A stretch of DNA of 64,000 bases, from the NCBI GenBank assembly GCA_964423795.1, contig CAYRGC010000004.1, forward strand, positions 1,032 through 65,031, in the 5' to 3' direction. This document shows, piece by piece, positions 1 to 64,000 of this stretch. The DNA is from an uncultured Candidatus Peribacteria bacterium (lineage in GTDB: Bacteria > Patescibacteriota > Gracilibacteria > Peribacterales > Peribacteraceae). The notes under the pieces are model-generated. The model had not been told where the DNA came from, searched no databases, and saw only the letters and a list, made by a program, of their open reading frames with translations. The position numbers and the translations under genes were made by a program. Positions within the stretch are counted from its first letter, which is position 1. Each line of letters begins with the position of its first letter.

Positions 1-122
1 CGGAAACCGGCGTCTTCTCGGAGGAGTTCATCGCGAACTACATCGCCCAGAAGCGCACGGAGGTGCACGAGTCCAACATGCGCCCGTCTCCGTACGAGTT
101 CTTCAAGTACTTCGACGCGTAA
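1..122 (+). CDS. glnA: glutamine synthetase, C-terminal fragment (5' end outside window)
   Basis: Frame 3 reads ETGVFSEEFIANYIAQKRTEVHESNMRPSPYEFFKYFDA, ending at TAA 120-122. This resembles the conserved C-terminal tail of type I glutamine synthetases. amt follows directly, which is classic synteny. Confidence 0.65.
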   Translation, partial: ETGVFSEEFIANYIAQKRTEVHESNMRPSPYEFFKYFDA

Positions 123-152
123 TTCGTCATTTGAAATTCGACGTTCGTCATT
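123..152. repeat. short-period repeat (TTCGTCATT ... TTCGTCATT), ATTCG family
   Basis: The sequence ttcgtcatttgaaattcgacgttcgtcatt lies between glnA and amt. The same TTCGTCATT/ATTCGNC motif recurs at 2518-2556. Confidence 0.6.
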
Positions 153-168
153 TTTTTCTCCCCTCTCT

Positions 169-1524
169 ATGGAGCTTTCCGCCGCCGATCTCAAACTCGC
201 CGTCGATACCGTCTGGACCCTGCTCGCGGGCTGCCTCGTCTTCTGGATGGGCACCGGGTTCGCGATGCTCGAGGCCGGTCTCGCCCGCGCCAAGCACACG
301 ACCAACGTGCTCGCCATGAACTACGGCGTGCTGGCCGTGTCGGCCCTCGCCTTCTGGGCGATCGGCTTCGGATTGATGTTCGCGGACGGCAACGCCGTCG
401 TGGGCCTCGGGGGATTCTTCCCCTCCTTCACGGGGGACACGTCGATCTTCTCGTCGCTCGCCTGGTCGACGATTCCCGCCTCCGCGAAGTTCTTCTTCCA
501 ACTCGCCTTCGCCGACGCGGCGGCGAGCATCGTGTCGGGCATCGTCGCCGAGCGCATGAAGTTCTCGGCGTACATGCTCTTCTCGGTCCTGCTCATCGGC
601 ATCCTCTATCCGATCGCCGGACACTGGGCCTGGGGCGGCGGGTTCTTAAGCAAGCTTTCGATCCCGTTCCAGGACTTCGCGGGATCGACGATCGTCCACT
701 CCGTCGGCGGCTGGTGCTGCCTCACGGGCACGATTCTCCTCGGTCCGCGCATCGGCAAGTTCGTAAACGGCAAGGCGCGCTCGTTCCCGGCGCATAACCT
801 CTCGCTCGCCACGCTCGGCACCCTCATCCTCTGGATGGGCTGGTTCGGCTTCAACGCGGGCAGCACGATGGCCGCCGACGCCCGCGCCATGTCCCACGTG
901 ATGGCGACGACCATGCTCGCGGGAGCCGCCGGCATGACCTCGGCGATGGCGCTCTCGTACCGGTACCGCAAGAACGCGGACCTCGGCGTGATGCTCAACG
1001 GCACGCTCGCCGGCCTCGTGGCCATCACGGCGGGCTGCAACGCCGTCTCCATGATCGGAGCCGTCTGCATCGGGCTGCTCTCCGGCGCGCTCTGCTACGC
1101 GGCGGGCCCCGCCTTCGACAAGCTCCGGCTCGACGATCCCGTGGGCGCCCTCTCGGTGCACTTGGTCAACGGCGTCTTCGGGACGCTCGCCGTCGGGCTT
1201 TTCGCCACCAAGGCGGGCTCCGTCGGCTCCTTCGACGGCCTCTTCTACGGCGGCGGCACAGCACTTCTCTGGAGCCAGATCGTCGGCGTCGCTTCGGTCG
1301 GCGCCTTCATGGTCGCGGGCTCCGCCGTCTGCTGGCTCCTGGTGAAAATGGCGCTGGGCGGCCTGCGCGTGCCGGCCAGCGTGGAGCTGGAAGGCCTCGA
1401 CATGCACCAGCACGGCGCACTGGCATACGTGCACATCGACGTGGACGACCTCGCGCGGGACGACGTGCCGAGCGCGAAGACCATCGCCAAGACGATCATC
1501 GAGGAGACGGTACTGACCCGCTGA
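169..1524 (+). CDS. amt: ammonium transporter (Amt/MEP family)
   Basis: 451-aa ORF with many hydrophobic segments. Amt-type motifs are present: LLAGCLVFWMGTGFAMLEAG, DFAGSTIVHSVGGW, and GLDMHQHG near the C-terminus. Confidence 0.95.
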   Translation: MELSAADLKLAVDTVWTLLAGCLVFWMGTGFAMLEAGLARAKHTTNVLAMNYGVLAVSALAFWAIGFGLMFADGNAVVGLGGFFPSFTGDTSIFSSLAWSTIPASAKFFFQLAFADAAASIVSGIVAERMKFSAYMLFSVLLIGILYPIAGHWAWGGGFLSKLSIPFQDFAGSTIVHSVGGWCCLTGTILLGPRIGKFVNGKARSFPAHNLSLATLGTLILWMGWFGFNAGSTMAADARAMSHVMATTMLAGAAGMTSAMALSYRYRKNADLGVMLNGTLAGLVAITAGCNAVSMIGAVCIGLLSGALCYAAGPAFDKLRLDDPVGALSVHLVNGVFGTLAVGLFATKAGSVGSFDGLFYGGGTALLWSQIVGVASVGAFMVAGSAVCWLLVKMALGGLRVPASVELEGLDMHQHGALAYVHIDVDDLARDDVPSAKTIAKTIIEETVLTR

Positions 1525-1548
1525 ATCCGACGGTGAAAAGAAACAGCG

Positions 1549-1574
1549 AAGGCGTGCGTGCGCACGCCTTTTGC
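1549..1574 (+). terminator. rho-independent terminator candidate downstream of amt
   Basis: Perfect inverted repeat GGCGTGCG/CGCACGCC followed by TTTTG, about 25 nt after the amt stop. Confidence 0.5.
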
Positions 1575-1592
1575 TTATGGGTAGACTGCGGC

Positions 1593-1760
1593 ATGACCGA
1601 GAAAGACCCCCGCCCGGCCGACGACCGTTGCCCGATCTGCGGCGGCGGCCTCGTGACAAAGAAGCTCAAGCGCTTCTGCGCCGTGTGCGGGCAGCTGTGC
1701 GAGACGTGTTGTGATGGAGGGTGTGAGTTACGGGTTACGGGTTTCGAGACTGTCCCGTAA
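1593..1760 (+). CDS. small Cys-rich (zinc-ribbon-like) hypothetical protein, 55 aa
   Basis: ATG 1593 lies just after the amt terminator. The protein MTEKDPRPADDRCPICGGG..x..CAVCGQLCETCCDGGC has CxxC...CxxC spacing. The last 11 codons are encoded by the GTTACGG hairpin. No homolog recognised. Confidence 0.35.
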   Translation: MTEKDPRPADDRCPICGGGLVTKKLKRFCAVCGQLCETCCDGGCELRVTGFETVP

Positions 1761-1775
1761 CTCGTAACCCGTAAC
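1727..1775. repeat. foldback of heptamer repeats, GTTACGG family
   Basis: Arm 1 is GTTACGG GTTACGG GTTTCG, the loop is agactgt, and arm 2 is CCCGTAAC TCGTAAC CCGTAAC. It lies between the convergent small ORF and nth. Confidence 0.85.
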
Positions 1776-1786
1776 TGCAATCATTC

Positions 1787-2461
1787 CTACTTCTTTTTCT
1801 TGCCTCCACTTTTGGCCAAATCCGGCTTCCCCCTCGTCCACGACGACGGGCATCGGTCCTGGAACGGGCACTCGTCACACTTGCGGTTATAGGCGGTGCA
1901 AACGGCCCGGCCGTGGCTGATCATCTGGGTGTTGATCTCCCCCCAGTCCTCCGGCGGGAGGGCCTTCATCATGTCGAGCTCGATCTTCTTCGGGTCGCGG
2001 TGCCTGGTGAGCCCCAATCGCAGGCTGATGCGCGTCACGTGCGTATCGACCGCGATGCCGAGGTTCTTGCCGAAACTGGCATACAGGATGATCGACGCGG
2101 TCTTCCGCCCGACGCCCGGGAGCGTGACGAGCTCTTCCATCGTCCGGGGAACCTCTCCGTCGAATTTCTCGAGCAACGTCCGGCTGAGCTCGCGGATGAA
2201 CGTCGCCTTGTTCCGGAACGTCCCGCACGAGTGGATCATGGTCTCGATCTCCGCCTGCGGCGCCTTCGCGAGGCGCTGCGGATCCGGGTACTTCGTAAAC
2301 AGCGCCGGCGTGACGGTGTTCACCCGCGCGTCGGTGCACTGAGCGCTCAGGATCGTCGCAACCAGAAGCTGAAAAGGCGTCGTATGGTCCAGGAACGTCC
2401 GGGGCGGTTTGTAGGTCCTGCGCAGGACCTCGAGGACGCCGGCGGCGGTGAGTTTTTCCAT
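1787..2461 (-). CDS. nth: endonuclease III
   Basis: 224 aa from ATG at 2461. It has the HhH motif LVTLPGVGRKTA and the 4Fe-4S cluster C-x6-C-x2-C-x5-C (CTAYNRKCDECPFQDRC). The 476-aa track ORF is an upstream read-through. Confidence 0.95.
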   Translation of the reverse strand: MEKLTAAGVLEVLRRTYKPPRTFLDHTTPFQLLVATILSAQCTDARVNTVTPALFTKYPDPQRLAKAPQAEIETMIHSCGTFRNKATFIRELSRTLLEKFDGEVPRTMEELVTLPGVGRKTASIILYASFGKNLGIAVDTHVTRISLRLGLTRHRDPKKIELDMMKALPPEDWGEINTQMISHGRAVCTAYNRKCDECPFQDRCPSSWTRGKPDLAKSGGKKKK

Positions 2462-2517
2462 GGAAGAAGACGATAGCAGGTCGATGACGAATCGCGGGTG
2501 AATTTTTCCTTTTTCAC

Positions 2518-2556
2518 CTTCGTCATTCGCCATTCGACATTCGAAATGTCGACGAC
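2518..2556. repeat. heptamer array with central palindrome, ATTCG family
   Basis: CTTCGTC ATTCGCC ATTCGAC ATTCGAA ATGTCGA CGACG. It contains the hairpin CGACAT-tcga-ATGTCG and lies in the divergent nth / exonuclease spacer. Confidence 0.75.
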
Positions 2557-2590
2557 GATGTGATGGCGTCATAAAGGTTTCCAGATCACA

Positions 2591-3208
2591 ATGACAGTTC
2601 CGATCCGTCGTCTGTATCGTCCCACTCCCATGGCCCTTCCGCCGCTCACCATTTTCGACATCGAGACCACCGGTCTCGACGCGCGCAAAGGCCACCGCCT
2701 GGTGGAGATCGGCGGCGTGCGTTTCGAGAACAGCGAGATCCTGCGGGACAGGACGTTCAGCTCCTTCGTGAACCCGGAACGCGAGATCCCCTTCGAGGCC
2801 CGGCAGGTGAATAAGATCTCCGACGACATGGTAAAGGACGCCCCGCGCATCGAGGAGGTGCTCCCAAAGTTCCTGGAATTCGCCGCGGGAACGGCGCTCG
2901 TCGCCCACAACGCCGCGTTCGACTTCTCTTTCCTGGAAGCGGAGAAGGAATACTGCTGGGGCTACGTGGAACTTCCCGAATGCTTCTGCACGATGAAGAT
3001 GAGCCAGTACCTGCATCCGCAGGACTTCCGCCATTCGCTCGACGTCCTCACCCGCAAATTCAACCTGCAATCGCCGACCATGCGTCACCGCGCGCTCGAC
3101 GACGCCATCCTCGCCGCCGAGGTGCTGCAGAAGATGCTCGCGACGGGCCGTATTCGGTCGCTGGAGGACCTGCGGAAGTGCGCCACGGTGAAGCAACTCG
3201 TGAAGTGA
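2591..3208 (+). CDS. DnaQ-like 3'-5' exonuclease (DNA polymerase III epsilon family)
   Basis: Exo motifs are FDIETTG, ALVAHNAAFDFSFL and HRALDDA. The start may instead be the internal Met at 2630. Confidence 0.85.
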   Translation: MTVPIRRLYRPTPMALPPLTIFDIETTGLDARKGHRLVEIGGVRFENSEILRDRTFSSFVNPEREIPFEARQVNKISDDMVKDAPRIEEVLPKFLEFAAGTALVAHNAAFDFSFLEAEKEYCWGYVELPECFCTMKMSQYLHPQDFRHSLDVLTRKFNLQSPTMRHRALDDAILAAEVLQKMLATGRIRSLEDLRKCATVKQLVK

Positions 3209-3284
3209 CGCGCCCAAGGGGAGCTGTAAAACCCCTCGAAACGAGAATTTTGGCTCACAGAGGCGAATCTGTTAGAATTTCGTC

Positions 3285-3746
3285 GTGACCGTTCTCCCCA
3301 TCCTCACCGGCGCGGACCATCCGCTGCTCCGCACGAAGGGGAAGAAAGTGGAGAAAGTAACCAAGAAGGTCCTGGACCTGATCAAGGACATGGGCGAGAC
3401 GATGCTCAAGGCCGACGGCGTGGGCCTCGCGGCTCCGCAGGTGGGAGAGTCGCTCCGGATTTGCATCGTGCCGATCAACAACAAGTTCACCGCGCTCATC
3501 GACCCCGAGATCACCTCGAAGAGCGAGGAGACGAACGTGGACGAGGAAGGCTGCCTCAGCCTCCCGGGCGTGTATCTGCCGATCGCGCGCAGCAGCGCCG
3601 TGACGCTCACGTACACGGACACCAAAGGACAGCATCAGGAGCGCAAACTCGAGATGTTCGAAGCCCGCGTCGCCCAGCACGAAGTGGACCACCTGGACGG
3701 CATCCTGATCGTCGATAAACCGACGCCGAAGGGGAAGAAACTGTAA
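3285..3746 (+). CDS. def: peptide deformylase
   Basis: Motifs GVGLAAPQ, EGCLSLPG and HEVDHLDG. The start codon is GTG. Confidence 0.95.
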   Translation: MTVLPILTGADHPLLRTKGKKVEKVTKKVLDLIKDMGETMLKADGVGLAAPQVGESLRICIVPINNKFTALIDPEITSKSEETNVDEEGCLSLPGVYLPIARSSAVTLTYTDTKGQHQERKLEMFEARVAQHEVDHLDGILIVDKPTPKGKKL

Positions 3747-3767
3747 AACCTCCATCCCGCCCATCGG

Positions 3768-3850
3768 GCCCCTTCCTCCGAAGAGGGAGGGGAATATATC
3801 TTGAGAAGAAGTCCCCTCCTCCCCCGGAGGAGGGTTAGGGTGGAGGAATA
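3768..3850. repeat. two adjacent CCTCC/GGAGG hairpins (possible def terminator)
   Basis: Hairpins ccccttcctcc-gaag-agggagggg and cccctcctcc-ccc-ggaggagggttagggtggagg lie between def and gatB. Confidence 0.55.
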
Positions 3851-3891
3851 CGGGTTCTTCATATTCTAGGTTTCCTGCTACTATTTTACTG

Positions 3892-5319
3892 ATGGTCAAG
3901 AATCTGGAAGTCATCATCGGCCTCGAAGTCCACGCCCAAGTGAACTCGAAGACCAAGATGTTCTGCGGGTGTTCCACGGACGCGTTCGGCAAGGAGCCGA
4001 ACACCACCGTGTGCGAGATCTGCATGGGCCACCCGGGCACGCTCCCGGTGCCCAACGCCGTCGTGCTCGAGAAGGCGATTTCCACCTCCCTCGCGCTCGG
4101 CTGCACCGTGAACCCCGACTGCCACTTCGACCGCAAGCATTACTTCTACCCGGATCTCCCGTACGGGTTCCAGATTTCCCAGTACGACTATCCGCTCGCC
4201 TCGAAGGGCGCGGTGACGTACCTCGTGGGGAAGGAAGAGAAGCGCTGCGGCATCACGCGCCTGCACCTGGAGAACGACGCGGGAAAGCTCTCTCACCGCG
4301 GCGACGTGACGCTCTGCGACTACAACCGCGCGGGCTCGCCGCTCATGGAGATCGTGACGGAACCGGATCTGCGTTCGGCCGACGAGGCCAGCGCGTTCGC
4401 CCAGGAACTGCGCCGCATCCTGCTCGCCGTCGACGCCTCGGAGGCCGACATGTTCAAGGGGATGATGCGCTTCGACGCCTCGATCTCGCTCCGCGAGAAA
4501 GGCACGACCACGCTCAACCCCCGCAGCGAGATCAAGAACCTCAACTCCTTCCGCGCCCTCGAGCGCGCGCTCGCCTATGAGGAGGAACGCCTTCGCAAGC
4601 TCTGGGAGGAGACGGGCAAGCCGCTCCCCGGGAACATCACGGTGGGATGGATGGACGACGAGGGCCGCACGCGGCTGCTCCGTGACAAGGAATCCGCCGA
4701 CGACTACCGGTATTTCCCCGAACCGGACATCCCGCCGCTCGTGACGAGCGCCGACACGATCGCCAGGGCGAAAGCCGCGCTCCCCCGCCTTCCCGCCGCC
4801 CAGCGCGCGCACTACGCGGGCCTCGGGCTCTCGGAAGCGGAAGTCACCCTCCTGCTCGACGAATCCCGTCTGCAGAAGCTCTTCGACGCCGTGGAGGCGA
4901 AGACGGGCGACGGCAAGCGCGCCTCGAGCCTCGTGCTCTCGCAACTGCTCGGGTTCCTCAACGCCGCCGAAAAGACGATCGAAGACGCCCCGGGTGTGGA
5001 GGACGTGCTCGCGCTCGTGGACGCCGTCGACAAGGGCGCGATCTCCGGCAACGCCGCGAAGACCGTGCTCGAGAAGATGGTCGAGACCGGCAAGAAGCCC
5101 GGCGACATCATCAAGGAGGAGGGCATGGCCCAGATCTCGGATACCGGCGCCATCGAGGCAGCGGTCAAGGAAGCCGTGGAGAAGAACCCCAAGGCCATCG
5201 AGGACTACAAGAACGGCAAGCAGCAGGCCATCGGGGCCATCGTGGGCTACGTGATGAAGCAGACCAAGGGGCAGGCGAACCCCGCAATCGTGCAACAGGT
5301 GCTGAAGAAGTACCTCTGA
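3892..5319 (+). CDS. gatB: Asp-tRNA(Asn)/Glu-tRNA(Gln) amidotransferase subunit B
   Basis: 475 aa. It has the N-terminal IGLEVHAQVNSKTKMFCGCS motif and a C-terminal GatB/YqeY-like tail (GQANPAIVQQVLKKYL). Confidence 0.95.
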   Translation: MVKNLEVIIGLEVHAQVNSKTKMFCGCSTDAFGKEPNTTVCEICMGHPGTLPVPNAVVLEKAISTSLALGCTVNPDCHFDRKHYFYPDLPYGFQISQYDYPLASKGAVTYLVGKEEKRCGITRLHLENDAGKLSHRGDVTLCDYNRAGSPLMEIVTEPDLRSADEASAFAQELRRILLAVDASEADMFKGMMRFDASISLREKGTTTLNPRSEIKNLNSFRALERALAYEEERLRKLWEETGKPLPGNITVGWMDDEGRTRLLRDKESADDYRYFPEPDIPPLVTSADTIARAKAALPRLPAAQRAHYAGLGLSEAEVTLLLDESRLQKLFDAVEAKTGDGKRASSLVLSQLLGFLNAAEKTIEDAPGVEDVLALVDAVDKGAISGNAAKTVLEKMVETGKKPGDIIKEEGMAQISDTGAIEAAVKEAVEKNPKAIEDYKNGKQQAIGAIVGYVMKQTKGQANPAIVQQVLKKYL

Positions 5320-5369
5320 AGGAGGGAAAACGTTGCGTTCATGCCGAAGCGCTGTAGCATGCGCCTCCC

Positions 5370-5990
5370 ATGCCGATCCAAGGCATCAGACTCTCGGTTG
5401 AACCTCTCGTGAATCTGTCCTCCTGGCAGGAGGAATTGGACCGTCATGCCATCGCTCATTTCTGCGTCGAACCCGAATGTGGCAGTTTCGCCGTGAGCCC
5501 CGTCGATGCGACCGTGAAGGTGCTGAAGGAGGCGTACGGCGGAATCATTTTGGCGGGACTGGGCGCAGTGTCTTCCGAACGGACGATCGGCTTTCTCTCG
5601 TACGATCAGCGCTTGGCACCGGTCTATCACGCCACCGATCTCTCCGATGCGTACCGGAAAGCCATCGAAAAACTGCTCTCCCAGTGCGGGTCGGAGAACG
5701 TCGGACTGCTCTTGCAGGGCGGACATGACGGAAAGCCCTTGAACTCCGATCAGCGGCAATCGCATGCCACGGACCAGATGCTTCGTTTTGGAGAAGTGCT
5801 CACCAATCTATACCCCTCGGTTCCGATCCAATGCACCTTTTCGCCGCCGAGCGTCGATCTCGACCAAAAGGCCGCGTTGCTCCAGCCGATGCGCCGCCAA
5901 CTCGTCCTCTTCGAAGAACGCTACGGGGCGCCCGACTATATCAAGGCCGACAAACGGTCCATCCCGCTGGTCTTCAGAAAAGACGAGTGA
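5370..5990 (+). CDS. hypothetical protein (ORFan, visibly lower GC)
   Basis: 206-aa ORF filling the gatB-efp gap. No TM segment and no recognisable motif. Confidence 0.5.
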   Translation: MPIQGIRLSVEPLVNLSSWQEELDRHAIAHFCVEPECGSFAVSPVDATVKVLKEAYGGIILAGLGAVSSERTIGFLSYDQRLAPVYHATDLSDAYRKAIEKLLSQCGSENVGLLLQGGHDGKPLNSDQRQSHATDQMLRFGEVLTNLYPSVPIQCTFSPPSVDLDQKAALLQPMRRQLVLFEERYGAPDYIKADKRSIPLVFRKDE

Positions 5991-6548
5991 TCAAGCCCGC
6001 TCGCGATACTCGCCGGTCTCCGTGTTCACCTTCACCTTGTCGCCTTCGTTGACGAAGAGCGGCACCTGCACGACGAGGCCGGTATCCATGGTGGCGGGCT
6101 TCGAGCCGCCGGTTGCGGTATCTCCCTTCACGCCCGGGATCGTCTCCTTCACGGTGAGGATCACGGTGGAAGGCAGCTTGATGGAGATGGGCTTCTCGCC
6201 GTACATGAGCGCGTCGCACTCCAGGCTTTCCGTGAGGAAACCGACGATGCCCTCGAGGGAATCGATCTGGATGGCGAACTGGTCGTAGGTCTCGAGGTCC
6301 ATGAACGTGCATGCCTCCTGGTCCTTGTAGAGGAACTGCACGTGGCGGTAGCCGACGTCCGCGGGCTCGATCTTCTCGGATCCCTGGAAGTTCCGGGCCA
6401 TGATCACGCCCGTCTGCAGGTTCTTGAGCTTGCACTGCATGTTCGCCTTGCTCTGGCTTTTGCGGCCGAACTGGGAGGCGAGGACGAGGTACGGCTCGCC
6501 GTCAATGGAGATGGCGCGGCCCGGCTTGAGATCGGTGATGGTGTACAT
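5991..6548 (-). CDS. efp: elongation factor P
   Basis: 185 aa from ATG 6548 (MYTITDLKPGRAISIDGEPYLV...). The length and layout are EF-P-like, and the C-terminus VPLFVNEGDKVKVNTETGEY is typical. The 261-aa track ORF is an upstream read-through. Confidence 0.9.
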   Translation of the reverse strand: MYTITDLKPGRAISIDGEPYLVLASQFGRKSQSKANMQCKLKNLQTGVIMARNFQGSEKIEPADVGYRHVQFLYKDQEACTFMDLETYDQFAIQIDSLEGIVGFLTESLECDALMYGEKPISIKLPSTVILTVKETIPGVKGDTATGGSKPATMDTGLVVQVPLFVNEGDKVKVNTETGEYRERA

Positions 6549-6627
6549 AGTCGTCGGAGAAAAAGTTGTCACCGGCCGATCCTGAGCCCGTCGAAGGACG
6601 GCTTGAGATCGGTGATGGTGTACATAG
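6522..6627. repeat. perfect 29-nt direct repeat duplicating the efp start region (period 77 nt)
   Basis: cggcttgagatcggtgatggtgtacatag occurs at 6522-6550 and again at 6599-6627. The second copy opens an 18-codon uORF (6569-6625, minus strand): MYTITDLKPSFDGLRIGR. Confidence 0.9.
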
Positions 6628-6662
6628 GGCGATAGTGTGGAGACGGGGCTAGAAGACGTCAA

Positions 6663-6743
6663 GACGAGGGAAGAAGAAAGGAAAGAGCTTGGAAAAGTCT
6701 GAAAGCTTCCCAGGCTCCTCAAGCTCTTTCTTCTTTCCTCGTC
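6663..6743 (-). terminator. long imperfect hairpin immediately after the anti-sigma gene stop
   Basis: Arm gacgagggaagaagaaaggaaagagcttg (6663-6691) pairs with caagctctttcttctttcctcgtc (6720-6743). Confidence 0.5.
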
Positions 6744-8766
6744 ACTGGCATCCTTCCACGCAGCTTCCCGTGCCACTAGCTCCGTCCGCGGACGAAGCGG
6801 ACTCCTGCATGCGGCGCTGGATGGCGCGGTTCTGCTCGTCGAGAATACCGATCTGACGACGGATTTCCTGCGCGAGCCCGTTATTGGGCATCACGTGGTA
6901 GAGGCGGCGGAGGATACGGCCCTTGTCGGGACTGTGGTCGAGAGAGTGGATCTGTTCGCGGAGCTCGTTCATCTGCGAGCGCCTGAGTTCGAAGACGAAG
7001 ATCTGGCCGCGGATGCGCTGCACGTACTGCTCGACCTCCTCGTCGGTGAGCGGCGGGCGGCTGGGCTCGGACGGCAGGAGCGGATCGGTGCGGCGAGTGA
7101 GGGCGGCCGAGGAGTCCGGCAGCTTGTCCGGACGGTCATCCTGTTCCTCCACGGTGTTCTCGACGGCGGCGATGGTGGCTTCCACCTCCTGGCGCCCCTC
7201 GGGCGTGAGCACGGCGGACGTGCCGGTCTGGGCGCTGAGCGATTCGCGGACCTCGGCGAGCTTCGCCTGGGCGACGGAGAGATCCCCTTCCTCGGCGTGG
7301 CGCTTGGCGAGGGTCACCTCGTCGAGCACGGCGGCCGCGGCGACGTCCGGCTTCTCCACGGTGTCCGGCAGGGAGGCGATCGTCTCGCGGACGGCCTGCT
7401 TGAGCAGGTAGGCGTCGTCCGTGGGCAGTGCGGCGGAGGTATCGGCCGTCGCGGAGGCGACGACCTCATCCTCCAGAATCTCGTCGATCGCGGTGTCGCC
7501 GGAACCCGTGGCCACGGAAAGCACCGTGTCGCGGAACTCCTTGAGGGCGGTCTGGGCCTGCGTCTGGGCCTCGGCGCCCGTGCCCGTCGTCAGCAACGCG
7601 GCGGCTTCGCTCAGGCGGGTATTGGCGTGGTTCAGCACCTTGCGTGCCTTGGCTTCGCTGCCGAAGGTCAGGAGAACATCCACGGCCTCGGCAAGGCGCT
7701 TCACCGGATAGAGACGGGAATCGGGCAGGATGCCTGCCGACGCGGCGCGACGTTCGCGCTGCATCTGGGCGAGCTCCTTCTGGTGCACGGCGTCGCGGGC
7801 GATGTTCGCCGTCACCCAGGCATCAGCGTAGAGAGCCGTATCGAGCTTCCGGGGCGTGAGCGACTCGTCCTTCTTGAGCGTGAGTTCCTCGCCGGCGAGG
7901 ATCGAGATCGCGATGCCGCGGCGCGTGACGGTGGCGCTGCGGTCCCACGACCGCACGATCGCGGCGGACTGCGCCTCCTGATCGACGGAGAGACTCCCCT
8001 CCTGGACCGTCACCCACCCTTGGGCGGTGCCGATCGTGATGCCGCGCAGCGGCTTGGGAGCGAAGCCCATCACCCAGAGGCTGCCCTGTTCCAGGGTAAG
8101 CGTGGGCTCTCCGGAGGGAGAGGACGGACGATCGCCGACGTCGTTCAAGGAAACCGTGGTGTGGGGCGCGAGGCGGAACACGGCGTCGTCGTGGAGGACG
8201 ATCGTGAGTTCGCCGTCGTCGGTCTGGAGGCGCGAGGCCTTCTGCAGACGCAGTTCGCCCCCGATGGGCTGCCACAGGCCGCCGACGAGGATGGAAGCGG
8301 TCCCGCGGGTCGTGGTCGCCGTGATCGGCGACTCGGCCACGGTGCGCGGGGCGAGGACGAGGAGCGGGCTCAGGCGCACGACGATCGCGACCACCGCGAA
8401 CGCCGCCGCCCACTTGAGGGGGTGGAAGGCGCGGACGGGAGAGGCCTCGAGTTGCGGGGCGATGCGCGCCCAGACGGTGGACGCCGAATCGGGCGAGGGG
8501 CGCAGCGCGTCGCGGACCTTGTCCCAGAAACCGGTCGTCGCCACGGGATCCAGGCGGGAACGGACGCGCGCCCAGAGGACGGGGGCCGCCTCCGGCGCCG
8601 GCTCGAGGGCGGCGCGGGCCGTCTCAAGGAGACGGGCGGCCGTCATTTTCCGCTGCAAATTGCCAAGAACCCTGGCTTTCGCCGCCGCCGACGGGTTCAG
8701 CCCGAGAGCGCTCTGCCGGAGCAAGCGTTCGGGTTCGGCCGGGGCGGTCGACGGGGAAAGGGTCAT
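6742..8766 (-). CDS. putative anti-sigma factor / membrane protein with FecR-like and DUF5667-like domains
   Basis: 674 aa from ATG 8766, located 36 nt downstream of the ECF sigma gene. It has a single TM segment (WAAAFAVVAIVVRLSPLLVLA), a FecR-like beta region, the DUF5667-type motif PDSRLYPVKRLAEAVDVLLTF, and a long acidic/coiled-coil C-terminal part. Confidence 0.65.
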   Translation of the reverse strand: MTLSPSTAPAEPERLLRQSALGLNPSAAAKARVLGNLQRKMTAARLLETARAALEPAPEAAPVLWARVRSRLDPVATTGFWDKVRDALRPSPDSASTVWARIAPQLEASPVRAFHPLKWAAAFAVVAIVVRLSPLLVLAPRTVAESPITATTTRGTASILVGGLWQPIGGELRLQKASRLQTDDGELTIVLHDDAVFRLAPHTTVSLNDVGDRPSSPSGEPTLTLEQGSLWVMGFAPKPLRGITIGTAQGWVTVQEGSLSVDQEAQSAAIVRSWDRSATVTRRGIAISILAGEELTLKKDESLTPRKLDTALYADAWVTANIARDAVHQKELAQMQRERRAASAGILPDSRLYPVKRLAEAVDVLLTFGSEAKARKVLNHANTRLSEAAALLTTGTGAEAQTQAQTALKEFRDTVLSVATGSGDTAIDEILEDEVVASATADTSAALPTDDAYLLKQAVRETIASLPDTVEKPDVAAAAVLDEVTLAKRHAEEGDLSVAQAKLAEVRESLSAQTGTSAVLTPEGRQEVEATIAAVENTVEEQDDRPDKLPDSSAALTRRTDPLLPSEPSRPPLTDEEVEQYVQRIRGQIFVFELRRSQMNELREQIHSLDHSPDKGRILRRLYHVMPNNGLAQEIRRQIGILDEQNRAIQRRMQESASSADGASGTGSCVEGCQ

Positions 8767-8801
8767 CTGACGTGTATAGAAACGGGGAAAAAGGGCTGTT
8801 G

Positions 8802-9371
8802 TTACGCCTGCTCCCGGGCTTCCGGGGGCAAAAGGGCCTCCAATTTCTTGAGGGCGCGGAACTTGAGGATGCGGACCGCCCCCTCGGTAAGGCGCAGCAC
8901 GCGGGCAACCTCGTCGTGCGGGAGATCGGCGATGTAGGTGAGCGTGAGAATTTCGCGGTACCGATGCGGCAGCGCCTCGACGGCCGTGCGGACCATGGCG
9001 AGCATGTCGGCGCGACGCACGCGGGAATCGGCGCGGTTGAGCGCGTCGGGATCGGGCATCTCCTCCGGCACCTCCTCCGTCTGCCGCTGCTGGCGGTAGG
9101 CGTCGATGATCGCGTGGCGCGCGATGCGAAACAGCCACGCGGCGAACGGCACGCCGCCCTGCGGCTTATAGGTGTGCAGCTTCTCCCAGACTTTCACGAA
9201 CACGTCGGCGACGAGATCCTCCACGAGTTCCGGCTGCACGCGGAAGGACGTGTAGCGGTACACGGCGGGGAAGAAATGATCATAGATCTTCTCGAACGAC
9301 TGCGTGTCGCCGCGCTGCGCACGCACCACGTACGCCTGGAGTATCGTTTCCTCGATGGGAGAAGCGGACAT
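8802..9371 (-). CDS. RNA polymerase sigma factor, ECF (sigma-70 group 4)
   Basis: 189 aa. Region 2 is FFPAVYRYTSFRV...DLVADVFVKVWE. The region 4 HTH is YREILTLTYIADLPHDEVARVLRLTEGAVRILKFRALKKL. Confidence 0.9.
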   Translation of the reverse strand: MSASPIEETILQAYVVRAQRGDTQSFEKIYDHFFPAVYRYTSFRVQPELVEDLVADVFVKVWEKLHTYKPQGGVPFAAWLFRIARHAIIDAYRQQRQTEEVPEEMPDPDALNRADSRVRRADMLAMVRTAVEALPHRYREILTLTYIADLPHDEVARVLRLTEGAVRILKFRALKKLEALLPPEAREQA

Positions 9372-9465
9372 TGGAGAGCCCGGAGTATAACAAAACCCAC
9401 GTGACCGATCACGGGAAAAATGGTAGAATTTCTCTCAGCTCAGAGAAAACACTACCCCCGCCGCC

Positions 9466-10275
9466 ATGACGAAATCGTTCGAGATCCCCCATGAAAATCA
9501 GGAGACGCCGACTGCGTCCCCCACTTTGCTCGATACCCTCGATACGCCGTCCCCCGACCAGGCGAAAGACGCGGAAGCGCTCGCCGCCTGCGCGTCGGCC
9601 CCCGCGAGCGCCGCGGCGCTCGCGAAGGATCATCCCCTGTACGCCGCCTTCCTCGTGCTGCGTGGCACGCGGCTCATGGATGAACTGCGCCTGAAGACCG
9701 GCCGCAAGCTGGGAATCTTCGCGTCGCGCCCCGCGCTGGGCGAAGCGGCAGCGATCGGGCGCGGCGTCAAAGCACTACGCAACGCGCTCGGGGAACTGCA
9801 CAAAAACGAGCGCACCCAGGCGGGCACCGACGAGAAGGGCGTGGACGCGAACATGCTCCTCTACCGATCCATCGTCTCGGGTCCGCTCTCGACGCCGGGA
9901 TCGGCGAGCCTCACGAGACTCTCCGCGGACGCCGAGATGAGCCTGCGATACGCGACCCTGGCCCTCACGAAGACGCCGGAGTACCGGCTGCGCGAATTCC
10001 TCGATCGTTCGCTCCTCCCCATTCCGGAAGCGAACGGCAATACCTACAAGAACTACGCCCCGGACGATCCGGCACTCGTGCGAGCGGCGGATGCCGCCAA
10101 CGTGCTCTCCCGCACGCAGAAGGCGTGGACGGAGGCGAACAAAGACGATGCGTTCGGCAAGCAGCTGGGCGGCGATTTTGACCTGAACCAGAGCGTGTGG
10201 ACCGCCTCGCAAGCTGTCCTGGACCGCGACAGTTCCCACACCCCCGTGAAAAAGCACCTGCGCAAAAACGTGTAA
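9466..10275 (+). CDS. hypothetical protein
   Basis: 269-aa ORF divergent from the sigma gene, with no recognisable motif. The N-terminus is low-complexity and acidic. Confidence 0.5.
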   Translation: MTKSFEIPHENQETPTASPTLLDTLDTPSPDQAKDAEALAACASAPASAAALAKDHPLYAAFLVLRGTRLMDELRLKTGRKLGIFASRPALGEAAAIGRGVKALRNALGELHKNERTQAGTDEKGVDANMLLYRSIVSGPLSTPGSASLTRLSADAEMSLRYATLALTKTPEYRLREFLDRSLLPIPEANGNTYKNYAPDDPALVRAADAANVLSRTQKAWTEANKDDAFGKQLGGDFDLNQSVWTASQAVLDRDSSHTPVKKHLRKNV

Positions 10276-10287
10276 CCACTCGACTGC

Positions 10288-12093
10288 TCACTCCCACTCG
10301 ATCGTCCCCGGCGGTTTGTTCGTGAGATCAAGGAACACGAGGTCGATGCCCGGGATGCTCCGGATCTCCTCCGTCATGCGCGCGAGGGTCTGTTGCGGCA
10401 AGACGAAGGCATTGGCCGTCATGGCGTCCGTGGAACTGATGGGCCGCAGCACGACCGACTGGCCCCCCTTCCCCGTGCCGAACGGCACGAGCACGACGGG
10501 GAACTGCCAGATCGCGTCGCCGAGGCCGTCCTCGCGCATGACGCGCTGCGCCCTGTCGTCGGCTTCGCGCAAAAGGTCGGCGCGCCCGCGCGTGAGGTAT
10601 CCGGGACTGAAGACGAGTGACGGGACGTCGGAACGCGACGTGCAGAGCAGCACCCGGCTGATCTCGCGGTCGCGGTTCGGGATCTCGGTCGCGAGCTTGA
10701 GGTGCTCCGGCGTGACCGTCGACGGATCCTTCGCGAAGAGCGCCACGGCGTGACGGTACGTGCGGCCGTCGCCCTGCACGCCCACGGACTTCACCGGGAG
10801 GATGAGGGAATTGCTGATTGCTGATTGCTGATTCGAAGAATCGAACGGTTTCTCCGCGCAGAGGATACGGACGCCCAATCCCGGACCCGGGAAAGGATGG
10901 CGCCACACGAGCTCGCGCGGGAGACCCAGCTCCTCGCCGAGCGTGCGGACCTCGTCCTTGTAGAGCTCCTTGAGCGGCTCGATCACGAGCCCCTTCTCGA
11001 TGAGCTTCTGGATCATATCGACGCGGTTATGGTGCGTCTTGATATGGTCGGCGTGCTTGGTGCCGCCCGTCTCGATCGTGTCGGGGTAGATCGTGCCCTG
11101 GCCGAGCAGCCAGCCGTCTTCGATCCGGAGATTCATCTCCTCGCTCACGCGCTTCTGCACGGCGAGGAACGTGTCGCCGATCACCTTGCGTTTGGCTTCG
11201 GGCTCGTACACGCCGTCCAGATTGCCGAAGAACTCGTTGGACGCGTCCTCGATCCGGAGATTCTTGATGCCGAGCCGGTCGAACGCGTCGCGAAGAAGCG
11301 ACACCTCGTTCTTCCGCATCAACCCCGTGTCGACCAGGAGACCTTGCACGCGCTCGGGGCCGAGCACCTCGTTGAGCAGCGTGAAGGCGACGGTGGAATC
11401 GACGCCGCCGGAGACGAGCATGAAGACCTTCCGGTCCCCCACCTCCTTCTTCACCTGGCCGCCGATGTGTTCGGCGAAGCTGTCGATGCTCCAGGGAGCG
11501 TGGTCGCAGAGCTTCACGAAGTTCTCGAGGATCGTCATGCCGCCCTCCGTGTGCGTGACCTCGATATGGAACTGGATGCCGAAGATCTTCTTCTCGGGAT
11601 TCGCCATCGCGGCGACGAGCCCGTTCTCCGACGTGAGCGTTTGGATGAATCCCTGCGGTAGCGTCGTGACGGCGTCCCCGTGCGACATCCACGTGGTAAA
11701 CGAGGGAGGCAACGAGGAGAGAACATCCACCGGCACCTTTCGAACCTCTTTCCCCTCTTGAACCTTTCGAACCTCCGTCGGTCCGTACTCCTTCACCGTC
11801 CCGGGCTTCACCTCGCCGCCGAGCGCGTGCGCGAGCCACTGGTGCCCGTAACACAGGCCCAGCACCGGCACGCCGAGATCGAAAATCCCCGGATCGGCCT
11901 GCGGGCTGCCTTTCTCGTACACGCTCTGGGGGCCTCCCGAGAGGATGATGCCCGCGGCGCCCTTGAGCTCCTTCGCCGGCGTCTCCGGGACGCGGATCTC
12001 GGAATAGGCGCCGAGGCGGCGGACGCGGTTCCCGATGAGGTGCGCGTACTGTCCGCCGAAATCGAGGATGACGATGCTTCCGGGGTGGAGCAT
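10288..12093 (-). CDS. guaA: GMP synthase (glutamine-hydrolysing)
   Basis: 601 aa from ATG 12093. It has the GATase motif LGLCYGHQ, the PP-loop SGGVDST and the C-terminal KPPGTIEWE. Two repeat-encoded segments are listed separately. Confidence 0.95.
   Translation of the reverse strand: MLHPGSIVILDFGGQYAHLIGNRVRRLGAYSEIRVPETPAKELKGAAGIILSGGPQSVYEKGSPQADPGIFDLGVPVLGLCYGHQWLAHALGGEVKPGTVKEYGPTEVRKVQEGKEVRKVPVDVLSSLPPSFTTWMSHGDAVTTLPQGFIQTLTSENGLVAAMANPEKKIFGIQFHIEVTHTEGGMTILENFVKLCDHAPWSIDSFAEHIGGQVKKEVGDRKVFMLVSGGVDSTVAFTLLNEVLGPERVQGLLVDTGLMRKNEVSLLRDAFDRLGIKNLRIEDASNEFFGNLDGVYEPEAKRKVIGDTFLAVQKRVSEEMNLRIEDGWLLGQGTIYPDTIETGGTKHADHIKTHHNRVDMIQKLIEKGLVIEPLKELYKDEVRTLGEELGLPRELVWRHPFPGPGLGVRILCAEKPFDSSNQQSAISNSLILPVKSVGVQGDGRTYRHAVALFAKDPSTVTPEHLKLATEIPNRDREISRVLLCTSRSDVPSLVFSPGYLTRGRADLLREADDRAQRVMREDGLGDAIWQFPVVLVPFGTGKGGQSVVLRPISSTDAMTANAFVLPQQTLARMTEEIRSIPGIDLVFLDLTNKPPGTIEWE
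10811..10838. repeat. TTGCTGA heptamer x3 (+ TTCGAAG) inside guaA
   Basis: ttgctga ttgctga ttgctga ttcgaag on the + strand. It encodes SSNQQSAISNS just upstream of the conserved LPVKSVGVQGD motif. Confidence 0.85.
11736..11775. repeat. 9-nt periodic repeat inside guaA (EVRKV ... EVRKV)
   Basis: cctttcgaacctc occurs at 11736-11748 and 11763-11775, a period of 27 nt. The mRNA sense reads TTCGAAAGG TTCAAGAGG GGAAAGAGG TTCGAAAGG and encodes EVRKVQEGKEVRKV. Confidence 0.85.
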
Positions 12094-12165
12094 GCGACTA
12101 CAATAGCGAAAACTGCTCCTTCGCGCTGGAGCGAATTCCCGACATTCGCTACAGTCCCGCACCCC

Positions 12166-13002
12166 ATGAACACATTCTCACGAGACTGCGTGCGGAAGCT
12201 GGAAGAGCTCATCGAACAGAGTGCCAGCATCGATATCCCGGTCGATCTGGCCGAGATGATGGCGGATGACCGGAATTGGGAAGCCGAGCTGCAGAAGAAG
12301 AACGGTCATGCGGAGGTCCTTCGGCGCTGGATCACGCTCGGCTCCGAGATGCAAACCATACGACATCTGAGCGATATCGCGGGGAGCGTAACGGCCAGAG
12401 TGGCGTCCCTGCTCTGGGCGGACGACGCCAACTGCGCCTCCAAAAAGACAGTCCAGAAGGTCTATTCCTCAGCGATCGATGCGTACAAGCAGAACCAGAC
12501 AGGCCTCATGTATCAGGAAAAAGAGCGCGTTGCCGACAGAATATGCGTACTGACCCAGGACGTATTCGCCCTGCAACGTTTCGCAAAGGACCTCAGCCAA
12601 CACCGGGCAGAGGCCGAAGCCGTCCTTTGCCGCACGAACGTGAAGGCCGAAACCGTGGCATCCCTTGTCGCCACGGCGAAGGCATACGAGAAATTGGCGA
12701 ACGCGCGCGACGAACCGCACTCGCGCCGCGAGGAGCTGCTGGCATGGAACAAGGGCATGACCGCCGTGCAGTCACTCCCGGCGGAAATCCAAATCCAGGC
12801 CCTGCACGACCAGAAAACCGGGGACTTTCCCCTCGTGGTCAGCAAGCGCTGCGAAACGGTTCTTCGGGCCTTTCGGCGGACCGAACGCCGGTTGCCGACC
12901 GCGGCGGAACTCGCCACGCGCATCGGCCCGAAGTTCTTTTGTGACGTCGAGGCGCGGAGCTTCGCAAGAACGGCGACGATCGTACGCAAGTACGCGCAGT
13001 AG
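12166..13002 (+). CDS. hypothetical protein (helical, ORFan, lower GC)
   Basis: 278 aa from ATG 12166. The upstream part of the 440-aa track ORF is antisense to guaA. No motif recognised. Confidence 0.5.
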   Translation: MNTFSRDCVRKLEELIEQSASIDIPVDLAEMMADDRNWEAELQKKNGHAEVLRRWITLGSEMQTIRHLSDIAGSVTARVASLLWADDANCASKKTVQKVYSSAIDAYKQNQTGLMYQEKERVADRICVLTQDVFALQRFAKDLSQHRAEAEAVLCRTNVKAETVASLVATAKAYEKLANARDEPHSRREELLAWNKGMTAVQSLPAEIQIQALHDQKTGDFPLVVSKRCETVLRAFRRTERRLPTAAELATRIGPKFFCDVEARSFARTATIVRKYAQ

Positions 13003-13048
13003 CGGATCACGCGCCACCGGCGCGATGCTCAGCCGCCGAGCGCATTCC

Positions 13049-14524
13049 TTACGGCACCGCCGCCGCAAGCAGCCACAGGCTCATGGCCACGGACGCGTCC
13101 TCCCAGCTGTGGAGGAAGAGCCCCGCGATACTCACGCCGAGAAAGGCAAAGAAGACGGCCGGCGCGATCGATCCCGCGACTCGCAACCCGTCACTCGCAA
13201 CGTTTTGCAGCTTCCAAACCATCAACCCCGTCACCGCGATCCAGAGCAGCATCCCCACGATCCCCGCCTCGACGCCGATCTGCAGGTACCAGTTCTCCGG
13301 GAGAAAAGGGCATCGACACGGAACGGGCTTGTCCTGAACCGAGTCGAGGGGCTGCACTTGTGTGCCGCCCACGAAGACGCAGAGCTCCGGACGGTCCTTC
13401 GCCCAGGCGGCGTCGCTGCCCGCGGGAAGCTCCACGCACGCGTCGTTCACGCGGTTGCTTGCCGGACCCGCGGCGCCCAGGCCGGAACCGATGGGGTTTT
13501 TCGCGATGTGCGCGACGGCCGCGAGCGGCTTCTCGATGTGCCCGCGATTGCTCACGCTTCGCAGGACCGCCTGCGGGAAGAGCGTGAACAAGATCGCGGC
13601 GAAGATCGCGAGGAACACGGCGACGATCCAGGCAACCGTCCTACGCAGACTCTTTGGGACGTAGATCCAGAGCGCGAGTGCGCCAATCACAGTCGCAGCG
13701 ACCCACGCCGATCGTGAAAAACTGAGGACGATTCCGAGCGTAAGTACGGAGAGTGCGTACTTCTCGACCTTGCGGTCTTGGGCGCTCGTGAGTTTCCGCA
13801 AGAACGTCGTCAGGACGATCGACCACGGCAAGAGGAGCCAGAGACCAAATTGGTTGGGGCCACTGAGCGTTCCCTGCATCCGACGCAACGCCGAACCGCC
13901 GAGCTGCTGGAAGGCGGCGAGCGGCGCCTCGGGCACGTAGAGCGAGTGGAGATCGGAGTAGCCGAGCGCGCGATAGACTGCGTCGGGCAAAACGTAGATC
14001 CCCAGGCCCAGAATCGTCACGATTGCCCCGGCAACGACAAGAACTTTCGCTGCGGTCTGCCGGAACTCACCCGACCACGGGACGCGGCGCAGGACGAGGA
14101 ACGCGAGCGGCGCGAGGAGGTCGTAGCGGAAGCCGTACAGCGTCGCGGAGAGCGGGAGCGATGCGGTGAGCGAGATCGCGAGCGCAACGATCGCGAAGAG
14201 GCCGATCGCGACGTCGAGGAGATCGAATGGGGATTTGAGGTTTGGGGTTTGGGGTTTGTTCCGGAAAATCTCGACAAAGGCGAGCGCGACGATGACGACG
14301 AGCAGCCCCTCCTTCCACAGCGCGAGCGCACCGAGCGGCGCATGGTCCGGTCCCAGGATCACCTTCGTCGCGACCGTGATCAAAAGCGCATGGAACGGAA
14401 GGAGCGCGAGGAGGACGAGGGCCAGGGATTCCCGGAGTTTCTGGAGCACCGCGGAAGTGTACGACAGAAGGGCAGCATGGCAGAAGGGCATGCCTTCTGC
14501 TTTCTTGCCCTGCGCCTTCTGCAT
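13049..14524 (-). CDS. O-antigen ligase-like (Wzy_C family) integral membrane protein
   Basis: Many TM segments and a Wzy_C-like loop (LSFSRSAWVAATVIGALALW). The start could be the internal Met near 14491. Confidence 0.7.
   Translation of the reverse strand: MQKAQGKKAEGMPFCHAALLSYTSAVLQKLRESLALVLLALLPFHALLITVATKVILGPDHAPLGALALWKEGLLVVIVALAFVEIFRNKPQTPNLKSPFDLLDVAIGLFAIVALAISLTASLPLSATLYGFRYDLLAPLAFLVLRRVPWSGEFRQTAAKVLVVAGAIVTILGLGIYVLPDAVYRALGYSDLHSLYVPEAPLAAFQQLGGSALRRMQGTLSGPNQFGLWLLLPWSIVLTTFLRKLTSAQDRKVEKYALSVLTLGIVLSFSRSAWVAATVIGALALWIYVPKSLRRTVAWIVAVFLAIFAAILFTLFPQAVLRSVSNRGHIEKPLAAVAHIAKNPIGSGLGAAGPASNRVNDACVELPAGSDAAWAKDRPELCVFVGGTQVQPLDSVQDKPVPCRCPFLPENWYLQIGVEAGIVGMLLWIAVTGLMVWKLQNVASDGLRVAGSIAPAVFFAFLGVSIAGLFLHSWEDASVAMSLWLLAAAVP
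14232..14259. repeat. GGTTTGG heptamer array inside the O-antigen-ligase-like gene
   Basis: GATTTGA GGTTTGG GGTTTGG GGTTTGT. It encodes NKPQTPNLKSP in a predicted loop. Confidence 0.85.
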
Positions 14525-15859
14525 TCAGATGCTCACTCTCTCCTCCTCCGTCCGGAACACTTCTCCCTTCTCGAGGACGGCCTCCACGGCATCGATGCAT
14601 TTCGCGCTCACGTCCGTGCCGTAGATCTTCGGGGCCTTGCGCATGGCGGCGTTGTCCCACGCGTACTCGATCAGGGTCTTGATGGCCTTGGCATGGACCG
14701 GCGGGGCGATGAGATTGCCGCCGTTGATGATGGATTCGCTGCGGTCGGAACCGAAGCGGAGCGTGACGCACGGGATGCCCATCGCGTTCATCTCCTCCTG
14801 CATCGAGCCGGAATCTGTCGCGCACACGGCTGCCTTGCTCATCGCCGCGATGACGTCGACGTACTCGGCCCACACGGGCGAGTGGACGAAGTTCGGATGT
14901 GCCTTCGCGAGGGCTTTGACCTCGTCTTTGAGACCAAAACGCTCGAAGGCGAGTTCCGTCTGGATCATGGAGATGAGCAGGACCTTCCTGCCGTCCTTCA
15001 CGAGGCTGACCATCGCGTCATAGATCGCGCGGAAACGCTTCTCGGAGAGGCAATTCTCGCGGCGGTGGATGCAGAAACGGACGAAGTCTCCGTCCCTGAG
15101 CTCGGGATGGCGATCAAACACCTTGGATTCGCCGATGCGCGCCATCGCCTCCTCCGTCGCGTCCACGACGGAATTCCCGACGACGAAGACGCGATCGTCC
15201 GGGAAGCCCTCGCCCTGCAAAAACTCGCGGTCGAGCTCGACTGGCGCCAGGTGGATGCCCGTCGCCGCCTCGGACGCGCGCGTATTGAACTGCTCCGGGT
15301 AGGGCTCGAGGGAACCTCGTTCCCAGTTCTTTCGGTTCTGGAGAAAGGAATGCCAGTCCTTGGGTTCGACATCGGGGCCGAAGCCGAACTCCTTGAACTT
15401 CGGCGTGAGCGTGCGGATGCCGGCCTCGACGTGCACGGACGCGAAGCCGTTGCAGAAGCCCGCGTTGCTCGCGGCCATCGCGGTCGTCGTGTCGCCATGG
15501 ACGTACGGGATCACGATCTTGCCGCGCTTCTTGAGCTCGGCGATCAGCTCGCCGAGGCGCCCGATGATCTGGCTGACCACCTCGTGCATGCTCCCGCGGA
15601 CGTTCAGGTTGAAATCGGGCTCGACCCCGAACTCCTTGAGCATGCCGCCGCTCAGGTTCTCGTCGTAGTGCTGGCCGGTGTGGCCGAGGACGGCGAGATG
15701 CCCCCGCTTCTTCAGTTCCTTGTACAGCGGAACCTGCTTGATGATATCGGGCTTCGTGGCGATCAAAATCAGATGCACGTATTTCTCCGTCTGACCGGCG
15801 AGGTCGTCGAAAAACGTGGGCCTGCGGAAGGTCGTGTGGGACATGGCCCCAGCATACAA
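14525..15859 (-). CDS. UDP-N-acetylglucosamine 2-epimerase family
   Basis: Epimerase_2-type pattern: IATKPDIIKQVPL..., HTGQHYD, YVHGDTTTAMAAS, HVEAGIRT. An alternative start is ATG 15844. Confidence 0.9.
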   Translation of the reverse strand: MYAGAMSHTTFRRPTFFDDLAGQTEKYVHLILIATKPDIIKQVPLYKELKKRGHLAVLGHTGQHYDENLSGGMLKEFGVEPDFNLNVRGSMHEVVSQIIGRLGELIAELKKRGKIVIPYVHGDTTTAMAASNAGFCNGFASVHVEAGIRTLTPKFKEFGFGPDVEPKDWHSFLQNRKNWERGSLEPYPEQFNTRASEAATGIHLAPVELDREFLQGEGFPDDRVFVVGNSVVDATEEAMARIGESKVFDRHPELRDGDFVRFCIHRRENCLSEKRFRAIYDAMVSLVKDGRKVLLISMIQTELAFERFGLKDEVKALAKAHPNFVHSPVWAEYVDVIAAMSKAAVCATDSGSMQEEMNAMGIPCVTLRFGSDRSESIINGGNLIAPPVHAKAIKTLIEYAWDNAAMRKAPKIYGTDVSAKCIDAVEAVLEKGEVFRTEEERVSI

Positions 15860-15916
15860 CGGAACCGCAGCGGGCAGGAGTGAAAACGCGTCCGAACGCA
15901 GTTGATGTTCGCCTTC

Positions 15917-17425
15917 TCAGCGCATCTCTCGGGGCACGGGAATGCCAAGCGCGGTGAGACAAAGAGGAGCGATATCCTTGAGTCCCGTACACTTTTTTAA
16001 GGAAGCCGAATCGGGAAAGGCGTCGGCATGGACGAACGTCTGAACGGGGTTCGTCGTATGACTGGGGCAGACCGTCTCCGTCCCGGGATAGTACATTTGC
16101 TCCGCGTTGCCGTGATCGGCGGTGATGATCCATTCGTAGCCGCACTGCTCGAGAACAGGCAAAATCCGCTCAAGATTCGCATCGACGACTTGGCATGCCT
16201 CCACGACCGCTTCCGGCTTGCCGCCGTGACCGACGAGATCGGGATTGGCGTAGTTGATCACGATGAACTGGTGCTCCCCTTTTTCGACCGCCTTCACGAG
16301 CTCGTCACTGAGCTTTGAAGCGCTCATCGCCGGCGTGTCGGCATAGTTGGTGACCTTGGGCGATTCCACGAGGATACGGTCTTCGCCGGGATACGGCTCG
16401 TGTTCCTGGGCGTTGAAAAAGAACGTGACGTGCGCGAATTTATCGGTCTCTGCGAGCCTCAGTTGCCTGAGACCGGCCTTGGAAACGACCTCGCCGAGAG
16501 TGTTTTGGATCTTCTGCGGGGGGAAAGCTACCGGAAGGTGATCGGAATACGGGCCCATGCACACGACGTCGCGCACGCGTACCGGACGGGGGAATTCACG
16601 GAAATCCTCGGCCTCAAGCGCCCGGACGATCTGGATCATGCGATCGCTGCGGAAATTGACGCAAATGACCACATCCTTCGCCGCGATCGGCTGGTAGTCG
16701 GATGTCTTGAGCGGCCGGATGTAGTAATCGGTCTTTTCCTTGTCCTTCGCTTGGAGATACCAGCGCTTCGCGCCGGCACAGAAGTCGTCCTCCGTCTCGC
16801 CCGCCCCCGCTGTCAGCAGATCGTACGCGACCTTGATGCGATCCTTGTACTGGCGATCTCGGTCCATCGCGTAAAAACGGCCGACGAGCGAAGCAATGGT
16901 GCCGAGTTGCAGCTTGGTCACCTCTTCCCGTAGCAGATTGAAATCCGTGCAAAAGTGCTGCTCGGGGACATCCCGACCGTCACCGAAGAGATGGATGAAT
17001 ACTTGTTGGACTCCTCGCTCTTTGGCGAGTTTGAGCGCTCCATGAAAATGATCGATGGCACTGTGCACGCCCCCGGACGAATAGAGGCCGACGAGATGCA
17101 AAGCGACGCCATCGTTCTTTGCGCGATCACAAGCATCGCAAAGCACGGGATTCCTGAAGAACTCACCCAAGCGAACCGCCCGGCTGATTTCCTCAAGCGG
17201 TTGCCATACCACTCGGCCGGCGCCGATGGTGAGATGGCCCGGCTCGCTCGCGCCCTGTTGACCTTCGGGCAAACCCACGGCGTTGCCGGAAGCCTGCATG
17301 ATCACGTTCGGACATTCCTGTTCCAATCGACGAATCGTGGGCATCAGAGCTTCCTCCCGGGCGTTTCCTTTACCCGCGGGGGCCACGCCGAAACCGTCGA
17401 TGATGATCAAGCAAAGCTTCTTCAT
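15917..17425 (-). CDS. gpmI: 2,3-bisphosphoglycerate-independent phosphoglycerate mutase
   Basis: 502 aa with motifs LIIIDGFG, SSGGVHS and ITADHGNAE. Confidence 0.95.
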   Translation of the reverse strand: MKKLCLIIIDGFGVAPAGKGNAREEALMPTIRRLEQECPNVIMQASGNAVGLPEGQQGASEPGHLTIGAGRVVWQPLEEISRAVRLGEFFRNPVLCDACDRAKNDGVALHLVGLYSSGGVHSAIDHFHGALKLAKERGVQQVFIHLFGDGRDVPEQHFCTDFNLLREEVTKLQLGTIASLVGRFYAMDRDRQYKDRIKVAYDLLTAGAGETEDDFCAGAKRWYLQAKDKEKTDYYIRPLKTSDYQPIAAKDVVICVNFRSDRMIQIVRALEAEDFREFPRPVRVRDVVCMGPYSDHLPVAFPPQKIQNTLGEVVSKAGLRQLRLAETDKFAHVTFFFNAQEHEPYPGEDRILVESPKVTNYADTPAMSASKLSDELVKAVEKGEHQFIVINYANPDLVGHGGKPEAVVEACQVVDANLERILPVLEQCGYEWIITADHGNAEQMYYPGTETVCPSHTTNPVQTFVHADAFPDSASLKKCTGLKDIAPLCLTALGIPVPREMR

Positions 17426-17460
17426 GGCGAAACAGTATCACCGACCATACGCCTCAAGCC

Positions 17461-17880
17461 ATGACGGAGGCGGAGATCTTCCAAAGCCTCGAAGGAAGGT
17501 ATTGTGGCGGATATGGCCTTACGGGCAGAATTCTGCTAGAATACTTCGATATGCGCTTTCCGCTCCACCTCCTCTCGGCCAAACGCTATTTCCATACGCT
17601 GGGTATGGCGGTGCTTGTCAGCTGCCTCATCGTCGGCGTCGCCGCGACGCTCGGCCGCGCCACGCTGAACCTGCACGGCGCCGTCATCCGCAAGCCCGAC
17701 ATCGCGGTGCTCGTCCTCATGGAACAGCGCCACGAGGAGATCGTGGATTCCACCCTCCTCAAGGAGTCCCCGGACCAGCGCGAATACCTCGTCGAGACCA
17801 AGACGGGATCGAAATGGGTCCTGCTCAAAAAGGGAGTCTCCCAGTGGTACATCGCCCAAGTCGAAAATTTGAAGGAGTGA
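17461..17880 (+). CDS. hypothetical membrane-anchored protein
   Basis: One hydrophobic segment (LGMAVLVSCLIVGVAATL). The start is uncertain; the Met at about 17551 is also possible. Confidence 0.4.
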   Translation: MTEAEIFQSLEGRYCGGYGLTGRILLEYFDMRFPLHLLSAKRYFHTLGMAVLVSCLIVGVAATLGRATLNLHGAVIRKPDIAVLVLMEQRHEEIVDSTLLKESPDQREYLVETKTGSKWVLLKKGVSQWYIAQVENLKE

Positions 17881-17890
17881 GGTGTTAAGC

Positions 17891-18652
17891 TTAGAGCGCA
17901 GAGCGTGGGGCTTGTTTTCCGTATCGGATCACCAGCCACGGAAACACGACGACCGCATTCCACATCCGTCCGGCGCGACTCGGCTGCCGGATGAACCGCC
18001 AGAGCCACTCGAGCCCGATCGACCGCATCCACTTCGGCGCGCGCTTCCGGACGCCCGCGAGGAAATCGAACGTGCCGCCGACGCCCATGGCGACGCGTAC
18101 CGAGGAGAGCGACGCGGCGTGCCGCGCGATCCACAGGTCCTGCGCGGGAGCGCCGAAGGCCACGAGGAGGAGCCGCGCGCCGCTGCGGTTGATGGCGTCG
18201 ACGATGCCCGCCGCCTCGGCCGCGGACGGCGAACCGGAAAGCGTGCCGGCGACCGCGAGACGCGGGTTTTTCGCCCGGAGGGCGTCCGCCGCCTTCTCCG
18301 CGACCCCCTCTGCGGCGCCCAGGAGGAATACCGGCGTCTCGGGGCCGAGCCCGGCGCACAGGCGTTCCACGGTATCCACGCCCGTGACGCGCTCGGGAAG
18401 GCGCTGACCGGTCTTGCGCGCCGCCCAGAGAAGGCCCGTCGAATCGGGCAGGTTGAGGGCGGTCGCCCGCAGGACCGCGGCGAAGCGCGCGTCACGCGAG
18501 GCCGCGACGAGCATCTCGTTATTCGGCGTCGCGACGTGGTACCGGCCAGGCGACGCCAAAAACTCACGCAGCGTCGAGAGCGCTTCCCCGGATGTCAGGG
18601 GATCGACGGGAATGCCGAGAAGAACGATGCGGGAATCGCTCACCGCGGCCAT
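17891..18652 (-). CDS. WecG/TagA/CpsF-family glycosyltransferase (GT26)
   Basis: 253 aa with motifs VATPNNEMLV, LPDSTGLLWAAR, FLLGAAEGVAEKAA and APKWM..GLEWLWRF. Confidence 0.85.
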   Translation of the reverse strand: MAAVSDSRIVLLGIPVDPLTSGEALSTLREFLASPGRYHVATPNNEMLVAASRDARFAAVLRATALNLPDSTGLLWAARKTGQRLPERVTGVDTVERLCAGLGPETPVFLLGAAEGVAEKAADALRAKNPRLAVAGTLSGSPSAAEAAGIVDAINRSGARLLLVAFGAPAQDLWIARHAASLSSVRVAMGVGGTFDFLAGVRKRAPKWMRSIGLEWLWRFIRQPSRAGRMWNAVVVFPWLVIRYGKQAPRSAL

Positions 18653-18710
18653 TCTCCCCTATCCCGGCTTTCTTGTCCCGTCCATCGGGAGAACCGTCTA
18701 CAATGCGCCC

Positions 18711-19493
18711 GTGCGCCGCGCCGTTCTGCTCTCCGGCTTCGCCCTCCTGCTCCTCGCGGGATGCGATTCGAAGGCCGCCTCCCGGTGGTCCCCGGCCCTG
18801 CCGTGGATGAACGCGGGCGCGGGTTCCAGCTCCTCGGTGACGACGGTGGACCTGCGGATTCCCGCAAGCCCCTCCTCGTCCGAAGCGCCGGACGAACCGA
18901 CTTTCGCCGACGAGGTGATGAGCGGGAGCGGCGCCCTGTCCACCGCCCCGAAGACCGTCTCGGGCGCGCTCCTCGAGCGCGCGCTCTCGGGCGGCATCCT
19001 CGAGACGGGGCTCCCGACGGCTCCGGTACTGCGCGTCTACACCCACCCGTCGTGCGCGTACTGCCGCGAGTTCGAGGAGGAACAGCGCGACCGGCTGCTC
19101 AAAGACTTCGTTGCCGGCGGACGCCTGCGCATCCAGACCGTGATCGTGCCCCTGAAGAAGTACCCGTCCTCCGCGCTCCAGGCCTCGGCGCTCGTCTGCG
19201 CGGCAGAGCAGGGACGCGGCGAGGACATGCTTTCCGCGCTCTTCGCCAACGACACGATGGAAGCCAAGACGCTGCCGAAACTGGGAAAGTCGCTCCAGCT
19301 CGGAAAGACGTTCGACGCGTGCGTCGCCTCTCCGGCGACGGCGAACACCGTCGCGTGGCAGGCCGGGCTCGCGGCGCGCGAGAACGTCACGCTCGTGCCG
19401 AGTTTCGACCTCAACGGAAAAAAGAAGACCGGTCTCCCGGGCTATCCCGACCTGCGCGGCTGGATCGATGCCTCACTCAGCGGAAGAGAGTGA
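18711..19493 (+). CDS. DsbA-like thioredoxin-fold lipoprotein
   Basis: GTG 18711 gives VRRAVLLSGFALLLLAGC, a signal peptide with a lipobox. A CxxC active site (HPSCAYCREF) is present. Confidence 0.7.
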   Translation: MRRAVLLSGFALLLLAGCDSKAASRWSPALPWMNAGAGSSSSVTTVDLRIPASPSSSEAPDEPTFADEVMSGSGALSTAPKTVSGALLERALSGGILETGLPTAPVLRVYTHPSCAYCREFEEEQRDRLLKDFVAGGRLRIQTVIVPLKKYPSSALQASALVCAAEQGRGEDMLSALFANDTMEAKTLPKLGKSLQLGKTFDACVASPATANTVAWQAGLAARENVTLVPSFDLNGKKKTGLPGYPDLRGWIDASLSGRE

Positions 19494-19743
19494 CGACCTT
19501 CCGCCGGGACGCGTGACCCGTGACGATCGAGACGTTCCCCCGCGGAACGCCGAATTCCTCCGCGAGGAAGCGGACGAGTTCCCCGTTCGCTTCGCCGTCC
19601 TCGGGCGCGGCGGCGACGTCCACCTTGAGCGTGCCGTCGGCCATCGCGGCCTTGAACGCGGAGACGCGCGCTCCGGGCCGGACGCGCAACGTGAGCGTGA
19701 GCGCGCCTTCGGTCGCGAGCCGGGAATGGAGAACTGAAAGCAT
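19477..19743 (-). CDS. DUF167 (YggU-like) protein
   Basis: 88 aa from ATG 19743, with the typical motifs RVRPGAR...L.V.V.A.PEDG.AN..L..FLA and VSIVTGHASRRKVV. It overlaps the DsbA-like gene convergently by 17 nt. Confidence 0.7.
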   Translation of the reverse strand: MLSVLHSRLATEGALTLTLRVRPGARVSAFKAAMADGTLKVDVAAAPEDGEANGELVRFLAEEFGVPRGNVSIVTGHASRRKVVTLFR

Positions 19744-19756
19744 GGATACGTCATTG

Positions 19757-19809
19757 TGAGCTGTCATCGCGAGCGGAGTCGAGGGGCGAACCATGGCCGT
19801 GCACGTCGC
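19757..19809. repeat. GAGCG-type GC-rich mini-element plus 10-bp-stem hairpin
   Basis: tgtcatcgcgagcggagtcgaggggcg is about 80% identical to the reverse complement of 35925-35951. It is followed by the hairpin CGAGGGGCGA...TCGCCCCTCG. Confidence 0.7.
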
Positions 19810-19839
19810 CCCTCGTCAGGCTCGGGTGGCGCGCCGTTC

Positions 19840-20502
19840 TTACTTCGTCATCCCCTTGCGCCACTCCGCGATGTTCTTGTGGTGGCCGCTGAGCAGGATG
19901 TCGGGAACGCGCATGCCGCGGAACTCCTCCGGGCGCGTGTAGTGCGGGTACTCCTTCTTTCGGCCGAGGGCCTTGGAGAAGCTCTCCTCCGCCGCGGACT
20001 CGTCCTTGCCGAGCACGCCGGGGATCTGGCGGGCCACCGCATCGATGAGCGTCATCGCGGGCAGCTCGCCGCCCGTGAGGACGTAGTCGCCGATCGAGAG
20101 CTCTTCGTCGATCCAGCCGTCGATCACGCGCTCGTCGATGCCCTCGTACCGGCCGCACACGAGCAGCAGCCACGGCTTCTTCGCGAGCTGCTCCACGCGC
20201 GACTGCGTGAGCCTGCGGCCGCGCGGCGTGAAGTAGATGCGGTGCGGCTTCTTCATGCCCTTCGCGGAGAATTGCTCGCCGATCGACTCGATCGCGGGCA
20301 CGAGGACGTCGGGACGCATCACCATCCCCGCGCCACCGCCGTACGGCGAGTCGTCCACCTGGTGATACTGGCCGAGACCCCAGCGACGCAGGTCGTGGAG
20401 CGTCACGGACAGCCGTCCCTGGTCTTGCCCGCGCGCCAGGATGCTCTCGGTGAGCGGGCCCTGGAAGATGGCGGGATGGATGGTGAGCACGTCGATGCGC
20501 AT
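19840..20502 (-). CDS. trmD: tRNA (guanine37-N1)-methyltransferase
   Basis: 220 aa with TrmD motifs: RIDVLTIHP, GGGAGMVM, LVCGRYEGIDERV, LSIGDYVLTGGELPA. Confidence 0.95.
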   Translation of the reverse strand: MRIDVLTIHPAIFQGPLTESILARGQDQGRLSVTLHDLRRWGLGQYHQVDDSPYGGGAGMVMRPDVLVPAIESIGEQFSAKGMKKPHRIYFTPRGRRLTQSRVEQLAKKPWLLLVCGRYEGIDERVIDGWIDEELSIGDYVLTGGELPAMTLIDAVARQIPGVLGKDESAAEESFSKALGRKKEYPHYTRPEEFRGMRVPDILLSGHHKNIAEWRKGMTK

Positions 20503-20593
20503 GGGAGGAAGTATGGCAGGTTCTCCGTCTATTGAGAACCTGGAATTGGCTTTCAGGAAGCCATAAATGAGCTACCTGAAGCAGAAGAATAGT

Positions 20594-20614
20594 GGGGCAT
20601 GCCCCGGCCTGCCG
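20594..20614. repeat. REP-like hairpin (degenerate)
   Basis: ggggcatgccccggcctgccg, compared with the REP core ggggcaggcctccggcctgcc. Confidence 0.6.
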
Positions 20615-20636
20615 ATCAGCAGCTCATGCTCTCTTC

Positions 20637-21068
20637 ATGCTCTACCATCATCACACTCAGCAAGGCTGCATCGTCCTGGTGACAACCAATATCAAAAACC
20701 GGATCCCTGTGTTCCGGGATTTCGCTTATGCTCGAGAAGCGGTCGACGTTCTTTATCGAGTTCGATCAATCCATCCATTCTCACTCTATGGATTCGTGGT
20801 CATGCCAAATCACGTGCACATCCTACTGCGGACACTGGAGAAAGGACCGTCTCTGTCACTCATCTTACGAAGCTACAAAGTCGGAGTGGTAGTGAGCATC
20901 GGCAAAGGTGCTATCTGGCAATCGCGATTCGATGCGAAGGAGCCTCATGACAGTGCCGCTATCCTGCGATACATCCATGACAATCCTGTAAAAGCAGGAT
21001 TATCGAAAACGCCGGAAGACTATCCATGGTCCTCGGCTTCGGGAATATGGGATGTAACTGATCTGTAG
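20637..21068 (+). CDS. REP-associated tyrosine transposase (IS200-like Y1 / RayT family)
   Basis: HUH motif VMPNHVHILL and catalytic Tyr region LRYIHDNPVKAGL. I chose the start at Met 20637 because the track start 20592 overlaps the left REP. Confidence 0.8.
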   Translation: MLYHHHTQQGCIVLVTTNIKNRIPVFRDFAYAREAVDVLYRVRSIHPFSLYGFVVMPNHVHILLRTLEKGPSLSLILRSYKVGVVVSIGKGAIWQSRFDAKEPHDSAAILRYIHDNPVKAGLSKTPEDYPWSSASGIWDVTDL

Positions 21069-21075
21069 GGATTTT

Positions 21076-21184
21076 GCCGGCAGGCCGGAGGCCTGCCCCC
21101 AAGAAAGGAGAATCGAGTGGTTTGCTGTCATTGAAAGCATCCTGCAACTGAAAGAAAAAATGGGGCAGGCCTCCGGCCTGCCGG
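21076..21184. repeat. REP-spacer-REP composite (inverted pair)
   Basis: gccggcaggccggaggcctgccccc lies at 21076-21100 and its reverse complement ggggcaggcctccggcctgccgg lies at 21162-21184, 61 nt apart. Confidence 0.9.
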
Positions 21185-21216
21185 CCTCATGGGTGGAGAC
21201 CCGCCCTGAATTTTGA

Positions 21217-22125
21217 TTACAGGAACTTCTTCAGATAGTCGCCGACGTCCACCGTCGCGACTTCGTCGACCGCCTGCGTTTCCCTCCCCTTCCGCGGCAC
21301 GAGTTGGTCGTAGAAGCTCGGAACGTCTTCGCGCTGATAGAGGATGCCCGTGGCGATCTTCTCGCGGGTGTCGATCGCGAGCTCGCGGGCCTTCTGGAGG
21401 TCGCAATGCGGATCGTGCCCGGCGGCGTTGGCGTCCTCGCAGTGATCGAGCAGGTACTGGTGCGTCGCGAACTTGTTGTACGTGGGACACGCCTGCAGCA
21501 CGTCGACGAAGGCGAACCCGTGCTTCTGGTGCTCGATCGCGGCCTTGAAGATGCGCGTCATCTGCGGAATGTCACCACTGAACGCGCGCGCCACGAACGT
21601 GGGCTCGAGCGAGAACACGAAGTCCATGGAGTTGAGCGTGTGCTCGGGGATGCCGTTGGGAGCCGTGTTCATGGGCTGGCCCTGCCAGGTGAGCGAGCTC
21701 GCCTGGCCCGTCGTGAGGCCATAGTTGGCGTTGTTGTGCAGGACGAAGGTGATCGGATAATTGCTGCGGACGCCGTGGACGAGGTGGCCGATGCCCTCCG
21801 AAAAACTGGCGCCGTCGCCGCCGAAGGCGATCACCGGCACGCGCGTGTTCGCGAGCTTCGCGCCCGCGGCGAACGGGATCACGCGGCCGTGCAAGCCGTG
21901 GAAGCGGTAGCCGAGGAGTTTGTCCGAGCCGTTGCCGTGGCAGCCCACGTCGTAGCAGAGCAGCACCTGCCAGGGATGGAGGCCGAGTTCCACGAGCGCG
22001 CGCTTCGTCGCGGTCCAGATGCCGTAGTCGCCGCAGCCGTCGCACCACGTGCACTGGTTGCCGCAGTAGTAATCGTGCATCGAAGGGCCGTTTCCGGAGC
22101 CGGTGATCTGCAGAGGAATACCCAT
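21217..22125 (-). CDS. 2-oxoacid:ferredoxin oxidoreductase, beta (TPP-binding) subunit
   Basis: 302 aa with CxxC..C near the N-terminus (CTWCDGCGDYG), GCHGN, and the TPP motif FGGDGASFSEG...NNANYGLT. Confidence 0.9.
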   Translation of the reverse strand: MGIPLQITGSGNGPSMHDYYCGNQCTWCDGCGDYGIWTATKRALVELGLHPWQVLLCYDVGCHGNGSDKLLGYRFHGLHGRVIPFAAGAKLANTRVPVIAFGGDGASFSEGIGHLVHGVRSNYPITFVLHNNANYGLTTGQASSLTWQGQPMNTAPNGIPEHTLNSMDFVFSLEPTFVARAFSGDIPQMTRIFKAAIEHQKHGFAFVDVLQACPTYNKFATHQYLLDHCEDANAAGHDPHCDLQKARELAIDTREKIATGILYQREDVPSFYDQLVPRKGRETQAVDEVATVDVGDYLKKFL

Positions 22126-22127
22126 GA

Positions 22128-23915
22128 TCAGAGGTCGCGGAAGTGGGACACGAGTTCGTCGACGAAGAACGGCCGGCCGTCGTACTTGAGGATCTTCTCC
22201 TCGATCCGAAGTCCGCCTTCCTGCGCGATGAGCGTGCCGAGCTGTCCCGTGAAGTTGCCCTCGACGAGGACGACCTTCTTCGCGGTCCGCGCGAGCGCGA
22301 GGAGGCGCTCGGTCTTGAGGGGCCAGAGGTAGGAGAAGTGGAGATATCCGTTACGAGTTACGGGTTTCGGGTTACGGGAACATTCACGAAGAGCGTCGAG
22401 AACCGGGCCTTTTGTTGATCCCCACCCGATGAGAAGCACATCAAGCTCCGGATTTTTTCCCGTAACTCGTAACTCGGAACCCGTAACCGTCCAAAGTTCC
22501 GGCTCCGGCAGCGCCTTCTTCAAGGCGACCTGCTTGCTCATCCGTTTCTCCATCTGCGCCTTCGCGTTGTCGGCGTGCTCGTTCACGGAGCCGTCGCCGC
22601 CGTGTTCGTCGCCCTGGGCGTTCCAGGTGGCGGGCGCCTCGGTGCCGGGCAGCCAGCGCGGGGAGATGCCGTCCTTGGCGGCGGGATCGAAGCGGTCGGA
22701 GGCCTTGAGCTTCTGGATCTTCTTCGGATCGGTGACGAGAAGACCGCGCTTGAGCTCCGTCTTGGACTGGTCGAACTGGGGCTCGGTGTAGAGCGCCTCG
22801 GCAATCTGCTTGTCCGTGAGGACGATCACGGAGATCTGGTACTCCTCCGCCAGGTTGAATGCCACGGGCATCAACCGGAAGGCGTCCTCGGCGTTGCTCA
22901 CGCCGATCACGCACCGCGCGAACTCGCCGTGGGCGCCGTGGACCGCGAGGAGAAGATCGCCCTGCGCCGTCCACGTGGGAAGGCCCGTGGCGGGCCCCGG
23001 GCGCTGCGCGAGGACGAAGACCGTCGGGTTCTCGATGATCGCGTTGAGGGAGAGCGTCTCGGTCATGAGGTCGAAGCCGCCGCCGGAGGTGCCGGTAAGG
23101 GCGCGCGTACCCATGTGCATGGCGCCGCTCACCATCTGCGCCGCGGTGATCTCGTCCTCCGCCTGCTTCACGACCATCCCGGTCTTGTTCTGCAGGTCGG
23201 CGATGAAGGAGAGCAGCGGCGAGGACGGCGTCATCGGGTATCCGGCGTAGAAACGCACGCCCGCGTGGATCGCGCCGAGGCCCATGGCCTCGCTGCCCGT
23301 GAGGAGCATCGAGTCCTTCCACGTCTTCACCGGCTTCGGAAGCTCGACCGTGACCTTGCCGAGCGCGGGATCCTCGTACGCGTAGCCCTTCTCCACGCAC
23401 TGTAGGTTGGCCTCGAGGAGATCCTTCTTCTTCGCGAAGCGCTCGCCGACGAGGCTCTTTAGGGCCTCCTTCTCCTGGCCGAGGACCGACCACAGGAACC
23501 CCGTGAGGAGCACGTTTCCCAGGATGGACTTGGCACCCATCTCCTTGAGGATCTTCTCCACCGGCATCTTGATCACGCGGAGCTTCTTCTTCGCGAGGAG
23601 CGCCTGGTCGTCCGCCGAGAACTTCCAGTCCTCGACGAAGTGCACGATCACGCCGCCATCCTTAAGGTCATGCAGGTTGAGCTCGAGACCGTGGTGGTTG
23701 TACGTGAGCAGCACATCGACCTGGGTCTCGCTGCTCTCGATGCGCTCGTCGGAGACGTCGAGCTGATAGCTCGTGTGTCCGCCCTTGATGAGGGACGGAT
23801 ACTCGCGATAGCCAAACACGCAGTAGCCCGCGCGCTTCAGCCCCTTGGCCACGATCTCGCCGATCGAGTTGATGCCTTGCCCGGCTGCGCCGACGACTTT
23901 AAGGGAGATACGCAT
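22128..23915 (-). CDS. 2-oxoacid:ferredoxin oxidoreductase, alpha subunit (gamma-type domain fused at N-terminus)
   Basis: 595 aa. The N-terminus is AGQGINSIGEIVAKGL, followed by the pyrimidine-binding domain (YAGYPMTPSS) and LLIGWGSTKGPV. It lies 2 nt upstream of the beta subunit. Confidence 0.9.
   Translation of the reverse strand: MRISLKVVGAAGQGINSIGEIVAKGLKRAGYCVFGYREYPSLIKGGHTSYQLDVSDERIESSETQVDVLLTYNHHGLELNLHDLKDGGVIVHFVEDWKFSADDQALLAKKKLRVIKMPVEKILKEMGAKSILGNVLLTGFLWSVLGQEKEALKSLVGERFAKKKDLLEANLQCVEKGYAYEDPALGKVTVELPKPVKTWKDSMLLTGSEAMGLGAIHAGVRFYAGYPMTPSSPLLSFIADLQNKTGMVVKQAEDEITAAQMVSGAMHMGTRALTGTSGGGFDLMTETLSLNAIIENPTVFVLAQRPGPATGLPTWTAQGDLLLAVHGAHGEFARCVIGVSNAEDAFRLMPVAFNLAEEYQISVIVLTDKQIAEALYTEPQFDQSKTELKRGLLVTDPKKIQKLKASDRFDPAAKDGISPRWLPGTEAPATWNAQGDEHGGDGSVNEHADNAKAQMEKRMSKQVALKKALPEPELWTVTGSELRVTGKNPELDVLLIGWGSTKGPVLDALRECSRNPKPVTRNGYLHFSYLWPLKTERLLALARTAKKVVLVEGNFTGQLGTLIAQEGGLRIEEKILKYDGRPFFVDELVSHFRDL
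22350..22378. repeat. GTTACGG-family heptamer arm A inside korA-like gene
   Basis: gttacgagttacgggtttcgggttacggg, which encodes ...NPKPVTRNG. Confidence 0.85.
22459..22489. repeat. GTTACGG-family heptamer arm B (complement of arm A) inside korA-like gene
   Basis: cccgtaactcgtaactcggaacccgtaaccg, which encodes TVTGSELRVTG. It lies 80 nt from arm A. Confidence 0.85.
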
Positions 23916-23922
23916 GTTTGAA

Positions 23923-23957
23923 CTTAGTGCTTCGTGCTTAGTGCTTGGAGCTTCCGA
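23923..23957. repeat. CTTNGTG heptamer array
   Basis: CTTAGTG CTTCGTG CTTAGTG CTTGGAG CTTCCGA. It encodes the flavodoxin C-terminal tail ...LQALSTKH-stop and abuts the korA start. Confidence 0.85.
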
Positions 23958-24436
23958 TAGAGATCATCGGCCCACGCTTGCACCGCTTTCTCCTGTCCGA
24001 AGGGTTCATTGAGGATCTTGAGCGTGGGGCAGAGTTCGGTGCCGCCGTGGCCCTTCACGAACGCTTCCATGTAGACGGCGGCGTTCGCCCGGTAGCGGTA
24101 CCGTTCGTCGCCGAGCGCGATGCACGCGACGGGGCGGCCGTTGAGCGCGGCCCCCTTCGCGCGGTCGAGCAGGAGCGCGAACATGTGCGGGTTCAGCTGC
24201 CCCTCGGCGTTGCCGGTGTTCCACGTCGAGGACGCGAGCACGAGCGGCCCCTCCGCCTCGAGATCCTTGGCCTCGGCTTTCTCGGCCCGCATCTTCACGG
24301 CCTTCACCCCTTTCTCCGCGAGGGCGGCGACGAGGGTATCCACGACGTATTCGGTATGGCCGCTGGTGGAGCCGTAGATGATGACCGGGGACGTCACGCG
24401 GGCAGTATATCGTTCTTTGTCACGGAGAGATGCCAA
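23924..24436 (-). CDS. flavodoxin
   Basis: FMN-binding N-terminus VIIYGSTSGHTE, about 160 aa of alpha/beta pattern, and position directly upstream of the oxidoreductase genes. Confidence 0.8.
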   Translation of the reverse strand: MASLRDKERYTARVTSPVIIYGSTSGHTEYVVDTLVAALAEKGVKAVKMRAEKAEAKDLEAEGPLVLASSTWNTGNAEGQLNPHMFALLLDRAKGAALNGRPVACIALGDERYRYRANAAVYMEAFVKGHGGTELCPTLKILNEPFGQEKAVQAWADDLYRKLQALSTKH

Positions 24437-24467
24437 AAGTCGCGCTTTTGTGGTATACTATGAGGAA

Positions 24468-26549
24468 ATGTCGCTTCTCTCCCCCGCCGGCATCGCCGTT
24501 CTGGGCGCCAGCGCCGAAGAGCACAAGGTGGGGCACTACGTGCTCCGAAACCTCCTCACGCAGGGATACGCCGGCGCGGTGTACCCCGTGAATCCGAAAG
24601 GCGGGGAAATCCTGGGCAAGAAAGCGTACGCGTCCGTCGACGAGATCCCAGGCACCGTGGACCTCGCCGTGATCGTGACGCCCGCGAAGACCGTTCCCGC
24701 GCTTGCGGACGCGTGCGGCAGGAAAGGAGTGAAGACGCTCGTCGTGATCAGCGCCGGCTTCGGCGAACTCGGCACGCCAGAAGGGCACGCCCTCGAGAAA
24801 GAACTCGTCGAGACGGCGCGGAAGTATGGCATAGCCCTCGTCGGCCCCAACTGCCTGGGCGTGCTGCGCCCCGCCGCCGGCGTCAACGCGTCGTTCGGCA
24901 AGAATCTGGCACGCAAAGGGTCGATCGCGCTCTTAAGCCAGTCGGGCGCGCTGGCCGTCGCCCTGATGGACGCGGCGGGCGACCGCGGCATCGATTTCTC
25001 CCTCGTCGTGAGCATGGGCAACAAGGCCGCCCAGGACGAGTGCGACTACCTGGAACTTTGCGCGCGGGACCCGGAGACCACGGTGATCGGCCTCTACCTC
25101 GAGAGTATCAAGGACGGGAAGCGGTTCTTGAGGACGGCGTCCGCCGTGAGCCGGGAGAAGCCTATCGTGCTCATCAAGTCCGGCACCTCGAGCCGCGGAC
25201 GGCGCGCGGTCTCGTCCCACACGGGAGCGCTCGCGGGCTCCGACGCCGCGATCTCCGCGGCCTGCGCCCAGGCGGGCGTGCTCCGCGCGACGGACACCGA
25301 CGAGTTCTTCGACGCGCTCTGCGCGCTTTCGCGCCTCCCCGCGATGGCGTCCGACCGCATCGCCGTGGTCACGAACGCCGGCGGGCCGGGCATCCTCGCC
25401 ACCGACGCCGCCGAGCGCGAGGGCCTCACGATGACGACCCTCGAACGCACCACGGAGGAAGCCCTCAAGGGCGTGCTCCCGGCGGCCGCGAGCAGCGCCA
25501 ACCCCATCGACGTGCTCGGCGACGCCCTCGCCGACCGCTACGCCGCCGCGATCGCGTCCGCCGCGCGGGACCCCAACGTGGACGGCATCGCCGTGCTCCT
25601 CACGCCGCAAGTGATGACGCCGTGCCGCGAGATCGCCGAGGCCGTCGCGAAGGCGCGCCAGGCCTCGCGCCTGCTCCCGATCGTGACCTCCTTCATGGGA
25701 GCCGACGGCGTACGGGAGGCCGAAGAGTTCCTCAAGGCCCACGACATCCCGAACTTCCCCACTCCCGAGCGCGCGGTGCGGGCGCTGAAGTTCCTGCGCG
25801 AACGCCAAAAGAACCTGGAAAGGAAGGCGGAGATCGCCGACGACGCCGATCATGAGCGGATCGCCGCGAAGCACGCGCGAAAGATCCTCCAAGGCAAGAC
25901 CGGCCTCCTCACCGAGGAGGACACGGCCGCCCTCTTCGCCCTCTACGATCTTCCCTTCTCTGCCGGCAAGGTCGCGACCACGGAGGACGAGGCGGCGGCG
26001 TTCGCCCGCGCGATCGGCTTCCCGGTCGTCGCGAAGGTGAGCTCTCCCGAGATCCTCCACAAGACCGACGTGGGCGGCGTGCGCGTGAACCTCAAGACCG
26101 AGGAGGAAGCGAAGGCCGCGTTCCGCGAGATCCTCGCGAACTGCCAGAAGGCCATGCCGCAAGCGACGATCCGCGGCGTGTTCCTCCAGCCGCTGCTTCC
26201 CGCCGGTCACGAATTCATCGCCGGCGCCGTGGCGGATCCCTCCTTCGGGCACCTCCTCATGGTGGGCCTCGGGGGCATCTACACGGAGCTCCTGCGCGAT
26301 ACCGCCTTCCGCATCGCGCCGATCGGCGAGGAGGATGCCTATCTGATGCTCGAGAGCCTGCGCGGCTGGAAGCTCCTCCTGGGCCTGCGCGGCAAGGCGC
26401 AGAGCGACATCCCGGGCCTCGCCGCGCTTCTCGGGAATCTCTCCCGCCTCGTGACCGACTGCCCGGAGATCGCCGAGCTCGACTGCAATCCCGTCTTCGT
26501 GCGCGCGGACGGCGTCGTGATCGCGGACGCGAAAGTGGTGCTTCGGTAA
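24468..26549 (+). CDS. acetyl-CoA synthetase (ADP-forming), fused alpha-beta
   Basis: 693 aa from ATG 24468. It has a CoA-binding N-terminus (IAVLGAS...GAVYPVNPKG), a ligase-CoA domain (SHTGALAGSD) and a C-terminal ATP-grasp (FPVVAKVSSPEILHKTDVGGV). Confidence 0.9.
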   Translation: MSLLSPAGIAVLGASAEEHKVGHYVLRNLLTQGYAGAVYPVNPKGGEILGKKAYASVDEIPGTVDLAVIVTPAKTVPALADACGRKGVKTLVVISAGFGELGTPEGHALEKELVETARKYGIALVGPNCLGVLRPAAGVNASFGKNLARKGSIALLSQSGALAVALMDAAGDRGIDFSLVVSMGNKAAQDECDYLELCARDPETTVIGLYLESIKDGKRFLRTASAVSREKPIVLIKSGTSSRGRRAVSSHTGALAGSDAAISAACAQAGVLRATDTDEFFDALCALSRLPAMASDRIAVVTNAGGPGILATDAAEREGLTMTTLERTTEEALKGVLPAAASSANPIDVLGDALADRYAAAIASAARDPNVDGIAVLLTPQVMTPCREIAEAVAKARQASRLLPIVTSFMGADGVREAEEFLKAHDIPNFPTPERAVRALKFLRERQKNLERKAEIADDADHERIAAKHARKILQGKTGLLTEEDTAALFALYDLPFSAGKVATTEDEAAAFARAIGFPVVAKVSSPEILHKTDVGGVRVNLKTEEEAKAAFREILANCQKAMPQATIRGVFLQPLLPAGHEFIAGAVADPSFGHLLMVGLGGIYTELLRDTAFRIAPIGEEDAYLMLESLRGWKLLLGLRGKAQSDIPGLAALLGNLSRLVTDCPEIAELDCNPVFVRADGVVIADAKVVLR

Positions 26550-26653
26550 GCGGCGGACGCCGAGCCGCCCCCGTTTTTGGCGTAAGAAATTTTTCTTGTG
26601 GCGCCACGGAACTCTCACTACGCTAGTTTCCGACTATTTTCCCGACCAATCCT

Positions 26654-27625
26654 ATGAAGCTGAACAAGCTCTTCGAACGTTCGATCCAGATCGGCATGGA
26701 AGCCGACCCGCGAGGCAAGAAGCACCTCGATAAAATGCTCAAGAAGTACAGCGACCGCCAGAAGAAGCTCGAAGGCATCGAGAAGGAGATGTTCGACGAC
26801 GAGCGCACCTGGAACCCCTACAGCGATTGCCGCATCATCAACGGCACCGGCGAGGAGGAGATCAAGGTCGTCATGGTAGGCATCGACATGGAGACGCCCG
26901 AAGTGATCCTCGCCGACCGCCTCCGCGAGAAGGGCACGCGCATCGACGCGATCATGACCCACCACCCCGAGGGCCGCGCGCTCGCCGACCTCGAGAAGGT
27001 GATGCCGCTCCAGGTGGACGTGTACGCGCAGGCTGGCGTCCCCGTGAACCACACGGAGGGCCTCCTCCGCCCCAGGATGGACCGCATCTGGCGCGCCATC
27101 CACGCCGACAACCTCTTCCGCACCGAGCGCGCCGCTGAGCTCCTCGGCATCCCGATGTTCGGCATCCACACCGTCACGGACAACCTCGTCTGGCGCTTCA
27201 TCGAGAAGAACGTCTGCGACAAGCAGGGCAGCTTCGACTCCCTCAAGGACATCATGAACATCCTCTACGAGATGGAGGAGTACCGCTGGTACGCCAAAAA
27301 GGGCAACCCGCCGATCATCGTGAACGGCTCGGAGAGCTCCCGCCCCGGCAGGGTCGTGGCCACGGAGTTCACCGGCGGCACGAACGGCCCGGAGGACCTG
27401 ATCGAGCGCCAGAGCCGCGCCGGTGTGGGCACCATCCTCGCCATGCACTTCACGGAGAAGGAGGTGGAAGAGGGCAAGAAGCACCACCTCAACCTCATCC
27501 AGTGCAGTCACATGGCCAGCGACGCGCTCGGCGTGAACCTCCTCTTCGACAAGCTCATGAAGGAGGACAAGAAGCTCGAGGTGCTCCCGGCCTCCGGGTT
27601 CATCCGCGTGGCCCGGAAGGCGTAA
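26654..27625 (+). CDS. NIF3-like (DUF34) dinuclear-metal protein, putative
   Basis: Pattern IDAIMTHHPEG ... GIHTVTDN ... resembles the NIF3 family. Confidence 0.6.
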   Translation: MKLNKLFERSIQIGMEADPRGKKHLDKMLKKYSDRQKKLEGIEKEMFDDERTWNPYSDCRIINGTGEEEIKVVMVGIDMETPEVILADRLREKGTRIDAIMTHHPEGRALADLEKVMPLQVDVYAQAGVPVNHTEGLLRPRMDRIWRAIHADNLFRTERAAELLGIPMFGIHTVTDNLVWRFIEKNVCDKQGSFDSLKDIMNILYEMEEYRWYAKKGNPPIIVNGSESSRPGRVVATEFTGGTNGPEDLIERQSRAGVGTILAMHFTEKEVEEGKKHHLNLIQCSHMASDALGVNLLFDKLMKEDKKLEVLPASGFIRVARKA

Positions 27626-27637
27626 AAACGCACATTC

Positions 27638-27676
27638 CCGCAGCCGGGGTTCGCGAACCCCGGCTGCGGTTTTTTG
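27638..27676 (+). terminator. perfect 32-nt palindrome + T6 (rho-independent terminator); P-family palindrome copy 1
   Basis: ccgcagccggggttcg/cgaaccccggctgcgg followed by tttttt. Confidence 0.8.
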
Positions 27677-27746
27677 TAACTTTCCCTTGGTGAAGGACCA
27701 GCAAAAAGCTCTACGCTCTAAGCCCTCTCCTCTTTCCTCTCTCCTC

Positions 27747-28580
27747 ATGTCCTGGGGCTTCGTCCTCTCCGGCGGCGCGGCATGGGGCCTCGCGAACCTC
27801 GGCGTCCTCGAGGCGTTCGAGGAGGAGAACCTGCGTCCGGACTGCCTCGCGGGCAGCAGCATGGGCGCCATCGTGGGCGCGCTCTACGCGCTCGGCTATT
27901 CGCCGCGCGAACTGCGGTCGATCGCGGAAGGAATCCGCCCCCTCACGATCGCGAAGTGGAGCGAGCGGGCACTCAAGGACGGCCTGCACGGCGGTTTCTT
28001 CCGTCAGGAACTGGAGACGCACCTGCGCCCGCTGCTCGGCAACGCCGTGATCGGCGACTGCAAGCTGCCGTTCGTCTGCGTTGCGGGCCGCGTGAAGGAA
28101 CCGATCCCCTGGCACAAGATCCTTACCGAGAAGACCTTCACGCCGCTCGTGGCCGAGCGGGTGGAACCGTACGTCTTTCCGCCGGAGACGCGCGTCATCG
28201 ACGCGCTCCTCGCCACGTCCGCGATCCCGGTGGTGTTCTCCCCCGTGCGGATCGGCCGCGACGAATTCATCGACCTCGTGGCGTTCGGCGCCCTCCCCGC
28301 ACGCACGCTCCGGGAGCGCTATGCGCCGGACTTCCTGGTGGGCACCGACTGCAATCCCACGTACGGATCGCTGAAGGACTGGCTGCCGGGCGGCTGGAAG
28401 GAGTTCATCGAGAGCGGATCCGTCGAGTATCGGAAGAGCCAGGAAGCGTGCGATATCGTCCTGAAGCCCGCGTTCAAAACGGGAGCGTTCAGATTCGACA
28501 AGGCGATGGACTTCGTGGAAGCGGGAAAGGCGGCGGCGGAGAAGGAGATGACGCAACTGAAGAAGCGCCTCAAAAAATGA
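27747..28580 (+). CDS. patatin-like phospholipase
   Basis: Oxyanion motif SGGAAWG and nucleophile elbow GSSMG. ATG 27747 is preferred over TTG 27687, which abuts the terminator. Confidence 0.8.
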   Translation: MSWGFVLSGGAAWGLANLGVLEAFEEENLRPDCLAGSSMGAIVGALYALGYSPRELRSIAEGIRPLTIAKWSERALKDGLHGGFFRQELETHLRPLLGNAVIGDCKLPFVCVAGRVKEPIPWHKILTEKTFTPLVAERVEPYVFPPETRVIDALLATSAIPVVFSPVRIGRDEFIDLVAFGALPARTLRERYAPDFLVGTDCNPTYGSLKDWLPGGWKEFIESGSVEYRKSQEACDIVLKPAFKTGAFRFDKAMDFVEAGKAAAEKEMTQLKKRLKK

Positions 28581-28587
28581 ACCACCG

Positions 28588-28614
28588 CAGCCGAGGTTCG
28601 CGAACCTCGGCTAC
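28588..28614. repeat. P-family palindrome copy 2 (between convergent patatin and rplT)
   Basis: gcagccgaggttcg/cgaacctcggctac. It differs from copy 1 by a paired G:C to A:T change. Confidence 0.8.
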
Positions 28615-28621
28615 CGGGGAA

Positions 28622-28972
28622 TTATTTCTTGAGCCCGATCGTCTCGATCACCTTGTCGAAGACGGCCGGCTCGTGGATGGCGAGTTCGGAGAGCGCCTTG
28701 CGGTCGAGACCGATCTTGCTGTCCTTGAGGGCCTTGGCGAACACCGAGTACCGGAAACCGCGGGCGCGGACGGCGGCGGAGAGGCGGGTGATCCAGAGGG
28801 CGCGGAACGTGCGCTTCTTGCGGCGGCGATCGACGTAAGCGTTGGTACCAGCCCGGATGACGGCCTCGTTGGCCTTCACGAAGGTCGTGCTCCGCATGCT
28901 GCGGTAGCCCTTCGCGAGCTTGCGGATCTTCTGGTGACGACGGTGACGGACGGTGCCTCGCTTGACGCGCAT
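28622..28972 (-). CDS. rplT: 50S ribosomal protein L20
   Basis: 116 aa, MRVKRGTVRHRRHQKIRKLAKGYRS... Confidence 0.95.
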   Translation of the reverse strand: MRVKRGTVRHRRHQKIRKLAKGYRSMRSTTFVKANEAVIRAGTNAYVDRRRKKRTFRALWITRLSAAVRARGFRYSVFAKALKDSKIGLDRKALSELAIHEPAVFDKVIETIGLKK

Positions 28973-29016
28973 GATGACGGAGAGCCGCACCCCTTCACGG
29001 GTGCGTCAGGGAAAGA

Positions 29017-29211
29017 TTAGAGGTTCGGGAGGAGACCGCGCAGGGCCTTCATGTTGGTCGGGTGCGCGACGTGCGTGCGTTGCAAGCGCTTCTGGCGCTT
29101 GTTCTTCTGCTGCAGGAGGTGGCGGCGGCCGCGGCGGTTGAACGCGAACTTGCCGGAGCCGGTCTTGCGGACCCGCTTCTTGGCGCCGGAATGGGACTTC
29201 ATCTTAGGCAT
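29017..29211 (-). CDS. rpmI: 50S ribosomal protein L35
   Basis: 64 aa, MPKMKSHSGAKKRVRKTGSGKF... Confidence 0.95.
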   Translation of the reverse strand: MPKMKSHSGAKKRVRKTGSGKFAFNRRGRRHLLQQKNKRQKRLQRTHVAHPTNMKALRGLLPNL

Positions 29212-29265
29212 AACGGGCGGGGAGTATAGCGGGTGATTTTGCGGATGCAAAGGGACTTTTCTGAA

Positions 29266-29326
29266 GGTTTCGGGTTGCGGGTGTCGGGTTGCGAGAACCC
29301 CGCAACTCGCAACCCGTAACTCGCAA
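29266..29326. repeat. foldback of heptamers, GGTTGCG/GTTACGG family
   Basis: Arm 1 is GGTTTCG GGTTGCG GGTGTCG GGTTGCG, the loop is agaacc, and arm 2 is CCGCAAC TCGCAAC CCGTAAC TCGCAAC. It lies between the infC stop and rpmI. Confidence 0.85.
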
Positions 29327-29869
29327 CTACGACTTTTTTGGCCTCAGGATCGCAATAAACTGATCCCCCTGGCGCTTGATGTCCTGCTCCAGCTCCGAGA
29401 CGTCGGCGAGCGAGAGGAGGAGGTTTTTCATCTTCTCGATGGCATAGTCTTTGTTCGCGAGCTCGCGGCCGCGGAGGCGGACCATGAACTTCACGAGGTG
29501 GCGCTCCGTGAAGAACTCGCGGGCGCGGTCGGCCAGGCGGTCGATGTCGTGCTTGTCCGTGCGGAAGCCGAACTTGAGGATCTTCACTTCCACCTGCTTG
29601 CTCCCCGCCTTCTGCTTCCGCTCCTTCTTCTGGATCTGATAGAGGTACTTTCCCACGTCGTCGATCTTCACGACGGGCGGCTGCGCCTTCGGCGACACCT
29701 CGATGAGGTCGAATCCCTGGGACTGCGCGAGCGCGATGGCTTCCGCGGTCGGCATCACGCGCGTGCCCTGCTCCGTGACGAGCATCACTTCCGGCACGCG
29801 GATCTGGTCGTTCGTGCGGGGACGCTTCTCGTCGACGCGGTTGGGGCGGTAATGGTGTCGCTGACGCAG
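29327..29869 (-). CDS. infC: translation initiation factor IF-3 (5' end uncertain, non-canonical start likely)
   Basis: The first canonical start (GTG 29797) would cut off the conserved N-terminal motif. The frame is open back to TAG 29894-29896 and reads ..LRQRHHYRPNRVDEKRPRTNDQIRVPEVMLVTEQG. No ATG, GTG or TTG lies in that stretch, and CTG 29869 is one candidate start. Confidence 0.8.
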   Translation of the reverse strand: MRQRHHYRPNRVDEKRPRTNDQIRVPEVMLVTEQGTRVMPTAEAIALAQSQGFDLIEVSPKAQPPVVKIDDVGKYLYQIQKKERKQKAGSKQVEVKILKFGFRTDKHDIDRLADRAREFFTERHLVKFMVRLRGRELANKDYAIEKMKNLLLSLADVSELEQDIKRQGDQFIAILRPKKS

Positions 29870-29920
29870 GGGAAAGAGGGGGAAAAGACCCCGCTACTGT
29901 AGCCGAGAAAGGCCTTTCGA

Positions 29921-29983
29921 GGAAGGACCAATCCCAAAACCCAAGGACCAATTGGTCCTTGTCGCATGGTCTTTGGTGCTTCG
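29921..29983. repeat. foldback of heptamers, CCAAAAC/TTTGG family
   Basis: AAGGACC AATCCCA AAACCCA AGGACCA | ATTGGTC CTTGTCG CATGGTC TTTGGTG, centred on ccaattgg. Confidence 0.8.
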
Positions 29984-29985
29984 TA

Positions 29986-30870
29986 TCACTCCGTCACCCG
30001 CGTGATCGCGTCCACCGTCACCTCCACGTCCATCCATCCGTCCCCCCTCTCGCGGACGTCGAGCGTCTCGGGAATGAGGAACGGCATGGGCCAGAGCTTC
30101 TGCGCGGAAAGCGCGTCGCCGAGCCCGCCGCCGAGCACCGTGCGCACGGAGGCGAGACGGGAGGAATCGAGAAGCTCGTGGAATTGCTGGATGAATTTCT
30201 CCGACGGGAACGCCTGGGTCAGGCGCTGGTCGGTGATCGTGGGATCGCGGAGATACTCGAGGAGATCCGCGGACAAAAACTGCTCCACCGGCACGATGCC
30301 CGCGTAGTTTTCCGACTCGGTGATGGCGAAGAGCTTCTGCAGGTCGTCCTCGCCGAGGGCGTCGCCCACGGTGATGAGACCGCTGGAATCGAGAAGGGCA
30401 ACAAGCTGCTCGTACCCGCGGGAATCCACCTGCGCGGTGAAGCGCAGGCGCTGGGCCTGGAGCGGATCCTGCTTGCCATCATCGGAGCGCACCGGCACGT
30501 CGTACGGGCGAGGATCCTCGGCCGTGATGGACGAAAGCTCGCGGAGCACGCCGCGTTCGGTGAGCGTGGAACCGAGGACGTCGAAGAACGCGACGAGGCG
30601 CGAGAGGTCTGCCCCCTCGGGAAGCACGTACGCGCGGAGCTTCTCTTCCGCGGTGCCGCTGCGGAGCGTGGCCTGCAGCTCGGAAAGTTCCACCTGCTGC
30701 TTGAGGAGCTTCAGGCGGTCCTCGAGGGGCGGGAGCTCGGCCGCGAGCGGGAGCACTTGGTCGCGCACGTCGGCCAGGGCCGACAGGTGCCACGAAATCA
30801 GCTCCTTGCTCCCCGCGAAGAGCGCGAGGGCGACGAGGAAGCCGAAGGCGGGCAGGACGACGCGCTTCAC
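29986..30870 (-). CDS. membrane-anchored coiled-coil protein (PilO-like topology), hypothetical
   Basis: N-terminal TM segment (VLPAFGFLVALALFAG) followed by a coiled-coil segment. It overlaps the upstream gene by 4 nt. Confidence 0.45.
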   Translation of the reverse strand: MKRVVLPAFGFLVALALFAGSKELISWHLSALADVRDQVLPLAAELPPLEDRLKLLKQQVELSELQATLRSGTAEEKLRAYVLPEGADLSRLVAFFDVLGSTLTERGVLRELSSITAEDPRPYDVPVRSDDGKQDPLQAQRLRFTAQVDSRGYEQLVALLDSSGLITVGDALGEDDLQKLFAITESENYAGIVPVEQFLSADLLEYLRDPTITDQRLTQAFPSEKFIQQFHELLDSSRLASVRTVLGGGLGDALSAQKLWPMPFLIPETLDVRERGDGWMDVEVTVDAITRVTE

Positions 30871-31487
30871 GGGAGGGTGAGGGTCAGGGAGAACGGCGAG
30901 TGCGGGCCCGTGACGGCATCGTCCTCACGGAGGAAGGTCGGCGTGGACACGGAGGCGAAGGCGGGGTCCGCGCGGAGATTCTCCACGAACTCGGCGAGCA
31001 CCGTCATGCTGCGGCTGCCGACGAAGCGCACGTCCCCTTCCGCGGCCACGACCTTCTTCTCGACGTCGTAGCTGAGCGCGGAAACGTGGATCGCGTCCTG
31101 CTGGGTCACGGTCTTCTTGGCGATGTCCTGCAGGCGGACCTTGAGTTCGGGAAGCGAGAGACGCGCCTCCCGCGCGGCCTTGAGCGCAAGATACTGCGGC
31201 TGATGGATCGCGAGCGTGAGATCCTCTCGACGGCGCTCGGCGGCCAGAATCTCCTGGCTGAGGTCGCTGCGGCGCTCCTGGAGCTCGGCATAGCCCAGGA
31301 CGCTTCCCACGACTTCCACCCGCGTGAGGCGAGGCACCAGGAAGAACCACGACAGCGCGAGCAGGCCAAAGAGCAAAGTGGAGAACAAGAAGAACGGCAG
31401 CGCGACGCGCCGGAGGATCGTCGCGGCCGACGCGCGGGGCGCGGGGGTGAGCCCGGCGGTAACGAAGGTGATTTCGGTATTTGTCAT
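30867..31487 (-). CDS. membrane-anchored coiled-coil protein (PilN-like topology), hypothetical
   Basis: Short cytoplasmic N-terminus, one TM segment (FFLFSTLLFGLLALSWFFLV), a coiled coil and a C-terminal beta-rich domain ending FSLTLTLP. Confidence 0.45.
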   Translation of the reverse strand: MTNTEITFVTAGLTPAPRASAATILRRVALPFFLFSTLLFGLLALSWFFLVPRLTRVEVVGSVLGYAELQERRSDLSQEILAAERRREDLTLAIHQPQYLALKAAREARLSLPELKVRLQDIAKKTVTQQDAIHVSALSYDVEKKVVAAEGDVRFVGSRSMTVLAEFVENLRADPAFASVSTPTFLREDDAVTGPHSPFSLTLTLP

Positions 31488-31556
31488 GTTTTCTCCATAG
31501 TATAGCGGAAATCCTCGGGAAAAGGAAGGGTAGGAAGTACCTGTTTGAAGCCAGAG

Positions 31557-31670
31557 CTGAGGAGGTTTGAGGTGATGAGGTTATGAGCGCATGAGGTTTT
31601 GAGGTTCTGAGGTTTTGAGCTTCGATCTCTCAAGCTCAGAACGTCATACGCTTATAACCTCAGAACCTCT
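31557..31670. repeat. about 115-nt foldback of octamer repeats (GGTTNTGA family)
   Basis: Arm 1 is GGTTTGA GGTGATGA GGTTATGA GCGCATGA GGTTTTGA GGTTCTGA GGTTTTGA GCTT, the loop is cgatctctc, and arm 2 is AAGC TCAGAACG TCATACGC TTATAACC TCAGAACC TC. Confidence 0.85.
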
Positions 31671-31738
31671 TCTCCGCCTAGGAGACAACCTCTTCCTGCT
31701 CTACACTCCTTCCACCCGATCCCCCTACCCCCTTTCCC

Positions 31739-32831
31739 GTGGAGGAACTGCTCCGCAAACTCACCGACCTGCAGTCCGCCGTCAATACGGGCAAGGACTC
31801 TCTTTGAGGGAAAGAAGATTCCAGAACAGATCAAAGACCTCGAAGCGCAAACCCAGGACCCGAACGTCTGGAGCGACCAGCAGAAGGCTCAGGGCCTTTT
31901 TTCCAAGCTGAAAGGCCTGAAGAAGCAATGGGAGCCGATCGCGGCGATGGCGCAGTCGGTGGCCGACACGATCGAGTTCGTGAAGATGGCCGGACCGAGC
32001 GATCTCCCGGGTCTGGAGAATGACGCGCTGAAGCTGGAGGAAGAATGGAAGGGTCTCGAGACGCAGCTCTACCTCGGCGGCGAATTCGACACGAACAACT
32101 GCTTCGTCACGATCTCCGGCGGAGCCGGCGGCACCGAGGCGCAGGACTGGGCCGCCATCCTCATGCGCATGTACCTGCGGTACTGCGAGCGCCAGGGATG
32201 GAAAACGACGCTCGTCGAAAAGACCGATGGCCAAGAGGCCGGCATCAAATCCGCGACGTTCCTCGTCGCGGGCGAGATGGCGTACGGCAACCTCAAGTGC
32301 GAGAAAGGCACGCACCGCCTGGTGCGCATCTCCCCCTTCGGGGCCAAGGCGCTGCGTCAAACCAGCTTCGCGCTCGTCGAAGTGCTGCCGGAAGTGACGG
32401 AGACCAAGGAGATCGAGATCAACCCCAACGATTTACGCATCGATACCTTCCGCTCCGGCGGCGCCGGCGGGCAGAACGTGAACAAGGTGGAGTCCGCCAT
32501 CCGCATCACGCACATCCCGACGAACATCGTCGTCGCGTGCCAGACGGAACGGTCGCAGCTCCAGAACCGCGCCCAGGCCATGAACATCCTCCGCGCCAAG
32601 CTCCTCGAGAAGAAGCGCGAGGAAGAACTGGCGCAGAAAAAAGAGCTGAAGGGCGCGTCGCAGAGCGCGGACTTCGGCCAGCAGATCAGGAGCTACGTGC
32701 TCCACCCCTACCAGATGGTGAAGGACCTCCGCACGAACGCGGAGACGGGAAACACGTCTGCCGTCCTCGACGGCGACCTGCAGCTCTTCATCGACGCGGA
32801 GCTGAAGCGGCAGGCCCGAGAAGGAGAATGA
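31739..32831 (+). CDS. prfB: peptide chain release factor 2, requires programmed +1 frameshift: join(31739..31804,31806..32831)
   Basis: Frame 0 runs GTG 31739 VEELLRKLTDLQSAVNTGKDSL then TGA (31805-31807). The +1 frame continues EGKKIPEQIKDLEAQTQDPNVWSDQQKAQ... into the 294-aa track ORF. The SPF (RISPFGA) and GGQ (GGAGGQNVNK) motifs are present. Confidence 0.9.
31793..31807 (+). promoter_or_regulatory. RF2 autoregulatory +1 frameshift site (CTT TGA G) with upstream AAGGA
   Basis: The sequence is aaggac tct CTT TGA ggg, which has the same CUU UGA slippery/stop arrangement as the canonical prfB site. Confidence 0.85.
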
Positions 32832-32948
32832 TGTATCGAACAAACGCGCGAAGAAGCGGGTCTCGCGGGCCCCGCTTCTGAGCGCCACCTTGCCGGAAGG
32901 AGAGTCCGCGAGAGGGAACCCGGAGGGTGCTCTTTCGCGAACGATACG

Positions 32949-32974
32949 AAAAACGCCCCCGTTACGGAGGCGCC
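32949..32974 (-). terminator. rho-independent terminator candidate for the DUF1931-like gene
   Basis: The minus strand reads ggcgcctccg-taa-cgggggcg followed by ttttt. Confidence 0.5.
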
Positions 32975-33000
32975 TTCGTATCAAAGGAAACGTCCTTGGA

Positions 33001-33171
33001 TCAGAGGTCGCACGGGCGGACCGTGACGCGACCGTTGTCCTTGGCGCGCTTCACCGCGGTCTTGAGGACCTCCTCGAGGTGGGCGGAAGCGGCCTCGGGC
33101 AGATCGCCGGAGGTCATCATGCCATGCTTCTTGAGAAGCTCCTTGATGGCGGAAGCAACGACGTAGCTCAT
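33001..33171 (-). CDS. small DUF1931-like (histone-fold-like) protein, 56 aa
   Basis: MSYVVASAIKELLKKHGMMTSGDLPEAASAHLEEVLKTAVKRAKDNGRVTVRPCDL matches my recollection of the short DUF1931 pattern (..VV.s.vKe..k....s.d.......v.e.l..A..RAk.NGRkTv...D). The 114-aa track ORF is a read-through. Confidence 0.55.
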   Translation of the reverse strand: MSYVVASAIKELLKKHGMMTSGDLPEAASAHLEEVLKTAVKRAKDNGRVTVRPCDL

Positions 33172-33480
33172 GGGGGATGAGGGTGAGAAGTAAAAGTGAG
33201 AGGATTGTAGGGGGTGAAGAACGCGTCGCAAGTGCATTTTCTCTGACCTATAAGAGCCCCCTTGCCAAAATCGACCATCCGGACTCTTCCGCGGCGGCAA
33301 GCCAGAGACACGCTTTTTTACGGAAAAACCTTTATAGCAATACAAATATATTCTTCCTTCTCGTCAAGAAGACGTCTGACGCATTTTCGCAGCCAACACA
33401 TGAAAAACGGGCACAGATCGGAGAAAGACGTTTTCAATCCGTTGCCCTCCGTTTCGTTCGCAACGTACACTGCCCCGGCT

Positions 33481-33571
33481 GGAGAGATGGCCGAGTGGTC
33501 GAAGGCGCACGACTCGAAATCGTGTAGACCCCCAAAGGGTCTCGAGGGTTCGAATCCCTCTCTCTCCGCCA
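33481..33571 (+). tRNA. tRNA-Ser (anticodon CGA), CCA encoded
   Basis: Acceptor stem GGAGAGA/TCTCTCC, anticodon stem CACGA/TCGTG with loop CU-CGA-AA, a long variable arm, T arm GAGGG-TTCGAAT-CCCTC, and discriminator G followed by CCA. Confidence 0.9.
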
Positions 33572-33731
33572 GAGAAAACATCGATGAACCAGACCAGCAG
33601 TATGAATATCCCTGAAAAGAGGGATGAGAAGTTTATGGTGAGCGAGCCTGCCGAAGCTGGCGAGACGAACCAAATCCCTCTCTCTCCGCCAGAAAAATTA
33701 GTGAGAACCCAAACCAGGACAATCAGTATCC
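33553..33731. repeat. duplication of the tRNA-Ser 3' end plus about 40 nt of flank (period 120 nt)
   Basis: aatccctctctctccgccaga occurs at 33553-33573 and again at 33673-33693. The following about 38 nt are about 70% identical by eye. A TGAGCGAG-type hairpin lies between the copies. Confidence 0.85.
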
Positions 33732-33841
33732 GGCAGGCCGGAGGCCTGCCCCAACAGTGGGGAGTGTTTGCCCTGATCAAAACTTGTACAGCAATAGTCC
33801 AGGTAGCTCTTCTGAAACTTGGGGCAGGCCTCCGGCCTGCC
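33730..33841. repeat. REP-spacer-REP composite, second copy
   Basis: ccggcaggccggaggcctgcccc lies at 33730-33752 and ggggcaggcctccggcctgcc lies at 33821-33841. The start of the spacer (gagtgtttgccctgatcaaaa) resembles the spacer at 21110-21135. Confidence 0.85.
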
Positions 33842-34824
33842 TAGAGAGGTAATTCTCCCGTCCTCTTCTCCGGTTCGACGTAGGGCACCTTGAGCATCTC
33901 GTAGATATCCTCCTCCTCGCGGCTGGCGATGACCTTCTCCCCGAGGAAGAGCCCGTACTCGCTCAGCTTCCAGCCGCGCGCGATGGCCTTCTTGCGGAGC
34001 GCGATGTTGTGCTCCTTGTCGCCCGTGAAGTAGAGCAGCGCGCTCCCCCACTGGTCGCGTGAGACGAAGCGGACATCGACGCGCATGACTTCGACCGGTC
34101 GGATGCCGTGGTCTTGGATCTTCAAATCGAACGAGAGCTTCTTCTCCCCGTGCGCCACGACGTCGCGGACGAAGGGAAGCGCAGCGATCGCGTCGCTGAC
34201 CTTCTTCGGGTCCTTCGTGACGACGAGGACGTCCAGGTCCCCGACCGTCGCCTTCTTCCGCCGGTACGAGCCCGCGATCGACGCGCGATCGACGCCGGGG
34301 ACCGCGCGGATGGTGTTCACCAGAATCTCCGTCTCCTTCTCCACCTGCTCGCGGTTGAACCGCCGCGAGCGCTCGCTCACGCGCTTGGCGCTCTCGAGGA
34401 TTTTCTTCTCCATCAGTTCCGAGAGCCGGGGCAGCGTCCGCAGCTTCCCCTCCTTCGCGGCCTTCACGAGATCGGCGATGGTCTTGATGCCGAGTTCCGT
34501 CTGCAGCTGGCGCACGCGCTTGGGGCCGAGGTTCTCGATCTCGAGGAGCTTCGGCGCGATGCCCCCCTGCGCGCCCGCGAGTTCCTCGAACGCCTTCACG
34601 CGGCCGGATTCCACGAATTCCTTCGCTTTCCCCGCGACGGCCTTGCCGATGCCGGGCAGCGCCAAAAGCTCCTTCTCCGCGTACGCGGACAGATCCTTCG
34701 GGAGTTCATCCACCACCTGCGCCGCGCGTCTGTACGCCGCGGGCTTGAAGGCGACGCCCTGCTCGTCCAAGAGCGCCGCCATCTGGCGGAGGATGTGGGC
34801 GAAGGAGGCGTTACGTCCGGTCAT
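33841..34824 (-). CDS. DNA polymerase family X (Pol beta-like), polymerase core only
   Basis: 327 aa from ATG 34824. It has HhH motifs (LLALPGIGKAVAGK; IENLGPKRVRQL) and a nucleotidyltransferase motif (GSYRRKKATVGDLDVLV). No PHP domain is present. Confidence 0.85.
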   Translation of the reverse strand: MTGRNASFAHILRQMAALLDEQGVAFKPAAYRRAAQVVDELPKDLSAYAEKELLALPGIGKAVAGKAKEFVESGRVKAFEELAGAQGGIAPKLLEIENLGPKRVRQLQTELGIKTIADLVKAAKEGKLRTLPRLSELMEKKILESAKRVSERSRRFNREQVEKETEILVNTIRAVPGVDRASIAGSYRRKKATVGDLDVLVVTKDPKKVSDAIAALPFVRDVVAHGEKKLSFDLKIQDHGIRPVEVMRVDVRFVSRDQWGSALLYFTGDKEHNIALRKKAIARGWKLSEYGLFLGEKVIASREEEDIYEMLKVPYVEPEKRTGELPL

Positions 34825-34888
34825 TCGGGGATGGTAGCACCTCCGACTTCGAGGAAGCCGTAGAAAAGATCTGTTTTCTAGAGTAATC

Positions 34889-34915
34889 CAGGCCGCGCAC
34901 GGGGCGCGGCCTGGA
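34889..34915. terminator. 11-bp perfect-stem hairpin bounding the low-GC islet
   Basis: ccaggccgcgc-acggg-gcgcggcctgg, 14 nt beyond the stop of ORF 34929-35135. Confidence 0.45.
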
Positions 34916-34928
34916 GTTACGTCAGGGC

Positions 34929-35135
34929 TTAGACTTTGCAAAGTCGGCGACGAGGCGGATTCTTTTGAGAGATGAGGAATTCGACAATTTCGTTCTGTGT
35001 CTTCGGTTCGACAGTCGACAACCTGGCTGCAAGAGCCTGATTGTCAAGAATCGCAGGACCGAGATTCTGAACGAAACCCCATTTCTTGAGAAGATGCCGC
35101 GCAGACGATGACTGTTGCACAGTAAGATGAAGCAT
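34929..35135 (-). CDS. small hypothetical protein (68 aa), low-GC islet
   Basis: The ATG is preceded by AGGAG with a 5-nt spacer. No homolog recognised. Confidence 0.35.
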   Translation of the reverse strand: MLHLTVQQSSSARHLLKKWGFVQNLGPAILDNQALAARLSTVEPKTQNEIVEFLISQKNPPRRRLCKV

Positions 35136-35286
35136 GACTACTCCTGACGTGAAAAGGTTGTTCTGCCTTCGCAGCGTTCCCTCCAGGGAGACGCTGCTGG
35201 CCGAAGCCGGAAGACAGATCTCTTCTACGAACGAAACGGTGCTGTGAAGGATCGGAATGTAGTTCTTCCCAGGTCTCCTCCATCAT
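35044..35286 (-). CDS. small hypothetical ORF (80 aa), doubtful
   Basis: Open frame only. It overlaps the 34929-35135 ORF in another frame, and its composition is not convincing. Confidence 0.15.
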   Translation of the reverse strand: MMEETWEELHSDPSQHRFVRRRDLSSGFGQQRLPGGNAAKAEQPFHVRSSHASSYCATVIVCAASSQEMGFRSESRSCDS

Positions 35287-35302
35287 TCCGGGACTTTTTC
35301 AT

Positions 35303-35530
35303 TCATGCATCGCAGCGACAGTGTTGCTGTCGCATGCACTCAAGAATCCGCAGATCATTGCTGTAGCACATCTGCCGGTAACGCTGCAGCGTTTCCCGGA
35401 CGGAAAGACCCCCGTCATTTTCTCCCTGCAACTGGCCCAGACATACAGTATTCTGTGTAGAAGGGATATTTTCGCTGTTTTCAGGGGAATGAGAAGGCAT
35501 AGGAATGGAATGGAACAAAAGTCGGATCAT
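35303..35530 (-). CDS. small hypothetical protein (75 aa), low-GC islet
   Basis: Start MIRLLFHS.. at ATG 35530 overlaps the stop of the upstream ORF (ATGA), which suggests translational coupling. The C-terminus is Cys-rich. Confidence 0.3.
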   Translation of the reverse strand: MIRLLFHSIPMPSHSPENSENIPSTQNTVCLGQLQGENDGGLSVRETLQRYRQMCYSNDLRILECMRQQHCRCDA

Positions 35531-35802
35531 TGACGCTTCTTCCCCCGTCCTTTGCGGGATGCGAACAGGTTGGCCATCTTCTTGCGGCACTCCTTCGCGT
35601 CACTGGTCAGGCGGAGACCGTTGGCGTCGATGTTCTTCTCATGCGCCGCCATAGCCGTATTGATCTTCTCCTGACGTGCATGTTCCCAAAGCGGAATCGT
35701 ACCTTCCTCGACGAGGAACGTCTTCCGGGGCTGCATAGACTCATTGCCGTCGCTATAAGAAGTCTCAGACATAGGAAGGAGTGTAATATAATTATAAAAC
35801 AT
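35527..35802 (-). CDS. small hypothetical protein (91 aa; 81 aa if started at 35772), basic C-terminus
   Basis: ATG 35802 is preceded by AAGGAA. The sequence is charged and helical-looking, ending RKGRGKKRQ. The antisense frame is Leu/Arg-rich, which is typical of a shadow ORF. Confidence 0.4.
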   Translation of the reverse strand: MFYNYITLLPMSETSYSDGNESMQPRKTFLVEEGTIPLWEHARQEKINTAMAAHEKNIDANGLRLTSDAKECRKKMANLFASRKGRGKKRQ

Positions 35803-35924
35803 TTTCCTTATAACTCAAGAACGCGTCTATAATAGGTCCGGTCAAGCCATCGACAAGTAATTACGCACCGGTACAACGGTAATGGCTTCCCTTTGACGAA
35901 AAGTCGCATGGAAAACGGGCTGTT

Positions 35925-35951
35925 CATCCCTCACTACGCTCGGGATGACAA
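35925..35951. repeat. GAGCG-type GC-rich mini-element (reverse orientation)
   Basis: The reverse complement reads tgtcatcccgagcgtagtgagggatg, compared with tgtcatcgcgagcggagtcgaggggcg at 19757. Confidence 0.7.
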
Positions 35952-35954
35952 ACG

Positions 35955-36006
35955 GTAGCCGGGGTACGTGTTTCGACATGGCTCACCACAGGCGAACCCC
36001 GGCTAC
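35955..36006. repeat. P-family palindrome copy 3 with 30-nt loop insertion, just downstream of ahcY
   Basis: gtagccgggg ... ccccggctac. The arms match the palindromes at 27638 and 28588 (gcagccggggttcgc / gaaccccggctgc). Confidence 0.75.
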
Positions 36007-36015
36007 GGAAGGTAT

Positions 36016-37266
36016 TCATGTGCCTTCCTGCCAGCTGGCGAGATACTTCTTCTGCTCGTCGGTGAGCTCGTCGATGGAAAGCCCCATGGCCTCGAGCTGG
36101 AGACCGGAGATGAGGTCGTCGATCGCGGGCGGGAGCGTGATCACCTCGGCCTTCATCTTCCCCTTGTTCTTCACGAGGTACTCGCACGCGAGCGCCTGGC
36201 CGCAGAAGCTCAGGCTCATCACCTCGCTCGGGTGGCCTTCGGCGGACGCGAGGTTCACGAGGCGGCCTTCGCCGGCGACGTAGAGGACCTTCTTCCCCAC
36301 GGTGTACTCGTCGAGGTAGTGGCGCACGCGGCGCTTCCCCTTCGCCTTCTCCTCGAGGGTCTTGAGATCGATCTCGCAGTCGAAGTGGCCGGAGTTCGCG
36401 AGGACCGCGCCGTCCTTCATCGCCTGCATGTGCTCGAAGCGGATCACGTTCACGTTGCCGGTGACGGTGATGAAGAGGTCGCCGAGGGGGGCCGCGTCCT
36501 CCATCGTCATGACGCGGTGTCCGTCCATCGCCGCCTGGAGCGCGCAGAACTTGTCGACTTCCGTCACGATCACCTGGGCGCCGAGGCCGCGGGCGCGGAG
36601 CGCCACGCCCTTGCCGCAGCTGCCGTAGCCGAGGACCACGACGGTCTTGCCGGAGATGAGGAGGTTCGTGCTGCGCAGGATTCCGTCAAACGTGGACTGG
36701 CCGGTGCCGTAATAGTTGTCCATGAGGTGCTTGGTCTTGTTGTCGTTCACCGCGATCATCGGGATCTTGAGCGCGCCGTCCCGCACCATCGACTGGAGGC
36801 GGATGATGCCGGTCGTCGTCTCCTCGCAGCCGCCGATGAGGCTCGGGAGGAGATCCGCGTGCTTGGTGTGGATGAGCGTCACGAGATCGCAGCCGTCGTC
36901 GATCGTGATGTGGGGCTTCGTCTCCACCACCGCCTCGAGGAAGCGGTAGTAATCCTCCGTGCTCTCTCCCTTGTACGCCCACACCTGCACGTCCTTCTCC
37001 TCGGCCAGCGCGGCGGCCACGTCGTCCTGCGTGCTGAGGGGATTGCAGCCCGTGATCGCCACCTTGGCGCCGCCGTCGCGCAGCGCGCGGACGAGGATGC
37101 CCGTCTCCTTCGTGACGTGGAGCGCCATGCCGATCGTGAGACCGGCGAACGGCTTCTCCTTCTTGAAGCGCTCGCGCACCGCCATGAGGGCGCCCATGCG
37201 GCGCTCGGCGATTTCCAGGTTGAGACGGCCTTGCTCGGCCAAAGAGGAATCCTTGATGTGGGACAT
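36016..37266 (-). CDS. ahcY: adenosylhomocysteinase
   Basis: 416 aa with the NAD-binding motif VVVLGYGSCGKG and typical SAHH motifs (DDGCDL, HLMDNYYGTGQS, GHFDCEID). Confidence 0.95.
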   Translation of the reverse strand: MSHIKDSSLAEQGRLNLEIAERRMGALMAVRERFKKEKPFAGLTIGMALHVTKETGILVRALRDGGAKVAITGCNPLSTQDDVAAALAEEKDVQVWAYKGESTEDYYRFLEAVVETKPHITIDDGCDLVTLIHTKHADLLPSLIGGCEETTTGIIRLQSMVRDGALKIPMIAVNDNKTKHLMDNYYGTGQSTFDGILRSTNLLISGKTVVVLGYGSCGKGVALRARGLGAQVIVTEVDKFCALQAAMDGHRVMTMEDAAPLGDLFITVTGNVNVIRFEHMQAMKDGAVLANSGHFDCEIDLKTLEEKAKGKRRVRHYLDEYTVGKKVLYVAGEGRLVNLASAEGHPSEVMSLSFCGQALACEYLVKNKGKMKAEVITLPPAIDDLISGLQLEAMGLSIDELTDEQKKYLASWQEGT

Positions 37267-37270
37267 GGGG

Positions 37271-37329
37271 AGAGCTTAGAGGTTTTGAGCACAGGGTTCT
37301 AGGGACTTCTCCCGAACCTCACAACCTCG
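37271..37329. repeat. foldback, GAGGTT family (same family as 31557-31670)
   Basis: CTTAGAGG TTTTGAGC ACAGGGTTCTAGGG pairs with CCCGAACCTCACAACCTCGG. It spans the ahcY-kinase spacer and the last codons of the kinase gene. Confidence 0.7.
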
Positions 37330-38272
37330 GAAATTTCTTGCCGTAGGCGGCCTCCGCCCGGGCGGACACCTCATCCAGATCGAGCGCGTCCAGCAGCGTC
37401 CCCTCCTTCTCCACGACGAACGACGCCACCGAGGCGCCGAGTTTGCACGCGTCCTCGACCGTCCACCCCGCGGACAGTCCGGCCAAAAGCCCCGCGCGCA
37501 GCGCGTCTCCCGCGCCCGTGGGATTCACGACGGTATCCGCCTTGCATGCCGGCAGCACGCGTTCGCCCCCGCGGGTGAAGAGCGCGAGACCGTCCCCGCC
37601 GTGCGTGACGATGAGGTACTCGGCGTGTTCGAGCACGCCGTCCACGGACACGCCGGCGCGCTCGGAGAGCAGGCTCCACTCGTACGCGTTGCAAAGAACG
37701 CCCTTGCTCGCGCGGATGCCGGCGAGGAGCTCGTCCTTCGAAAGGCCGATGATCACCTGTCCCGGATCGAAGAGCAGCGGCACCTTCCACTTCGCACACC
37801 AGCGGACGGCCTCCGTCATGAGGACGGGATTGCGCGCGCCCACAAGCGCGTACGCGAGGTCCTCGCGCTCGTCCTGCAGCGCCGCGCCGGGCCACGACCC
37901 GTGCGCGTCCGCGCCGGGGTGGAAGAACGCGATCTGCCGCGAACCGTTGTCGGTGCCGATGATGGCGGTCGCGGTAACGTAGGCATCGAGCTGTTCCAGG
38001 TACGTCGTGTCCACGCCCCGCTCCGCGAGAAGCGCCTTGTACTCGCCGCCGTCCTTCCCCACAGTGGAAACGAGCATCGGGGAAGCGCCGAGCAGCCGGA
38101 GCGTCCACGCGATGTTCGCCCCAGTACCGCCGTGGTGGCGCGCGTAGAACGGACTGAAGAAGGAGACCGAGAGCGACTTGATGGCCTTGGGATCGATGGC
38201 GTCCGCGAAGGAGCCGCCGTAGCCGAGGAGGATATCGTAGGCGGTGGAGCCGGTGACGAGGATGTTCTTCAT
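37319..38272 (-). CDS. PfkB-family carbohydrate/adenosine kinase
   Basis: 317 aa from ATG 38272, with GGTGANIA and the C-terminal DTVVNPTGAGDALRAG motif. Position upstream of ahcY suggests an adenosine kinase role. Confidence 0.8.
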   Translation of the reverse strand: MKNILVTGSTAYDILLGYGGSFADAIDPKAIKSLSVSFFSPFYARHHGGTGANIAWTLRLLGASPMLVSTVGKDGGEYKALLAERGVDTTYLEQLDAYVTATAIIGTDNGSRQIAFFHPGADAHGSWPGAALQDEREDLAYALVGARNPVLMTEAVRWCAKWKVPLLFDPGQVIIGLSKDELLAGIRASKGVLCNAYEWSLLSERAGVSVDGVLEHAEYLIVTHGGDGLALFTRGGERVLPACKADTVVNPTGAGDALRAGLLAGLSAGWTVEDACKLGASVASFVVEKEGTLLDALDLDEVSARAEAAYGKKFPRL

Positions 38273-38311
38273 GGAGACAGTGTGGGAGGAAGCTTCCCCA
38301 AGCTCAAGCAA

Positions 38312-38399
38312 GTTTGTAGTTGGTAGTTTGTAGAAGTGGCAGTATCTGGAATTTTTAGGAGAACTTGTACTAAAAACTATCAACTAAACACTAAAAACT
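38312..38399. repeat. heptamer arrays GTTTGTA / ACTAAAA in divergent spacer
   Basis: gtttgta gttggta gtttgta g lies at 38312-38333 and tactaaa aactatc aactaaa cactaaa aactc lies at 38366-38399. Confidence 0.7.
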
Positions 38400-38437
38400 C
38401 CCCTGACAGAACAGCGAACTCCCCGTAAACTCCGAAC

Positions 38438-39820
38438 GTGAAAATCGCCATTGTTGGTACCGGCTACGTCGGCCTCGTCTCAGCGGCCTGCTTCGCGGAG
38501 CTGGGGCATACCGTCATCGGCGTGGACATCGACCCGAAGAAGATCGAGAAGCTCAAGAGGGGCGAAAGCACCATCTTCGAGCCGGGTCTCGAGGAGCTCA
38601 TCAAGAAGGGGCTCAAGACGAAGCTGCTGAGCTTCACGACCGACCTCGTCGAGGCGCTTCCCCAGGTGAGCGTGGTGTTCTCTGCGGTGGCGACCCCGCC
38701 GGGCGAGGGATTCAAGGCCGATCTCCGTGCGGTGTTCACCGTCGCGGAAACCGTGGCGAAGCACGCGGAGAAGCCGGTGGTCTTCGTGAATAAGTCCACG
38801 GTGCCCGTCGGCACGGGAAAGCAGTGCGAGGAGCGGATGGCCAAGATCCTCGCGGACCGGAAGAAGGACTTCTCGATCCCCGTCGTGAGCAACCCCGAGT
38901 TCCTGCGCGAGGGCCTCGCGGTGAATGACACTCTGATGCCGGATCGGATCGTCGTCGGGATAAATGAGACAGAAAGTCATCGGTCATCAGTCATGAGTCA
39001 TGGGGATGAAGATGCTCAAGACTCAAGACTCACGACTCACGACCCGCTCGATTCGAGAAAACTCATGCAAGACCTTTACGCTCCCATCACTCGCGTCGGG
39101 AAACCCCTCGTCTTCATGAGCCGCGAGAGCGCGGAGATCGTGAAGTACGCCAGCAACGCCTTCCTCGCGACGAAGATCAGCTTCATCAACATGCTCACGG
39201 AGTTCGCGGAGATCACGGGAGCCAACATCCGCGACGTCGCCCGCGGCATGGGCCTCGATAACCGCATCGGTCCGCGCTTTCTCCACGCCGGCATCGGCTA
39301 CGGCGGCAGCTGCTTCCCGAAGGACGTGAAGGCGCTCCTCGCGACCGCGAAGGATCACGGACTCAGCTTCGACATCGTGGAGGCCACCGATCGCATCAAC
39401 GCGCGCCAGCGCCAGCGTTTCTTCGAGAAGATCCTGAAGGCGCTCCCGAAAAAGGCCAAGGTCGCCGTGTGGGGGCTCTCCTTCAAGCCGAAAACCGACG
39501 ACATGCGCGAGGCGCCGAGCTTGGATCTGCTCCCGATGCTCGTCGACGCCGGGCACGCCGTGACGGCCTTCGACCCCGAGGCGATGACGGTGGCGCGGCC
39601 GCTCGTGCCCAAAGAGGTGGCGTTCGCCGAGTCCCCGATGGAGGCCGCCAAGGGCGCCGAAGCGCTCGTGCTCCTCACCGAGTGGGACGTCTTCCGCGGA
39701 GCGGACCTGGCAGAGCTCAAGGCGGCGATGAAGGGGGTCGACCTCTTCGACGGACGCAACGTGTATGAGCCGAAGGACGTGGAGAAGGCGGGGTTGAGGT
39801 ATCGGGGGATCGGGATCTAG
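38438..39820 (+). CDS. ugd: UDP-glucose 6-dehydrogenase (with about 26-aa repeat-encoded insertion)
   Basis: 460 aa with MKIAIVGTGYVGLV, GGSCFPKDV and other family motifs. The insertion is described under repeat 38976-39043. Confidence 0.9.
   Translation: MKIAIVGTGYVGLVSAACFAELGHTVIGVDIDPKKIEKLKRGESTIFEPGLEELIKKGLKTKLLSFTTDLVEALPQVSVVFSAVATPPGEGFKADLRAVFTVAETVAKHAEKPVVFVNKSTVPVGTGKQCEERMAKILADRKKDFSIPVVSNPEFLREGLAVNDTLMPDRIVVGINETESHRSSVMSHGDEDAQDSRLTTHDPLDSRKLMQDLYAPITRVGKPLVFMSRESAEIVKYASNAFLATKISFINMLTEFAEITGANIRDVARGMGLDNRIGPRFLHAGIGYGGSCFPKDVKALLATAKDHGLSFDIVEATDRINARQRQRFFEKILKALPKKAKVAVWGLSFKPKTDDMREAPSLDLLPMLVDAGHAVTAFDPEAMTVARPLVPKEVAFAESPMEAAKGAEALVLLTEWDVFRGADLAELKAAMKGVDLFDGRNVYEPKDVEKAGLRYRGIGI
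38976..39043. repeat. AGTC-family heptamer foldback inserted in-frame in ugd
   Basis: Arm 1 is GTCATCG GTCATCA GTCATGA GTCATGG, the loop is ggatgaagatg, and arm 2 is CTCAAGA CTCAAGA CTCACGA CTCACGAC. It encodes ..SHRSSVMSHGDEDAQDSRLTTHD.. Confidence 0.9.
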
Positions 39821-39850
39821 TCGTGAGTCACAAGTCCTGAGTCTTGAGTA
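39819..39850. repeat. left terminal inverted repeat (AGTCNNN heptamers) of the four-helix-bundle cassette
   Basis: AGTCGTG AGTCACA AGTCCTG AGTCTTG AGTA, starting inside the ugd stop codon. Confidence 0.85.
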
Positions 39851-39879
39851 TTTTGCCCGAGGGAGTAGGCTGAAAAGCT

Positions 39880-40248
39880 ATGCTTCATATGTCTTTTGAG
39901 AAGCTAAAGGTCTGGCAGAGAGCGATGCAACTTGTGACCTTCATCTACGAAATTACGGCGAAATTTCCTCGCGAAGAGATATATGGTCTCACGTCCCAGA
40001 TGCGAAGAGCAGCTGTGTCTGTTCCCTCGAATATTGCCGAGGGAAGTCAACGAACGTCAAATCGTGATTTTGCGAATTTCATCCTGATAGCCAAAGGATC
40101 ATTGGCAGAGCTTCAGACTCAAATCACTATTGCGAAGCAACAGTCATTTTTCGATGCGAAGGAATATGGAAAAATACGGGATGAAATGGAGGAAATAAGT
40201 AAGATGCTCTACGCTTTCCATCATCAATTACTCACTCACAAGTCTTGA
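39880..40248 (+). CDS. four-helix-bundle protein, 23S rRNA intervening-sequence protein family
   Basis: 122 aa with hallmarks FEKLKVWQRAMQL, EIYGLTSQMRRAAVSVPSNIAEG and F..IAKGSLAELQTQ. GC is visibly low. Confidence 0.85.
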   Translation: MLHMSFEKLKVWQRAMQLVTFIYEITAKFPREEIYGLTSQMRRAAVSVPSNIAEGSQRTSNRDFANFILIAKGSLAELQTQITIAKQQSFFDAKEYGKIRDEMEEISKMLYAFHHQLLTHKS

Positions 40249-40277
40249 CTGAAGACTCGTGACTTACGACTCACGAC
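40231..40277. repeat. right terminal inverted repeat of the four-helix-bundle cassette
   Basis: The reverse complement reads AGTCGTG AGTCGTA AGTCACG AGTCTTC AGTCAAG ACTTGTG. It ends 1 nt before the epimerase ATG. Confidence 0.85.
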
Positions 40278-40278
40278 T

Positions 40279-41226
40279 ATGAAGGTCTTCCTCACCGGCT
40301 GCGCCGGATTCATCGGGTTCCACACCGCGAACCGCCTGCTCGATCGCGGCGACGAAGTGGTGGGTCTCGACAACATGAGCCCCTACTACGACCCCAAGCT
40401 GAAGGAGGCGCGTCTCGCGATGCTCCAGAAGCGCAAGGGCTTCACCTTCACCAAGGGCGACATCCTCGACCGCAAGACGATCCGCGAGTGCATGCGCGGC
40501 TGCGACCGCGTGTGCCACCTCGCGGCGCTCGCCGGCGTGCGGTATTCGTTTGAGCATCCGGAGGAGTACATCGCGATCAACATCGACGGCTTCTTCGAGA
40601 TGATCGACGAGGCGAGGCTTCAGAAGATCCCCGGCTTCATCTACGCCTCCTCGAGTTCCGTCTACGGCGGCAACACGAAGTTCCCGCAGCACGAGGACGA
40701 CCGCACGGACGATCAAGTGTCGCTCTACGGACAGAACAAGAAGGACAACGAGCTCATGGCGCACATCTACCATAAGCTCTACGGAATCCCCGTCACGGGC
40801 CTGCGCTTCTTCACGGTCTACGGCCCGTGGGGCCGCCCGGACATGGCGCTCTTCCTCTTCACGGACGCGATCCTCAAGGACAAGCCCATCAAGGTCTTCG
40901 GCCACGGCAAGATGCAGCGCGACTTCACGTACGTGGACGACATCGTGTCCGGCGTGGTCGCGTCCATCGACAAGAACTACCCGGAGGAGATCTTCAACCT
41001 CGGCGCCGGCCACACGGAAGAGCTCCTGGATTACATCGGCATGATCGAGAAGACCGTCGGCAAGGAGGCCACGAAGGAATTGCTCCCCATGCAGCCCGGA
41101 GACACGGTCCGCAGCGAGCCGGACATCTCGAAGGCGAAGAAGATGCTCGGCTACGCCCCGAAAACGACGATCAAAGAAGGCGTCCCCAAGTTCGTGGAGT
41201 GGTATAGGGAATACCACGGTCTCTGA
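40279..41226 (+). CDS. NAD-dependent epimerase, UDP-glucuronate 4-epimerase-like
   Basis: 315 aa with VFLTGCAGFIGFH and YGQNKKDNE (YxxxK). The N-terminal pattern is typical of CapI/LpsL-type enzymes, and ugd is the neighbour. Confidence 0.8.
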   Translation: MKVFLTGCAGFIGFHTANRLLDRGDEVVGLDNMSPYYDPKLKEARLAMLQKRKGFTFTKGDILDRKTIRECMRGCDRVCHLAALAGVRYSFEHPEEYIAINIDGFFEMIDEARLQKIPGFIYASSSSVYGGNTKFPQHEDDRTDDQVSLYGQNKKDNELMAHIYHKLYGIPVTGLRFFTVYGPWGRPDMALFLFTDAILKDKPIKVFGHGKMQRDFTYVDDIVSGVVASIDKNYPEEIFNLGAGHTEELLDYIGMIEKTVGKEATKELLPMQPGDTVRSEPDISKAKKMLGYAPKTTIKEGVPKFVEWYREYHGL

Positions 41227-41385
41227 TAGGCCTGTCCTGAGCGAGGAGCGCCGCAGCGCGACGAGACGAAGGATGGAGTGCTATCGGGAATACCACGGAC
41301 TATAAGGGCTTGCCCTGAGCGAGTCAGCCGAGGCTGACGAGCCGAGGGGCATAGGGAATATCACGGCCTCTGAGAACGCCTTCCG
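41197..41385. repeat. three tandem copies of the epimerase 3' end separated by TGAGCGAG hairpin mini-elements
   Basis: Units start at 41197, 41274 and 41349. Each contains ..GGGAATA(C/T)CACGG..CT.T(G/A)A. Confidence 0.9.
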
Positions 41386-41411
41386 GACGATAAGAGTATT
41401 CTGCAACCACC

Positions 41412-41843
41412 ATGCTCTCCTCGACGATACGTCGCGGCGGATCCTCCTCGTTGGTCGCATGCGAGCGCTGCGAGGACGCACGTCGCCCCTGGGATCGCAT
41501 CGCGGACACCGCGGTTTGTCCGAACTGCATCGAAAACCTGATGGTGGGAATGAGTGATCACCTCCGATTCGCCGTGCAGGAGATCCGATGCACCCTTTGC
41601 GCGTCGCTCACTTCCGTCATGTTTCAATCGGTTCCCCGCCACTCTTTCTTACCGGTCAAGATTCCCCTCTGCGGAAACCACCTGCGCGCGCTCGCCTCCC
41701 GGGATCTGGACCCGGAATCGTACGGACTGCTGAAAAAGCAACTCGCGTACTTCGGTTTGTCCGTCGAAAACATCTTTCTGCTCCACGGCAATTTTTACGA
41801 CGCCAAAGGAAAGGCGCTGCAGCCTATCGTCGATCGGTACTGA
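41412..41843 (+). CDS. Cys-rich hypothetical protein (zinc-ribbon-like)
   Basis: 143 aa with CERC..x17..CPNC..x17..CTLC..x21..C. GC is lower, and no homolog is recognised. Confidence 0.45.
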   Translation: MLSSTIRRGGSSSLVACERCEDARRPWDRIADTAVCPNCIENLMVGMSDHLRFAVQEIRCTLCASLTSVMFQSVPRHSFLPVKIPLCGNHLRALASRDLDPESYGLLKKQLAYFGLSVENIFLLHGNFYDAKGKALQPIVDRY

Positions 41844-43023
41844 CGGACACCCACGCTTCCCTTGCCGCCGTGACGGGCGTCCATCCGGTCTTGTCGAACG
41901 GCGGACACGCGTCGAGGCAGATCACGGCGCCCGCGCCGGCGACCAATTCCGGCGCGAAGCGGCGCACGGCCGCGGGACTCTCGTACTGCCACTCGTGGCC
42001 GAAAGACCCGCTGATCAGGACCGTGCCGCGCATGCCGCTCGCGGCGACGTCGCGCATCACCTGCCGCGCGAGCGAGGCGCCAGGCAGAGGGCAAAACCAG
42101 ATCGTCGCCCACGCGCCGAGCGCGAAAAACGAGATCCATACCGGACGCTCGAACCACGGAGCCGTCGCGCAGCGGGGATCGAAAAATCCCGTGAAGCCGA
42201 CGGCAAAGAGGGGCGCGAAGAGCACGGCGTAATAATCGTACCGCGAGAGGAGCACGTACGCGGAAACGAGGAGAAAGCTCAACAAGAGGTCGGCGCGCCT
42301 GAGACGCAGGAGCCCGATCGTTCCCGCGACGCTCCCGACGGCGCTGCCCCCGAGGAGCCAGACCTTCAGGTATCCCGCTATCCGTTCGAGCGACGACTCC
42401 CCGATCTGCCTTCCGGCGTGCACGCCGAAGCTCGCCGCGGCGAGAGGATTGCCGAGCGTATAGAGCGAAAGCAGCAGGAGCGGTATGAGCGCATAAGCCG
42501 CGCGTTCGAGCAGCGGCGCCTTGAGCCGCCAGAAGAGCAGGAAGACGATCGGCGCGAAGAGCACGGCCTGGTACGCGGTGAAGAGGGAAAACAACCAGAA
42601 AAGCGCGACGAATCCGCGGTATCTGTCCACGAGCGCGGGACGGGAGGAGAGCCAGAGGAACGCGAGCGCCTCGAGCGCCGTGAGCGGCGCCATCATCACG
42701 GTCCCGGCCTGGAGCAGGATCGCCGAGGAGAAGATCCACGCCAGTGCGATGATCGTGCGTTGATTCTTCGTGTATCCCTTCGTCAGATCCCACACGAGCC
42801 AAACGGCTTGGAGCAGGAGTGTCGCGAAGACGAGACGCCACAAAAGTTCTTGGAACGGAAATCCTTTCGTGAGCCCCAGAATAAAGCGAACTGCTGGCGG
42901 ATGCGGGTATGGAATGTTGAGGAGGTACTTCGCCTCATCGGTTCTCACGCCCACCTGCCATTGCAGGAGCGCGAGGATGACGGCCAGCCCCTCGAGCGCC
43001 CACGCTTTTACCGCAATGCGCAT
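41824..43023 (-). CDS. GT-C-fold glycosyltransferase (ArnT/PMT-like), putative
   Basis: 399 aa with many TM segments. The first loop carries DEAKY followed by PYPHPP, as in GT39/GT83 enzymes. Confidence 0.6.
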   Translation of the reverse strand: MRIAVKAWALEGLAVILALLQWQVGVRTDEAKYLLNIPYPHPPAVRFILGLTKGFPFQELLWRLVFATLLLQAVWLVWDLTKGYTKNQRTIIALAWIFSSAILLQAGTVMMAPLTALEALAFLWLSSRPALVDRYRGFVALFWLFSLFTAYQAVLFAPIVFLLFWRLKAPLLERAAYALIPLLLLSLYTLGNPLAAASFGVHAGRQIGESSLERIAGYLKVWLLGGSAVGSVAGTIGLLRLRRADLLLSFLLVSAYVLLSRYDYYAVLFAPLFAVGFTGFFDPRCATAPWFERPVWISFFALGAWATIWFCPLPGASLARQVMRDVAASGMRGTVLISGSFGHEWQYESPAAVRRFAPELVAGAGAVICLDACPPFDKTGWTPVTAAREAWVSVSTDRR

Positions 43024-43322
43024 TCCGCGAGGGGGAAAGAAGAAAGCGGCACCATCACGACATCCGAAGGCACAGCGAACCGCAGATGATCATGATGCGT
43101 GACGACGAGACTCCCCAATTTCTCCGGAACAAATCCGAATGACAGATCGGACAGCAGCCATCCGCGCTCGTCTGCAACGGATTGAACTGCATGTTGCACC
43201 GAGCAACGCATCGCAGGATCAAGGTAGAGCGGCGACAGGTTCCACGCCTGATCGCCGAGCACTATCGCGAGGAGCACCGAGATGGTCCAGAAGACGCGCC
43301 GCGAGAAAAGAGCATCAGTCAT
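43008..43322 (-). CDS. small membrane-anchored hypothetical protein
   Basis: 104 aa with one N-terminal TM segment. It overlaps both neighbours (by 4 nt and by 16 nt). Confidence 0.4.
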   Translation of the reverse strand: MTDALFSRRVFWTISVLLAIVLGDQAWNLSPLYLDPAMRCSVQHAVQSVADERGWLLSDLSFGFVPEKLGSLVVTHHDHLRFAVPSDVVMVPLSSFPLAECALR

Positions 43323-44416
43323 CGGGCTTCTTTCCAGATGAATTGGAGTCCCATGGTGTAGTTCCAGAGCATGCCGAGGAACGCGCCGGCGGAGATGCTC
43401 GCGACCTGCGAGAGCCCCTGGCGATAGAGGAAGGACGCCACGGCGTAGTTGGCGATCGCGCCGAGCAGACAGAGCACCGTGAACCCGAGGAAGCCGAGCA
43501 GGGCGCGCATGCCGCGCAGCCGGACGTGCGCGAACGTGAGGGCGTTATTGAGCAAGAAGTTGAAGAGGATCGCGGCCTCCACGCCCGCGAGGAACGGGAG
43601 CGTGAGCCCGAGCACGCGCGGCTCTGCCACCGGCGGGAACGCGGCCTCGGCGAGGTAGTACACGACGAGGTTCACGACGACGCCCATGGTCCCCACGATG
43701 CCGTACTGCACGAAGGTGAGAGGGACGAACCGTCCGGCGGTGACGTCGTAGAGGTACTCCAGGAATTCGATCTGCACGCGACGGGAGAGCTTGCTCTCGC
43801 CGTGGGTGCGCAGTCCGAATTTGAACGGCATCTCGTCGACCGCGGTCCCGGCGGGCACGTGCACGAGGAGATCGAGCAGGATCTTGAACCCCTTGGGGTT
43901 GAGCCGGGGCAACGCCTCCTCGAACACCTCGCGCTTGAGCGCGAAGAACCCGCTCATGGGATCGGAGGCGCGCACTTTGCAGAGCCGGATCGCGAGGCGG
44001 GTGGCGAGGCGCGAGAGCGCGTGGCGGCGCTCGTCCCACTGGCCTACGCTCCCCCCTTCGACGTACCGGGAACCGACGGCGATGCCGCCGTTCCGTCTCG
44101 CCGCCTCGGCGAGCGCGGGAATGAGCGAGAGCTCGTGCTGGCCGTCGGCGTCCGCCACCACGAGCGTGTCCCCGCGCGCGGCGAGGAACCCCTCGATCAC
44201 GGCGGAGGAAAGCCCGCGCCGTCCCACGCGCCGGATCACGCGGACGTGGGGATCCTTCTCGCCGATCGAACGCGCGACCTCCCACGTGCGATCGGGGGAA
44301 TTGTCGTCCACGACGATCACCTCGTACTCGAGGCCGGCCATCGCCTTTTCCACCGCCGGCAGGAGCAGCGGCAGGTTCTTGGACTCGTTATAGGTCGGGA
44401 AGATGACGGAGATCAC
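43319..44416 (-). CDS. polyprenol-phosphate sugar synthase (GT2, DPM1-like) fused to GtrA-like domain
   Basis: GTG 44416 gives VISVIFPTYNESKNL, followed by VVDDNSPDRT and ADADGQH. The C-terminus has 4 TM segments of GtrA type (QYGIVGTMGVVVNLVVYY...). Confidence 0.85.
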   Translation of the reverse strand: MISVIFPTYNESKNLPLLLPAVEKAMAGLEYEVIVVDDNSPDRTWEVARSIGEKDPHVRVIRRVGRRGLSSAVIEGFLAARGDTLVVADADGQHELSLIPALAEAARRNGGIAVGSRYVEGGSVGQWDERRHALSRLATRLAIRLCKVRASDPMSGFFALKREVFEEALPRLNPKGFKILLDLLVHVPAGTAVDEMPFKFGLRTHGESKLSRRVQIEFLEYLYDVTAGRFVPLTFVQYGIVGTMGVVVNLVVYYLAEAAFPPVAEPRVLGLTLPFLAGVEAAILFNFLLNNALTFAHVRLRGMRALLGFLGFTVLCLLGAIANYAVASFLYRQGLSQVASISAGAFLGMLWNYTMGLQFIWKEAR

Positions 44417-44444
44417 AGACCCGAAGTGTATCGGGGAAAAATCC

Positions 44445-44557
44445 CAGACGCCAAAACCCAAATGCCAAGAAAATAGTAAAATCCAACCGCCAAGTTCGTT
44501 CTTTGGTCTTCCAGAGGTATTTTCTTCGTTTTTGGTTCCTGGTATTTGGAATTTTTC
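44445..44557. repeat. CCAAAAC / TTTGG heptamer arrays in divergent spacer
   Basis: gccaaaa cccaaat gccaaga aaa pairs with tttttgg ttcctgg tatttgg aattttt. This is the same family as 29921-29983. Confidence 0.75.
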
Positions 44558-44576
44558 TGCGATACCCTCCAATCGT

Positions 44577-45491
44577 ATGAGAATTTTGGTAACCGGCAGC
44601 TCCGGCACCATCGGTACCCGCCTCTGCGAGGAATTGATGAAGCGCGGCCACGACGTCACGGGCGTGGACTGGGTCACGAACAAGTGGAACGACGGCGTCC
44701 AGGCCGTCACCCGCAACGTGGATCTCCGGGACCGCGAGGCCCTCTCGAAGCTCGCGACGACGACGCAGTTCGAGGCGATCGTGCACCTCGCGGCCAACGC
44801 CCGCGTGTACGAGCTCGTCGAGAACCCGGACCGCGCGCTCGACAACATGATCACGACCTTCAACGTCCTCGAGTTCGCGCGCAGCCGCGGCATCACGCGC
44901 TTCCTGTTCGCTTCGTCGCGCGAGTCCTACGGCAACGCGGGCCAGCGCACGTACAAGGAGGACGCCGTGCGCGTCGAGAACTGCGAGAGTCCCTACACCG
45001 CGAGCAAGATCGCGGGCGAGGCGCTCGTGGAGGCCTACACCCGCTGCTACGGCATCGACCACGTCACCTTCCGGTTCAGCAACGTGTACGGCATGTACGA
45101 CGACTCCGTCCGCGTCGTCCCTCTCTTCATCCGCCAGGCGCGCAACGGCGAGCCGCTCAAGGTGTTCGGCGGGGAGAAGTGCCTCGACTTCACGTACATC
45201 GACGACTGCGTCGCGGGCATCATCCATGCGCTCGAGAAGTTCGACGAGGCGAAGAACGACACCTACAACCTCGCGTTCGGCGAGGGAACGACCATCCTGC
45301 ACCTCGCGGAGCGCATCAAGGAGATCCTCCGCAGCGATTCGGCCATCGACGTTGGCGAACCCCGGACCGGCGAGGTGGTGAAGTACATCGCGGACATCTC
45401 GAAGGCGCGCGAGAAACTCGGCTACAACCCCCAGATCGCGCTCGACGCCGGCATCGAGAAGGCCGTCGAGTGGTACACGAAGCACGCCTGA
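44577..45491 (+). CDS. NAD-dependent epimerase/dehydratase (SDR)
   Basis: 304 aa with MRILVTGSSGTIGTRL and the catalytic motif SPYTASKIAGE. Confidence 0.85.
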   Translation: MRILVTGSSGTIGTRLCEELMKRGHDVTGVDWVTNKWNDGVQAVTRNVDLRDREALSKLATTTQFEAIVHLAANARVYELVENPDRALDNMITTFNVLEFARSRGITRFLFASSRESYGNAGQRTYKEDAVRVENCESPYTASKIAGEALVEAYTRCYGIDHVTFRFSNVYGMYDDSVRVVPLFIRQARNGEPLKVFGGEKCLDFTYIDDCVAGIIHALEKFDEAKNDTYNLAFGEGTTILHLAERIKEILRSDSAIDVGEPRTGEVVKYIADISKAREKLGYNPQIALDAGIEKAVEWYTKHA

Positions 45492-45494
45492 GGC

Positions 45495-46799
45495 ATGGAT
45501 CCCTCGCTGCTCCTCCTCGCGGCCTTCGCCCTCCTCGCGGGCGGGCTGCAGTTCGGCAATCCGCCGGAGCCCTTCTGGTTGCCGCTCTTCTTCCTGCTGC
45601 CGAGCTTCGGCTGCGTCGTCGCCGCGTGCGCGGGCACGAGGCGCGGCAGGACGGGCGACCTTTCGGCGCGCTGGATGGCCGCCGCGCTCGTGGCGCTCCT
45701 CGCGATCTCCTACAAGCAGTACCCCGGCTTCTACGTGGAGGACATGGCGTACAACATGCGCGTGTTCGCGTGGACGAGCATCGCGATCGCCTACGCGCTC
45801 TTCCGGCTCGCGATGGGCGGAAGGATCGAGAGGGCGGAACGCATCGGCTTCTGGATCGTGCTCGGCGGGCTCGTCTTCCTGCGGGCGGGGATGATCTCCG
45901 CCTCGCCGAAGCCGTACATCGACGTCTTCAGCATGATCCAGCAGGGAGTGGAAAACCTCTTCCAGGGCCGCAATCCCTTCACCTATCCCATCCGGGACAT
46001 CTACAACGGCTCCTTCAGCTGGTGCTACGTGATGAAGGCGTACTCCTACACGCCCGCGAATCTCTATCCGCACGCGCTCGCCGTCTGGCTCGGCGGGGAC
46101 GCGCGCTTCGTCTCCGTCGCGGCGGACCTCTTCGCCTCGCTCCTGCTCTTCGACCTCGGGCGGCGCCTGCTCGACCGCTCCCGCGGCGAGCTCCTCGCCC
46201 TCCTCTTTCTCGCCCAGCCGCGCGCGCTCTTCCCCGTGGAACAGGCGTGGACGGAACCGCTCGTGGGCTGCGTCTTCGTCTTCTTCCTCTGGCTGTGGAC
46301 GCTCGGCTGGAAGAAGACCGCCATGGTCGCCTACGGCTACCTGGTCTCGCTCAAGCAGTACTGGGCCTTTCCGGGCCCGCTCGTGCTGATCCTCGAGCGT
46401 CGCTGGACGCGTCTGCTTCTCGCAGCCGTTTCGGCGGTCGCGACGACGGTGCCGTTCCTCCTCTGGGACGCGAAGACCGTGATCAGCGAAGGCTTCCTCA
46501 TGCAGCTCTCCGCGTGCTTCCGCGCCGGCACGCCCACGATGGCCGCCGTCTTCCACGCCGCGACCGGCATCGTGCCCCCGAAGCTCTGGATCCCGGTCTT
46601 GGGATTCGGCGCGTCGGGCGGCTTCGCGTGGTGGCTCAAGGATCTCGAGCCCATGAAGCGCTACGTGCTCTGCACGCTCGGGACCTTCTTTTCGCTCTTC
46701 CTTTTCGGCACCCAGGCGTTCCTCAACTACTACATGCTGGTAGGGACGCTGATGCTCGCGGCAATGATCCTAAGCGTGCAAGAACGCCATTCTGCGTAA
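45495..46799 (+). CDS. polytopic membrane protein, possible GT-C/DUF2029-like glycosyltransferase
   Basis: 434 aa with more than 10 hydrophobic segments. It sits 3 nt after the epimerase within a glycan locus. Confidence 0.5.
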   Translation: MDPSLLLLAAFALLAGGLQFGNPPEPFWLPLFFLLPSFGCVVAACAGTRRGRTGDLSARWMAAALVALLAISYKQYPGFYVEDMAYNMRVFAWTSIAIAYALFRLAMGGRIERAERIGFWIVLGGLVFLRAGMISASPKPYIDVFSMIQQGVENLFQGRNPFTYPIRDIYNGSFSWCYVMKAYSYTPANLYPHALAVWLGGDARFVSVAADLFASLLLFDLGRRLLDRSRGELLALLFLAQPRALFPVEQAWTEPLVGCVFVFFLWLWTLGWKKTAMVAYGYLVSLKQYWAFPGPLVLILERRWTRLLLAAVSAVATTVPFLLWDAKTVISEGFLMQLSACFRAGTPTMAAVFHAATGIVPPKLWIPVLGFGASGGFAWWLKDLEPMKRYVLCTLGTFFSLFLFGTQAFLNYYMLVGTLMLAAMILSVQERHSA

Positions 46800-46833
46800 T
46801 TGACAAATTTACATAAAAGTATACTTTGGTAAC

Positions 46834-46935
46834 ATGAAGGAACGTGCGGAGCCGCCTGCCGATTACGGCACGGCGATCCAGAAGATCATGGCCAGCAAGA
46901 AGCTGACGCCCGCCGAGGCGGCGTTGCTTCGGTAA
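46834..46935 (+). CDS. 33-aa small ORF upstream of the HExxH protein (not in ORF track)
   Basis: MKERAEPPADYGTAIQKIMASKKLTPAEAALLR. It ends 6 nt before ATG 46942 and follows an AT-rich stretch. Confidence 0.25.
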   Translation: MKERAEPPADYGTAIQKIMASKKLTPAEAALLR

Positions 46936-46941
46936 AACGGC

Positions 46942-47793
46942 ATGCCTGTCCTCGATAGCATGATCGAGGTCACGGCCGATGGCGTGAAGGACCTCCTGGC
47001 GAACGACGCCACTTTGGAATCACCCGAGAACAGGACGGACCGGAAAATCGCCGAGATCGAAACCGAGATGTCGTTCTTCGAAACCCAGGTAGCTCCTCTC
47101 CTTCAGACAGCCGATCCTGCCCGGCGCGTCGCCATCACGAATCCGTTCCATTTCCTCAACGCGAACAAAGGCAATACGCTGAAGAACTTCGAAACGGCGT
47201 CCCGCGTCGCCTTGACCCAAGGCATGCCCGTGGAATCGATCCTACTGGCTCTCAACGATCCGCGGCATTACGGCTACCGTCTCATACCGGATTCAGCGCT
47301 CAGGGGCACGGGAATCATGATCGGCACGATCCCGATCCAGCGCTCCGTGGGGATATCGGAGAAATACGATTTCAAGAACACGCTGAACCGCCTAACGATG
47401 GTCCACGAGCTCGTGCACCTGGCGCATCAGGCGCTGCAGAGGAAAAAGAATATGATGGAATTCCTTCGATTCCACGCAAGCGGACGGAAGCACGTGATCA
47501 TCGACGAAGAATACGACGCGTACGTCGTGGAGATCGAAACCCTTGATCTGCTCCTGGGCGGCGAATTGCGGGAAGGTAAGGCTCGCCCGGAAGACATCTT
47601 GAAGCGCTTCTCCCTTCCAGAGGATCATCGCACGCCGATCACGATGCTATGCATGATGGCCGAGCGGTATTTCCCCGTCGGCCGCGTCGACGCACCGTAC
47701 CCGAAAGCATACACGACCTTTGTCGACCGCGCGGTGGCGCATGACGGATATGAACTGCGGCGATACGGACAGCCTGGGGTCCCGCGACCGTAG
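46942..47793 (+). CDS. hypothetical protein with HExxH motif (putative zincin-like metallopeptidase)
   Basis: 283 aa with LTMVHELVHLAHQ and a downstream acidic segment IIDEEYDAYVVE. GC is lower, and no family is recognised. Confidence 0.5.
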   Translation: MPVLDSMIEVTADGVKDLLANDATLESPENRTDRKIAEIETEMSFFETQVAPLLQTADPARRVAITNPFHFLNANKGNTLKNFETASRVALTQGMPVESILLALNDPRHYGYRLIPDSALRGTGIMIGTIPIQRSVGISEKYDFKNTLNRLTMVHELVHLAHQALQRKKNMMEFLRFHASGRKHVIIDEEYDAYVVEIETLDLLLGGELREGKARPEDILKRFSLPEDHRTPITMLCMMAERYFPVGRVDAPYPKAYTTFVDRAVAHDGYELRRYGQPGVPRP

Positions 47794-47803
47794 GTTAAGC
47801 AAC

Positions 47804-47927
47804 CGATTTCTTCTTCTCCTCGTGATACTCCCCCTTCGAGATTCACCCGGCTTCGCTCGGCGGAGCTTCGCCAAGGTGAGACTCAGGACGATTTTTTCTC
47901 CTCGTGATATTCGCCTTCCAGATTCAC
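47804..47927. repeat. duplication of the FAD-oxidoreductase 3' end around a GC-rich mini-element
   Basis: cgatttcttcttctcctcgtgatactcccccttcgagattcac lies at 47804-47846. cgattttttctcctcgtgatattcgccttccagattcac lies at 47889-47927. Confidence 0.85.
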
Positions 47928-49598
47928 GTCCCAGAGGTTCGCCTTGTCCGTGCGGCCGGCGACGATGTTGTCCACCGCGAGCATGGAGGTGAGCATGCTG
48001 TGATCCTGGTTGTTGTAGCGGTGCATGCCGTTGCGTCCCACGAGGAACATGTTCGGGACCGCGTCCGCGTACTCGCGCACCACCGGCAACTGCGCGTAGC
48101 TGCCGAAGTAGGCGGGATACGCCTTGGGCATGCGCAGCACGCAGGCGTCGACGAGATCGCGGCGGTCGATGAACCCGATCGCCTCCATCTCCTTGGTGCC
48201 GAGCTCGATGAGCTTCTCGTCGGGCATCACCCAGAGGTCGCCTCCTTCGTTCACGAAGTACTCGAGCCCGATCCACACCGAGTTCGCGCGGTCCGCGACC
48301 ATGTACGGGCTCCAGTTGTTGAAGATCTGGATGCGTCCGACGCGCACGCCGCCGTCCTGGACGTAGATCCAGTTGTCGGGAACGGCGGTCGCCGGCGCCA
48401 CGCCCTTCTCCTGGACGTGGAGCTTCTTGAGCAGGAGACCCACCGTGAGGAAATCGCGGTACTGCAGGCCCTCGGCCACCTCGATGACCCGCTCGGGCGG
48501 ACGCGGGTGGATCATGCCGACGAGGTGCTTCACCGGCATGGTGGAGAAGAAGTAGTCGCACGCGACTTCCTCGGACTTCCCCGTCTTCATATCTTCGACC
48601 GTGACGGCGACGACCTTGCCGCCCTCGAGCCGCACGCCGCTCACGCGACGTTCCCACGTGATCTCTCCCCCGCACGCGCGGACGCGCTCCGCGACGGTCT
48701 CCCACATCTGGCCGGGGCCGAACTTGGGGTAGAAGAAGCGGGTGATGAGGCTGGTCTCGCGCTCCTCCTGCGCCTTCTTGAAGTCGCTGCTGAGGAGGTC
48801 TTTCACCGCGTGGATCACGGCGCGCTTGAGCGAGAGGCCCTTGATGCGCTGGGCGCCCCAGTCGGCGCGCACCTCGCTGCATGCCACGCCCCACACCTTC
48901 TCCGTGTAATCCTTGAAGAACGTGCGATACAGACGGTCGCCGAAGCGGTTGATGAAGAACTGATCCAGGAATTCCTCCTGCTTGATGGGGAAAAGCTGGG
49001 CCTTGATGTAGCTGCAACCGATGAGGAAGGTATTGAGGAGGCCGAGCTTGCGCGCCACCGTGAGGGTGATGCCGATCGGGTACGGAAAGAAGTGCCGGCG
49101 GTAATAGATGCGGCTCAGGCGGGGCCGCTGCAGCATGACGCCGTCTTCCTTCTCGGGGTCGGGGGCTTTCCGTTTCACCCTGACAACGGACGAGGCCTGA
49201 GTCTTGAGCTCTGAATCACGAGAAGCTTCCTTCCCATCACCCACGACTTGCGACTCACGACTTCCCTGAGAGACGCAATCGCGGCACAGGAACTCCACGA
49301 TGACCTCGGCGGCGTAGTCGATCTCGTGTTGCTTCTCGGCGGTGTCCGCCGCGGGGCTCCCCTGCAACGGAAGGACCGAGAACCACCAATCCATCACGCG
49401 AGTACTCTTGCTGAAGAAACGGTGTCCGCCGATGTCGATGCGGTTCCCCTTGTAGTTGAAGGTCTGCGCGATGCCGCCCGTGGCGGTGGTCGCTTCGAAG
49501 ACGACGGGCCTGATGTCCGTGCGTTTGAGGAGCTCGTAGGCCGCGGTGAGGCCCGCAGGACCCGCACCGGCGATGACGGCGATCTTCGGAGAGCTCAT
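47883..49598 (-). CDS. FAD/NAD(P)-binding oxidoreductase (amine-oxidase / UDP-galactopyranose-mutase-like superfamily)
   Basis: 571 aa from ATG 49598, with the dinucleotide fold [19 protein letters not shown]. It lies downstream of gmd on the same strand. Confidence 0.75.
49196..49264. repeat. AGTC-family heptamer foldback inserted in-frame in the FAD oxidoreductase gene
   Basis: Arm 1 is CCTGAGT CTTGAGC TCTGAAT CACGAG, the loop is aagcttccttcccatcacc, and arm 2 is CACGACT TGCGACT CACGACT TCC. It encodes ..[26 protein letters not shown].. Confidence 0.85.
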
Positions 49599-49674
49599 GT
49601 CTGGCGCAGGGTACCCGAGCGCCGGGAAAAGCAAAAACGAAGGCCGGCGCGCCGCATCATCGCTTCGCGCGACG

Positions 49675-50718
49675 TCAAAGGGCGACGCCCGTCGCGGCGC
49701 AATCCGCCTCGAGCATGATGGACGCCAGCTCCCGGAGGCTCGTCTTGGCCTCCCAGCCGAGCACGCGCTTGGCCTTGGACGGATCGCCGCAGAGGTAATC
49801 CACCTCGGCGGGACGGTAGTAGTACGGATCGATCGCGACGATCTTCTTCCCGGTCTTGCGGTCGAGGTAGGACTCGTCCTTGCCGGAGCCGCGTCGCTCG
49901 AAACCGATACCCGCGCGCTCGAGGCAGAGCTCCAGGAACTCGCGGACGGTGGCTGTGGTGCCGGTGGCGAGCACGTAATCCTCCGGGCGCTCCTGCTGGA
50001 GCATCCGCCACATGCCTTCCACGTACTCCTTGGCGTATCCCCAGTCGCGCTTGGCTTCGAGGTTGCCGAGGAAGAGACACTCCTGCTTGCCCCCGAGGAT
50101 GTTCGCCAGGCTGAGCGTGATCTTGCGCGTGACGAAGTTCTCCCCGCGGCGCGGCGACTCGTGATTGAAGAGGATGCCGTTCACGGCGTACATGCCGTAG
50201 CTCTCGCGGTAGTTGCGCGTCATGTGGTACGCGTACGCCTTCGCCGCGGCGTAGGGGCTGCGGGGATAGAAGGGGGTCTCTTCGTTCTGCCGGTCGTTGG
50301 AGGTCTTGCCGTAGAGCTCGCTCGAACTGGCCTGGTAGAAGCGGATCGGCAACCCGCTGACGCGGATGACCTCGAGAAGGCGGGCGGTACCCAGGCCCGT
50401 GACGTCGCCGGTGTACTCGGGAGTATCGAAACTGACGCCCACGTGGCTCTGCGCCGCGAGGTTGTAGACCTCGGTCGGCTGGACGGCCAGGACGATGCGC
50501 AGCAGGGAACTCGAATCCCCGAGATCGCCGTAGTGCAGGAACGTGGATTTGGTCGACTGGTGGACGTCGCTGAAGATATGGTCGATGCGGCCGCGATTGA
50601 ACGTGGACGAGCGACGCACCACGCCGTGCACCTCGTAGCCCTTCGAAAGGAGCAATTCGGCCAGGTACGAACCGTCCTGACCGGTGATGCCGGTAATGAG
50701 CGCTTTCTTGGGAGTCAC
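49675..50718 (-). CDS. gmd: GDP-mannose 4,6-dehydratase
   Basis: GTG 50718 gives [41 protein letters not shown]. The catalytic motif is [11 protein letters not shown]. Confidence 0.9.
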
Positions 50719-50807
50719 AGGCGCAAATGGTAGCGGGCGTCTGGGCAAATAGCGAGAGCGGGCCATTCGCCATGCCGCCTCCCCGTCGCTACACTCCACG
50801 GGTTCCT

Positions 50808-51539
50808 ATGGCACCCGCCCCCGCCAGCATCTCCGTCGTGCTCCCCTCGTATAACGAGAGCGCGAACATCGTGGAGGCGATGCAGCGCATCACGGCGACG
50901 CTCGGCGACCTCCTGAAGGAAATCATCGTGGTCGACGACGACAGCCCGGACCGCACGTGGGAGCTCGTGGAGAAACAGGGAAACCCCCGGTGGAAAGTCA
51001 TCCGCAGGACGGACAAGCGCGGACTGGCCTCCGCGCTTTCCGACGGCACCAAGGCCGCGACGGGCGACATCATCGTCTGGCTCGATTGCGATCTGGGCAT
51101 CCCCCCGGAGGACATCCTGCTGCTCACGGCCAAACTCGACGAGTACGACGCGGCAGTCGGCTCGCGCTACCTGCCCGGCGGCATGGACACGCGGCACAAG
51201 TTCCGCGCGTTCCTCAGCCTCGTCTTCAATACCTACACGCGGCTCGTCCTGGGATACTTCGATTTCTGGGACTGGACCTCCGGTTTCGCGGCCGCGCGCC
51301 GGGAGGCGCTGCGGAAGGTCCCCCTGTCGCCCCAGGGCTTCGGCGAGTACTTCACCGAATGGGTCTACAAATCCAAGCGGGCCGGACTGCGGATCGTGGA
51401 AGTGCCCTACCGCTACGGTCTGCGCAAAGGCGGGGAATCGAAGACCGACAGCAGCGTGCGGGTGTTCCTGAAACTCGGAATGAAGTATGCGCTCAGGGTC
51501 CTTGCCATTAGACTTGGGCGCACTTCCCCCGAGCAATGA
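50808..51539 (+). CDS. glycosyltransferase family 2 (DPM1-like, soluble)
   Basis: ISVVLPSYNE, VVDDDSPDRT and LDCDLG motifs. An alternative start is 50772 or 50727. Confidence 0.85.
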   Translation: MAPAPASISVVLPSYNESANIVEAMQRITATLGDLLKEIIVVDDDSPDRTWELVEKQGNPRWKVIRRTDKRGLASALSDGTKAATGDIIVWLDCDLGIPPEDILLLTAKLDEYDAAVGSRYLPGGMDTRHKFRAFLSLVFNTYTRLVLGYFDFWDWTSGFAAARREALRKVPLSPQGFGEYFTEWVYKSKRAGLRIVEVPYRYGLRKGGESKTDSSVRVFLKLGMKYALRVLAIRLGRTSPEQ

Positions 51540-52795
51540 CCCTCTCCCCCGCCATGGCCGGCGCCAAGACGACGGCGATCAGCAAGTGCCGCGTCTGCGG
51601 CTCGCGCGAACTCGTCGACCTCTATTCGCTGGGCGACCTCTACATCTCCGACTTCGTGGAGAAGAAGGACCAAGGCATCAAGGCGCCGCTCGAGATGGTG
51701 ATGTGCACCGGGTGCTCCCTGGTGCAGCTGCGGCATACCGCGCCGCAGGAGATCCTCTACTCCCGCTTCTACTGGTACCGGTCGGGCGTCACGGAGACGA
51801 TGCGAAACGCGCTGCGGAACATCACCGACAGCATCGAGAAGCGCATGCCGCTCGAGGCCGGGAACGTGGTCGTGGACATCGGGTCCAACGACGGCACGAT
51901 GCTTCGGACCTACCAGGTGCCGGGCCTCGTGACAGTCGGCGTGGAACCGGCGTCGAACCTGGCGGAGGAGGGAAAGAAAGGGCTGACGCATTTCATCAAC
52001 GATTTCTGGACCATCGCGAACTACGAGAAGGCGGTGCCGAAGAAAGCGAAGGTGATCACCGCCATCGGGATGTTCTACGACATGGAGGACCCCAACCAGT
52101 TCATCCGCGACGCCGCCCTTGCGCTCGAGAAGGACGGCATGTTCGTGGCGCAGCTCATGTGCCTCAAGAACATGCTCGATACCAACGACGTGGGGAACAT
52201 CTGCCACGAGCACCTCGAGTTCTACTCGCTCTCCTCGCTGGAGCACCTCTTCGACCGCAACGGCTTCGCGCTCGTGGACATCGAGCATAACCTCGTGAAC
52301 GGCGGCAGCTACCGCGTGTACGCCTGTCTCAAGGGCGCGACTCCGCCCGCGATCGAGGGCGCCGCCGAGCGCCTGAAGAAGTACCGCGAGGAGGAGAAGG
52401 GCCTCGACAAGAGGGAGGCGCACGACGCGTTCTTCCGCCGCGTGGAGGAGAACAAGCGCAAGTGCGTGGACTTCATCAAAGCCGAGACGGCCAAGGGAAA
52501 GACGGTATGGGTGTACGGCGCGTCCACGAAGGGCAACACGATCCTGCAGTACTACGGTCTCGACCACTCGATGATCGAGGGCGCCGCCGAGCGGAGCCCC
52601 GAGAAGTGGGGCAAGGTCACCGTGGGGACGGGCATTCCGATCGTGTCGGAAGCCGACGCGCGCGCCCGGAAGCCGGATTACTTCCTGGTGCTGCCGTACG
52701 CGTTCTTCGACGAGTTCTACAAGCGGGAAGACGCCTGGCGCAAGACCGGCGGCCAATTCATCGTTCCCCTCCCCGAGTTCCGGGTCGTTCCCTGA
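51536..52795 (+). CDS. SAM-dependent C-methyltransferase (NDP-hexose C-methyltransferase-like)
   Basis: N-terminal Zn motif CRVCGS..x..CTGCSLVQL, SAM motif VVDIGSNDG and a C-methyltransferase-type C-terminal domain. It overlaps the GT2 gene (ATGA). Confidence 0.8.
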   Translation: MTLSPAMAGAKTTAISKCRVCGSRELVDLYSLGDLYISDFVEKKDQGIKAPLEMVMCTGCSLVQLRHTAPQEILYSRFYWYRSGVTETMRNALRNITDSIEKRMPLEAGNVVVDIGSNDGTMLRTYQVPGLVTVGVEPASNLAEEGKKGLTHFINDFWTIANYEKAVPKKAKVITAIGMFYDMEDPNQFIRDAALALEKDGMFVAQLMCLKNMLDTNDVGNICHEHLEFYSLSSLEHLFDRNGFALVDIEHNLVNGGSYRVYACLKGATPPAIEGAAERLKKYREEEKGLDKREAHDAFFRRVEENKRKCVDFIKAETAKGKTVWVYGASTKGNTILQYYGLDHSMIEGAAERSPEKWGKVTVGTGIPIVSEADARARKPDYFLVLPYAFFDEFYKREDAWRKTGGQFIVPLPEFRVVP

Positions 52796-52803
52796 TTCCC
52801 TCC

Positions 52804-53805
52804 ATGGCAAAGAAGCGCGCACTCATCCTCGGTATCGGCGGCCAAGACGGCAGTTACCTCGCCGAACTGCTCCTCTCGAAGGACTACGAGGTGCACGGCC
52901 TCATCCGCCGTTCGGCCACCGGCAACACGAGGAACATCGACCACCTGCTCGACCGCGTCACGCTCCACCGCGGCGACCTCGCCGACACCCCCTCGCTCCT
53001 CAAGGCCGTCACCTCGGCGAAGCCGCAGGAGATCTATAACGAGGCCGACCAGGATCACGCGGGCTGGAGCTACGACCTCGTGGATTACGCGTCCGACATC
53101 ACGGGAGGCGCGCCCGGCAGGATCCTCGAGATCATCCGCCAGACCGACCCGAAGATCCGCTACTTCCAGCCGCTGACCTCCAACATGTTCGGACAGACGG
53201 ACGCCGAGAAGCAGAACGAGTCCACGCCCTTCAATCCCCAGAGCCCCTACGCCGCGGCGAAGGTCTACGCCTACTATCTGACGCGCTACTACCGCAACGT
53301 GCACGGGATCTTCGCGTCCACCGCGACGTTCTTCAACCACGAATCCCCGAGGCGCACCGAGTCGTACGTGACGCGCAAGATCACCAAGGCGGCCGTCCGG
53401 ATCTCGATGGGCCTGCAAAAGAAGCTCTTCCTCGGCGACATCGAGGCGCGCCTCGACTTCGGCTTCGCCGGGGAATACATGGAGGCCGCGTGGAACATCC
53501 TCCAGCTCCGGGAACCCGACGACTTCGTGATCGGCACGGGCGTCGCCTGTTCCGTGCGCGAGTTCATGGAGGAGGCGTTCAGGGCGGTCGGCCTCGAGGC
53601 GAAGGATCACGTGGAGATCGATCCCAAGCTGCTGCGCCCGGGCAAGACGAGCACGCTCATCGCGGACTACGGCAAGGCCGCGAAGGCCTTCGGATACGAG
53701 CCGAAAGTGACGTACAAGGAACTCGTGAAGATCATGGTGGATGCGGACCGGAAGGAAGCCGAAAAAGAGCTCGCCCTTGCCAAGGCGAAGCCGGGGGCGG
53801 TCTGA
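52804..53805 (+). CDS. GDP-mannose 4,6-dehydratase paralog (NDP-sugar dehydratase/reductase)
   Basis: 333 aa with [37 protein letters not shown] and SPYAAAKVYAYY. Confidence 0.8.
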   Translation: MAKKRALILGIGGQDGSYLAELLLSKDYEVHGLIRRSATGNTRNIDHLLDRVTLHRGDLADTPSLLKAVTSAKPQEIYNEADQDHAGWSYDLVDYASDITGGAPGRILEIIRQTDPKIRYFQPLTSNMFGQTDAEKQNESTPFNPQSPYAAAKVYAYYLTRYYRNVHGIFASTATFFNHESPRRTESYVTRKITKAAVRISMGLQKKLFLGDIEARLDFGFAGEYMEAAWNILQLREPDDFVIGTGVACSVREFMEEAFRAVGLEAKDHVEIDPKLLRPGKTSTLIADYGKAAKAFGYEPKVTYKELVKIMVDADRKEAEKELALAKAKPGAV

Positions 53806-53817
53806 TACACTTCGTGC

Positions 53818-55086
53818 ATGCAGAAGCGCACAGTCTGTGTCATCGGTCTCGGGTACGTCGGCCTCCCCCTCGCGCACGCCTTCGCGAAGGCGGGGCACCG
53901 CATGCTCGGCTTCGACATCTCGCAGAAGCGCGTGGACGAGCTCAAGACCGGCCATGACCGCACGAACGAGCTTTCCGACGCGCAGCTCGCGGAGATCGGC
54001 ATGGAGTACAGCACCGATCCGTCCGTGATCGGGAAGGCGGAGGTCGTGATCGTCGCGGTGCCGACGCCCGTCGACGAGAACAACGACCCCGATCTGAGCC
54101 CCGTGGAGAACGCGAGCATCACCGTGGGCAAGCACCTTAGGAAAGGCATGATCGTCTGCTACGAGTCGACGGTCTATCCGGGCGTGACGGAAGAGATCTG
54201 CGGCGCGATCCTCGAGCGCGAGTCGGGACTCGCCTGCGGGAAGGACTTCACGCTGGGCTATTCCCCCGAACGCATCAACCCGGGCGACAAACTCCACACC
54301 GTGGACAAGATCGTGAAGGTCGTCGCGGGTCAGGACGAGAAGACCGCGGACGTCCTCTGCGATCTCTACGGCTCCGTGGTGACGGCGGGCATCCACCGCG
54401 CGGCGTCCATCAAGGTGGCGGAGATGGCCAAGGCGATCGAGAACGCCCAGCGCGACATCAACATCGCCTTCGTGAACGAGATCGCGATCCTCTGCAACAG
54501 GATCGGGATCCCGAGCAAGGACGTCTTCGCGGCGGCCGGAACCAAGTGGAACTTCCTCCGCTTCGTCCCGGGCCTCGTCGGCGGCCACTGCATCGGCGTC
54601 GACCCCTACTACCTCGTGGAGAAGGCGCGCCAGCTCGGCATGAAGACCCACGTGATCACCGCCGGACGGGGCGTGAACGACGGCATGGGCCCCTACGTGG
54701 CGCACCGCGTTTTGGAGGCGCTCGGGTCGGCTGCCGGCAAACGCGTCCTCGTGCTCGGCCTCACCTTCAAGGAGAACATTCCCGACACCCGCAACAGCAA
54801 GTCCTTCGACGTGGTGCGCGACCTCGCGGCCGCGGGCTGCGACGTGCAGGCGCACGATCCGTTCATGCAGGACGACGAGTACGGCAAGCGGAACCTCGAT
54901 CGCGGATCGCTCGACGGGGAACCGTACGACGCCGTGGTCTTCCTCGTCCCCCACCGCGAATACCTCGAGGGGAAGGAGGCGGGCATGATCAGGGCAATCA
55001 AGCCCGGCGGAGTGTTCTTCGACCTCAAGTCCCACTTCGAGCCCTCGGCCTTCGCCAAGGAAGGTCGGACGTACCTCGCGCTCTGA
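53818..55086 (+). CDS. nucleotide-sugar dehydrogenase (TviB/WbpO/Cap5O-like)
   Basis: 422 aa with VCVIGLGYVGLPLA, G.D....RVDELKTGHDRTNE and the catalytic-Cys region GGHCIGVDPYY. Confidence 0.85.
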   Translation: MQKRTVCVIGLGYVGLPLAHAFAKAGHRMLGFDISQKRVDELKTGHDRTNELSDAQLAEIGMEYSTDPSVIGKAEVVIVAVPTPVDENNDPDLSPVENASITVGKHLRKGMIVCYESTVYPGVTEEICGAILERESGLACGKDFTLGYSPERINPGDKLHTVDKIVKVVAGQDEKTADVLCDLYGSVVTAGIHRAASIKVAEMAKAIENAQRDINIAFVNEIAILCNRIGIPSKDVFAAAGTKWNFLRFVPGLVGGHCIGVDPYYLVEKARQLGMKTHVITAGRGVNDGMGPYVAHRVLEALGSAAGKRVLVLGLTFKENIPDTRNSKSFDVVRDLAAAGCDVQAHDPFMQDDEYGKRNLDRGSLDGEPYDAVVFLVPHREYLEGKEAGMIRAIKPGGVFFDLKSHFEPSAFAKEGRTYLAL

Positions 55087-55159
55087 TACGGCTTCGCCCG
55101 AGTCCTCCCGTCCTTCGCACTCCTCTCCCTCCTTCCACGCTCACGCTCCGCCGCCACCT

Positions 55160-55891
55160 ATGCTCTTCACCACGTCCTGGGACGACGGCTACGCCCTGGA
55201 TCGGCGCGTCGCGGACCTGCTGACGCGCTACGGCTGCACGGGGACTTTTTACGTGTGCCCCAAGGCGCAACACGGGCGCGCGATGCTCTCGGCGCCCGAC
55301 ATCAGGGCGCTCGCCGCGACCCACGAGGTGGGGGCCCATACGCTGAAGCACCCTCGCCTCACGAGGATCCCGCGCGCCGACGCGCGCACGGAGATCGCCG
55401 GGAGCAAGGCGTGGGTGGAGAGCGTCACCGGGAAGGAGTGCGCGCTGTTCTGCTACCCGTACGGCGATCTCGACGCCGACGTCCGCGAGCTTGCGGGCGA
55501 GGCAGGCTTCCGCGGCGCGCGCACCACGGAGCCCGTCCGCTTCCGGATCGAGGACCCGCTGCGCATGCCGATGACCCTGCACCTGTCGCCTTTCCCCTGG
55601 CGCAAGACGTTCAAGCCGGCGTGGAAGGTGCTCGATCCGATCGGCCCGCTGCGCGCCATCTATCCATTGCTCCGGCTCTACCGCGTTCCGCTCCGGTCGC
55701 TTTCGTCGTGGCGGTCGATGGCGATCGCGCTCTTCGACGGCGCCCGGAAACGCGACGAACCGTTCTTCCATCTCTTCGGCCACAGCCACGAACTGGAGAA
55801 GTACGGCCTGTGGGAGGACCTGGAAGCGTTTCTCATGCACGTCCAGGCAAGCGGCGTGCGCGGCGTCGTGAACAGCGCCCTCCTCCCCTGA
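55160..55891 (+). CDS. polysaccharide deacetylase (CE4)
   Basis: 243 aa with MLFTTSWDDG and GAHTLKHP. The NodB-type metal ligands are plausible. Confidence 0.75.
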   Translation: MLFTTSWDDGYALDRRVADLLTRYGCTGTFYVCPKAQHGRAMLSAPDIRALAATHEVGAHTLKHPRLTRIPRADARTEIAGSKAWVESVTGKECALFCYPYGDLDADVRELAGEAGFRGARTTEPVRFRIEDPLRMPMTLHLSPFPWRKTFKPAWKVLDPIGPLRAIYPLLRLYRVPLRSLSSWRSMAIALFDGARKRDEPFFHLFGHSHELEKYGLWEDLEAFLMHVQASGVRGVVNSALLP

Positions 55892-55896
55892 ATCCG

Positions 55897-56664
55897 ATGC
55901 CGCGTACCGTCGCCATCGTCTGCGTCCGCATGGGCTCCGAGCGTCTCCCGGGCAAGACGATGCTCCAAGTGAACGGAAAACCGCTCCTCGGCCTTCTCAT
56001 CGACCGCATCGGCCTGGCCAAGACGCTCGACGACATCGTGATCGCGACATCCGCGGCTCCCGACTGCGATCCCGTGGAACGGTACTGCGCGGCGCGCGGC
56101 GTCCCGTGCTTCCGGGGCGCCGAGCACGATCTCTTGGGCCGCATGATCGGCGCGCTGGAGAGCCGGCAGGCCGTAAACGGCGTCATGATCTACGGGGACG
56201 GGTTCCTGATCGACCCGGCGGTGATCGACGAATGCGTCGGCGCCTTCCGGGCGAATCCCGGGCACGACCTGGTCGGCAACGACCTCAAACTGACCTATCC
56301 CCCCGGCCAGCTCGCCGAAACCTTCACGCTGCGGGCGCTCAAGGACGCGGCGGCGCGCGTGGAAGACCCGGAGATGCGGGAACACGGCACGCGGTTCATC
56401 CGCCTCCATCCGGAGCTCTACGCGCTCAAGAACGTCGAGGCGCCCGCGGAGTTGCGCAGACCAGAACTGCACCTCGTCGTCGACACGCGGGAAGATCTCG
56501 CGGTGATGACGGCGATCATCGAGGGATTCGGGTCACGGACGGATTTCACGCTGCGTGAGATCATCGATTTCCTGGACGCCCGTCCGGAGATCCGCGACGG
56601 CAACGCCTCCGTGCACCGACGCTGGAAGGCCAGCATCGATCAATCGGGCAAGCACCATCAGTGA
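55897..56664 (+). CDS. cytidylyltransferase, SpsF/NeuA (CTP_transf_3) family
   Basis: 255 aa, VAIVCVRMGSERLPGKTML.VNGKPLL...DIVIATS. The upstream part of the 469-aa track ORF is a read-through. Confidence 0.75.
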   Translation: MPRTVAIVCVRMGSERLPGKTMLQVNGKPLLGLLIDRIGLAKTLDDIVIATSAAPDCDPVERYCAARGVPCFRGAEHDLLGRMIGALESRQAVNGVMIYGDGFLIDPAVIDECVGAFRANPGHDLVGNDLKLTYPPGQLAETFTLRALKDAAARVEDPEMREHGTRFIRLHPELYALKNVEAPAELRRPELHLVVDTREDLAVMTAIIEGFGSRTDFTLREIIDFLDARPEIRDGNASVHRRWKASIDQSGKHHQ

Positions 56665-57665
56665 GGAGCGACCAGCGGGTCGGGATCCATCGGATACGCG
56701 AACGGCTTCGGCGTCTGCCCTTCCGGCAGGAAATGCGCGATCATCTGGCCGTTGCGCTTCCAGTAGTAGAGGCGCTGGCGCCGGCGATACACGAATTCCC
56801 AGCGACCGGCGGAGTACGGATAGGTCTCGGGGCCCGCGTACAGGTACTCCCCCTCCCAGCGCGGGGGGTTGGTGTTGCTGAGGTAGCAATCGGGGTACTG
56901 CTCGATGAGCGCGAAGTATTTGCGGACGGTTCCGAGGTCCATCTCGGCGAACGAGTTCCCGTTGATGAAGAGACCGATCTGCGGCGCGAACTCCTTGAGA
57001 CGCAGGTACTCGGTGCATTCCAGGAACACGATGCTGGTCCGCCCCTGCCTGAGCTGCACGGGCTTGCCCGGCTCGGCCTTGAGGACCATGTCCGGGAAGA
57101 CGGAGCTGAGGTACAGCCAGGACACCTTGAGCGTCTCGGGGAGATCGATGATGACGTAGATCTCCGGCTTGTACCGCTTCACGATCATCTCCGCCATCGC
57201 GCCGAATCCGCCGCCGATCTCGCAGACGCGCTTGAACTTCTCCGTCGGCACGACGGAATCCATGGCCTGAAGCTGGTCGGAGGCCTTGAGGAACGTGCCG
57301 TTGAACTTCTTCCCCTGGTACTCGCGGTAGAACGGGGCGAGGCCGCGGGGCTTCTTGCCCGGATCCAGATCGGGGAAATACGGGACCAGATGGGGAAAGA
57401 GCGGCGCCTTGCTGTTCCACGCGAGCTGGATGCGGAAACGGTGCAGGTGCCGGAGAATCATGAACCAGCGCCACAGCATAGTCTTGAGCGACCAGGTACC
57501 GTCGATGGGCGTGTACTCGAAATACGGGAACGGCGAGGGACTGTCGTACAGCGCCGTGATGGCGGACGAGAGGTGGAAATTATCGACGGTGACGTGCGGC
57601 ATCGACTTGCTCGAAATCTCGGTGCGCCTGCCCCAGGTCGCTGAATACATGCTCTTGTCGGCCAT
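56658..57665 (-). CDS. putative sugar O-methyltransferase
   Basis: 335 aa with a SAM-like motif (VCEIGGGFGAMAEMIV..YVIIDLPE). The overall pattern recalls the putative sugar O-methyltransferase family found in glycan loci. Confidence 0.5.
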   Translation of the reverse strand: MADKSMYSATWGRRTEISSKSMPHVTVDNFHLSSAITALYDSPSPFPYFEYTPIDGTWSLKTMLWRWFMILRHLHRFRIQLAWNSKAPLFPHLVPYFPDLDPGKKPRGLAPFYREYQGKKFNGTFLKASDQLQAMDSVVPTEKFKRVCEIGGGFGAMAEMIVKRYKPEIYVIIDLPETLKVSWLYLSSVFPDMVLKAEPGKPVQLRQGRTSIVFLECTEYLRLKEFAPQIGLFINGNSFAEMDLGTVRKYFALIEQYPDCYLSNTNPPRWEGEYLYAGPETYPYSAGRWEFVYRRRQRLYYWKRNGQMIAHFLPEGQTPKPFAYPMDPDPLVAPH

Positions 57666-57728
57666 AGAAAAAAGAGGGGGAACCGGAACGATTGTGGAGT
57701 CGCGTCACCGGGGCGTCAATGCATCGGC

Positions 57729-58865
57729 TTACGCCCACTTGTGATACCAAAGTTCCGTTTTCTCGGTGAGGAAACCGCCGCGCTGGTACAGCCGCTGGGC
57801 GGCGTAGTTGCGGCCCTGCGTGACCACCGAGACGTACTGGACGCCCTGCCCGCGAAGATCGGCGCAGGAGGCGCGGAGGAGATGTCCGCCGAGACCCCCG
57901 CCCCTGCTCTTCTCCCCGAGACCGAAGAGACCGATGTGGGCCTTGCCGCGGCCCTCGAGCTTGACGCTGCAGAATCCCGCCGCCTCCCCGCCGATCTCGA
58001 GGACGTCCGCGTAATCGTCGAAGGTGCCGCGCACGGCCTTCTCGATCCATTCCTCGTAGAACCGGATCAGCTTCGCGCGGTCGAAGTGCCCGTCGAAGTA
58101 GTACCTGCTGAGCTGGTACGTGTCGTGCGCGATCGCCCGAAGCGCGGGGATGTCCTTCTCCGTTGCCCGCCGGACGGTCGCGCCGTCCCGGGTCTCGGCG
58201 CGGTCGCGCTCGTCGAGCGTCTTGCCGAAGGTGAGGCGGATGTCCACGAAGGAGTAGCCGGCACGCTCGGCGGCGAGGATGGACGTCCGATCGTGGCAAT
58301 CGCATAGGTACTCGATGACGGCGATCTTCTCCCGCCGCACGAAACCGTCGATCTTGGACTGCACGAGCGGCGTGAGGTGCTGGGACGAGACGAATCCCAC
58401 GTTGAACCCGAAGAACGCGCTGTCCCACTCGCGCTTCGCGCAGAGCGAGGCGATCCAGAGGAGTTTCCGCTCGGCCAACGGCGCGTTCAGCCTCTCCTCC
58501 AATTTCTCCGGGGGCATGCCCATGACCTCGGCGACCGCGGAAACGCCGATTTCCTTGGCGATCGACGGCAGCAGGTAATCGGGTCCGTTGATATGGCCAG
58601 GAAGCGACGGCGAACCAAGGGGATCGATACGGATGTCCGCCTCCTCTCCCCCGTCGCGGGGACCGATGGCGATCAGGACCGCGGACGGGTGTGCGCCGCA
58701 GAGCTCCTTCGTGATCGTTCGCGCGTCGGCGACGATGACGTCGGGCGACGAATCGACGAGATCGCCGGCCGGCAGCTTGTCCCGCAGGAACTCGAGCGTC
58801 CTCCGCGTGAGGATCGCCCGCAGATCGGTGAGCGAGGCTTCGGGGAAGAGCAGGAGCGTCTTCAT
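57729..58865 (-). CDS. WecD-like (dTDP-4-amino-4,6-dideoxyhexose) N-acetyltransferase, GNAT, with extra about 130-aa N-terminal domain
   Basis: The C-terminal 240 aa parallel E. coli WecD as I recall it: WDSAFFGFNVG, DIPALRAIA, YEEWIEKAVRGTFD (WecD has WIENAVRGTFD), HIGLFG, and AAQRLYQRGGF...WYHKW. Confidence 0.7.
   Translation of the reverse strand: MKTLLLFPEASLTDLRAILTRRTLEFLRDKLPAGDLVDSSPDVIVADARTITKELCGAHPSAVLIAIGPRDGGEEADIRIDPLGSPSLPGHINGPDYLLPSIAKEIGVSAVAEVMGMPPEKLEERLNAPLAERKLLWIASLCAKREWDSAFFGFNVGFVSSQHLTPLVQSKIDGFVRREKIAVIEYLCDCHDRTSILAAERAGYSFVDIRLTFGKTLDERDRAETRDGATVRRATEKDIPALRAIAHDTYQLSRYYFDGHFDRAKLIRFYEEWIEKAVRGTFDDYADVLEIGGEAAGFCSVKLEGRGKAHIGLFGLGEKSRGGGLGGHLLRASCADLRGQGVQYVSVVTQGRNYAAQRLYQRGGFLTEKTELWYHKWA

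Positions 58866-64000: not shown

What the first reader, a model, noticed from the sequence alone, without database searches (positions are those of the whole stretch)
39819..40277. Four-helix-bundle (23S-rRNA-IVS-protein family) gene carried as a low-GC cassette between terminal inverted repeats made of AGTCNNN heptamers
Seen in the sequence:
- The 369-nt gene sits exactly between the ugd stop (39818-39820) and the ATG of the UDP-glucuronate-epimerase-like gene (40279). These two genes are normally adjacent partners.
- The left flank reads AGTCGTG AGTCACA AGTCCTG AGTCTTG AGTA (39819-39850).
- The reverse complement of the right flank (40231-40277) reads AGTCGTG AGTCGTA AGTCACG AGTCTTC AGTCAAG.
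- The first 11 nt of the two flanks are identical, they share the same heptamer register, and they match at about three quarters of positions over 32 nt.
- The interior is visibly AT-richer than the surroundings.
- The same AGTC heptamer family occurs as collapsed solo foldbacks in-frame inside ugd (38976-39043) and inside the FAD oxidoreductase (49196-49264).

Established knowledge: this protein family was named because it is encoded inside 23S rRNA intervening sequences. Those are long inverted-repeat stems excised by RNase III. The Avd accessory protein of diversity-generating retroelements has the same fold. The function of the family is unknown.

Inference: this may be an IVS-like or MITE-like cassette in a messenger context. 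The TIR-flanked gene would be the full-length form and the intragenic foldbacks would be derivatives. If so, the protein would be linked to the mobility, processing or tolerance of these hairpins.
Basis: partly seen in the sequence, partly recalled or inferred. Interest (0 to 1): 0.8.

Follow-up and report, generated by a model that had tools for sequence, protein, structure and literature searches.

The report
Four-helix-bundle gene between inverted heptamer arrays
A small gene of the unexplained "23S rRNA intervening-sequence protein" family is wedged between two sugar-metabolism genes and bracketed by mirror-image runs of 7-base repeats. The same architecture surrounds most relatives of this gene across many bacterial phyla, which ties an orphan protein family to an orphan class of repeats.

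Summary

- **Gene.** Window 39880-40248 encodes a 122-aa PF05635/TIGR02436 protein (E 1.8e-41).
- **Arms.** It lies between 32-nt inverted arms (39818-39849 and 40248-40279, 84% complementary) built of AGTCNNN heptamers.
- **Position and composition.** The cassette fills the ugd-epimerase spacer exactly. Its GC is 0.43-0.47 against about 0.64 for the host.

The cassette is a typical case, not a curiosity.

- In 78 relatives from many phyla, 56 have inverted-repeat flanks, against 2 of 395 control positions and 11 of 487 other genes in the same loci.
- Period 7 dominates and the polarity is fixed.
- The gene points the same way as its neighbours in about 90% of loci.
- Its GC is below that of its flanks in 70 of 70 loci.

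Relatives point to turnover. One syntenic genome has only a solo heptamer array in this spacer. Another carries a cassette in the neighbouring spacer instead.

Copies without the gene far outnumber copies with it. In one metagenomic locus a short copy is plainly an internal-deletion derivative of a full cassette.

Three things are not supported:
- descent of the window's own foldbacks from this cassette;
- target-site duplications;
- selection for RNA pairing, as judged by wobble pairs.

Best reading: an IVS-type selfish cassette riding on operon transcription, whose pentameric RNA-binding-type protein probably acts on the heptamer arrays. The mechanism is inferred. I found no paper that describes the link.

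The parts
39818..39849 (+). 5' arm: about 4.5 tandem heptamers (T AGTCGTG AGTCACA AGTCCTG AGTCTTG AGT). Its first three bases are the ugd stop codon TAG.
   Evidence: inverted-repeat arm of 32 nt, 84% complementary to 40248-40279.
39850..39879 (+). Leader of the four-helix-bundle gene. It carries a purine-rich GGGAG at 39861-39865. No promoter-like site was found.
39880..40248 (+). 122-aa four-helix-bundle protein gene (PF05635 / TIGR02436) with the conserved motif SVPSNIAEG. Its last codons (..LLTHKS*) run into the 3' heptamer array.
   Evidence: PDB 2GSC, E 2e-26.
40231..40279 (+). 3' arm: inverted heptamer array (..CAAGTCTT GACTGAA GACTCGT GACTTAC GACTCAC GACTA). It ends on the A of the epimerase start codon ATG.
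   Evidence: In the predicted RNA fold it pairs with the 5' arm (z -4.56).
38975..39046 (+). AGTC-type heptamer foldback without an ORF, in frame inside ugd. It is absent from the L006 and L091 orthologues.
49197..49264 (-). AGTC-type heptamer foldback without an ORF, in frame inside the FAD/amine-oxidase-like gene (47883-49634, minus strand). It adds 15 residues relative to the L006 orthologue.
38438..39820 (+). Host gene upstream: UDP-glucose 6-dehydrogenase (ugd).
40279..41226 (+). Host gene downstream: NAD-dependent sugar epimerase/dehydratase family. It has no Shine-Dalgarno-like sequence, and its ATG follows the 3' arm directly.

Best explanation
**What it is.** The 462-nt segment is one copy of an IVS-type selfish cassette. 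It consists of a PF05635 four-helix-bundle gene bracketed by two inverted arrays of about 4-5 tandem heptamers. It sits in the ugd-epimerase spacer of a Peribacteria/Peregrinibacteria-like (CPR) genome.

**Shown.**
- The architecture is the rule for this protein family across phyla, and its polarity is fixed. Read from outside inwards, the arrays are G/T-rich, C-poor, and usually contain AG(T).
- The cassette lies co-directionally between operon genes, touching the upstream stop codon and the downstream start codon.
- Its GC is below that of the host.
- Occupancy of a given spacer differs between related genomes.
- Foldbacks without the ORF and solo arrays of the same heptamer family are far more numerous than copies with the gene.
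- At least one such short copy is an internal-deletion derivative of a full cassette.

**Inferred.**
- The cassette has no promoter of its own and is expressed by read-through from ugd.
- Its arms pair into a stem of about 30 bp. In rRNA-borne members that stem is cut by RNase III, which is what makes those insertions tolerable.
- The 3' arm, C/A-rich and G-poor, doubles as the leader of the downstream gene.
- The protein is a homologue of pentameric, RNA-binding Avd. It most likely binds the periodic heptamers, about one per subunit. Through that binding it would control folding or processing, or promote persistence and spread of the arrays.
- How the DNA moves is unknown. No transposase-like signature was found.
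For: **Family and fold.**
- PF05635 and TIGR02436 are well above cut-off.
- PDB 2GSC matches at E 2e-26, and both related PDB entries hold 5 chains.
- Avd is described as a pentameric, RNA-binding barrel 'similar to S23 ribosomal proteins'.

**Arms.**
- The window's arms are 32 nt and 84% complementary.
- The predicted RNA fold pairs them, z -4.56.

**Census of 78 genome loci from many phyla.**
- Period-7 self-match has a median of 15/21 on both flanks, against 9 at control positions.
- Both flanks reach 15 or more in 31/78 loci, against 0/395 random positions and 5/487 other genes.
- Inverted-repeat score reaches 12 or more in 56/78 loci, against 2/395 and 11/487.
- With a milder mismatch penalty, 70/82 loci have such a repeat. 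Median arm length is 32 nt and median identity 84%, exactly as in the window.
- An independent set of viral contigs gives 27/34.

**Anatomy shared across loci.**
- Neighbours are co-directional in 53/60 cases downstream and 60/67 upstream.
- Arms abut the neighbouring stop and start codons.
- ORF GC is below flank GC in 70/70 loci.
- Polarity of AGTC-type inverted pairs is 29 to 2.
- AG is present in 79-85% of consensus heptamers, and C makes up only 10-12%.
- Arrays have a median of 4.4-4.5 units.

**Turnover among relatives.**
- L091 is syntenic but has only a 40-nt spacer holding a solo AGCTNNN array.
- L006 carries a cassette between pfkB and ugd instead.
- L106 has a full cassette followed in tandem by an internally deleted copy.

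**Other.**
- IVS precedent: heptamers, a 28-bp stem and RNase III cleavage in Coxiella.
- No promoter- or terminator-like site lies inside the cassette.
- The crystallised member XCC0516 sits against a GGGAATC heptamer array in Xanthomonas.
Against: - No target-site duplications were found, and no recombinase or nuclease domain is present. The mechanism of mobility is therefore undefined.
- Stem mismatches show no excess of G:U over A:C (74 against 90). Selection for pairing in the sense RNA is not demonstrated.
- The window's own foldback loops show no convincing homology to the cassette interior.
- Heptamer sequence varies widely between cassettes. It correlates only weakly with protein similarity (Spearman -0.11; only identical heptamers stand out). 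This argues against a strict protein-to-sequence code.
- The nearest protein relative is only 62% identical, so no recent transfer event can be traced.
- The orientation and distance statistics rest on crude ORF calling.
- Concentration of unit-to-unit differences on a few positions (z 7.1) could come from slippage as well as from selection.
Confidence: 0.6

Rival explanations
1. Host regulatory system rather than a selfish element. The four-helix-bundle protein would be a periodic-motif RNA- or DNA-binding regulator, in the manner of TRAP or HutP. The heptamer arrays in front of many genes would be its operators. The gene would look like a cassette only because it is autoregulated through arrays on both sides.
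For: - Arrays greatly outnumber the genes: only 2 of 80 AGTC-array loci carry the gene.
- 12% of other genes in the census loci have an array on one flank.
- Published heptamer arrays sit just upstream of start codons.
- The heptamers have a loose NAG core with a variable spacer.
- Arrays typically hold 4-5 units, and the related PDB entries hold five chains.
Against: - ORF GC is below host GC in 70/70 loci.
- Presence and position are patchy among syntenic relatives.
- Insertions occur inside rRNA and in frame inside housekeeping genes.
- A deleted copy sits in tandem with a full one.
- The 3' array is in the antisense orientation, which an ssRNA operator model does not need.
Confidence: 0.17
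2. Classical MITE/TIR DNA transposon. The arms would be terminal inverted repeats recognised by a transposase encoded elsewhere, and the four-helix-bundle gene would be passenger cargo.
For: - Inverted termini with fixed polarity.
- Many short copies without the ORF.
- An internal-deletion derivative.
Against: - No target-site duplications.
- Arm sequences differ between cassettes and within one genome, so one transposase could not recognise them all.
- The cargo is always the same protein family, which is not expected of a passenger.
- Orientation relative to host genes is about 90% biased.
Confidence: 0.08
3. Purely an RNA-processing device. The arms would exist because a stem between ugd and the epimerase gene is selected as an RNase III site that uncouples the two messages. 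Nothing would be mobile.
For: - The predicted stem.
- RNase III cleavage of the homologous IVS stems.
Against: - No wobble-pair bias.
- A syntenic relative manages with a 40-nt spacer and no stem.
- The same architecture occurs at unrelated loci in many phyla.
- The low GC.
Confidence: 0.08
4. Remnant or component of a diversity-generating retroelement (an Avd gene).
For: Weak similarity to Avd models: bAvd at 35.2 bits and phrog_3206 at E 1.3e-9.
Against: - The scores are below both curated Avd cut-offs (35.2 against 40 and against 80).
- No reverse transcriptase lies within about 5 kb on either side.
- The flanking genes are sugar-nucleotide enzymes.
Confidence: 0.02
5. Coincidence. This genome is littered with heptamer arrays in its spacers, so any small gene may happen to lie between two of them.
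For: The window has at least 9 further period-7 arrays.
Against: - The two arms belong to the same one of several heptamer families, and they are inverted.
- Only 5/487 other genes have arrays on both flanks, and only 11/487 have inverted flanks, against 31/78 and 56/78 for this family.
Confidence: 0.03

Closest known systems
ORF-bearing 23S rRNA intervening sequences (Leptospira, Coxiella burnetii 'S23p' IVS)
   Same: - Same protein family (PF05635).
- Terminal inverted repeats forming a stem of about 28-32 bp.
- Tandem heptamers directly upstream of the ORF.
- Regarded as selfish and possibly mobile, with RNase III as the processing enzyme.
   Different: - This copy lies in an mRNA spacer between protein-coding genes, not in helix 25 or 45 of 23S rRNA. 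The window holds no rRNA.
- Processing here is untested.
- The heptamer sequence is different (AGTCNNN against GACAGAT).
REPIN / RAYT systems (REP hairpin doublets and their single-copy transposase)
   Same: - One protein-coding gene is itself flanked by the short repeats that are dispersed through the genome, mostly as hairpin-forming copies without the gene. For REP elements, this arrangement was the clue to the function of the gene (own knowledge; PMC3116915 was listed).
   Different: - The gene here is a 120-aa helical bundle with no HUH/Y1 transposase domain.
- The repeats are tandem heptamer arrays of variable sequence, not a conserved palindrome.
Tandem heptamer repeats of bacteria: cyanobacterial STRR, GGGAATC arrays of Xanthomonas, GGGGA(C/T)T of Nostoc, TAACTGA arrays of Beggiatoaceae
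   Same: - Period 7, with 2-14 units.
- Intergenic, often ending just before a start codon.
- Frequent convergent inverted pairs (70-75 in Xanthomonas).
- Function unknown.
   Different: - Those papers did not connect the arrays to PF05635 genes. Yet their own table places array #15 against XCC0516, the crystallised family member.
Hairpin MITEs that are co-transcribed or translated: Correia elements of Neisseria, Rickettsia palindromic elements
   Same: - Short inverted-repeat insertions inside operons. Correia elements are processed by RNase III.
- Rickettsia palindromic elements are inserted in frame inside conserved proteins (own knowledge).
- The window's ugd, FAD-oxidoreductase and POR foldbacks behave like the latter.
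   Different: - Those elements have a conserved full-length sequence and target-site duplications. Here only the heptamer arms are shared, and no duplications were found.
Avd of diversity-generating retroelements; TRAP and HutP as periodic-triplet RNA binders
   Same: - Avd is a homologous pentameric barrel that binds RNA.
- TRAP and HutP are ring oligomers that read NAG triplets at fixed spacing. HutP reads UAG-N4, which is period 7 (own knowledge).
   Different: - There is no reverse transcriptase here, and the protein scores below the Avd cut-offs.
- The resemblance to TRAP and HutP is an analogy of mechanism only. There is no homology, and it is untested.

Membership tests
PF05635 / TIGR02436 four-helix-bundle (23S rRNA IVS protein) family | Profile score above the curated cut-off | tested here: met
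   PF05635 scores 141.1 bits against a cut-off of 33.8. TIGR02436 scores 132.1 against 24. NF008911 scores 140.3 against 137.
PF05635 / TIGR02436 four-helix-bundle (23S rRNA IVS protein) family | About 110-130 aa, with sequence similarity to solved four-helix-bundle members and the conserved S-x-P-S-N-I-A-E-G motif | tested here: met
   The protein is 122 aa. It matches 2GSC at E 2e-26 over residues 6-113. The motif SVPSNIAEG is invariant in the alignment. No structure was predicted here.
23S rRNA intervening sequence (IVS) element | Located inside a 23S (or 16S) rRNA gene helix | tested here: not met
   Rfam finds only one tRNA in the window. The flanks are ugd and an epimerase gene.
23S rRNA intervening sequence (IVS) element | Terminal inverted repeats that form a long stem around a PF05635 ORF | tested here: met
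   The arms are 32 nt and 84% complementary. They pair in the predicted minimum-free-energy fold.
23S rRNA intervening sequence (IVS) element | Excision from the transcript by RNase III | not testable with these tools
   This needs RNA end-mapping or an in vitro cleavage assay. It has been shown for Coxiella only.
DGR accessory protein Avd | Avd profile above the curated cut-off | tested here: not met
   NF033474 scores 35.2 against a cut-off of 80. PF22296 scores 35.2 against 40.
DGR accessory protein Avd | Adjacent reverse transcriptase | tested here: not met
   The neighbours within about 5 kb are AdoHcyase, PfkB, ugd, the epimerase, a GT2/GtrA protein, Pol X, and proteins without a Pfam hit.
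DGR accessory protein Avd | Template repeat / variable repeat pair | not tested
   No dedicated search for a template/variable repeat pair was run.
MITE / TIR DNA transposon | Terminal inverted repeats | tested here: met
MITE / TIR DNA transposon | Target-site duplication | tested here: not met
   The longest shared word outside the arms averages 3.53 nt, against 3.45 in shuffled pairings. The window shows none.
MITE / TIR DNA transposon | Dispersed copies alike over their whole length | tested here: not met
   Within the window only the arms are shared. One clear deletion derivative was found elsewhere, in L106.
REPIN/RAYT-like repeat-plus-gene system | The gene is flanked by the same repeats that are dispersed without it | tested here: met
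REPIN/RAYT-like repeat-plus-gene system | The gene encodes an HUH/Y1 transposase | tested here: not met
   Only PF05635 and bAvd are hit.
Tandem heptamer repeats (STRR-type) | Head-to-tail units of 7 nt, several units long, beyond chance | tested here: met
   9 arrays at period 7, none at periods 5, 6 or 9-11, and none in random sequence.

The most novel reading that the evidence does not exclude
PF05635 proteins are the dedicated partner proteins of bacterial tandem-heptamer arrays. A pentameric barrel would read about five periodic (N)AG-N4 units of single-stranded nucleic acid. The gene together with its two inverted arrays would be the autonomous form of a very widespread element. Its decay products, without the ORF, would be the heptamer foldbacks, the STRR-type arrays and the in-frame peptide insertions seen in many phyla. 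This would be a repeat-plus-gene partnership comparable to REPIN/RAYT but run by a non-enzymatic nucleic-acid-binding protein. It would explain both the IVS protein family and heptamer repeats at once.
Probability: 0.3. Interest if true: 0.9.

Novelty: new variant of a known kind. Interest (0 to 1): 0.7.

Why it matters
Two puzzles have stood for about thirty years. One is the function of the 23S rRNA intervening-sequence / "S23" four-helix-bundle proteins. This family has about 25,000 clusters at 50% identity and solved structures, but no known role. The other is the origin and meaning of tandem heptamer repeats in cyanobacteria, xanthomonads, Beggiatoaceae, Bacteroidota and CPR bacteria.

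The family-wide, polarity-fixed association found here links the two and makes both directly testable. Binding assays could use XCC0516 and GGGAATC arrays. RNase III mapping and comparative censuses would follow.

It also reframes rRNA intervening sequences as one landing context of a general cassette. And it points to a source of in-frame peptide insertions in housekeeping enzymes of CPR bacteria.

Tried and rejected
1. **Target-site duplications.** Words shared just outside the two arms in 36 well-defined cassettes are no longer than in shuffled pairings.
2. **RNA-level selection on the stem.** G:U-type mismatches number 74 and A:C-type 90, so there is no bias. The test is weakened because tandem arrays can pair in several registers.
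3. **Homology between the window's foldback loops and the cassette interior.** No score is clearly above shuffles; the best p values are 0.02-0.07 for matches of 9-16 nt. Descent from this cassette is not shown.
4. **A code linking protein and heptamer.** Protein identity against heptamer distance gives Spearman -0.11 (permutation p 0.001). The signal is driven only by close relatives with identical heptamers.
5. **Phages as carriers.** Only 38 loci were found among 2.9 million viral contigs. Viruses are not obvious vectors.
6. **Defence-system models.** PADLOC gave no hit.
7. **Known RNA families.** Rfam found nothing but a tRNA.
8. **Remote Pfam relatives of the protein.** At E up to 1 nothing consistent appears beyond PF05635 and bAvd.
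9. **A close relative with the same cassette or an exact empty site.** The nearest ugd is 78% identical and the nearest four-helix-bundle protein 62%. Insertion junctions therefore cannot be defined to the base.
10. **Literature.** Searches of the held library found no paper linking PF05635 to heptamer arrays. Subscription-journal papers are not covered, so prior description cannot be excluded.
Full report
**1. The observation**

- ugd (38438-39820) ends in TAG at 39818-39820.
- A 122-aa ORF occupies 39880-40248.
- An SDR-type sugar epimerase gene starts at ATG 40279.

The ORF is a clear member of PF05635 (141.1 bits, cut-off 33.8) and TIGR02436 (132.1 bits, cut-off 24). It falls below the curated cut-offs of both Avd models (35.2 against 40 and against 80).

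The flanks are tandem heptamers:
- Left flank: AGTCGTG AGTCACA AGTCCTG AGTCTTG AGTA.
- Reverse complement of the right flank: AGTCGTG AGTCGTA AGTCACG AGTCTTC AGTC.

The repeat finder gives arms 39818-39849 and 40248-40279, 32 nt long and 84% complementary. GC falls from about 0.64 to 0.43-0.47 inside the cassette.

The two foldbacks inside genes are real and in frame. One lies in ugd (about 38975-39046) and one in an FAD/amine-oxidase-like gene (49197-49264). Orthologues that are 72% identical lack 17 and 15 residues respectively at exactly those places.

**2. The cassette is a typical member of a family-wide architecture**

The first three homologous loci I fetched showed the same anatomy with different heptamers:
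- AGTTNTG between rpsR and yebC (L001, L003).
- AGCNATG between ugd and pfkB (L006).

I then fetched 80 loci encoding relatives from many phyla: Acidobacteriota, Bacteroidota, Clostridia, Gammaproteobacteria, Planctomycetota, Patescibacteria and others. I measured period-7 self-similarity and inverted-repeat strength in the flanks, with these results.

- Median period-7 match was 15 of 21 on both sides. Control positions in the same loci gave 9, with a 95th percentile of 12.
- Both flanks reached 15 or more in 31 of 78 loci, against 0 of 395 control positions.
- The inverted-repeat score reached 12 or more in 56 of 78 loci, against 2 of 395.
- A stricter control used the boundaries of 487 other genes in the same loci. 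It gave 5 with arrays on both flanks and 11 with inverted flanks.
- With a milder mismatch penalty, 70 of 82 loci have an inverted repeat. Median arm length is 32 nt and median identity 84%, the same values as in the window.
- An independent set from viral contigs gave 27 of 34.
- A few loci use period 8 instead.

**3. Further regularities**

- *Heptamer sequence.* It differs from cassette to cassette (GGGACCG, GAGTGAG, TAGCTGT, AGTGGTT, CAGTGAT and others). It has a loose common form: AG is present in 79-85% of consensus heptamers, AGT in about half, and C makes up only 10-12% of bases on the strand read from outside inwards.
- *Units within an array.* Differences between units concentrate on a few positions (dispersion z 7.1; 3.9 invariant positions against 3.1 expected). 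In the window, AGTC is fixed and NNN varies. This could reflect a recognised core, or slippage of variant units.
- *Array length.* Arrays have a median of 4.4-4.5 units.
- *Orientation and position.* The cassette points the same way as its neighbours (53 of 60 downstream, 60 of 67 upstream). The 5' arm starts at about the upstream stop codon. The 3' arm ends a median of about 10 nt before the downstream start codon. These figures rest on crude ORF calls.
- *Composition.* The ORF is poorer in GC than its flanks in 70 of 70 loci, by 8.4 points on average. The window's 20 points is at the extreme.
- *Transcription signals.* No promoter- or terminator-like site lies inside the window's cassette.

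**4. Evidence for turnover**

- L091 (ugd 78% identical) has the same gene order: AdoHcyase, pfkB, ugd, epimerase. Its ugd-epimerase spacer is only 40 nt and holds a solo direct array, AGCTCAT CGCTAAA AGCTCTA AGCTTTT.
- L006 carries a four-helix-bundle cassette in the neighbouring pfkB-ugd spacer. In the window, L089 and L091 that spacer holds arrays or a foldback.
- Many Peribacteria ugd orthologues carry insertions of different length and sequence at the same codon position as the window's foldback, while others have none. In L089 the insertion is a foldback of quite different heptamers.

A spacer or loop that hosts a cassette in one genome thus hosts an array or foldback in relatives. That fits decay of cassettes, or landing in pre-existing arrays. 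I cannot tell which.

**5. Copies without the gene**

- I scanned metagenomes for AGTCGTGAGTCNNNAGTC and examined 80 loci. They held 27 foldbacks, 34 solo arrays (plus 22 at contig ends), and only two loci with a four-helix-bundle ORF. Both ORFs were next to the arrays.
- Inverted pairs have a fixed polarity: 29 with the AGTC arrays facing inwards, against 2.
- In L106, a full cassette is followed in tandem by a short copy. The short copy keeps the 5' arm, the leader, the first nine or so codons and the 3' arm. It is a clear internal-deletion derivative.
- For the window's own foldbacks it is not shown. Their loops have no convincing similarity to the cassette interior.
- The cassette arms are as similar to the arms of the other AGTC foldbacks (0.75-0.88) as to each other (0.83).

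The window also holds a second multi-copy family, (A/G)GTT(A/G)CG, in foldbacks at 22349-22489 and 29262-29328, plus several single arrays. Some of these lie in frame inside POR, GMP synthase and a Wzy-like gene. Period 7 is specific: 9 arrays at lag 7, 1 at lag 8, none at lags 5, 6 or 9-11, and none in random sequence.

**6. How it may work**

The following is shown:
- The arms pair in the predicted fold of the transcript (z -4.56).
- In the Coxiella 23S IVS, a 28-bp terminal stem with tandem GACAGAT heptamers is cut by RNase III at the first heptamer, and the heptamer number varies between strains.
- Avd, the homologue in retroelements, is a pentameric barrel that binds RNA and is described as similar to "S23 ribosomal proteins".
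- Both solved structures related to the window protein hold five chains.

From this I infer:
- The cassette is transcribed by read-through from ugd.
- Its arms form a stem that RNase III can cut.
- The G-poor 3' arm serves as the leader of the epimerase gene, which has no Shine-Dalgarno sequence in either the window or L091.
- The protein binds the periodic heptamers, roughly one per subunit. This would resemble the way TRAP and HutP read NAG triplets at fixed spacing (own knowledge; analogy only).

Several results count against parts of this picture:
- Stem mismatches show no G:U excess (74 against 90).
- There are no target-site duplications.
- The protein has no recognisable catalytic domain.
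- Protein similarity and heptamer similarity are only weakly linked.

The way the DNA moves is therefore unknown.

**7. Comparison with what is known**

- *ORF-bearing 23S rRNA IVS.* This is the closest known thing. It has the same protein family, the same stem and the same heptamers. The defining location in rRNA is not met here.
- *REPIN/RAYT.* The logic is the same: a gene flanked by the repeats that are dispersed without it. Here the protein is not a transposase.
- *Heptamer arrays.* Arrays have been described in Xanthomonas, Nostoc and Beggiatoaceae, including 70-75 convergent pairs in Xanthomonas, without any link to this protein family. Yet the supplementary table of the Xanthomonas paper places array #15 six bases from XCC0517 and overlapping the annotated start of XCC0516. 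XCC0516 is the very protein crystallised as 2GSC.
- *Literature.* Five searches of the held library found no paper making the connection. Papers outside the library cannot be excluded.

**8. Verdict**

- The cassette itself is an ordinary member of its kind. The kind is much more general, and more regular, than the name "23S rRNA intervening sequence protein" suggests.
- I rate it a new variant of a known kind. Its interest lies mainly in the family-wide link between an orphan protein family of about 25,000 clusters at 50% identity and tandem heptamer repeats.

Noticed in passing
window 22349-22489: Heptamer foldback of a second family. Its arms are CGTTACG AGTTACG GGTTTCG GGTTACG and the complement, with a loop of about 80 nt. 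It lies in frame inside a pyruvate:ferredoxin oxidoreductase-like gene (22131-23915, minus strand), after the POR_N domain.
   Followed up: partly
window 29262-29328: Compact foldback of the same (A/G)GTT(A/G)CG family. It is 75-88% identical to the arms at 22349-22489. It lies within or at the end of ORF 29199-29951 (minus strand), which has no Pfam hit.
   Followed up: partly
window 2480-2548; 23923-23954; 10805-10837; 14228-14261; 38372-38400: Further period-7 arrays of other sequences:
- a foldback ending at an ATG (2546);
- a solo array directly upstream of the POR gene's start codon;
- arrays in frame inside GMP synthase and inside a Wzy-like gene;
- an NNNNACT array in the pfkB-ugd spacer.
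The window has 9 stringent arrays at period 7 and none at periods 5, 6 or 9-11.
   Followed up: partly
ugd orthologues P0121-P0192 (alignment A3, columns about 224-256); L089 6530-6600: Many Peribacteria/Peregrinibacteria ugd proteins carry insertions of different length and sequence at one and the same position, after VVGIN. Others carry none. In L089 the insertion is a foldback of GCGGCGA / GGTTGCG-type heptamers. This is either a hot spot for insertion or an old foldback whose sequence turns over fast.
   Followed up: partly
L006 9982-10399; L089 5860-5975; L091 5960-5998; window 38372-38400: The pfkB-ugd spacer carries a heptamer or octamer array, a foldback, or a full four-helix-bundle cassette in all four syntenic relatives. 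The repeat unit is different in each.
   Followed up: partly
L106 6355-7100 (minus strand): A full AGTC-type cassette is followed in tandem by an internally deleted copy. ATGAACCG is repeated after each copy, and CCGTGAAGAG before each. This could be a tandem duplication or an insertion signature.
   Followed up: partly
L010, L073, L083, L075, L042, L048; L091 5960-5998: Some cassettes and arrays use a period of 8 instead of 7, for example AGTATTCC x4 upstream of the L091 ugd.
   Followed up: no
L025 3769-4336: The match to the four-helix-bundle protein spans 541 nt instead of about 340. A heptamer array (3917-3944) lies inside it. This may be a cassette interrupted by a nested array.
   Followed up: no
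L076 4850-5410: The 3' flank repeats the 5' flank in direct orientation (AGCTAAC AGCTATT AGCTCTC AGCCTTC ...), directly after an inverted array in the last codons. This suggests cassettes arranged head to tail.
   Followed up: no
Xanthomonas campestris XCC0516-XCC0517 (supplement of PMC4692102): GGGAATC array #15 (4 units) lies 6 nt from XCC0517 and overlaps the annotated start of XCC0516, the family member crystallised as PDB 2GSC. The paper lists the gene only as 'conserved'.
   Followed up: partly
window 33841-34938 and syntenic loci L006, L089, L091: A family X (Pol beta-like) DNA polymerase gene is conserved a few kb from the ugd locus in all four relatives. It is probably just host synteny.
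   Followed up: no

What the first reader, a model, noticed from the sequence alone, without database searches (positions are those of the whole stretch)
38968..39045. About 78-nt heptamer foldback inserted in-frame in UDP-glucose 6-dehydrogenase
Seen: ugd reads PDRIVVGINETESHRSSVMSHGDEDAQDSRLTTHDPLDSRKLMQDLYAPI. From memory, bacterial Ugd/Udg proteins have only about 12 residues between the PDRIV(I/V)G motif and LYAP, so about 26 residues are extra here. The extra segment is encoded exactly by the element (GTCATNN)x4, a loop, then (CTCANGA)x4. The two arms are imperfect reverse complements of each other. The element length is a multiple of three and contains no stop codon.

Established knowledge: Rickettsia palindromic elements (RPEs) are the classic case of palindromic repeats inserted in-frame into protein genes.

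Inference: this is an RPE-like event in an unrelated GC-rich lineage. The insert is probably translated as a surface loop.
Basis: partly seen in the sequence, partly recalled or inferred. Interest (0 to 1): 0.65.

Follow-up and report, generated by a model that had tools for sequence, protein, structure and literature searches.

The report
In-frame heptamer-repeat hairpin inside ugd
A 67-base hairpin made of two inverted runs of four 7-base repeats sits in frame inside the UDP-glucose dehydrogenase gene of a Peribacteria (CPR) bacterium and is read as a floppy extra loop. It belongs to a genome-wide family of such hairpins that also bracket small "23S rRNA intervening-sequence protein" genes.

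Summary
In ugd (38438-39820, +), (GTCATNN)x4 at 38976-39003, an 11-nt loop and (CTCANGA)x4 at 39015-39042 add about 26 residues. Solved Ugd structures and insert-free relatives have only a short turn there.

The insert is real: an independent assembly reproduces it. Its GC3 is 0.41 against 0.89 for the rest of the gene. It stays open for translation, and AlphaFold predicts a disordered loop.

It is not an isolated event:
- About half of 120 Peribacteria Ugd homologues carry unrelated inserts at exactly this site. At least 12 of the examined DNA loci have heptamer arrays or foldbacks there, each with a different unit.
- Period-7 arrays are about 30-fold enriched in the window.
- The same unit family (GTCNTGA/TCANGAC) occurs in frame in a second gene (about 49195-49265).
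- As inverted terminal arrays, it also brackets the PF05635 gene directly downstream of ugd.
- Eight of nine such genes examined in CPR loci are bracketed this way.

So the element is an ORF-less member of an intervening-sequence-like cassette family whose stems are heptamer arrays. It resembles Rickettsia palindromic elements in behaviour but is not a member of that family. How it spreads is unknown. No paper in the searchable library links heptamer arrays to these genes.

The parts
38438..39820 (+). ugd, UDP-glucose 6-dehydrogenase, 460 aa, host gene of the insert
   Evidence: ORF. Pfam PF03721 covers residues 1-181, PF00984 230-322, PF03720 343-445. All family-invariant residues are kept, including C292 in GGSCFPKD. 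The AF2 model matches UGDH structures with TM 0.86-0.89.
38966..39052 (+). Extra coding segment, residues 177-205 (ETESHRSSVMSHGDEDAQDSRLTTHDPLD). Net about 23-26 residues more than insert-free Ugd.
   Evidence: No counterpart in 4a7p or 2y0e. pLDDT below 50 for residues 183-201, flanked by strand 171-174 and helix 206-213. GC3 is 0.41 against 0.89 in the rest of the gene.
38976..39003 (+). Arm 1: GTCATCG GTCATCA GTCATGA GTCATGG, four heptamers of the GTCNTGA type
   Evidence: The unit in which TGA would be in frame reads TCA instead (read from the sequence).
39004..39014 (+). Loop GGATGAAGATG (11 nt)
39015..39042 (+). Arm 2: CTCAAGA CTCAAGA CTCACGA CTCACGA, four heptamers of the TCANGAC type. 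Imperfect reverse complement of arm 1.
   Evidence: The exact complement GACTCAT would place TGA in all three frames; the T is replaced by A or C in every unit.
39047..39057 (+). Small palindrome CTCGATTCGAG at the 3' junction (codes LDSR)
   Evidence: A CTCGAY junction also occurs in L002.
39820..39850 (+). Left terminal array of the neighbouring cassette: GTCGTGA GTCACAA GTCCTGA GTCTTGA GTA. Same family as arm 1. Its first base is the last base of the ugd stop codon.
39880..40248 (+). PF05635 23S_rRNA_IVP (four-helix-bundle, S23p) gene, 122 aa, GC 0.43, lying in the 'loop' between the two arrays
   Evidence: Pfam E = 1.8e-41. GC. Absent between ugd and the epimerase gene in L085.
40243..40277 (+). 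Right terminal array: TCTTGAC TGAAGAC TCGTGAC TTACGAC TCACGAC. Same family as arm 2. It overlaps the IVP stop codon and ends 1 nt before the ATG of the epimerase gene (40279).
38311..38399 (.). ORF-less heptamer foldback in the pfkB-ugd spacer: (AGTTTGT)x3, a 35-nt spacer, then (ACTAAAN)x4
   Evidence: The same position holds a foldback in L001 and L084 and an IVP cassette in L005, L008 and L022.
49195..49265 (-). Third copy of the same family, in frame in a FAD/amine-oxidase-like gene (47883-49634, -): GTCGTGA GTCGCAA GTCGTGG GTGATGG, loop, then (TCTCGTGA) TTCAGAG CTCAAGA CTCAGGC. Codes [24 protein letters not shown].

Best explanation
The segment is a genuine, translated, in-frame insertion of an ORF-less heptamer-array foldback: two inverted runs of four 7-nt units of the family GTCNTGA/TCANGAC.

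Such foldbacks form a lineage-wide class of dispersed elements in Peribacteria and other CPR bacteria. In their 'filled' form the same inverted arrays are the roughly 28-35-nt termini of small cassettes that carry a PF05635 (23S_rRNA_IVP / S23p) gene in the loop. This is the architecture of rRNA intervening sequences, but here it lies between or inside protein genes.

In ugd the element occupies the one permissive site of the protein, the turn between the last strand of the NAD domain (PDRIVVG) and the helix before LYxP. There it is read through as a disordered surface loop of about 26 residues.

Selection on the host ORF has shaped the element. Its length is a multiple of three. The units that would place TGA in frame have mutated, which is why the arms are only 72% complementary and why the sense-strand hairpin is weaker than the antisense one.

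Shown here: the anatomy, the insertion relative to outgroups, the ORF constraint, the loop location, family membership within the genome, and the bracketing of IVP genes.

Inferred: (a) that the ugd copy derives from, or is copied or converted from, the cassette family rather than growing de novo; (b) that array turnover is by slippage or gene conversion; (c) that in ugd the element is a tolerated passenger rather than a functional module.

Insertion rather than ancestral sequence:
- It is absent from 4a7p and 2y0e, from about half of the close homologues and from the more distant Peregrinibacteria loci read at this site (L025, L027).
- GC3 is 0.41 against 0.89 for the rest of the gene.

Translated:
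- Every Peribacteria locus read at this site (23, 10, 5) keeps the frame across it.
- All 13 long inserts have a length that is a multiple of three.
- Their 25 sense-strand stop trinucleotides are all out of frame (P about 4e-5), while the antisense strand has 41 spread over all frames.
- In the window, L081 and L083, the deviant unit is exactly the one where the consensus would give an in-frame stop.

Loop location:
- pLDDT is below 50 for residues 183-201, between strand 171-174 and helix 206-213. The rest of the model is a normal UGDH fold.

A class of elements, not a single event:
- Heptamer foldbacks occupy the same Ugd site with different units in L001, L002, L003, L015, L081, L083, L084, L090 and L094. 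Single arrays occur in L022 and L089.
- Period-7 arrays reach about 1.4 per 10 kb in Peribacteria loci, against about 0.25 in other taxa.

Link to IVP cassettes:
- The same unit family flanks the IVP gene about 780 nt downstream.
- Eight of 9 IVP genes, including 4 loci found independently of ugd and one in Kaiserbacteria, have inverted period-7 arrays on both flanks. Their scores are at or above the 99th percentile of 623 control ORFs.
- Filled and empty states occur at the same two intergenic positions in different genomes.

Within-genome sharing of units across sites:
- Window: ugd, the oxidase gene and the IVP flanks. L083: ugd and the oxidase gene. L010 and L022: several sites each.

Array dynamics:
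- One array differs by two units (14 nt) between near-identical Kaiserbacteria contigs.
Against: - No mobility mechanism is identified. PF05635 proteins have no known function (PMC4990558, PMC11270868), no transposase is linked, and no convincing target-site duplication is seen (only AGAAA on both sides).
- A perfect GTCATGA array carries TGA in all three frames, so it could not have landed in an ORF in one step without killing the gene. This favours arrival of an already degenerate copy or stepwise growth or conversion under selection.
- In the 2-oxoacid:ferredoxin oxidoreductase alpha gene, the two complementary arms are 80 nt apart and flank conserved coding sequence. A simple one-piece insertion does not explain that.
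- The closest available relatives are only 78% identical in Ugd, so no empty-site allele of this very insertion exists to date it.
- No RNA or peptide data exist.
- Arrays also bracket ordinary genes in L022, so the link with IVP genes is strong but not exclusive.
Confidence: 0.7

Rival explanations
1. Purely local microsatellite growth. The Ugd turn is a hypervariable loop in which 7-nt units expand by replication slippage, as in the known heptanucleotide long simple-sequence repeats. The inverted second arm arises by intrastrand template switching. No mobile or copied element is involved.
For: - Heptanucleotide repeats are the most abundant long SSR class in many prokaryotes, and slippage has been proposed as their cause (Mrazek 2007, as summarised in PMC4679880).
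- The units at the same Ugd site differ in every genome.
- A two-unit copy-number difference is seen between near-identical contigs.
- Insert state is almost random on the Ugd tree: 26 Fitch changes against 30 after shuffling.
- A perfect TGA-bearing array could not be inserted in one step.
Against: - The same unit family sits at four places in this window: ugd, the oxidase gene and both IVP flanks. It matches 10 times against 0.02 expected.
- Units are likewise shared across sites within L083, L010 and L022.
- The inverted-pair architecture with arms of 4-5 units is shared with IVP cassettes in unrelated loci and in another phylum.
- Independent local growth does not predict genome-specific units shared between distant sites.
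Confidence: 0.15
2. Selected RNA-level function in ugd. The hairpin at the boundary between the NAD domain and the central domain acts on the mRNA, as an RNase III site, a stability element or a translational pause that helps co-translational folding. Alternatively, an antisense structured RNA is made.
For: - Foldbacks recur at the same domain boundary in many lineages.
- Many are strongly structured, with z from -4 to -8.
- Stems of about 28 bp are RNase III substrates in rRNA intervening sequences (PMC4990558).
- The antisense strand folds better than the sense strand in the window, L084, L015 and L081.
Against: - About half of the close relatives have no insert and others have non-hairpin inserts.
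- The sense hairpin is the degraded one here (72% complementarity, A-C mismatches). The mismatches are explained by removal of stop codons.
- There is no Rfam family and no terminator-like site.
- Cleavage inside the ORF would destroy the message.
Confidence: 0.08
3. Contingency (phase-variation) locus. Gain or loss of one heptamer shifts the frame (7 mod 3 = 1) and switches Ugd, and hence UDP-glucuronate-dependent surface glycans, off and on.
For: - Unit number does vary in a related array.
- ugd lies in a surface-polysaccharide gene neighbourhood of epimerases, glycosyltransferases and GtrA.
Against: - The four units of each arm all differ by 1-2 bases, which suppresses slippage.
- Every Peribacteria locus examined at this site, including all 13 with long inserts, is in frame. 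No OFF allele is seen.
- The same elements sit in housekeeping genes: the oxidoreductase, a guaA-like gene and a FAD oxidase-like gene.
Confidence: 0.04
4. Ancestral or functional protein loop, or an assembly artefact.
For: The site is shared by many Peribacteria.
Against: - There is no amino-acid conservation among the inserts, outgroups lack them, and GC3 is foreign.
- The segment is predicted to be disordered.
- An independent Logan contig is identical, and many independent assemblies show the same kind of insert.
Confidence: 0.03

Closest known systems
Rickettsia palindromic elements (RPEs)
   Same: Palindromic repeats of a dispersed family inserted in frame into unrelated, functional protein genes and read through as extra peptide at structurally tolerant positions (PMC10969869). 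Here the hosts are ugd and a FAD oxidase-like gene, and probably the oxidoreductase alpha, guaA-like and O-antigen-ligase-like genes.
   Different: RPEs are about 150 bp, fall into ten families with conserved sequence and encode a conserved peptide. This element is 67 nt (two 28-nt arms and an 11-nt loop), is built from 7-nt tandem units, has no conserved consensus across genomes and no conserved peptide, and occurs in CPR bacteria.
rRNA intervening sequences (IVS) carrying an S23p / 23S_rRNA_IVP ORF (Leptospira, Coxiella; also in CPR rRNA genes)
   Same: A stem of about 28 bp formed by terminal inverted repeats, with a PF05635 ORF in the loop or, in short IVSs, no ORF at all. They insert at positions where continuity of the host molecule is dispensable. 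ORF-containing and ORF-less forms occur at the same sites (PMC4990558; PMC11270868).
   Different: Known IVSs lie in rRNA helices and are cut out by RNase III. Here the cassettes lie between protein genes and the ORF-less form lies inside ORFs, where it is translated. The stems are tandem heptamer arrays, which no paper in the library describes for IVSs.
Heptanucleotide tandem repeats of bacteria: cyanobacterial STRR, TAACTGA repeats of Beggiatoaceae/Cyanobacteria/Bacteroidetes, GGGNATC repeats of Xanthomonas/Nostoc
   Same: 7-nt units, typically 3-6 copies, dispersed through the genome, mostly intergenic and often abutting start or stop codons. 'Forward' arrays carry stops in all three frames, and occasional copies occur inside ORFs (PMC4679880; PMC4692102). 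L094 even uses a GGNAATC unit.
   Different: Those are described as direct arrays of one fixed unit per lineage, and ORF copies lie mainly at protein termini. Here the arrays come as inverted pairs forming hairpins, the units are genome-specific, they sit in the middle of conserved enzymes, and they bracket IVP genes.
Borg tandem repeats that create intrinsically disordered regions
   Same: Fast-evolving tandem repeats inside ORFs that add disordered, hydrophilic segments to otherwise conserved proteins (PMC9879509, seen).
   Different: As far as I recall, Borg ORF repeats have unit lengths divisible by three and are direct repeats; I did not read the paper for this. Here the unit is 7 nt, so each unit is read in a different frame, and the arrays are inverted pairs.

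Membership tests
Rickettsia palindromic elements (RPE) | Member of a repeat family of about 100-150 bp with conserved sequence and a conserved encoded peptide | tested here: not met
   The foldback is 67 nt (about 78-87 nt of extra coding sequence). Inserts at the same site in 13 genomes share neither DNA nor peptide sequence.
Rickettsia palindromic elements (RPE) | Palindromic; inserted in frame in functional protein genes at tolerant positions | tested here: met
Heptanucleotide tandem repeats (LSSR / STRR type) | Head-to-tail 7-nt units, at least 3 copies, over-represented in the genome | tested here: met
   TRF. Twelve arrays against 0.35 expected; periods 8-12 are not enriched to that degree.
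Heptanucleotide tandem repeats (LSSR / STRR type) | Same unit dispersed at several loci of one genome | tested here: met
   The GTCNTGA family is at 4 loci and the GTTACGG family at 3 loci.
Heptanucleotide tandem repeats (LSSR / STRR type) | The specific cyanobacterial STRR units | not tested
   The STRR consensus units are known to me only from memory. The units seen here are different and genome-specific.
IVS-type cassette (S23p/IVP element) | Terminal inverted repeats forming a stem of about 28 bp | tested here: met
   The ugd insert has 28-nt arms (32 nt at 72% complementarity). The neighbouring cassette has arrays of 31 and 35 nt.
IVS-type cassette (S23p/IVP element) | PF05635 ORF in the loop | tested here: not met
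   The loop of the ugd insert is 11 nt. This is met for the adjacent cassette at 39880-40248. ORF-less IVSs are known (PMC11270868).
IVS-type cassette (S23p/IVP element) | Located in an rRNA helix and excised by RNase III | tested here: not met
   Location: it lies inside a protein ORF and is kept translatable. Excision itself is not testable, because there are no RNA runs.
MITE | Terminal inverted repeats plus a target-site duplication | tested here: inconclusive
   Inverted arms are present. Only a 5-nt AGAAA lies on both sides (38971-38975 and 39055-39059), which cannot be told from chance.
MITE | Many near-identical copies and a cognate autonomous element with a transposase | tested here: not met
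   Copies within the window are 71-86% alike by manual comparison of the sequences. The only linked gene is PF05635, which is not a known transposase.
Phase-variable contingency locus | Near-perfect repeat tract with frame-shifted (OFF) alleles in populations or relatives | tested here: not met
   Units are imperfect. No locus examined at this site is out of frame. Read-level data are not available (one search gives contigs only).

The most novel reading that the evidence does not exclude
Heptamer-array foldbacks, with or without a PF05635 (S23p/IVP) gene, are one previously unrecognised class of selfish or gene-converting element. The class is widespread in CPR bacteria and may underlie the unexplained heptanucleotide repeats of cyanobacteria, Bacteroidetes and Beggiatoaceae. 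The classical 23S rRNA intervening sequences would be the special case that landed in rRNA. The pentameric IVP protein would recognise the 4-5 tandem heptamers of the stems and promote their copying, giving genome-specific units that colonise fixed permissive sites, including the interiors of conserved enzymes.
Probability: 0.25. Interest if true: 0.85.

Novelty: new variant of a known kind. Interest (0 to 1): 0.68.

Why it matters
In-frame colonisation of conserved enzymes by palindromic repeats has been treated as a peculiarity of Rickettsia. Here the same behaviour appears in the Candidate Phyla Radiation with a structurally different element.

It also comes with a concrete lead. The hairpins share their stems with cassettes that carry the PF05635 'intervening-sequence protein'. 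The function of that protein, and the origin of the IVS elements that carry it, have been open for about 30 years (PMC4990558).

Three kinds of observation make the mobility or conversion hypothesis testable by comparative genomics and simple biochemistry:
- filled and empty sites;
- genome-specific units shared between loci;
- copy-number polymorphism.

There are practical consequences too. Such inserts create hypervariable, low-complexity loops in otherwise conserved marker proteins, and hairpin-flanked genes sit on very short contigs. Both affect alignment, annotation and assembly of CPR genomes.

Tried and rejected
- Exact-protein lookup of the window's Ugd: not on record.
- RNA runs holding the gene: none. 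Transcript processing could therefore not be examined.
- Only Logan contigs, not raw reads, were available for the source-like run X1. Minority alleles and unit-number variants could not be assessed.
- The metagenome and genome scans found no relative closer than about 78% protein identity (87% in the best aligned segment), so there is no empty-site allele of this particular insertion.
- DNA for P0004 could not be fetched.
- Rfam with permissive thresholds over 38200-40400: nothing. The terminator and promoter scan found nothing in the insert.
- Target-site duplication: nothing convincing.
- Intein, intron or programmed-bypass readings were rejected. The segment is 29 residues, lacks such motifs, and is under frame and stop-codon constraint.
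- Assembly artefact and ancestral loop were rejected.
- My first period-7 scanner was buggy and was replaced.
- A tree-based test could not separate one ancient insertion with many losses from recurrent gains. It gave 26 changes against 30 after shuffling, on a poorly resolved NJ tree.
Full report
**1. The observation**

The window encodes a 460-aa UDP-glucose 6-dehydrogenase at 38438-39820 on the + strand. All three UDPG_MGDP_dh domains are present.

- GTCATCG GTCATCA GTCATGA GTCATGG at 38976-39003;
- GGATGAAGATG at 39004-39014;
- CTCAAGA CTCAAGA CTCACGA CTCACGA at 39015-39042.

Tandem Repeats Finder reports both period-7 arrays. The repeat finder reports 32-nt arms that are 72% complementary. 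The RNA fold is -30.4 kcal/mol with z = -2.45.

Against solved structures, residues 177-205 have no counterpart. 4a7p has three residues there and 2y0e has six. Insert-free relatives have 12-13 residues between RIVVG and LY, against 38 here. The observation, including "about 26 extra residues", is confirmed.

A Logan contig from a wastewater metagenome reproduces 38438-39142 without a single difference. This excludes a one-assembler artefact.

**2. It is an insertion and it is translated**

The best 120 homologues are Peregrinibacteria/Peribacteraceae, which are CPR bacteria. The basic protein length is 435-436 aa.

The insert has GC3 of 0.41, against 0.89 in the rest of ugd. No other 29-codon stretch of the gene falls below 0.62. 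It is therefore not old native coding sequence.

AlphaFold2 with a 102-sequence alignment gives a confident UGDH fold: mean pLDDT 86, and TM 0.86-0.89 to 2y0e, 3gg2 and 4a7p. Only residues 183-201 of the insert fall below pLDDT 50. They lie between strand 171-174 and helix 206-213. All family-invariant residues, including the catalytic Cys in GGSCFPKD, are present.

The loci were found by tblastn, not by gene calling. Across them:
- Every Peribacteria locus read at this site keeps the frame across it.
- The 13 long inserts all have lengths divisible by three.
- They contain 25 stop trinucleotides on the sense strand, none of them in frame (P about 4e-5). The antisense strand has 41 in all frames.

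The way stops are avoided is telling. A 7-nt unit is read in all three frames over three copies. The unit GTCATGA and its exact complement GACTCAT would both produce in-frame TGA. In arm 1, the one unit in which TGA would be in frame reads TCA. In arm 2, every unit has A or C in place of the T. The same is seen in L081 (TAG changed to CAG) and L083 (TGA changed to TCA).

This explains why the arms are imperfect. It also explains why the antisense strand, where the A-C mismatches become G-U pairs, folds better than the sense strand in the window, L084, L015 and L081.

**3. It is not a single event**

In the alignment of 120 homologues, only one place shows recurrent length variation, and it is this turn. 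Sixty sequences have extra residues there. Thirty-five have 8 to 41 extra residues, with unrelated, low-complexity sequences, often with 7-residue periodicity.

At the DNA level, the same site carries:
- inverted heptamer arrays with a different unit in each genome: L001 CGACGAG, L084 CGGCGAG, L002 TGGACAG, L003 GATGGCA, L015 AGCCACT, L081 GCTATGA/CTCACAG, L083 GCGGTCA/GCTGACA, L090 GTTNCGA/CTCGNGA, L094 GGNAATC;
- single arrays in L022 and L089;
- in some genomes a different GC-rich palindromic repeat (L004, L008, L019, L082).

On an NJ tree the insert state is almost randomly distributed: 26 parsimony changes against 30 after shuffling. The data cannot separate many gains from an old insertion with turnover and many losses.

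**4. A genome-wide class of elements**

Period-7 arrays of at least three copies occur 12 times in the window, against 0.35 in shuffles. Periods 8-12 are not enriched in this way.

Several arrays form inverted pairs in intergenic spacers: 1725-1776, 29266-29328 and 38311-38399.

Others lie in frame in genes:
- a guaA-like gene, at 10808-10835;
- an O-antigen-ligase-like gene, at 14232-14260;
- the alpha subunit of a 2-oxoacid:ferredoxin oxidoreductase. Here the two complementary arms (22350-22378 and 22459-22487) flank a conserved coding segment.

Peribacteria loci carry about 1.4 such arrays per 10 kb, against about 0.25 in the other taxa fetched.

**5. The link to intervening-sequence protein genes**

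A pattern search for the ugd unit found it in only four places in 64 kb (10 matches against 0.02 expected):
- the two ugd arms;
- 39824-39850;
- 40247-40280;
- about 49198.

The second and third are inverted arrays. The left one starts on the last base of the ugd stop codon. The right one ends one base before the ATG of the next gene. Between them lies a low-GC 122-aa ORF that is a clear PF05635 23S_rRNA_IVP protein, E = 1.8e-41. In L085, ugd is followed directly by the epimerase gene.

IVP genes in L005, L008 and L022 sit between pfkB and ugd, exactly where the window, L001 and L084 have an ORF-less foldback. L022 has an ORF-less foldback in the ugd-epimerase spacer, where the window has the IVP cassette.

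I then fetched IVP genes independently of ugd. In every case they are bracketed by inverted heptamer arrays abutting the neighbouring genes:
- rpsR-IVP-yebC;
- dnaN-IVP-mfd;
- a low-GC Peregrinibacteria locus;
- a Kaiserbacteria conjugation-gene locus.

Eight of nine IVP genes score at or above the 99th percentile of 623 control ORFs for complementarity between their flanks. One Kaiserbacteria contig has two units fewer than its near-identical relatives.

This is the architecture of rRNA intervening sequences. Those have a stem of about 28 bp made of terminal inverted repeats, with an S23p ORF in the loop, and they are excised by RNase III. They have long been suspected to be mobile (PMC4990558). 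In CPR they occur with and without ORFs at the same rRNA sites (PMC11270868).

The ugd insert has the stem but an 11-nt loop. I therefore read it as an ORF-less member of this class.

**6. A second in-frame copy of the same family**

The fourth hit lies in a FAD/amine-oxidase-like gene (47883-49634, - strand). It is again a foldback of GTCNTGA/CTCANGA units read in frame.

The orthologous site is hypervariable in relatives:
- L083 has there the same unit as in its own ugd insert.
- L010 has its own intergenic unit.
- L001 has CCGCAAC, the unit family of the window's intergenic foldback at 29266-29328.
- L005 has no insert.

So sites are shared between genomes, while units are shared between sites within a genome. 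Purely local slippage does not predict this pattern. It points to copying or conversion among the copies of a genome.

**7. Mechanism, and what remains inferred**

Shown here:
- the anatomy of the element;
- its insertion relative to outgroups;
- the constraint to stay translatable;
- its location in a loop;
- its family relations within the genome;
- the bracketing of IVP genes.

Inferred:
- that the ugd copy was copied or converted from the cassette family, for example from the arrays about 780 nt downstream;
- that arrays turn over by slippage and conversion;
- that in ugd it is a tolerated passenger.

Points against a simple one-step insertion:
- A perfect array of this unit would carry stops in every frame.
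- The oxidoreductase case has arms split around conserved sequence.

No transposase, target-site duplication or RNA data are available.

**8. Comparison with what is known**

In behaviour it resembles RPEs, which insert in frame into unrelated genes (PMC10969869). It fails their defining feature of a conserved element of about 150 bp with a conserved peptide.

It meets the definition of heptanucleotide tandem repeats (PMC4679880, PMC4692102). It differs in its inverted pairing, its genome-specific units, its mid-protein locations and its association with IVP genes.

Searches of the paper library found no text that links PF05635 genes with heptamer arrays, and no description of such inserts in Peribacteria.

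I therefore rate it a new variant of known kinds, with a moderately high interest score. The ugd insert itself is probably neutral. The element class it belongs to bears on the unresolved nature of IVS elements and S23p proteins.

Noticed in passing
window 22350-22378 and 22459-22487 (gene 22128-23915, - strand): Two complementary (GTTACGN)x4 / (CGTAACN)x4 arrays lie in frame in the alpha subunit of a 2-oxoacid:ferredoxin oxidoreductase. They are 80 nt apart and flank the conserved DVLLIGWGSTKGPVLDAL segment. Relative to PDB 6n2n, one arm adds about 10 residues and the other overwrites about 8 native residues and adds 3. A one-piece insertion does not explain this.
   Followed up: partly
window 10808-10835 (guaA-like gene 10288-12162, -) and 14232-14260 (O-antigen-ligase-like gene 13049-14524, -): Single heptamer arrays are read in frame: (CAGCAAT)x3.4 gives SNQQSAISNS and (AACCCCA)x4 gives NKPQTPNLKS. 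The second unit, TGGGGTT, looks telomere-like or G-quadruplex-prone.
   Followed up: partly
window 1725-1776 and 29266-29328: Near-perfect intergenic foldbacks of the GTTACGG/GTTGCGG family. The second is followed by a T-run (TACGACTTTTTTGG) and looks like an intrinsic terminator built from heptamers. L001 has the same unit inside its oxidase gene.
   Followed up: partly
L004, L008, L019, L082, L086 and proteins P0005, P0022, P0038, P0042, P0108, at the same Ugd site: A different, GC-rich palindromic repeat (DNA like TTCGACAGGCTCA...CAGGC; peptides STGSPQAG, STSSGQAG, QPFEALxxxG, FDSAQDKP in different frames) occupies the same Ugd turn in other Peribacteria. At least two unrelated repeat classes therefore use this site.
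   Followed up: no
L022 3322-8816: Arrays of one unit (AGCTCAA / TTGAGCT) punctuate successive genes (IVP, ugd, epimerase and beyond), so that each cistron is bracketed by inverted arrays. This recalls the RNase III stems that bracket 16S and 23S rRNA.
   Followed up: no
L069 9564-9965 and L158 2541-2942 (Bacteroidia): Weak IVP-like ORFs lie directly upstream of ugd and are flanked by AT-rich period-7 arrays (TAATTAG/TTAACTA type). These resemble the TAACTGA-type repeats reported in Bacteroidetes. The IVP-heptamer link may extend beyond CPR.
   Followed up: no
one search hit table: Many close IVP homologues lie on very short contigs (500-2000 nt). This is as expected if hairpin-flanked, multi-copy cassettes break short-read assemblies.
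   Followed up: no
window 31554-31622: A period-8/16 array (GAGGTTAT x7.4) lies in a 460-nt spacer between genes ending at 31487 and starting at 31947. It is the only long non-heptamer array in the window.
   Followed up: no
Read laying bins 39002-39048: Contigs from unrelated activated-sludge and groundwater metagenomes (X2, X4) pile up on arm 2 only (depth 45 and 178, zero on arm 1). Arrays of the CTCANGA unit therefore exist in other organisms of those communities.
   Followed up: no

What the first reader, a model, noticed from the sequence alone, without database searches (positions are those of the whole stretch)
41197..41385. Epimerase 3' end present three times in tandem, each copy still encoding ..REYHGL-stop, separated by TGAGCGAG-type GC-rich hairpins
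Seen:
- Copy 1 (the real gene end) is gag tgg tat agg gaa tac cac ggt ctc tga, encoding EWYREYHGL*.
- Copy 2 (41274) is gag tgc tat cgg gaa tac cac gga cta taa, encoding ECYREYHGL*.
- Copy 3 (41349) is ggg cat agg gaa tat cac ggc ctc tga, encoding GHREYHGL*.
- Most differences are synonymous: agg/cgg, tac/tat, ggt/gga/ggc, ctc/cta, tga/taa.
- Between the copies lie two related elements. One is cctgtcCTGAGCGAGgagcgccgcagcgcgacGAGACGAAGGat. The other is cttgccCTGAGCGAGtcagccgaggctgaCGAGCCGAGGGGc.
- Each element has a conserved TGAGCGAG box, an internal 6-bp hairpin, a CGAG.CGA box and complementary ends.

The same architecture of gene end, small GC-rich hairpin and displaced copy of the gene end recurs at efp (6522-6627), tRNA-Ser (33553-33731) and the FAD oxidoreductase (47804-47927).

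Established knowledge: integrative elements that target gene 3' ends carry a replacement copy of the target end. Because that copy evolved under selection elsewhere, it differs mainly synonymously.

Inference: these are either scars of repeated integration and excision at gene ends, or a previously undescribed mini insertion element of about 45-50 bp. Such an element would generate or carry 25-40-bp target duplications and so preserve the interrupted gene.
Basis: partly seen in the sequence, partly recalled or inferred. Interest (0 to 1): 0.75.

Follow-up and report, generated by a model that had tools for sequence, protein, structure and literature searches.

The report
Tiny hairpin element duplicating gene ends
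The epimerase gene end is tripled because two copies of a 25-45-base hairpin repeat, with the same core as the "Bpu" repeats of cycad mitochondria, sit there, each flanked by an unusually long copy of the target that keeps the gene intact.

Summary
The last about 30 nt of the epimerase gene occur three times, separated by two 41-43 nt elements. The same layout occurs at tRNA-Ser and an amine-oxidase 3' end, and at the efp START, not its end.

The separators belong to a high-copy hairpin family, about 9-10 copies in 64 kb. The fold is an outer stem, tandem G.A pairs (UGAG/CGAA), two G-C pairs and a small loop or variable apical hairpin. The core CCTGAGC-GNA-G(T)CGAAGG matches the 36-bp Bpu elements of Cycas and Ginkgo mitochondria. 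It is abundant in phage and bacterial contigs, absent from Rfam, and I found no paper describing it in bacteria.

In Candidatus Peribacteria these elements are often flanked by 16-60 nt direct repeats spanning a gene terminus. The element's 3' end always abuts the gene-distal copy.

A sister genome has empty efp and oxidase sites and an orthologue of the first epimerase insertion, so this is not an assembly artefact.

Best explanation (about 0.55): trans-mobilised insertion with long, variable target duplication. No recombinase lies in the window and the mechanism is inferred. The "element carries a foreign gene end" idea is only weakly supported.

The parts
40279..41226 (+). NAD-dependent sugar epimerase gene (315 aa); its last 30 nt are copy 1
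   Evidence: ORF and translation; 256 relatives in genomes, the best named Candidatus Peribacteria
41197..41226 (+). Copy 1: the functional gene end, EWYREYHGL plus stop TGA (41224-41226)
   Evidence: D2 reference copy
41230..41272 (+). Element E1, long form: gcctgtcCTGAGCGAG-apical hairpin-GAGACGAAGG
   Evidence: Sequence; RNA fold with two 2x2 G.A loops. An orthologous insert sits at the same place in sister genome L001, aligned at both ends.
41274..41305 (+). Copy 2: displaced gene end (ECYREYHGL, stop TAA), a decaying pseudo-end
   Evidence: The orthologue in L001 has decayed at all codon positions and now supplies the ATG of the downstream gene.
41308..41348 (+). Element E2, long form: gcttgccCTGAGCGAG-tcagcc gag gctga-CGAGCCGAGGG
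   Evidence: RNA fold -21.3 kcal/mol, z -2.3, same architecture as E1 with an unrelated apical hairpin; absent from L001
41350..41373 (+). Copy 3: second displaced gene end (HREYHGL, stop TGA)
33553..33611 (+). tRNA-Ser(CGA) 3' end plus trailer: the proximal copy of a 59-nt direct repeat (the tRNA is 33481-33571)
   Evidence: (D3). The tRNA part is 19/19 identical and the trailer 26/40.
33637..33671 (+). Element E3, long form: ggTGAGCGAG-cctgcc gaa gctggc-GAGACGAAcc
   Evidence: same fold architecture
33673..33731 (+). Displaced copy of the tRNA-Ser 3' end plus trailer
   Evidence: Relative L003 has no duplication at this tRNA.
6522..6550 (-). efp start region: the proximal (functional) copy, 29 nt including the ATG at 6548-6546
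   Evidence: D5, 29/29 identical
6551..6598 (+). Inserted 48 nt at efp: a 30-nt variable 5' part (6551-6580) plus the short-form core CCTGAGCCCGTCGAAGG (6581-6597) plus A (6598). The element is antisense to efp.
   Evidence: covariance-model hit 6574-6600, 31.8 bits. Sister genome L281 has the empty site.
6599..6627 (-). Displaced upstream copy of the efp start, next to the native promoter. It opens an 18-codon upstream ORF that ends in the inserted DNA.
   Evidence: A homologous insertion and upstream ORF occur in L282.
47795..47846 (-). Displaced 3' end of the amine-oxidase gene (..VNLEG[frameshift]EYHEEKKKSVA, stop)
   Evidence: It matches the sister allele at all five synonymous sites where the functional copy differs.
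47847..47887 (-). Element at the oxidase end, a long-form variant: CCTGAGTCTCACC-hairpin-GAGCGAAGCCGG. Its CCTGAG supplies the gene's present stop codon (TGA, 47885-47883).
47888..47927 (-). Functional 3' end of the amine-oxidase gene (proximal copy), truncated by about 8 nt and completed by element sequence
   Evidence: (D14)
35925..35994 (-). Two further copies without a flanking duplication. One (35967-35994) lies in the loop of a 10-bp hairpin. The other is the variant GTCATCCCGAGCGTAGTGAGGGATGA (35925-35951).
19761..19832 (.). Inverted doublet of variant copies (CGCGAGCGGAGTCGAGGGG and its reverse-complement partner)

Best explanation
The tripled epimerase end records two separate insertions of a miniature, non-autonomous hairpin element at the same hotspot.

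Shown:
- The family is an interspersed repeat with a conserved fold.
- Occupied and empty orthologous sites exist.
- The flanks are direct repeats of the target.
- The element's 3' junction is precise, while its 5' side is variable.
- E1 with copy 2 predates the split from the sister genome. E2 with copy 3 is seen only in this lineage.
- The displaced copy 2 is a decaying pseudo-end; its orthologue in the sister genome has decayed at all codon positions.
- Each flanking duplication here is about 25-37 nt and includes the stop codon, so the gene stays intact.

Inferred mechanism:
- The element is mobilised in trans and enters with a fixed polarity.
- Its 3' end (..CGAAGG) joins directly 5' of a GT(G)-type target. 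That target resembles the element's own right arm GGGTGAC and is complementary to its left arm GTCAC.
- The second strand is broken 16-60 nt away, and repair synthesis duplicates the interval.
- In a gene-dense genome only insertions whose duplicated interval spans a gene terminus survive. This explains the location at gene ends and starts, and why the gene body always lies on the element's 5' side.
- A precise 3' end, a ragged 5' end and variable duplication length fit a 3'-end-primed copy-in, either retroposon-like or single-strand DNA-based. The enzyme is unknown.
For: Family and fold:
- The core recurs in Peribacteria loci and about 9-10 times in this window.
- Three flank pairs change on both sides in 8-12 of 25 copies.
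- E1, E2 and E3 share one fold with unrelated apical hairpins.

Insertion polarity:
- In 812 kb, 11 of 19 short-range direct repeats enclose the core. In every direct-repeat case read, the distal copy starts 0-3 nt after ..GAAGG, while the proximal copy lies 0-47 nt from the core.

Empty sites:
- efp in L281, L284 and L289; oxidase in L290 and L291; epimerase in L002, L003 and most relatives; tRNA-Ser in L003.

Duplication made in place:
- The two efp copies are 29/29 identical, and both differ from the sister allele at three synonymous sites.
- Repeats are 17/17 in L031, 18/19 in L032 and 16/16 in L202.

Not an artefact:
- E1 with copy 2 is present in the independently assembled sister genome.
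- The same architecture is in L022, L034, L036 and L207/L019.

Hotspot and targeting:
- Element-bearing lineages are scattered on the epimerase tree.
- 6 of 11 sites start with GT against a background of 0.05 (P=7e-6).
- The gene body lies on the 5' side at all 7 distinct gene-terminus sites.

Precedents and context:
- No mobility gene is in the window, so action must be in trans.
- IS1549/IS1634 make 8-514 bp variable duplications (PMC2266710).
- Bpu elements with the same core are regarded as mobile (PMC8297867).
Against: - No enzyme has been identified and no transposition intermediate seen.
- Differences between proximal and displaced copies are enriched at third codon positions (39 of 62). 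About 44% is expected if displaced copies decay neutrally (P=0.002).
- All six displaced epimerase ends read keep an in-frame stop.
- The displaced oxidase copy is closer to the sister allele (2 of 36 differences) than the functional copy is (7 of 36, P about 0.02).
- The efp insertions in the window and in L282 share about 70% identical 5' parts at the same site, while closer relatives are empty. This needs either two precise losses or horizontal spread.
- Across other bacteria and phages most copies of the core show no flanking duplication. The long duplication is therefore not a general property of the motif.
- Copy 1 is closer to copy 3 than copy 2 is to either, which fits neither simple order of insertion.
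Confidence: 0.55

Rival explanations
1. Gene-end cassette, or integrative mini-element. The mobile unit would be [donor gene terminus + short spacer + hairpin]. The hairpin would act as a folded recombination site, like an integron attC or a Xer-type site. Crossover at its 3' boundary (GG|GT) with the same GT site in the orthologous gene of a recipient would put the donor's gene end in frame and displace the recipient's own end. The two copies would then be alleles from two lineages.
For: - Excess of third-position differences (39 of 62).
- All six displaced epimerase ends read keep a stop at the same codon.
- The tRNA part is 19/19 identical against 26/40 for the trailer.
- The displaced oxidase copy resembles the sister allele.
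- The efp copies of L282 differ at four sites, all third positions.
- Repeat boundaries coincide with gene termini: 0-4 nt past the stop, 0-3 nt before the ATG, and exactly at CCA in L202.
- The same site is occupied in scattered lineages by related long-form elements.
- The crossover-like junction is precise.
Against: - The window efp copies are identical to each other and unlike the sister allele, while the adjoining 30 nt is unrelated to the native upstream region.
- The sister's displaced epimerase copy decays at all codon positions.
- The conservation of the upstream efp copy has a simpler cause: it is the transcript's 5' end, next to the native promoter.
- A 60-120 bp double-stranded circle is physically implausible.
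- No tyrosine or serine recombinase is in the window.
- The sequence does not match the attC R and L boxes.
Confidence: 0.2
2. Local duplication without a mobile element. A stable hairpin just beyond a gene terminus stalls replication. The nascent strand re-anneals upstream at microhomology and re-copies the gene end, giving tandem [gene end + hairpin] units.
For: - The epimerase array reads as 2.4 units of a 75-79 nt period.
- Microhomology (GG/GTG) is seen at the junctions.
- GCGNAGC-type mini-hairpins are extraordinarily stable in DNA (PMC13037366 abstract).
Against: - Slippage would duplicate the hairpin too. Single events (efp, tRNA-Ser, oxidase, L031, L032) have one element between two target copies.
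- Empty sites in relatives lack the hairpin altogether.
- E1 and E2 have unrelated apical hairpins.
- The same core is dispersed at many unrelated loci and taxa.
Confidence: 0.07
3. The hairpins are primarily functional RNA or DNA structures retained by selection. Candidates are a protein-binding tandem-G.A motif, an mRNA 3' stabiliser, or a leader or upstream-ORF module for efp. On this view their spread and the duplications are secondary.
For: - One strand-specific fold is conserved, with covariation.
- An 18-19 codon upstream ORF with a conserved CGGTGA stop lies upstream of efp in two lineages.
- A reversed variant directly follows tRNA-Ser CCA in three distant lineages.
- The element supplies stop codons for two genes.
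Against: - Orientation relative to transcription is inconsistent: sense at 3' ends, antisense at 5' ends, and both in doublets.
- Presence is patchy among close relatives.
- Copies also lie inside coding regions (L004, L005/L009).
- There is no U-tract, so these are not intrinsic terminators.
- No Rfam family matches.
- Function would not explain the flanking duplications.
Confidence: 0.08
4. Assembly artefact: the tandem copies arise from mis-joined reads of strain variants.
For: The window comes from a metagenome-type assembly. E2 with copy 3 has no independent confirmation.
Against: - The three copies and two elements all differ from one another.
- E1 with copy 2 is present in an independent assembly of a different species-level genome.
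- Analogous structures occur in at least 6 other independent assemblies.
Confidence: 0.02

Closest known systems
Bpu sequences/elements of Cycas and Ginkgo mitochondria (Chaw et al. 2008, as summarised in PMC8297867)
   Same: - The core is identical. The Cycas consensus is AAGGTTATCCCTTTCCTGAGCGTAGCGAAGGGAAGG.
- The Ginkgo variant ..CCCGAGCGTAGCGGAGGG.. is matched by Peribacteria variants such as CCCGAGCGTAGCGAGGGA (L202) and CCCGAGCGTAGTGAGGGA (window 35925-35951).
- Both are short (about 30-36 nt), high-copy and interspersed, are regarded as mobile, and have direct repeats at the ends.
   Different: - Bpu elements are described only from plant mitochondria, with 4-nt terminal repeats (AAGG).
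- Here the host is a CPR bacterium. The flanking repeats are 16-60 nt and span gene termini. Long forms carry an extra hairpin in the loop.
- The commonest bacterial form has an extra bulged T (GTCGAAGG).
- I could not read the original 2008 paper.
REP / REPIN elements (repetitive extragenic palindromes mobilised by RAYT transposases)
   Same: - Both are 20-40 nt imperfect hairpins, present in many copies, mostly at gene ends.
- They are often paired in inverted doublets (window 19761-19832; L004, L042, L053, L056, L058).
- Both are non-autonomous.
   Different: - REPs make no target duplication and carry a 5' GTAG-type tetranucleotide.
- No RAYT gene is seen here, although only 64 kb could be checked.
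- These elements also sit inside ORFs and overlap gene termini.
IS1549 / IS1634 (IS1634 family)
   Same: They generate long target duplications of variable length, 8-514 bp, with no accepted mechanism (PMC2266710).
   Different: Those are 1.5-2 kb autonomous insertion sequences with a DDE transposase and terminal inverted repeats. The element here is 25-45 nt with no gene.
Integrative elements that replace a gene terminus (tRNA-gene islands; e14 in icd) and integron attC cassettes
   Same: - Each leaves a displaced, still recognisable copy of a gene or tRNA end beside the inserted DNA.
- attC sites are folded hairpins with a conserved base, extrahelical bases and a variable apical part, and recombine at a precise point on their 3' side.
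- This comparison rests on my own knowledge of these systems.
   Different: - No integrase gene, attI site or attC R/L boxes are present.
- The inserted DNA here is only 40-50 nt.
- At efp the duplication was made in place rather than imported.
Non-LTR retroposons (SINE/LINE target-primed insertion)
   Same: They have a precise 3' end, a variable or extended 5' end, and target duplications of variable length flanking the insert. This comparison rests on my own knowledge.
   Different: There is no poly(A) or known partner reverse transcriptase. No bacterial example of this kind is known. Resemblance is in anatomy only.
Rickettsia palindromic elements
   Same: They are small hairpin repeats that can lie in frame inside protein-coding genes. 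Compare L004/L056 (about 72 nt doublet), L005/L009 and L057.
   Different: The sequences are unrelated, and no long target duplications are reported. This comparison rests on my own knowledge.

Membership tests
Bpu-like short interspersed elements | Conserved core containing the Bpu10I site: CCTGAGC-GTA-GCGAAGG (Ginkgo: CCCGAGCGTAGCGGAGG) | tested here: met
   - Short-form cores are CCTGAGC-N2-4-G(T)CGAAGG.
- Variants CCCGAGCGTAGCGAGGGA and CCCGAGCGTAGTGAGGGA are present.
- E1 and E2 keep CCTGAGC...CGA(A/G)GG with a hairpin inserted in the loop.
- The published consensus is quoted in PMC8297867.
Bpu-like short interspersed elements | Short (about 36 bp), many dispersed copies per genome | tested here: met
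   About 9-10 copies in 64 kb; 38 model hits in 647 kb of relatives.
Bpu-like short interspersed elements | Two 4-nt terminal direct repeats (AAGG) | tested here: not met
   The flanking repeats here are 16-60 nt copies of the local target, different at each site. Most copies in other bacteria show none.
Bpu-like short interspersed elements | Common descent with the mitochondrial elements | not testable with these tools
   A 17-20 nt core is too short for phylogeny, and convergence on a very stable hairpin cannot be excluded.
REP / REPIN | Imperfect palindrome forming a hairpin, high copy, mainly extragenic, inverted doublets | tested here: met
   Fold and covariation; doublets. However, some copies lie inside ORFs.
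REP / REPIN | Cognate RAYT (Y1 HUH) transposase gene flanked by REPs | tested here: inconclusive
   None among about 50 window ORFs, and no recurrent neighbour gene in 120 loci. The rest of the genome is not available.
REP / REPIN | Insertion without target duplication | tested here: not met
   Long flanking direct repeats at 11 of 19 short-range repeats in Peribacteria.
MITE (miniature inverted-repeat transposable element) | Terminal inverted repeats derived from a parent IS, and a target duplication of fixed length | tested here: not met
   Only 3-5 bp of the ends pair. The left flank GCYTGYCC has no inverted partner. Duplication length varies from 16 to 60 nt.
Integron cassette / attC | R''/L''...L'/R' boxes (RYYYAAC...GTTRRRY), an adjacent intI and attI, and cassette arrays | tested here: not met
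   The sequence differs, and no integrase is in the window.
Integrative element with gene-end replacement | Integrase gene and attL/attR around an element body; the displaced copy is an allele that evolved under selection elsewhere | tested here: inconclusive
   There is no integrase and the body is only 40-50 nt. Codon-structured differences are seen. Against this, the efp duplication was made in place, and the displaced epimerase copy decays neutrally in the sister genome.
CRISPR array | Near-identical repeats, unrelated spacers, cas genes | tested here: not met
   The repeats are 83-87% alike and are a gene end. The 'spacers' are related to each other. No cas genes are present.
Diversity-generating retroelement (a bAvd-like gene lies at 39880-40248) | Template/variable repeat pair differing at adenines, and a reverse transcriptase | tested here: not met
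   The differences between copies are not adenine-specific, and no reverse transcriptase is in the window.
Known structured RNA (Rfam), including hammerhead and other ribozymes | Match to a curated covariance model | tested here: not met
   No hit at E<=10 in 41100-41500. The only gathering-level hit in the window is the tRNA, and there are none in 11 other loci carrying the core.

The most novel reading that the evidence does not exclude
The hairpin could be the smallest known mobile element of bacteria, about 25 nt. The same family would then span CPR bacteria, many other bacteria, their phages and gymnosperm mitochondria.

It would move by a mechanism not yet described. Its 5' arm would pair with a GTGAC-like target. 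Its 3' end would be joined there, possibly as folded single-stranded DNA or through an RNA copy. A distant second break would then give 16-60 nt duplications that rebuild gene ends, donate stop codons and create upstream ORFs. Alternatively, it would act as an attC-like site that shuttles gene-terminus cassettes between lineages.
Probability: 0.2. Interest if true: 0.85.

Novelty: new variant of a known kind. Interest (0 to 1): 0.62.

Why it matters
If the reading is right, three things follow.

1. A repeat known only as a curiosity of cycad and ginkgo mitochondria belongs to a very widespread bacterial and phage hairpin family. That family has escaped both Rfam and, as far as I could search, the literature.
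2. In streamlined CPR genomes this family inserts into gene termini without killing the genes, because it is flanked by unusually long target copies. In doing so it rewrites C-termini, donates stop codons, creates an upstream ORF before efp, and in the sister genome supplies a start codon for the downstream gene.
3. The precise 3' junction, the GT-type target and the variable duplication length point to a mobilisation chemistry with no identified enzyme. Phylogenetic profiling could now search for it.

Practically, these elements produce spurious ORF extensions and 'hypothetical' peptides. They also create gene-end pseudo-copies that annotation pipelines and assemblers should recognise.

Tried and rejected
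- **Rfam**: searched the region, the whole window and 11 other loci. Only the tRNA was found. By eye, hammerhead, K-turn and C/D-box readings fail. CUGAGC has one base too many for CUGANGA, and the internal loops are symmetric.
- **Tandem Repeats Finder**: did not report the 75-79 nt period, because the units are too diverged.
- **Anchored duplication search**: a first search required the proximal copy within 12 nt of the core. It missed known cases and was replaced by unanchored searches.
- **Associated gene**: clustering ORFs within 250 nt of the core in 120 phage and bacterial loci gave no recurrent family. Pfam on about 50 window ORFs found no recombinase, transposase, reverse transcriptase, HUH, GIY-YIG or Cas protein.
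- **Source of the efp 5' part**: looked for the variable 5' part of the efp insert elsewhere and found no other copy.
- **Exact-protein look-ups** for the window's EF-P and epimerase found nothing. Relatives were reached through homologues instead.
- **Metagenome scan** for epimerase relatives gave nothing closer than 77% identity.
- **Literature**: searches on Peribacteria repeats, CPR MITEs, tandem-GA repeats and REPs in Patescibacteria were negative. The Cycas paper of 2008 is not held.
- **Rejected readings**: CRISPR-like mini-array, DGR template/variable pair, intrinsic terminator, integron.
- **GC3 drift**: considered directional GC3 drift as the cause of the synonymous bias and rejected it, because the changes go both ways.
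Full report
**1. What is in the sequence**

The epimerase ORF (40279-41226, +) ends gag tgg tat agg gaa tac cac ggt ctc tga. Two further copies of this end follow, at 41274-41305 and 41350-41373. The repeat finder groups the three, at 83% and 87% identity to the first.

Between them lie two related elements:
- 41230-41272: gcctgtcCTGAGCGAG-gagcgccgcagcgcgac-GAGACGAAGG.
- 41308-41348: gcttgccCTGAGCGAG-tcagccgaggctga-CGAGCCGAGGG.

- tRNA-Ser(CGA) 3' end plus trailer: 59 nt, 76% identical.
- The 3' end of an amine oxidase on the minus strand.
- efp. Here the duplicated 29 nt (100% identical) are the START of the minus-strand gene, not an end.

Chance is excluded. Flanking-repeat scores are 19-29, against a 99th-percentile control of 11.

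**2. Organism and setting**

The closest epimerase relatives are MAGs of Candidatus Peribacteria (Peregrinibacteria, CPR), with L001 at 93% amino-acid identity. The window is 63.7% G+C with GC3 near 0.9.

Pfam annotation of about 50 ORFs shows housekeeping and polysaccharide-synthesis genes. There is no integrase, transposase, reverse transcriptase, HUH enzyme or Cas protein. The only DNA-related genes are a PolX (33841-34941, -), a HhH-GPD glycosylase, and a 23S-rRNA-IVS/bAvd-like gene (39880-40248) just upstream of the epimerase.

**3. The separators are members of a repeat family**

A shorter form, (xyz)TGAGC-N2-4-G(T)CGAA(z'y'x'), recurs throughout Peribacteria loci. The three flanking pairs covary (CG, GC, UA, AU): 8-12 of 25 copies change on both sides. 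The covariation score is 0.477 against 0.200 in shuffles. One caveat applies: the seeds were chosen for pairing at those three positions.

The inferred fold is a stem, U-A, tandem sheared G.A/A.G, G-C, C-G (often with a bulged U), and a 3-4 nt loop that is frequently GNA.

The long form of the finding is the same base with a second tandem-G.A step (CGAG/CGAG) and an apical hairpin in the loop. E1, E2 and the tRNA-Ser element give exactly this RNA minimum-energy architecture with unrelated apical sequences. Z-scores are only -1.1 to -2.3, and folding is weaker with DNA parameters.

A covariance model of the short form, together with reading, gives about 9-10 copies in the 64-kb window. These include an inverted doublet at 19761-19832 and two copies at 35925-35994. 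The model finds 38 hits in 647 kb of relatives.

**4. The family is not confined to CPR and is partly known**

- The variant CCTGAGCGNAGCGAAGG did the same, with consensus TGTCAT-core-ATCT.
- No Rfam family matches.
- A sequence search of the literature found one paper. The 36-bp 'Bpu' short interspersed elements of Cycas mitochondria number about 500 copies, with consensus AAGGTTATCCCTTTCCTGAGCGTAGCGAAGGGAAGG. They have terminal AAGG direct repeats and are regarded as mobile. The Ginkgo variant is ..CCCGAGCGTAGCGGAGGG.. (PMC8297867).
- Peribacteria carry both core types.
- I found no paper linking Bpu elements to bacteria.

**5. Anatomy of the duplications**

An unbiased search for short-range direct repeats in 812 kb of Peribacteria sequence gave 19 repeats, 11 of which enclose the core. 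Reading these and the other cases gives the following rules.

a) The gene-distal copy begins 0-3 nt after the element's 3' end (..GAAGG|). The proximal copy is separated from the core by 0-47 nt.

b) Lengths range from 16 to about 60 nt.

c) The repeats always span a gene terminus:
- 3' ends of the epimerase (window, L022, L034, L036, L207/L019), the oxidase and tRNA-Ser (window, L202).
- 5' starts of efp (window, L282), the epimerase (L032/L213/L214) and two other genes (L031, L025).

d) The gene body is always on the element's 5' (CTGAG) side. The element is sense at 3' ends and antisense at 5' ends. This holds at 7 distinct sites and about 14 lineage events.

e) The distal copy starts with GT in 6 of 11 sites, against a background of 0.05 (P=7e-6): GTGGAG, GTGAGG, GTGACC, GTGAAT and others. 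This resembles the right arm GGGTGAC of the fully palindromic copies and is complementary to the left arm GTCAC.

f) The element can supply the stop codon. The oxidase and the L034 epimerase both end at the TGA inside CCTGAG.

Elsewhere in bacteria and phages, most copies of the core have no detectable flanking repeat.

**6. Polarity from relatives**

*efp.* The sister genome (L281, the L001 genome; EF-P 97%) has the uninterrupted site: TTGACG-N17-cACACT-atcgccct-ATG. The window therefore gained 48 nt plus a 29-nt duplicate. Both window copies are identical to each other and differ from the sister at three synonymous positions, so the duplicate was made in place.

L282 (the L002 genome; 89%) has a homologous insertion at the same site, with its 5' part about 70% identical to the window's. 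There the upstream copy is 26/27 identical to the window copies, while the functional copy differs at four third positions. The upstream copy sits at the native promoter and opens an 18-19 codon upstream ORF ending at a conserved CGGTGA. Its conservation is probably functional.

*Oxidase.* The sister (L290) and L291 are empty. The window's displaced copy matches the sister at all five synonymous sites where the functional copy differs: 2/36 against 7/36 differences (P about 0.02). Genome-wide identity is about 80%.

*Epimerase.* L002, L003 and most of about 70 relatives are empty. Element-bearing lineages are scattered on the tree.

L001 carries an 85-nt insert that aligns with E1 at both ends, followed by a decayed copy 2 (differences 5/1/3 by codon position). 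That decayed copy now provides the ATG of the downstream gene. L001 lacks E2 and copy 3.

So E1 with copy 2 is older than the window/L001 split. E2 with copy 3 was either gained later or lost in L001. Similarities among the three copies (1-3: 3 differences; 1-2: 4; 2-3: 6 of 24) do not settle the order.

*tRNA-Ser.* L003 is empty. L292, L036 and L202 carry a reversed variant directly after CCA, without duplication.

**7. Are the displaced copies 'alleles'?**

Over all pairs, 62 nucleotide differences fall 13/10/39 by codon position. This gives P=2e-6 against one third. It gives P=0.002 against the 44% I estimate if the functional copy drifts synonymously and the displaced copy decays neutrally. 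Without the L282 efp pair, P=0.009.

All six displaced epimerase ends read keep a stop at the same codon. The tRNA part of the displaced tRNA-Ser copy is 19/19 identical, against 26/40 for the trailer (P about 0.03).

These signals are real but modest, and the alignments were hand-curated. They are opposed by the in-place efp duplication and by the neutral decay seen in L001. I therefore keep a donor-allele (cassette) model as the main rival, not the lead.

**8. Best explanation**

The epimerase array reflects two insertions of a trans-mobilised, Bpu-like hairpin element at one hotspot, each with a long target duplication.

The mechanism is inferred. Entry is polar, with the 3' end joined 5' of a GT(G)AC-like target. 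A second break falls 16-60 nt away, followed by fill-in. In a gene-dense genome, only events whose duplicated interval spans a gene terminus survive. This also accounts for the orientation rule, because the G+C-rich target motif lies inside genes.

The precise 3' end, ragged 5' end and variable duplication length resemble target-primed (retroposon-like) or single-strand insertion.

IS1549/IS1634 are the known bacterial precedent for variable 8-514 bp duplications, so far without a mechanistic model (PMC2266710).

Confidence that this is insertion with duplication in place is about 0.55. Confidence in the particular chemistry is much lower.

**9. Rivals**

| Rival | Confidence |
|---|---|
| Gene-end cassette / attC-like recombination | 0.2 |
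| Hairpin-induced slippage. Contradicted by single elements between two target copies and by empty sites lacking the hairpin. | 0.07 |
| Primarily functional RNA/DNA motif. Does not explain the duplications, and orientation is inconsistent. | 0.08 |
| Assembly artefact. Contradicted by independent assemblies. | 0.02 |

**10. Verdict**

'Undescribed' and 'carries a foreign replacement copy' need revision.

Novelty: a new variant of a known kind. It is a Bpu/REP-like hairpin repeat, here in CPR bacteria, with long gene-terminus duplications and no known mobiliser.

Noticed in passing
window 1727-1776, 22350-22487, 29266-29328, 38311-38399, 38975-39043, 40246-40272; also L007, L008, L018, L029, L045, L201 downstream of the epimerase: Intergenic hairpins whose two arms are each a short tandem array of a heptamer or similar unit (for example GTTACGG x2.4 ... 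CGTAACT x3). They sit where terminators would be, and the unit sequence differs at every locus and lineage.
   Followed up: no
window 39880-40248 (+): A 122-aa 23S-rRNA-intervening-sequence protein (PF05635, weaker bAvd-like match) lies between the UDP-glucose dehydrogenase and the epimerase. Most relatives have the two genes adjacent. L033 and L041 have such a gene here, and the sister genome has another copy next to gatB. It looks like a small mobile gene.
   Followed up: partly
window 6599-6545 (- strand); L282 about 2900-3000: The displaced efp start opens an 18-19 codon upstream ORF (MYTITDLKP plus element-encoded residues). It ends at a conserved CGGTGA about 24 nt before the real ATG, and is present in two lineages. 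It may be a translational leader for efp.
   Followed up: partly
window 47883-47885; L034 about 1012-1016: Two genes (the amine oxidase here and the epimerase in L034) now terminate at the TGA inside the element's conserved CCTGAG. The element has therefore rewritten their C-termini.
   Followed up: yes
L001 4033-4060: In the sister genome the decayed displaced epimerase end (..aaacatcATGgaatc..) supplies the start codon of the downstream Cys-rich gene.
   Followed up: partly
L004 5558-5626 (same in L056, L267); L042 1027-1093 (same in L216); L005 about 4914 / L009 about 4938; L057 777-804: Copies or inverted doublets of the element appear to lie inside protein-coding regions, such as the about 72-nt doublet in L004 and a pfkB-like gene in L057. 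They would be translated as extra peptide segments. Reading frames were not checked rigorously.
   Followed up: no
upstream of many Peribacteria genes, e.g. window 6628-6665 (- strand), L024, L027, L029, L039, L040 epimerase starts: A TTGAC..-N17-(C)TAcAaT/TAGAAT-like promoter ends only about 6-10 nt before the ATG at many genes. This suggests leaderless or near-leaderless mRNAs in this lineage.
   Followed up: no
L292 3730-3760, L036 about 95-140, L202 5070-5040 (- strand): A reversed variant of the element (TCCGGCTTCG-hairpin-CTACGCCGCGA) directly follows the CCA end of tRNA-Ser(CGA) in three distant lineages, with no duplication.
   Followed up: partly
L100, L114, L133, L140, L144, L166, L171, L176 (IMG/VR contigs): Nested and tandem arrangements occur. 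A full core can sit inside the loop of another core, and the 3' half AGCGGAGTCGAAGGA can be tandemly repeated 3-4 times.
   Followed up: no
window 31554-31622: A tandem array of an 8-nt unit (GAGGTTAT, 7.4 copies; or a 16-nt unit, 4.4 copies) lies in an intergenic stretch upstream of the peptide-chain release factor gene (31947-32831; PCRF and RF-1 domains).
   Followed up: no
window 44500-47800 vs L290 11693-15258: The region between the oxidase and the glycosyltransferase differs in gene content between the window and the sister genome. Identity drops to 74-77% and part is unalignable. The oxidase-end insertion therefore sits at the edge of a variable polysaccharide-gene segment.
   Followed up: no
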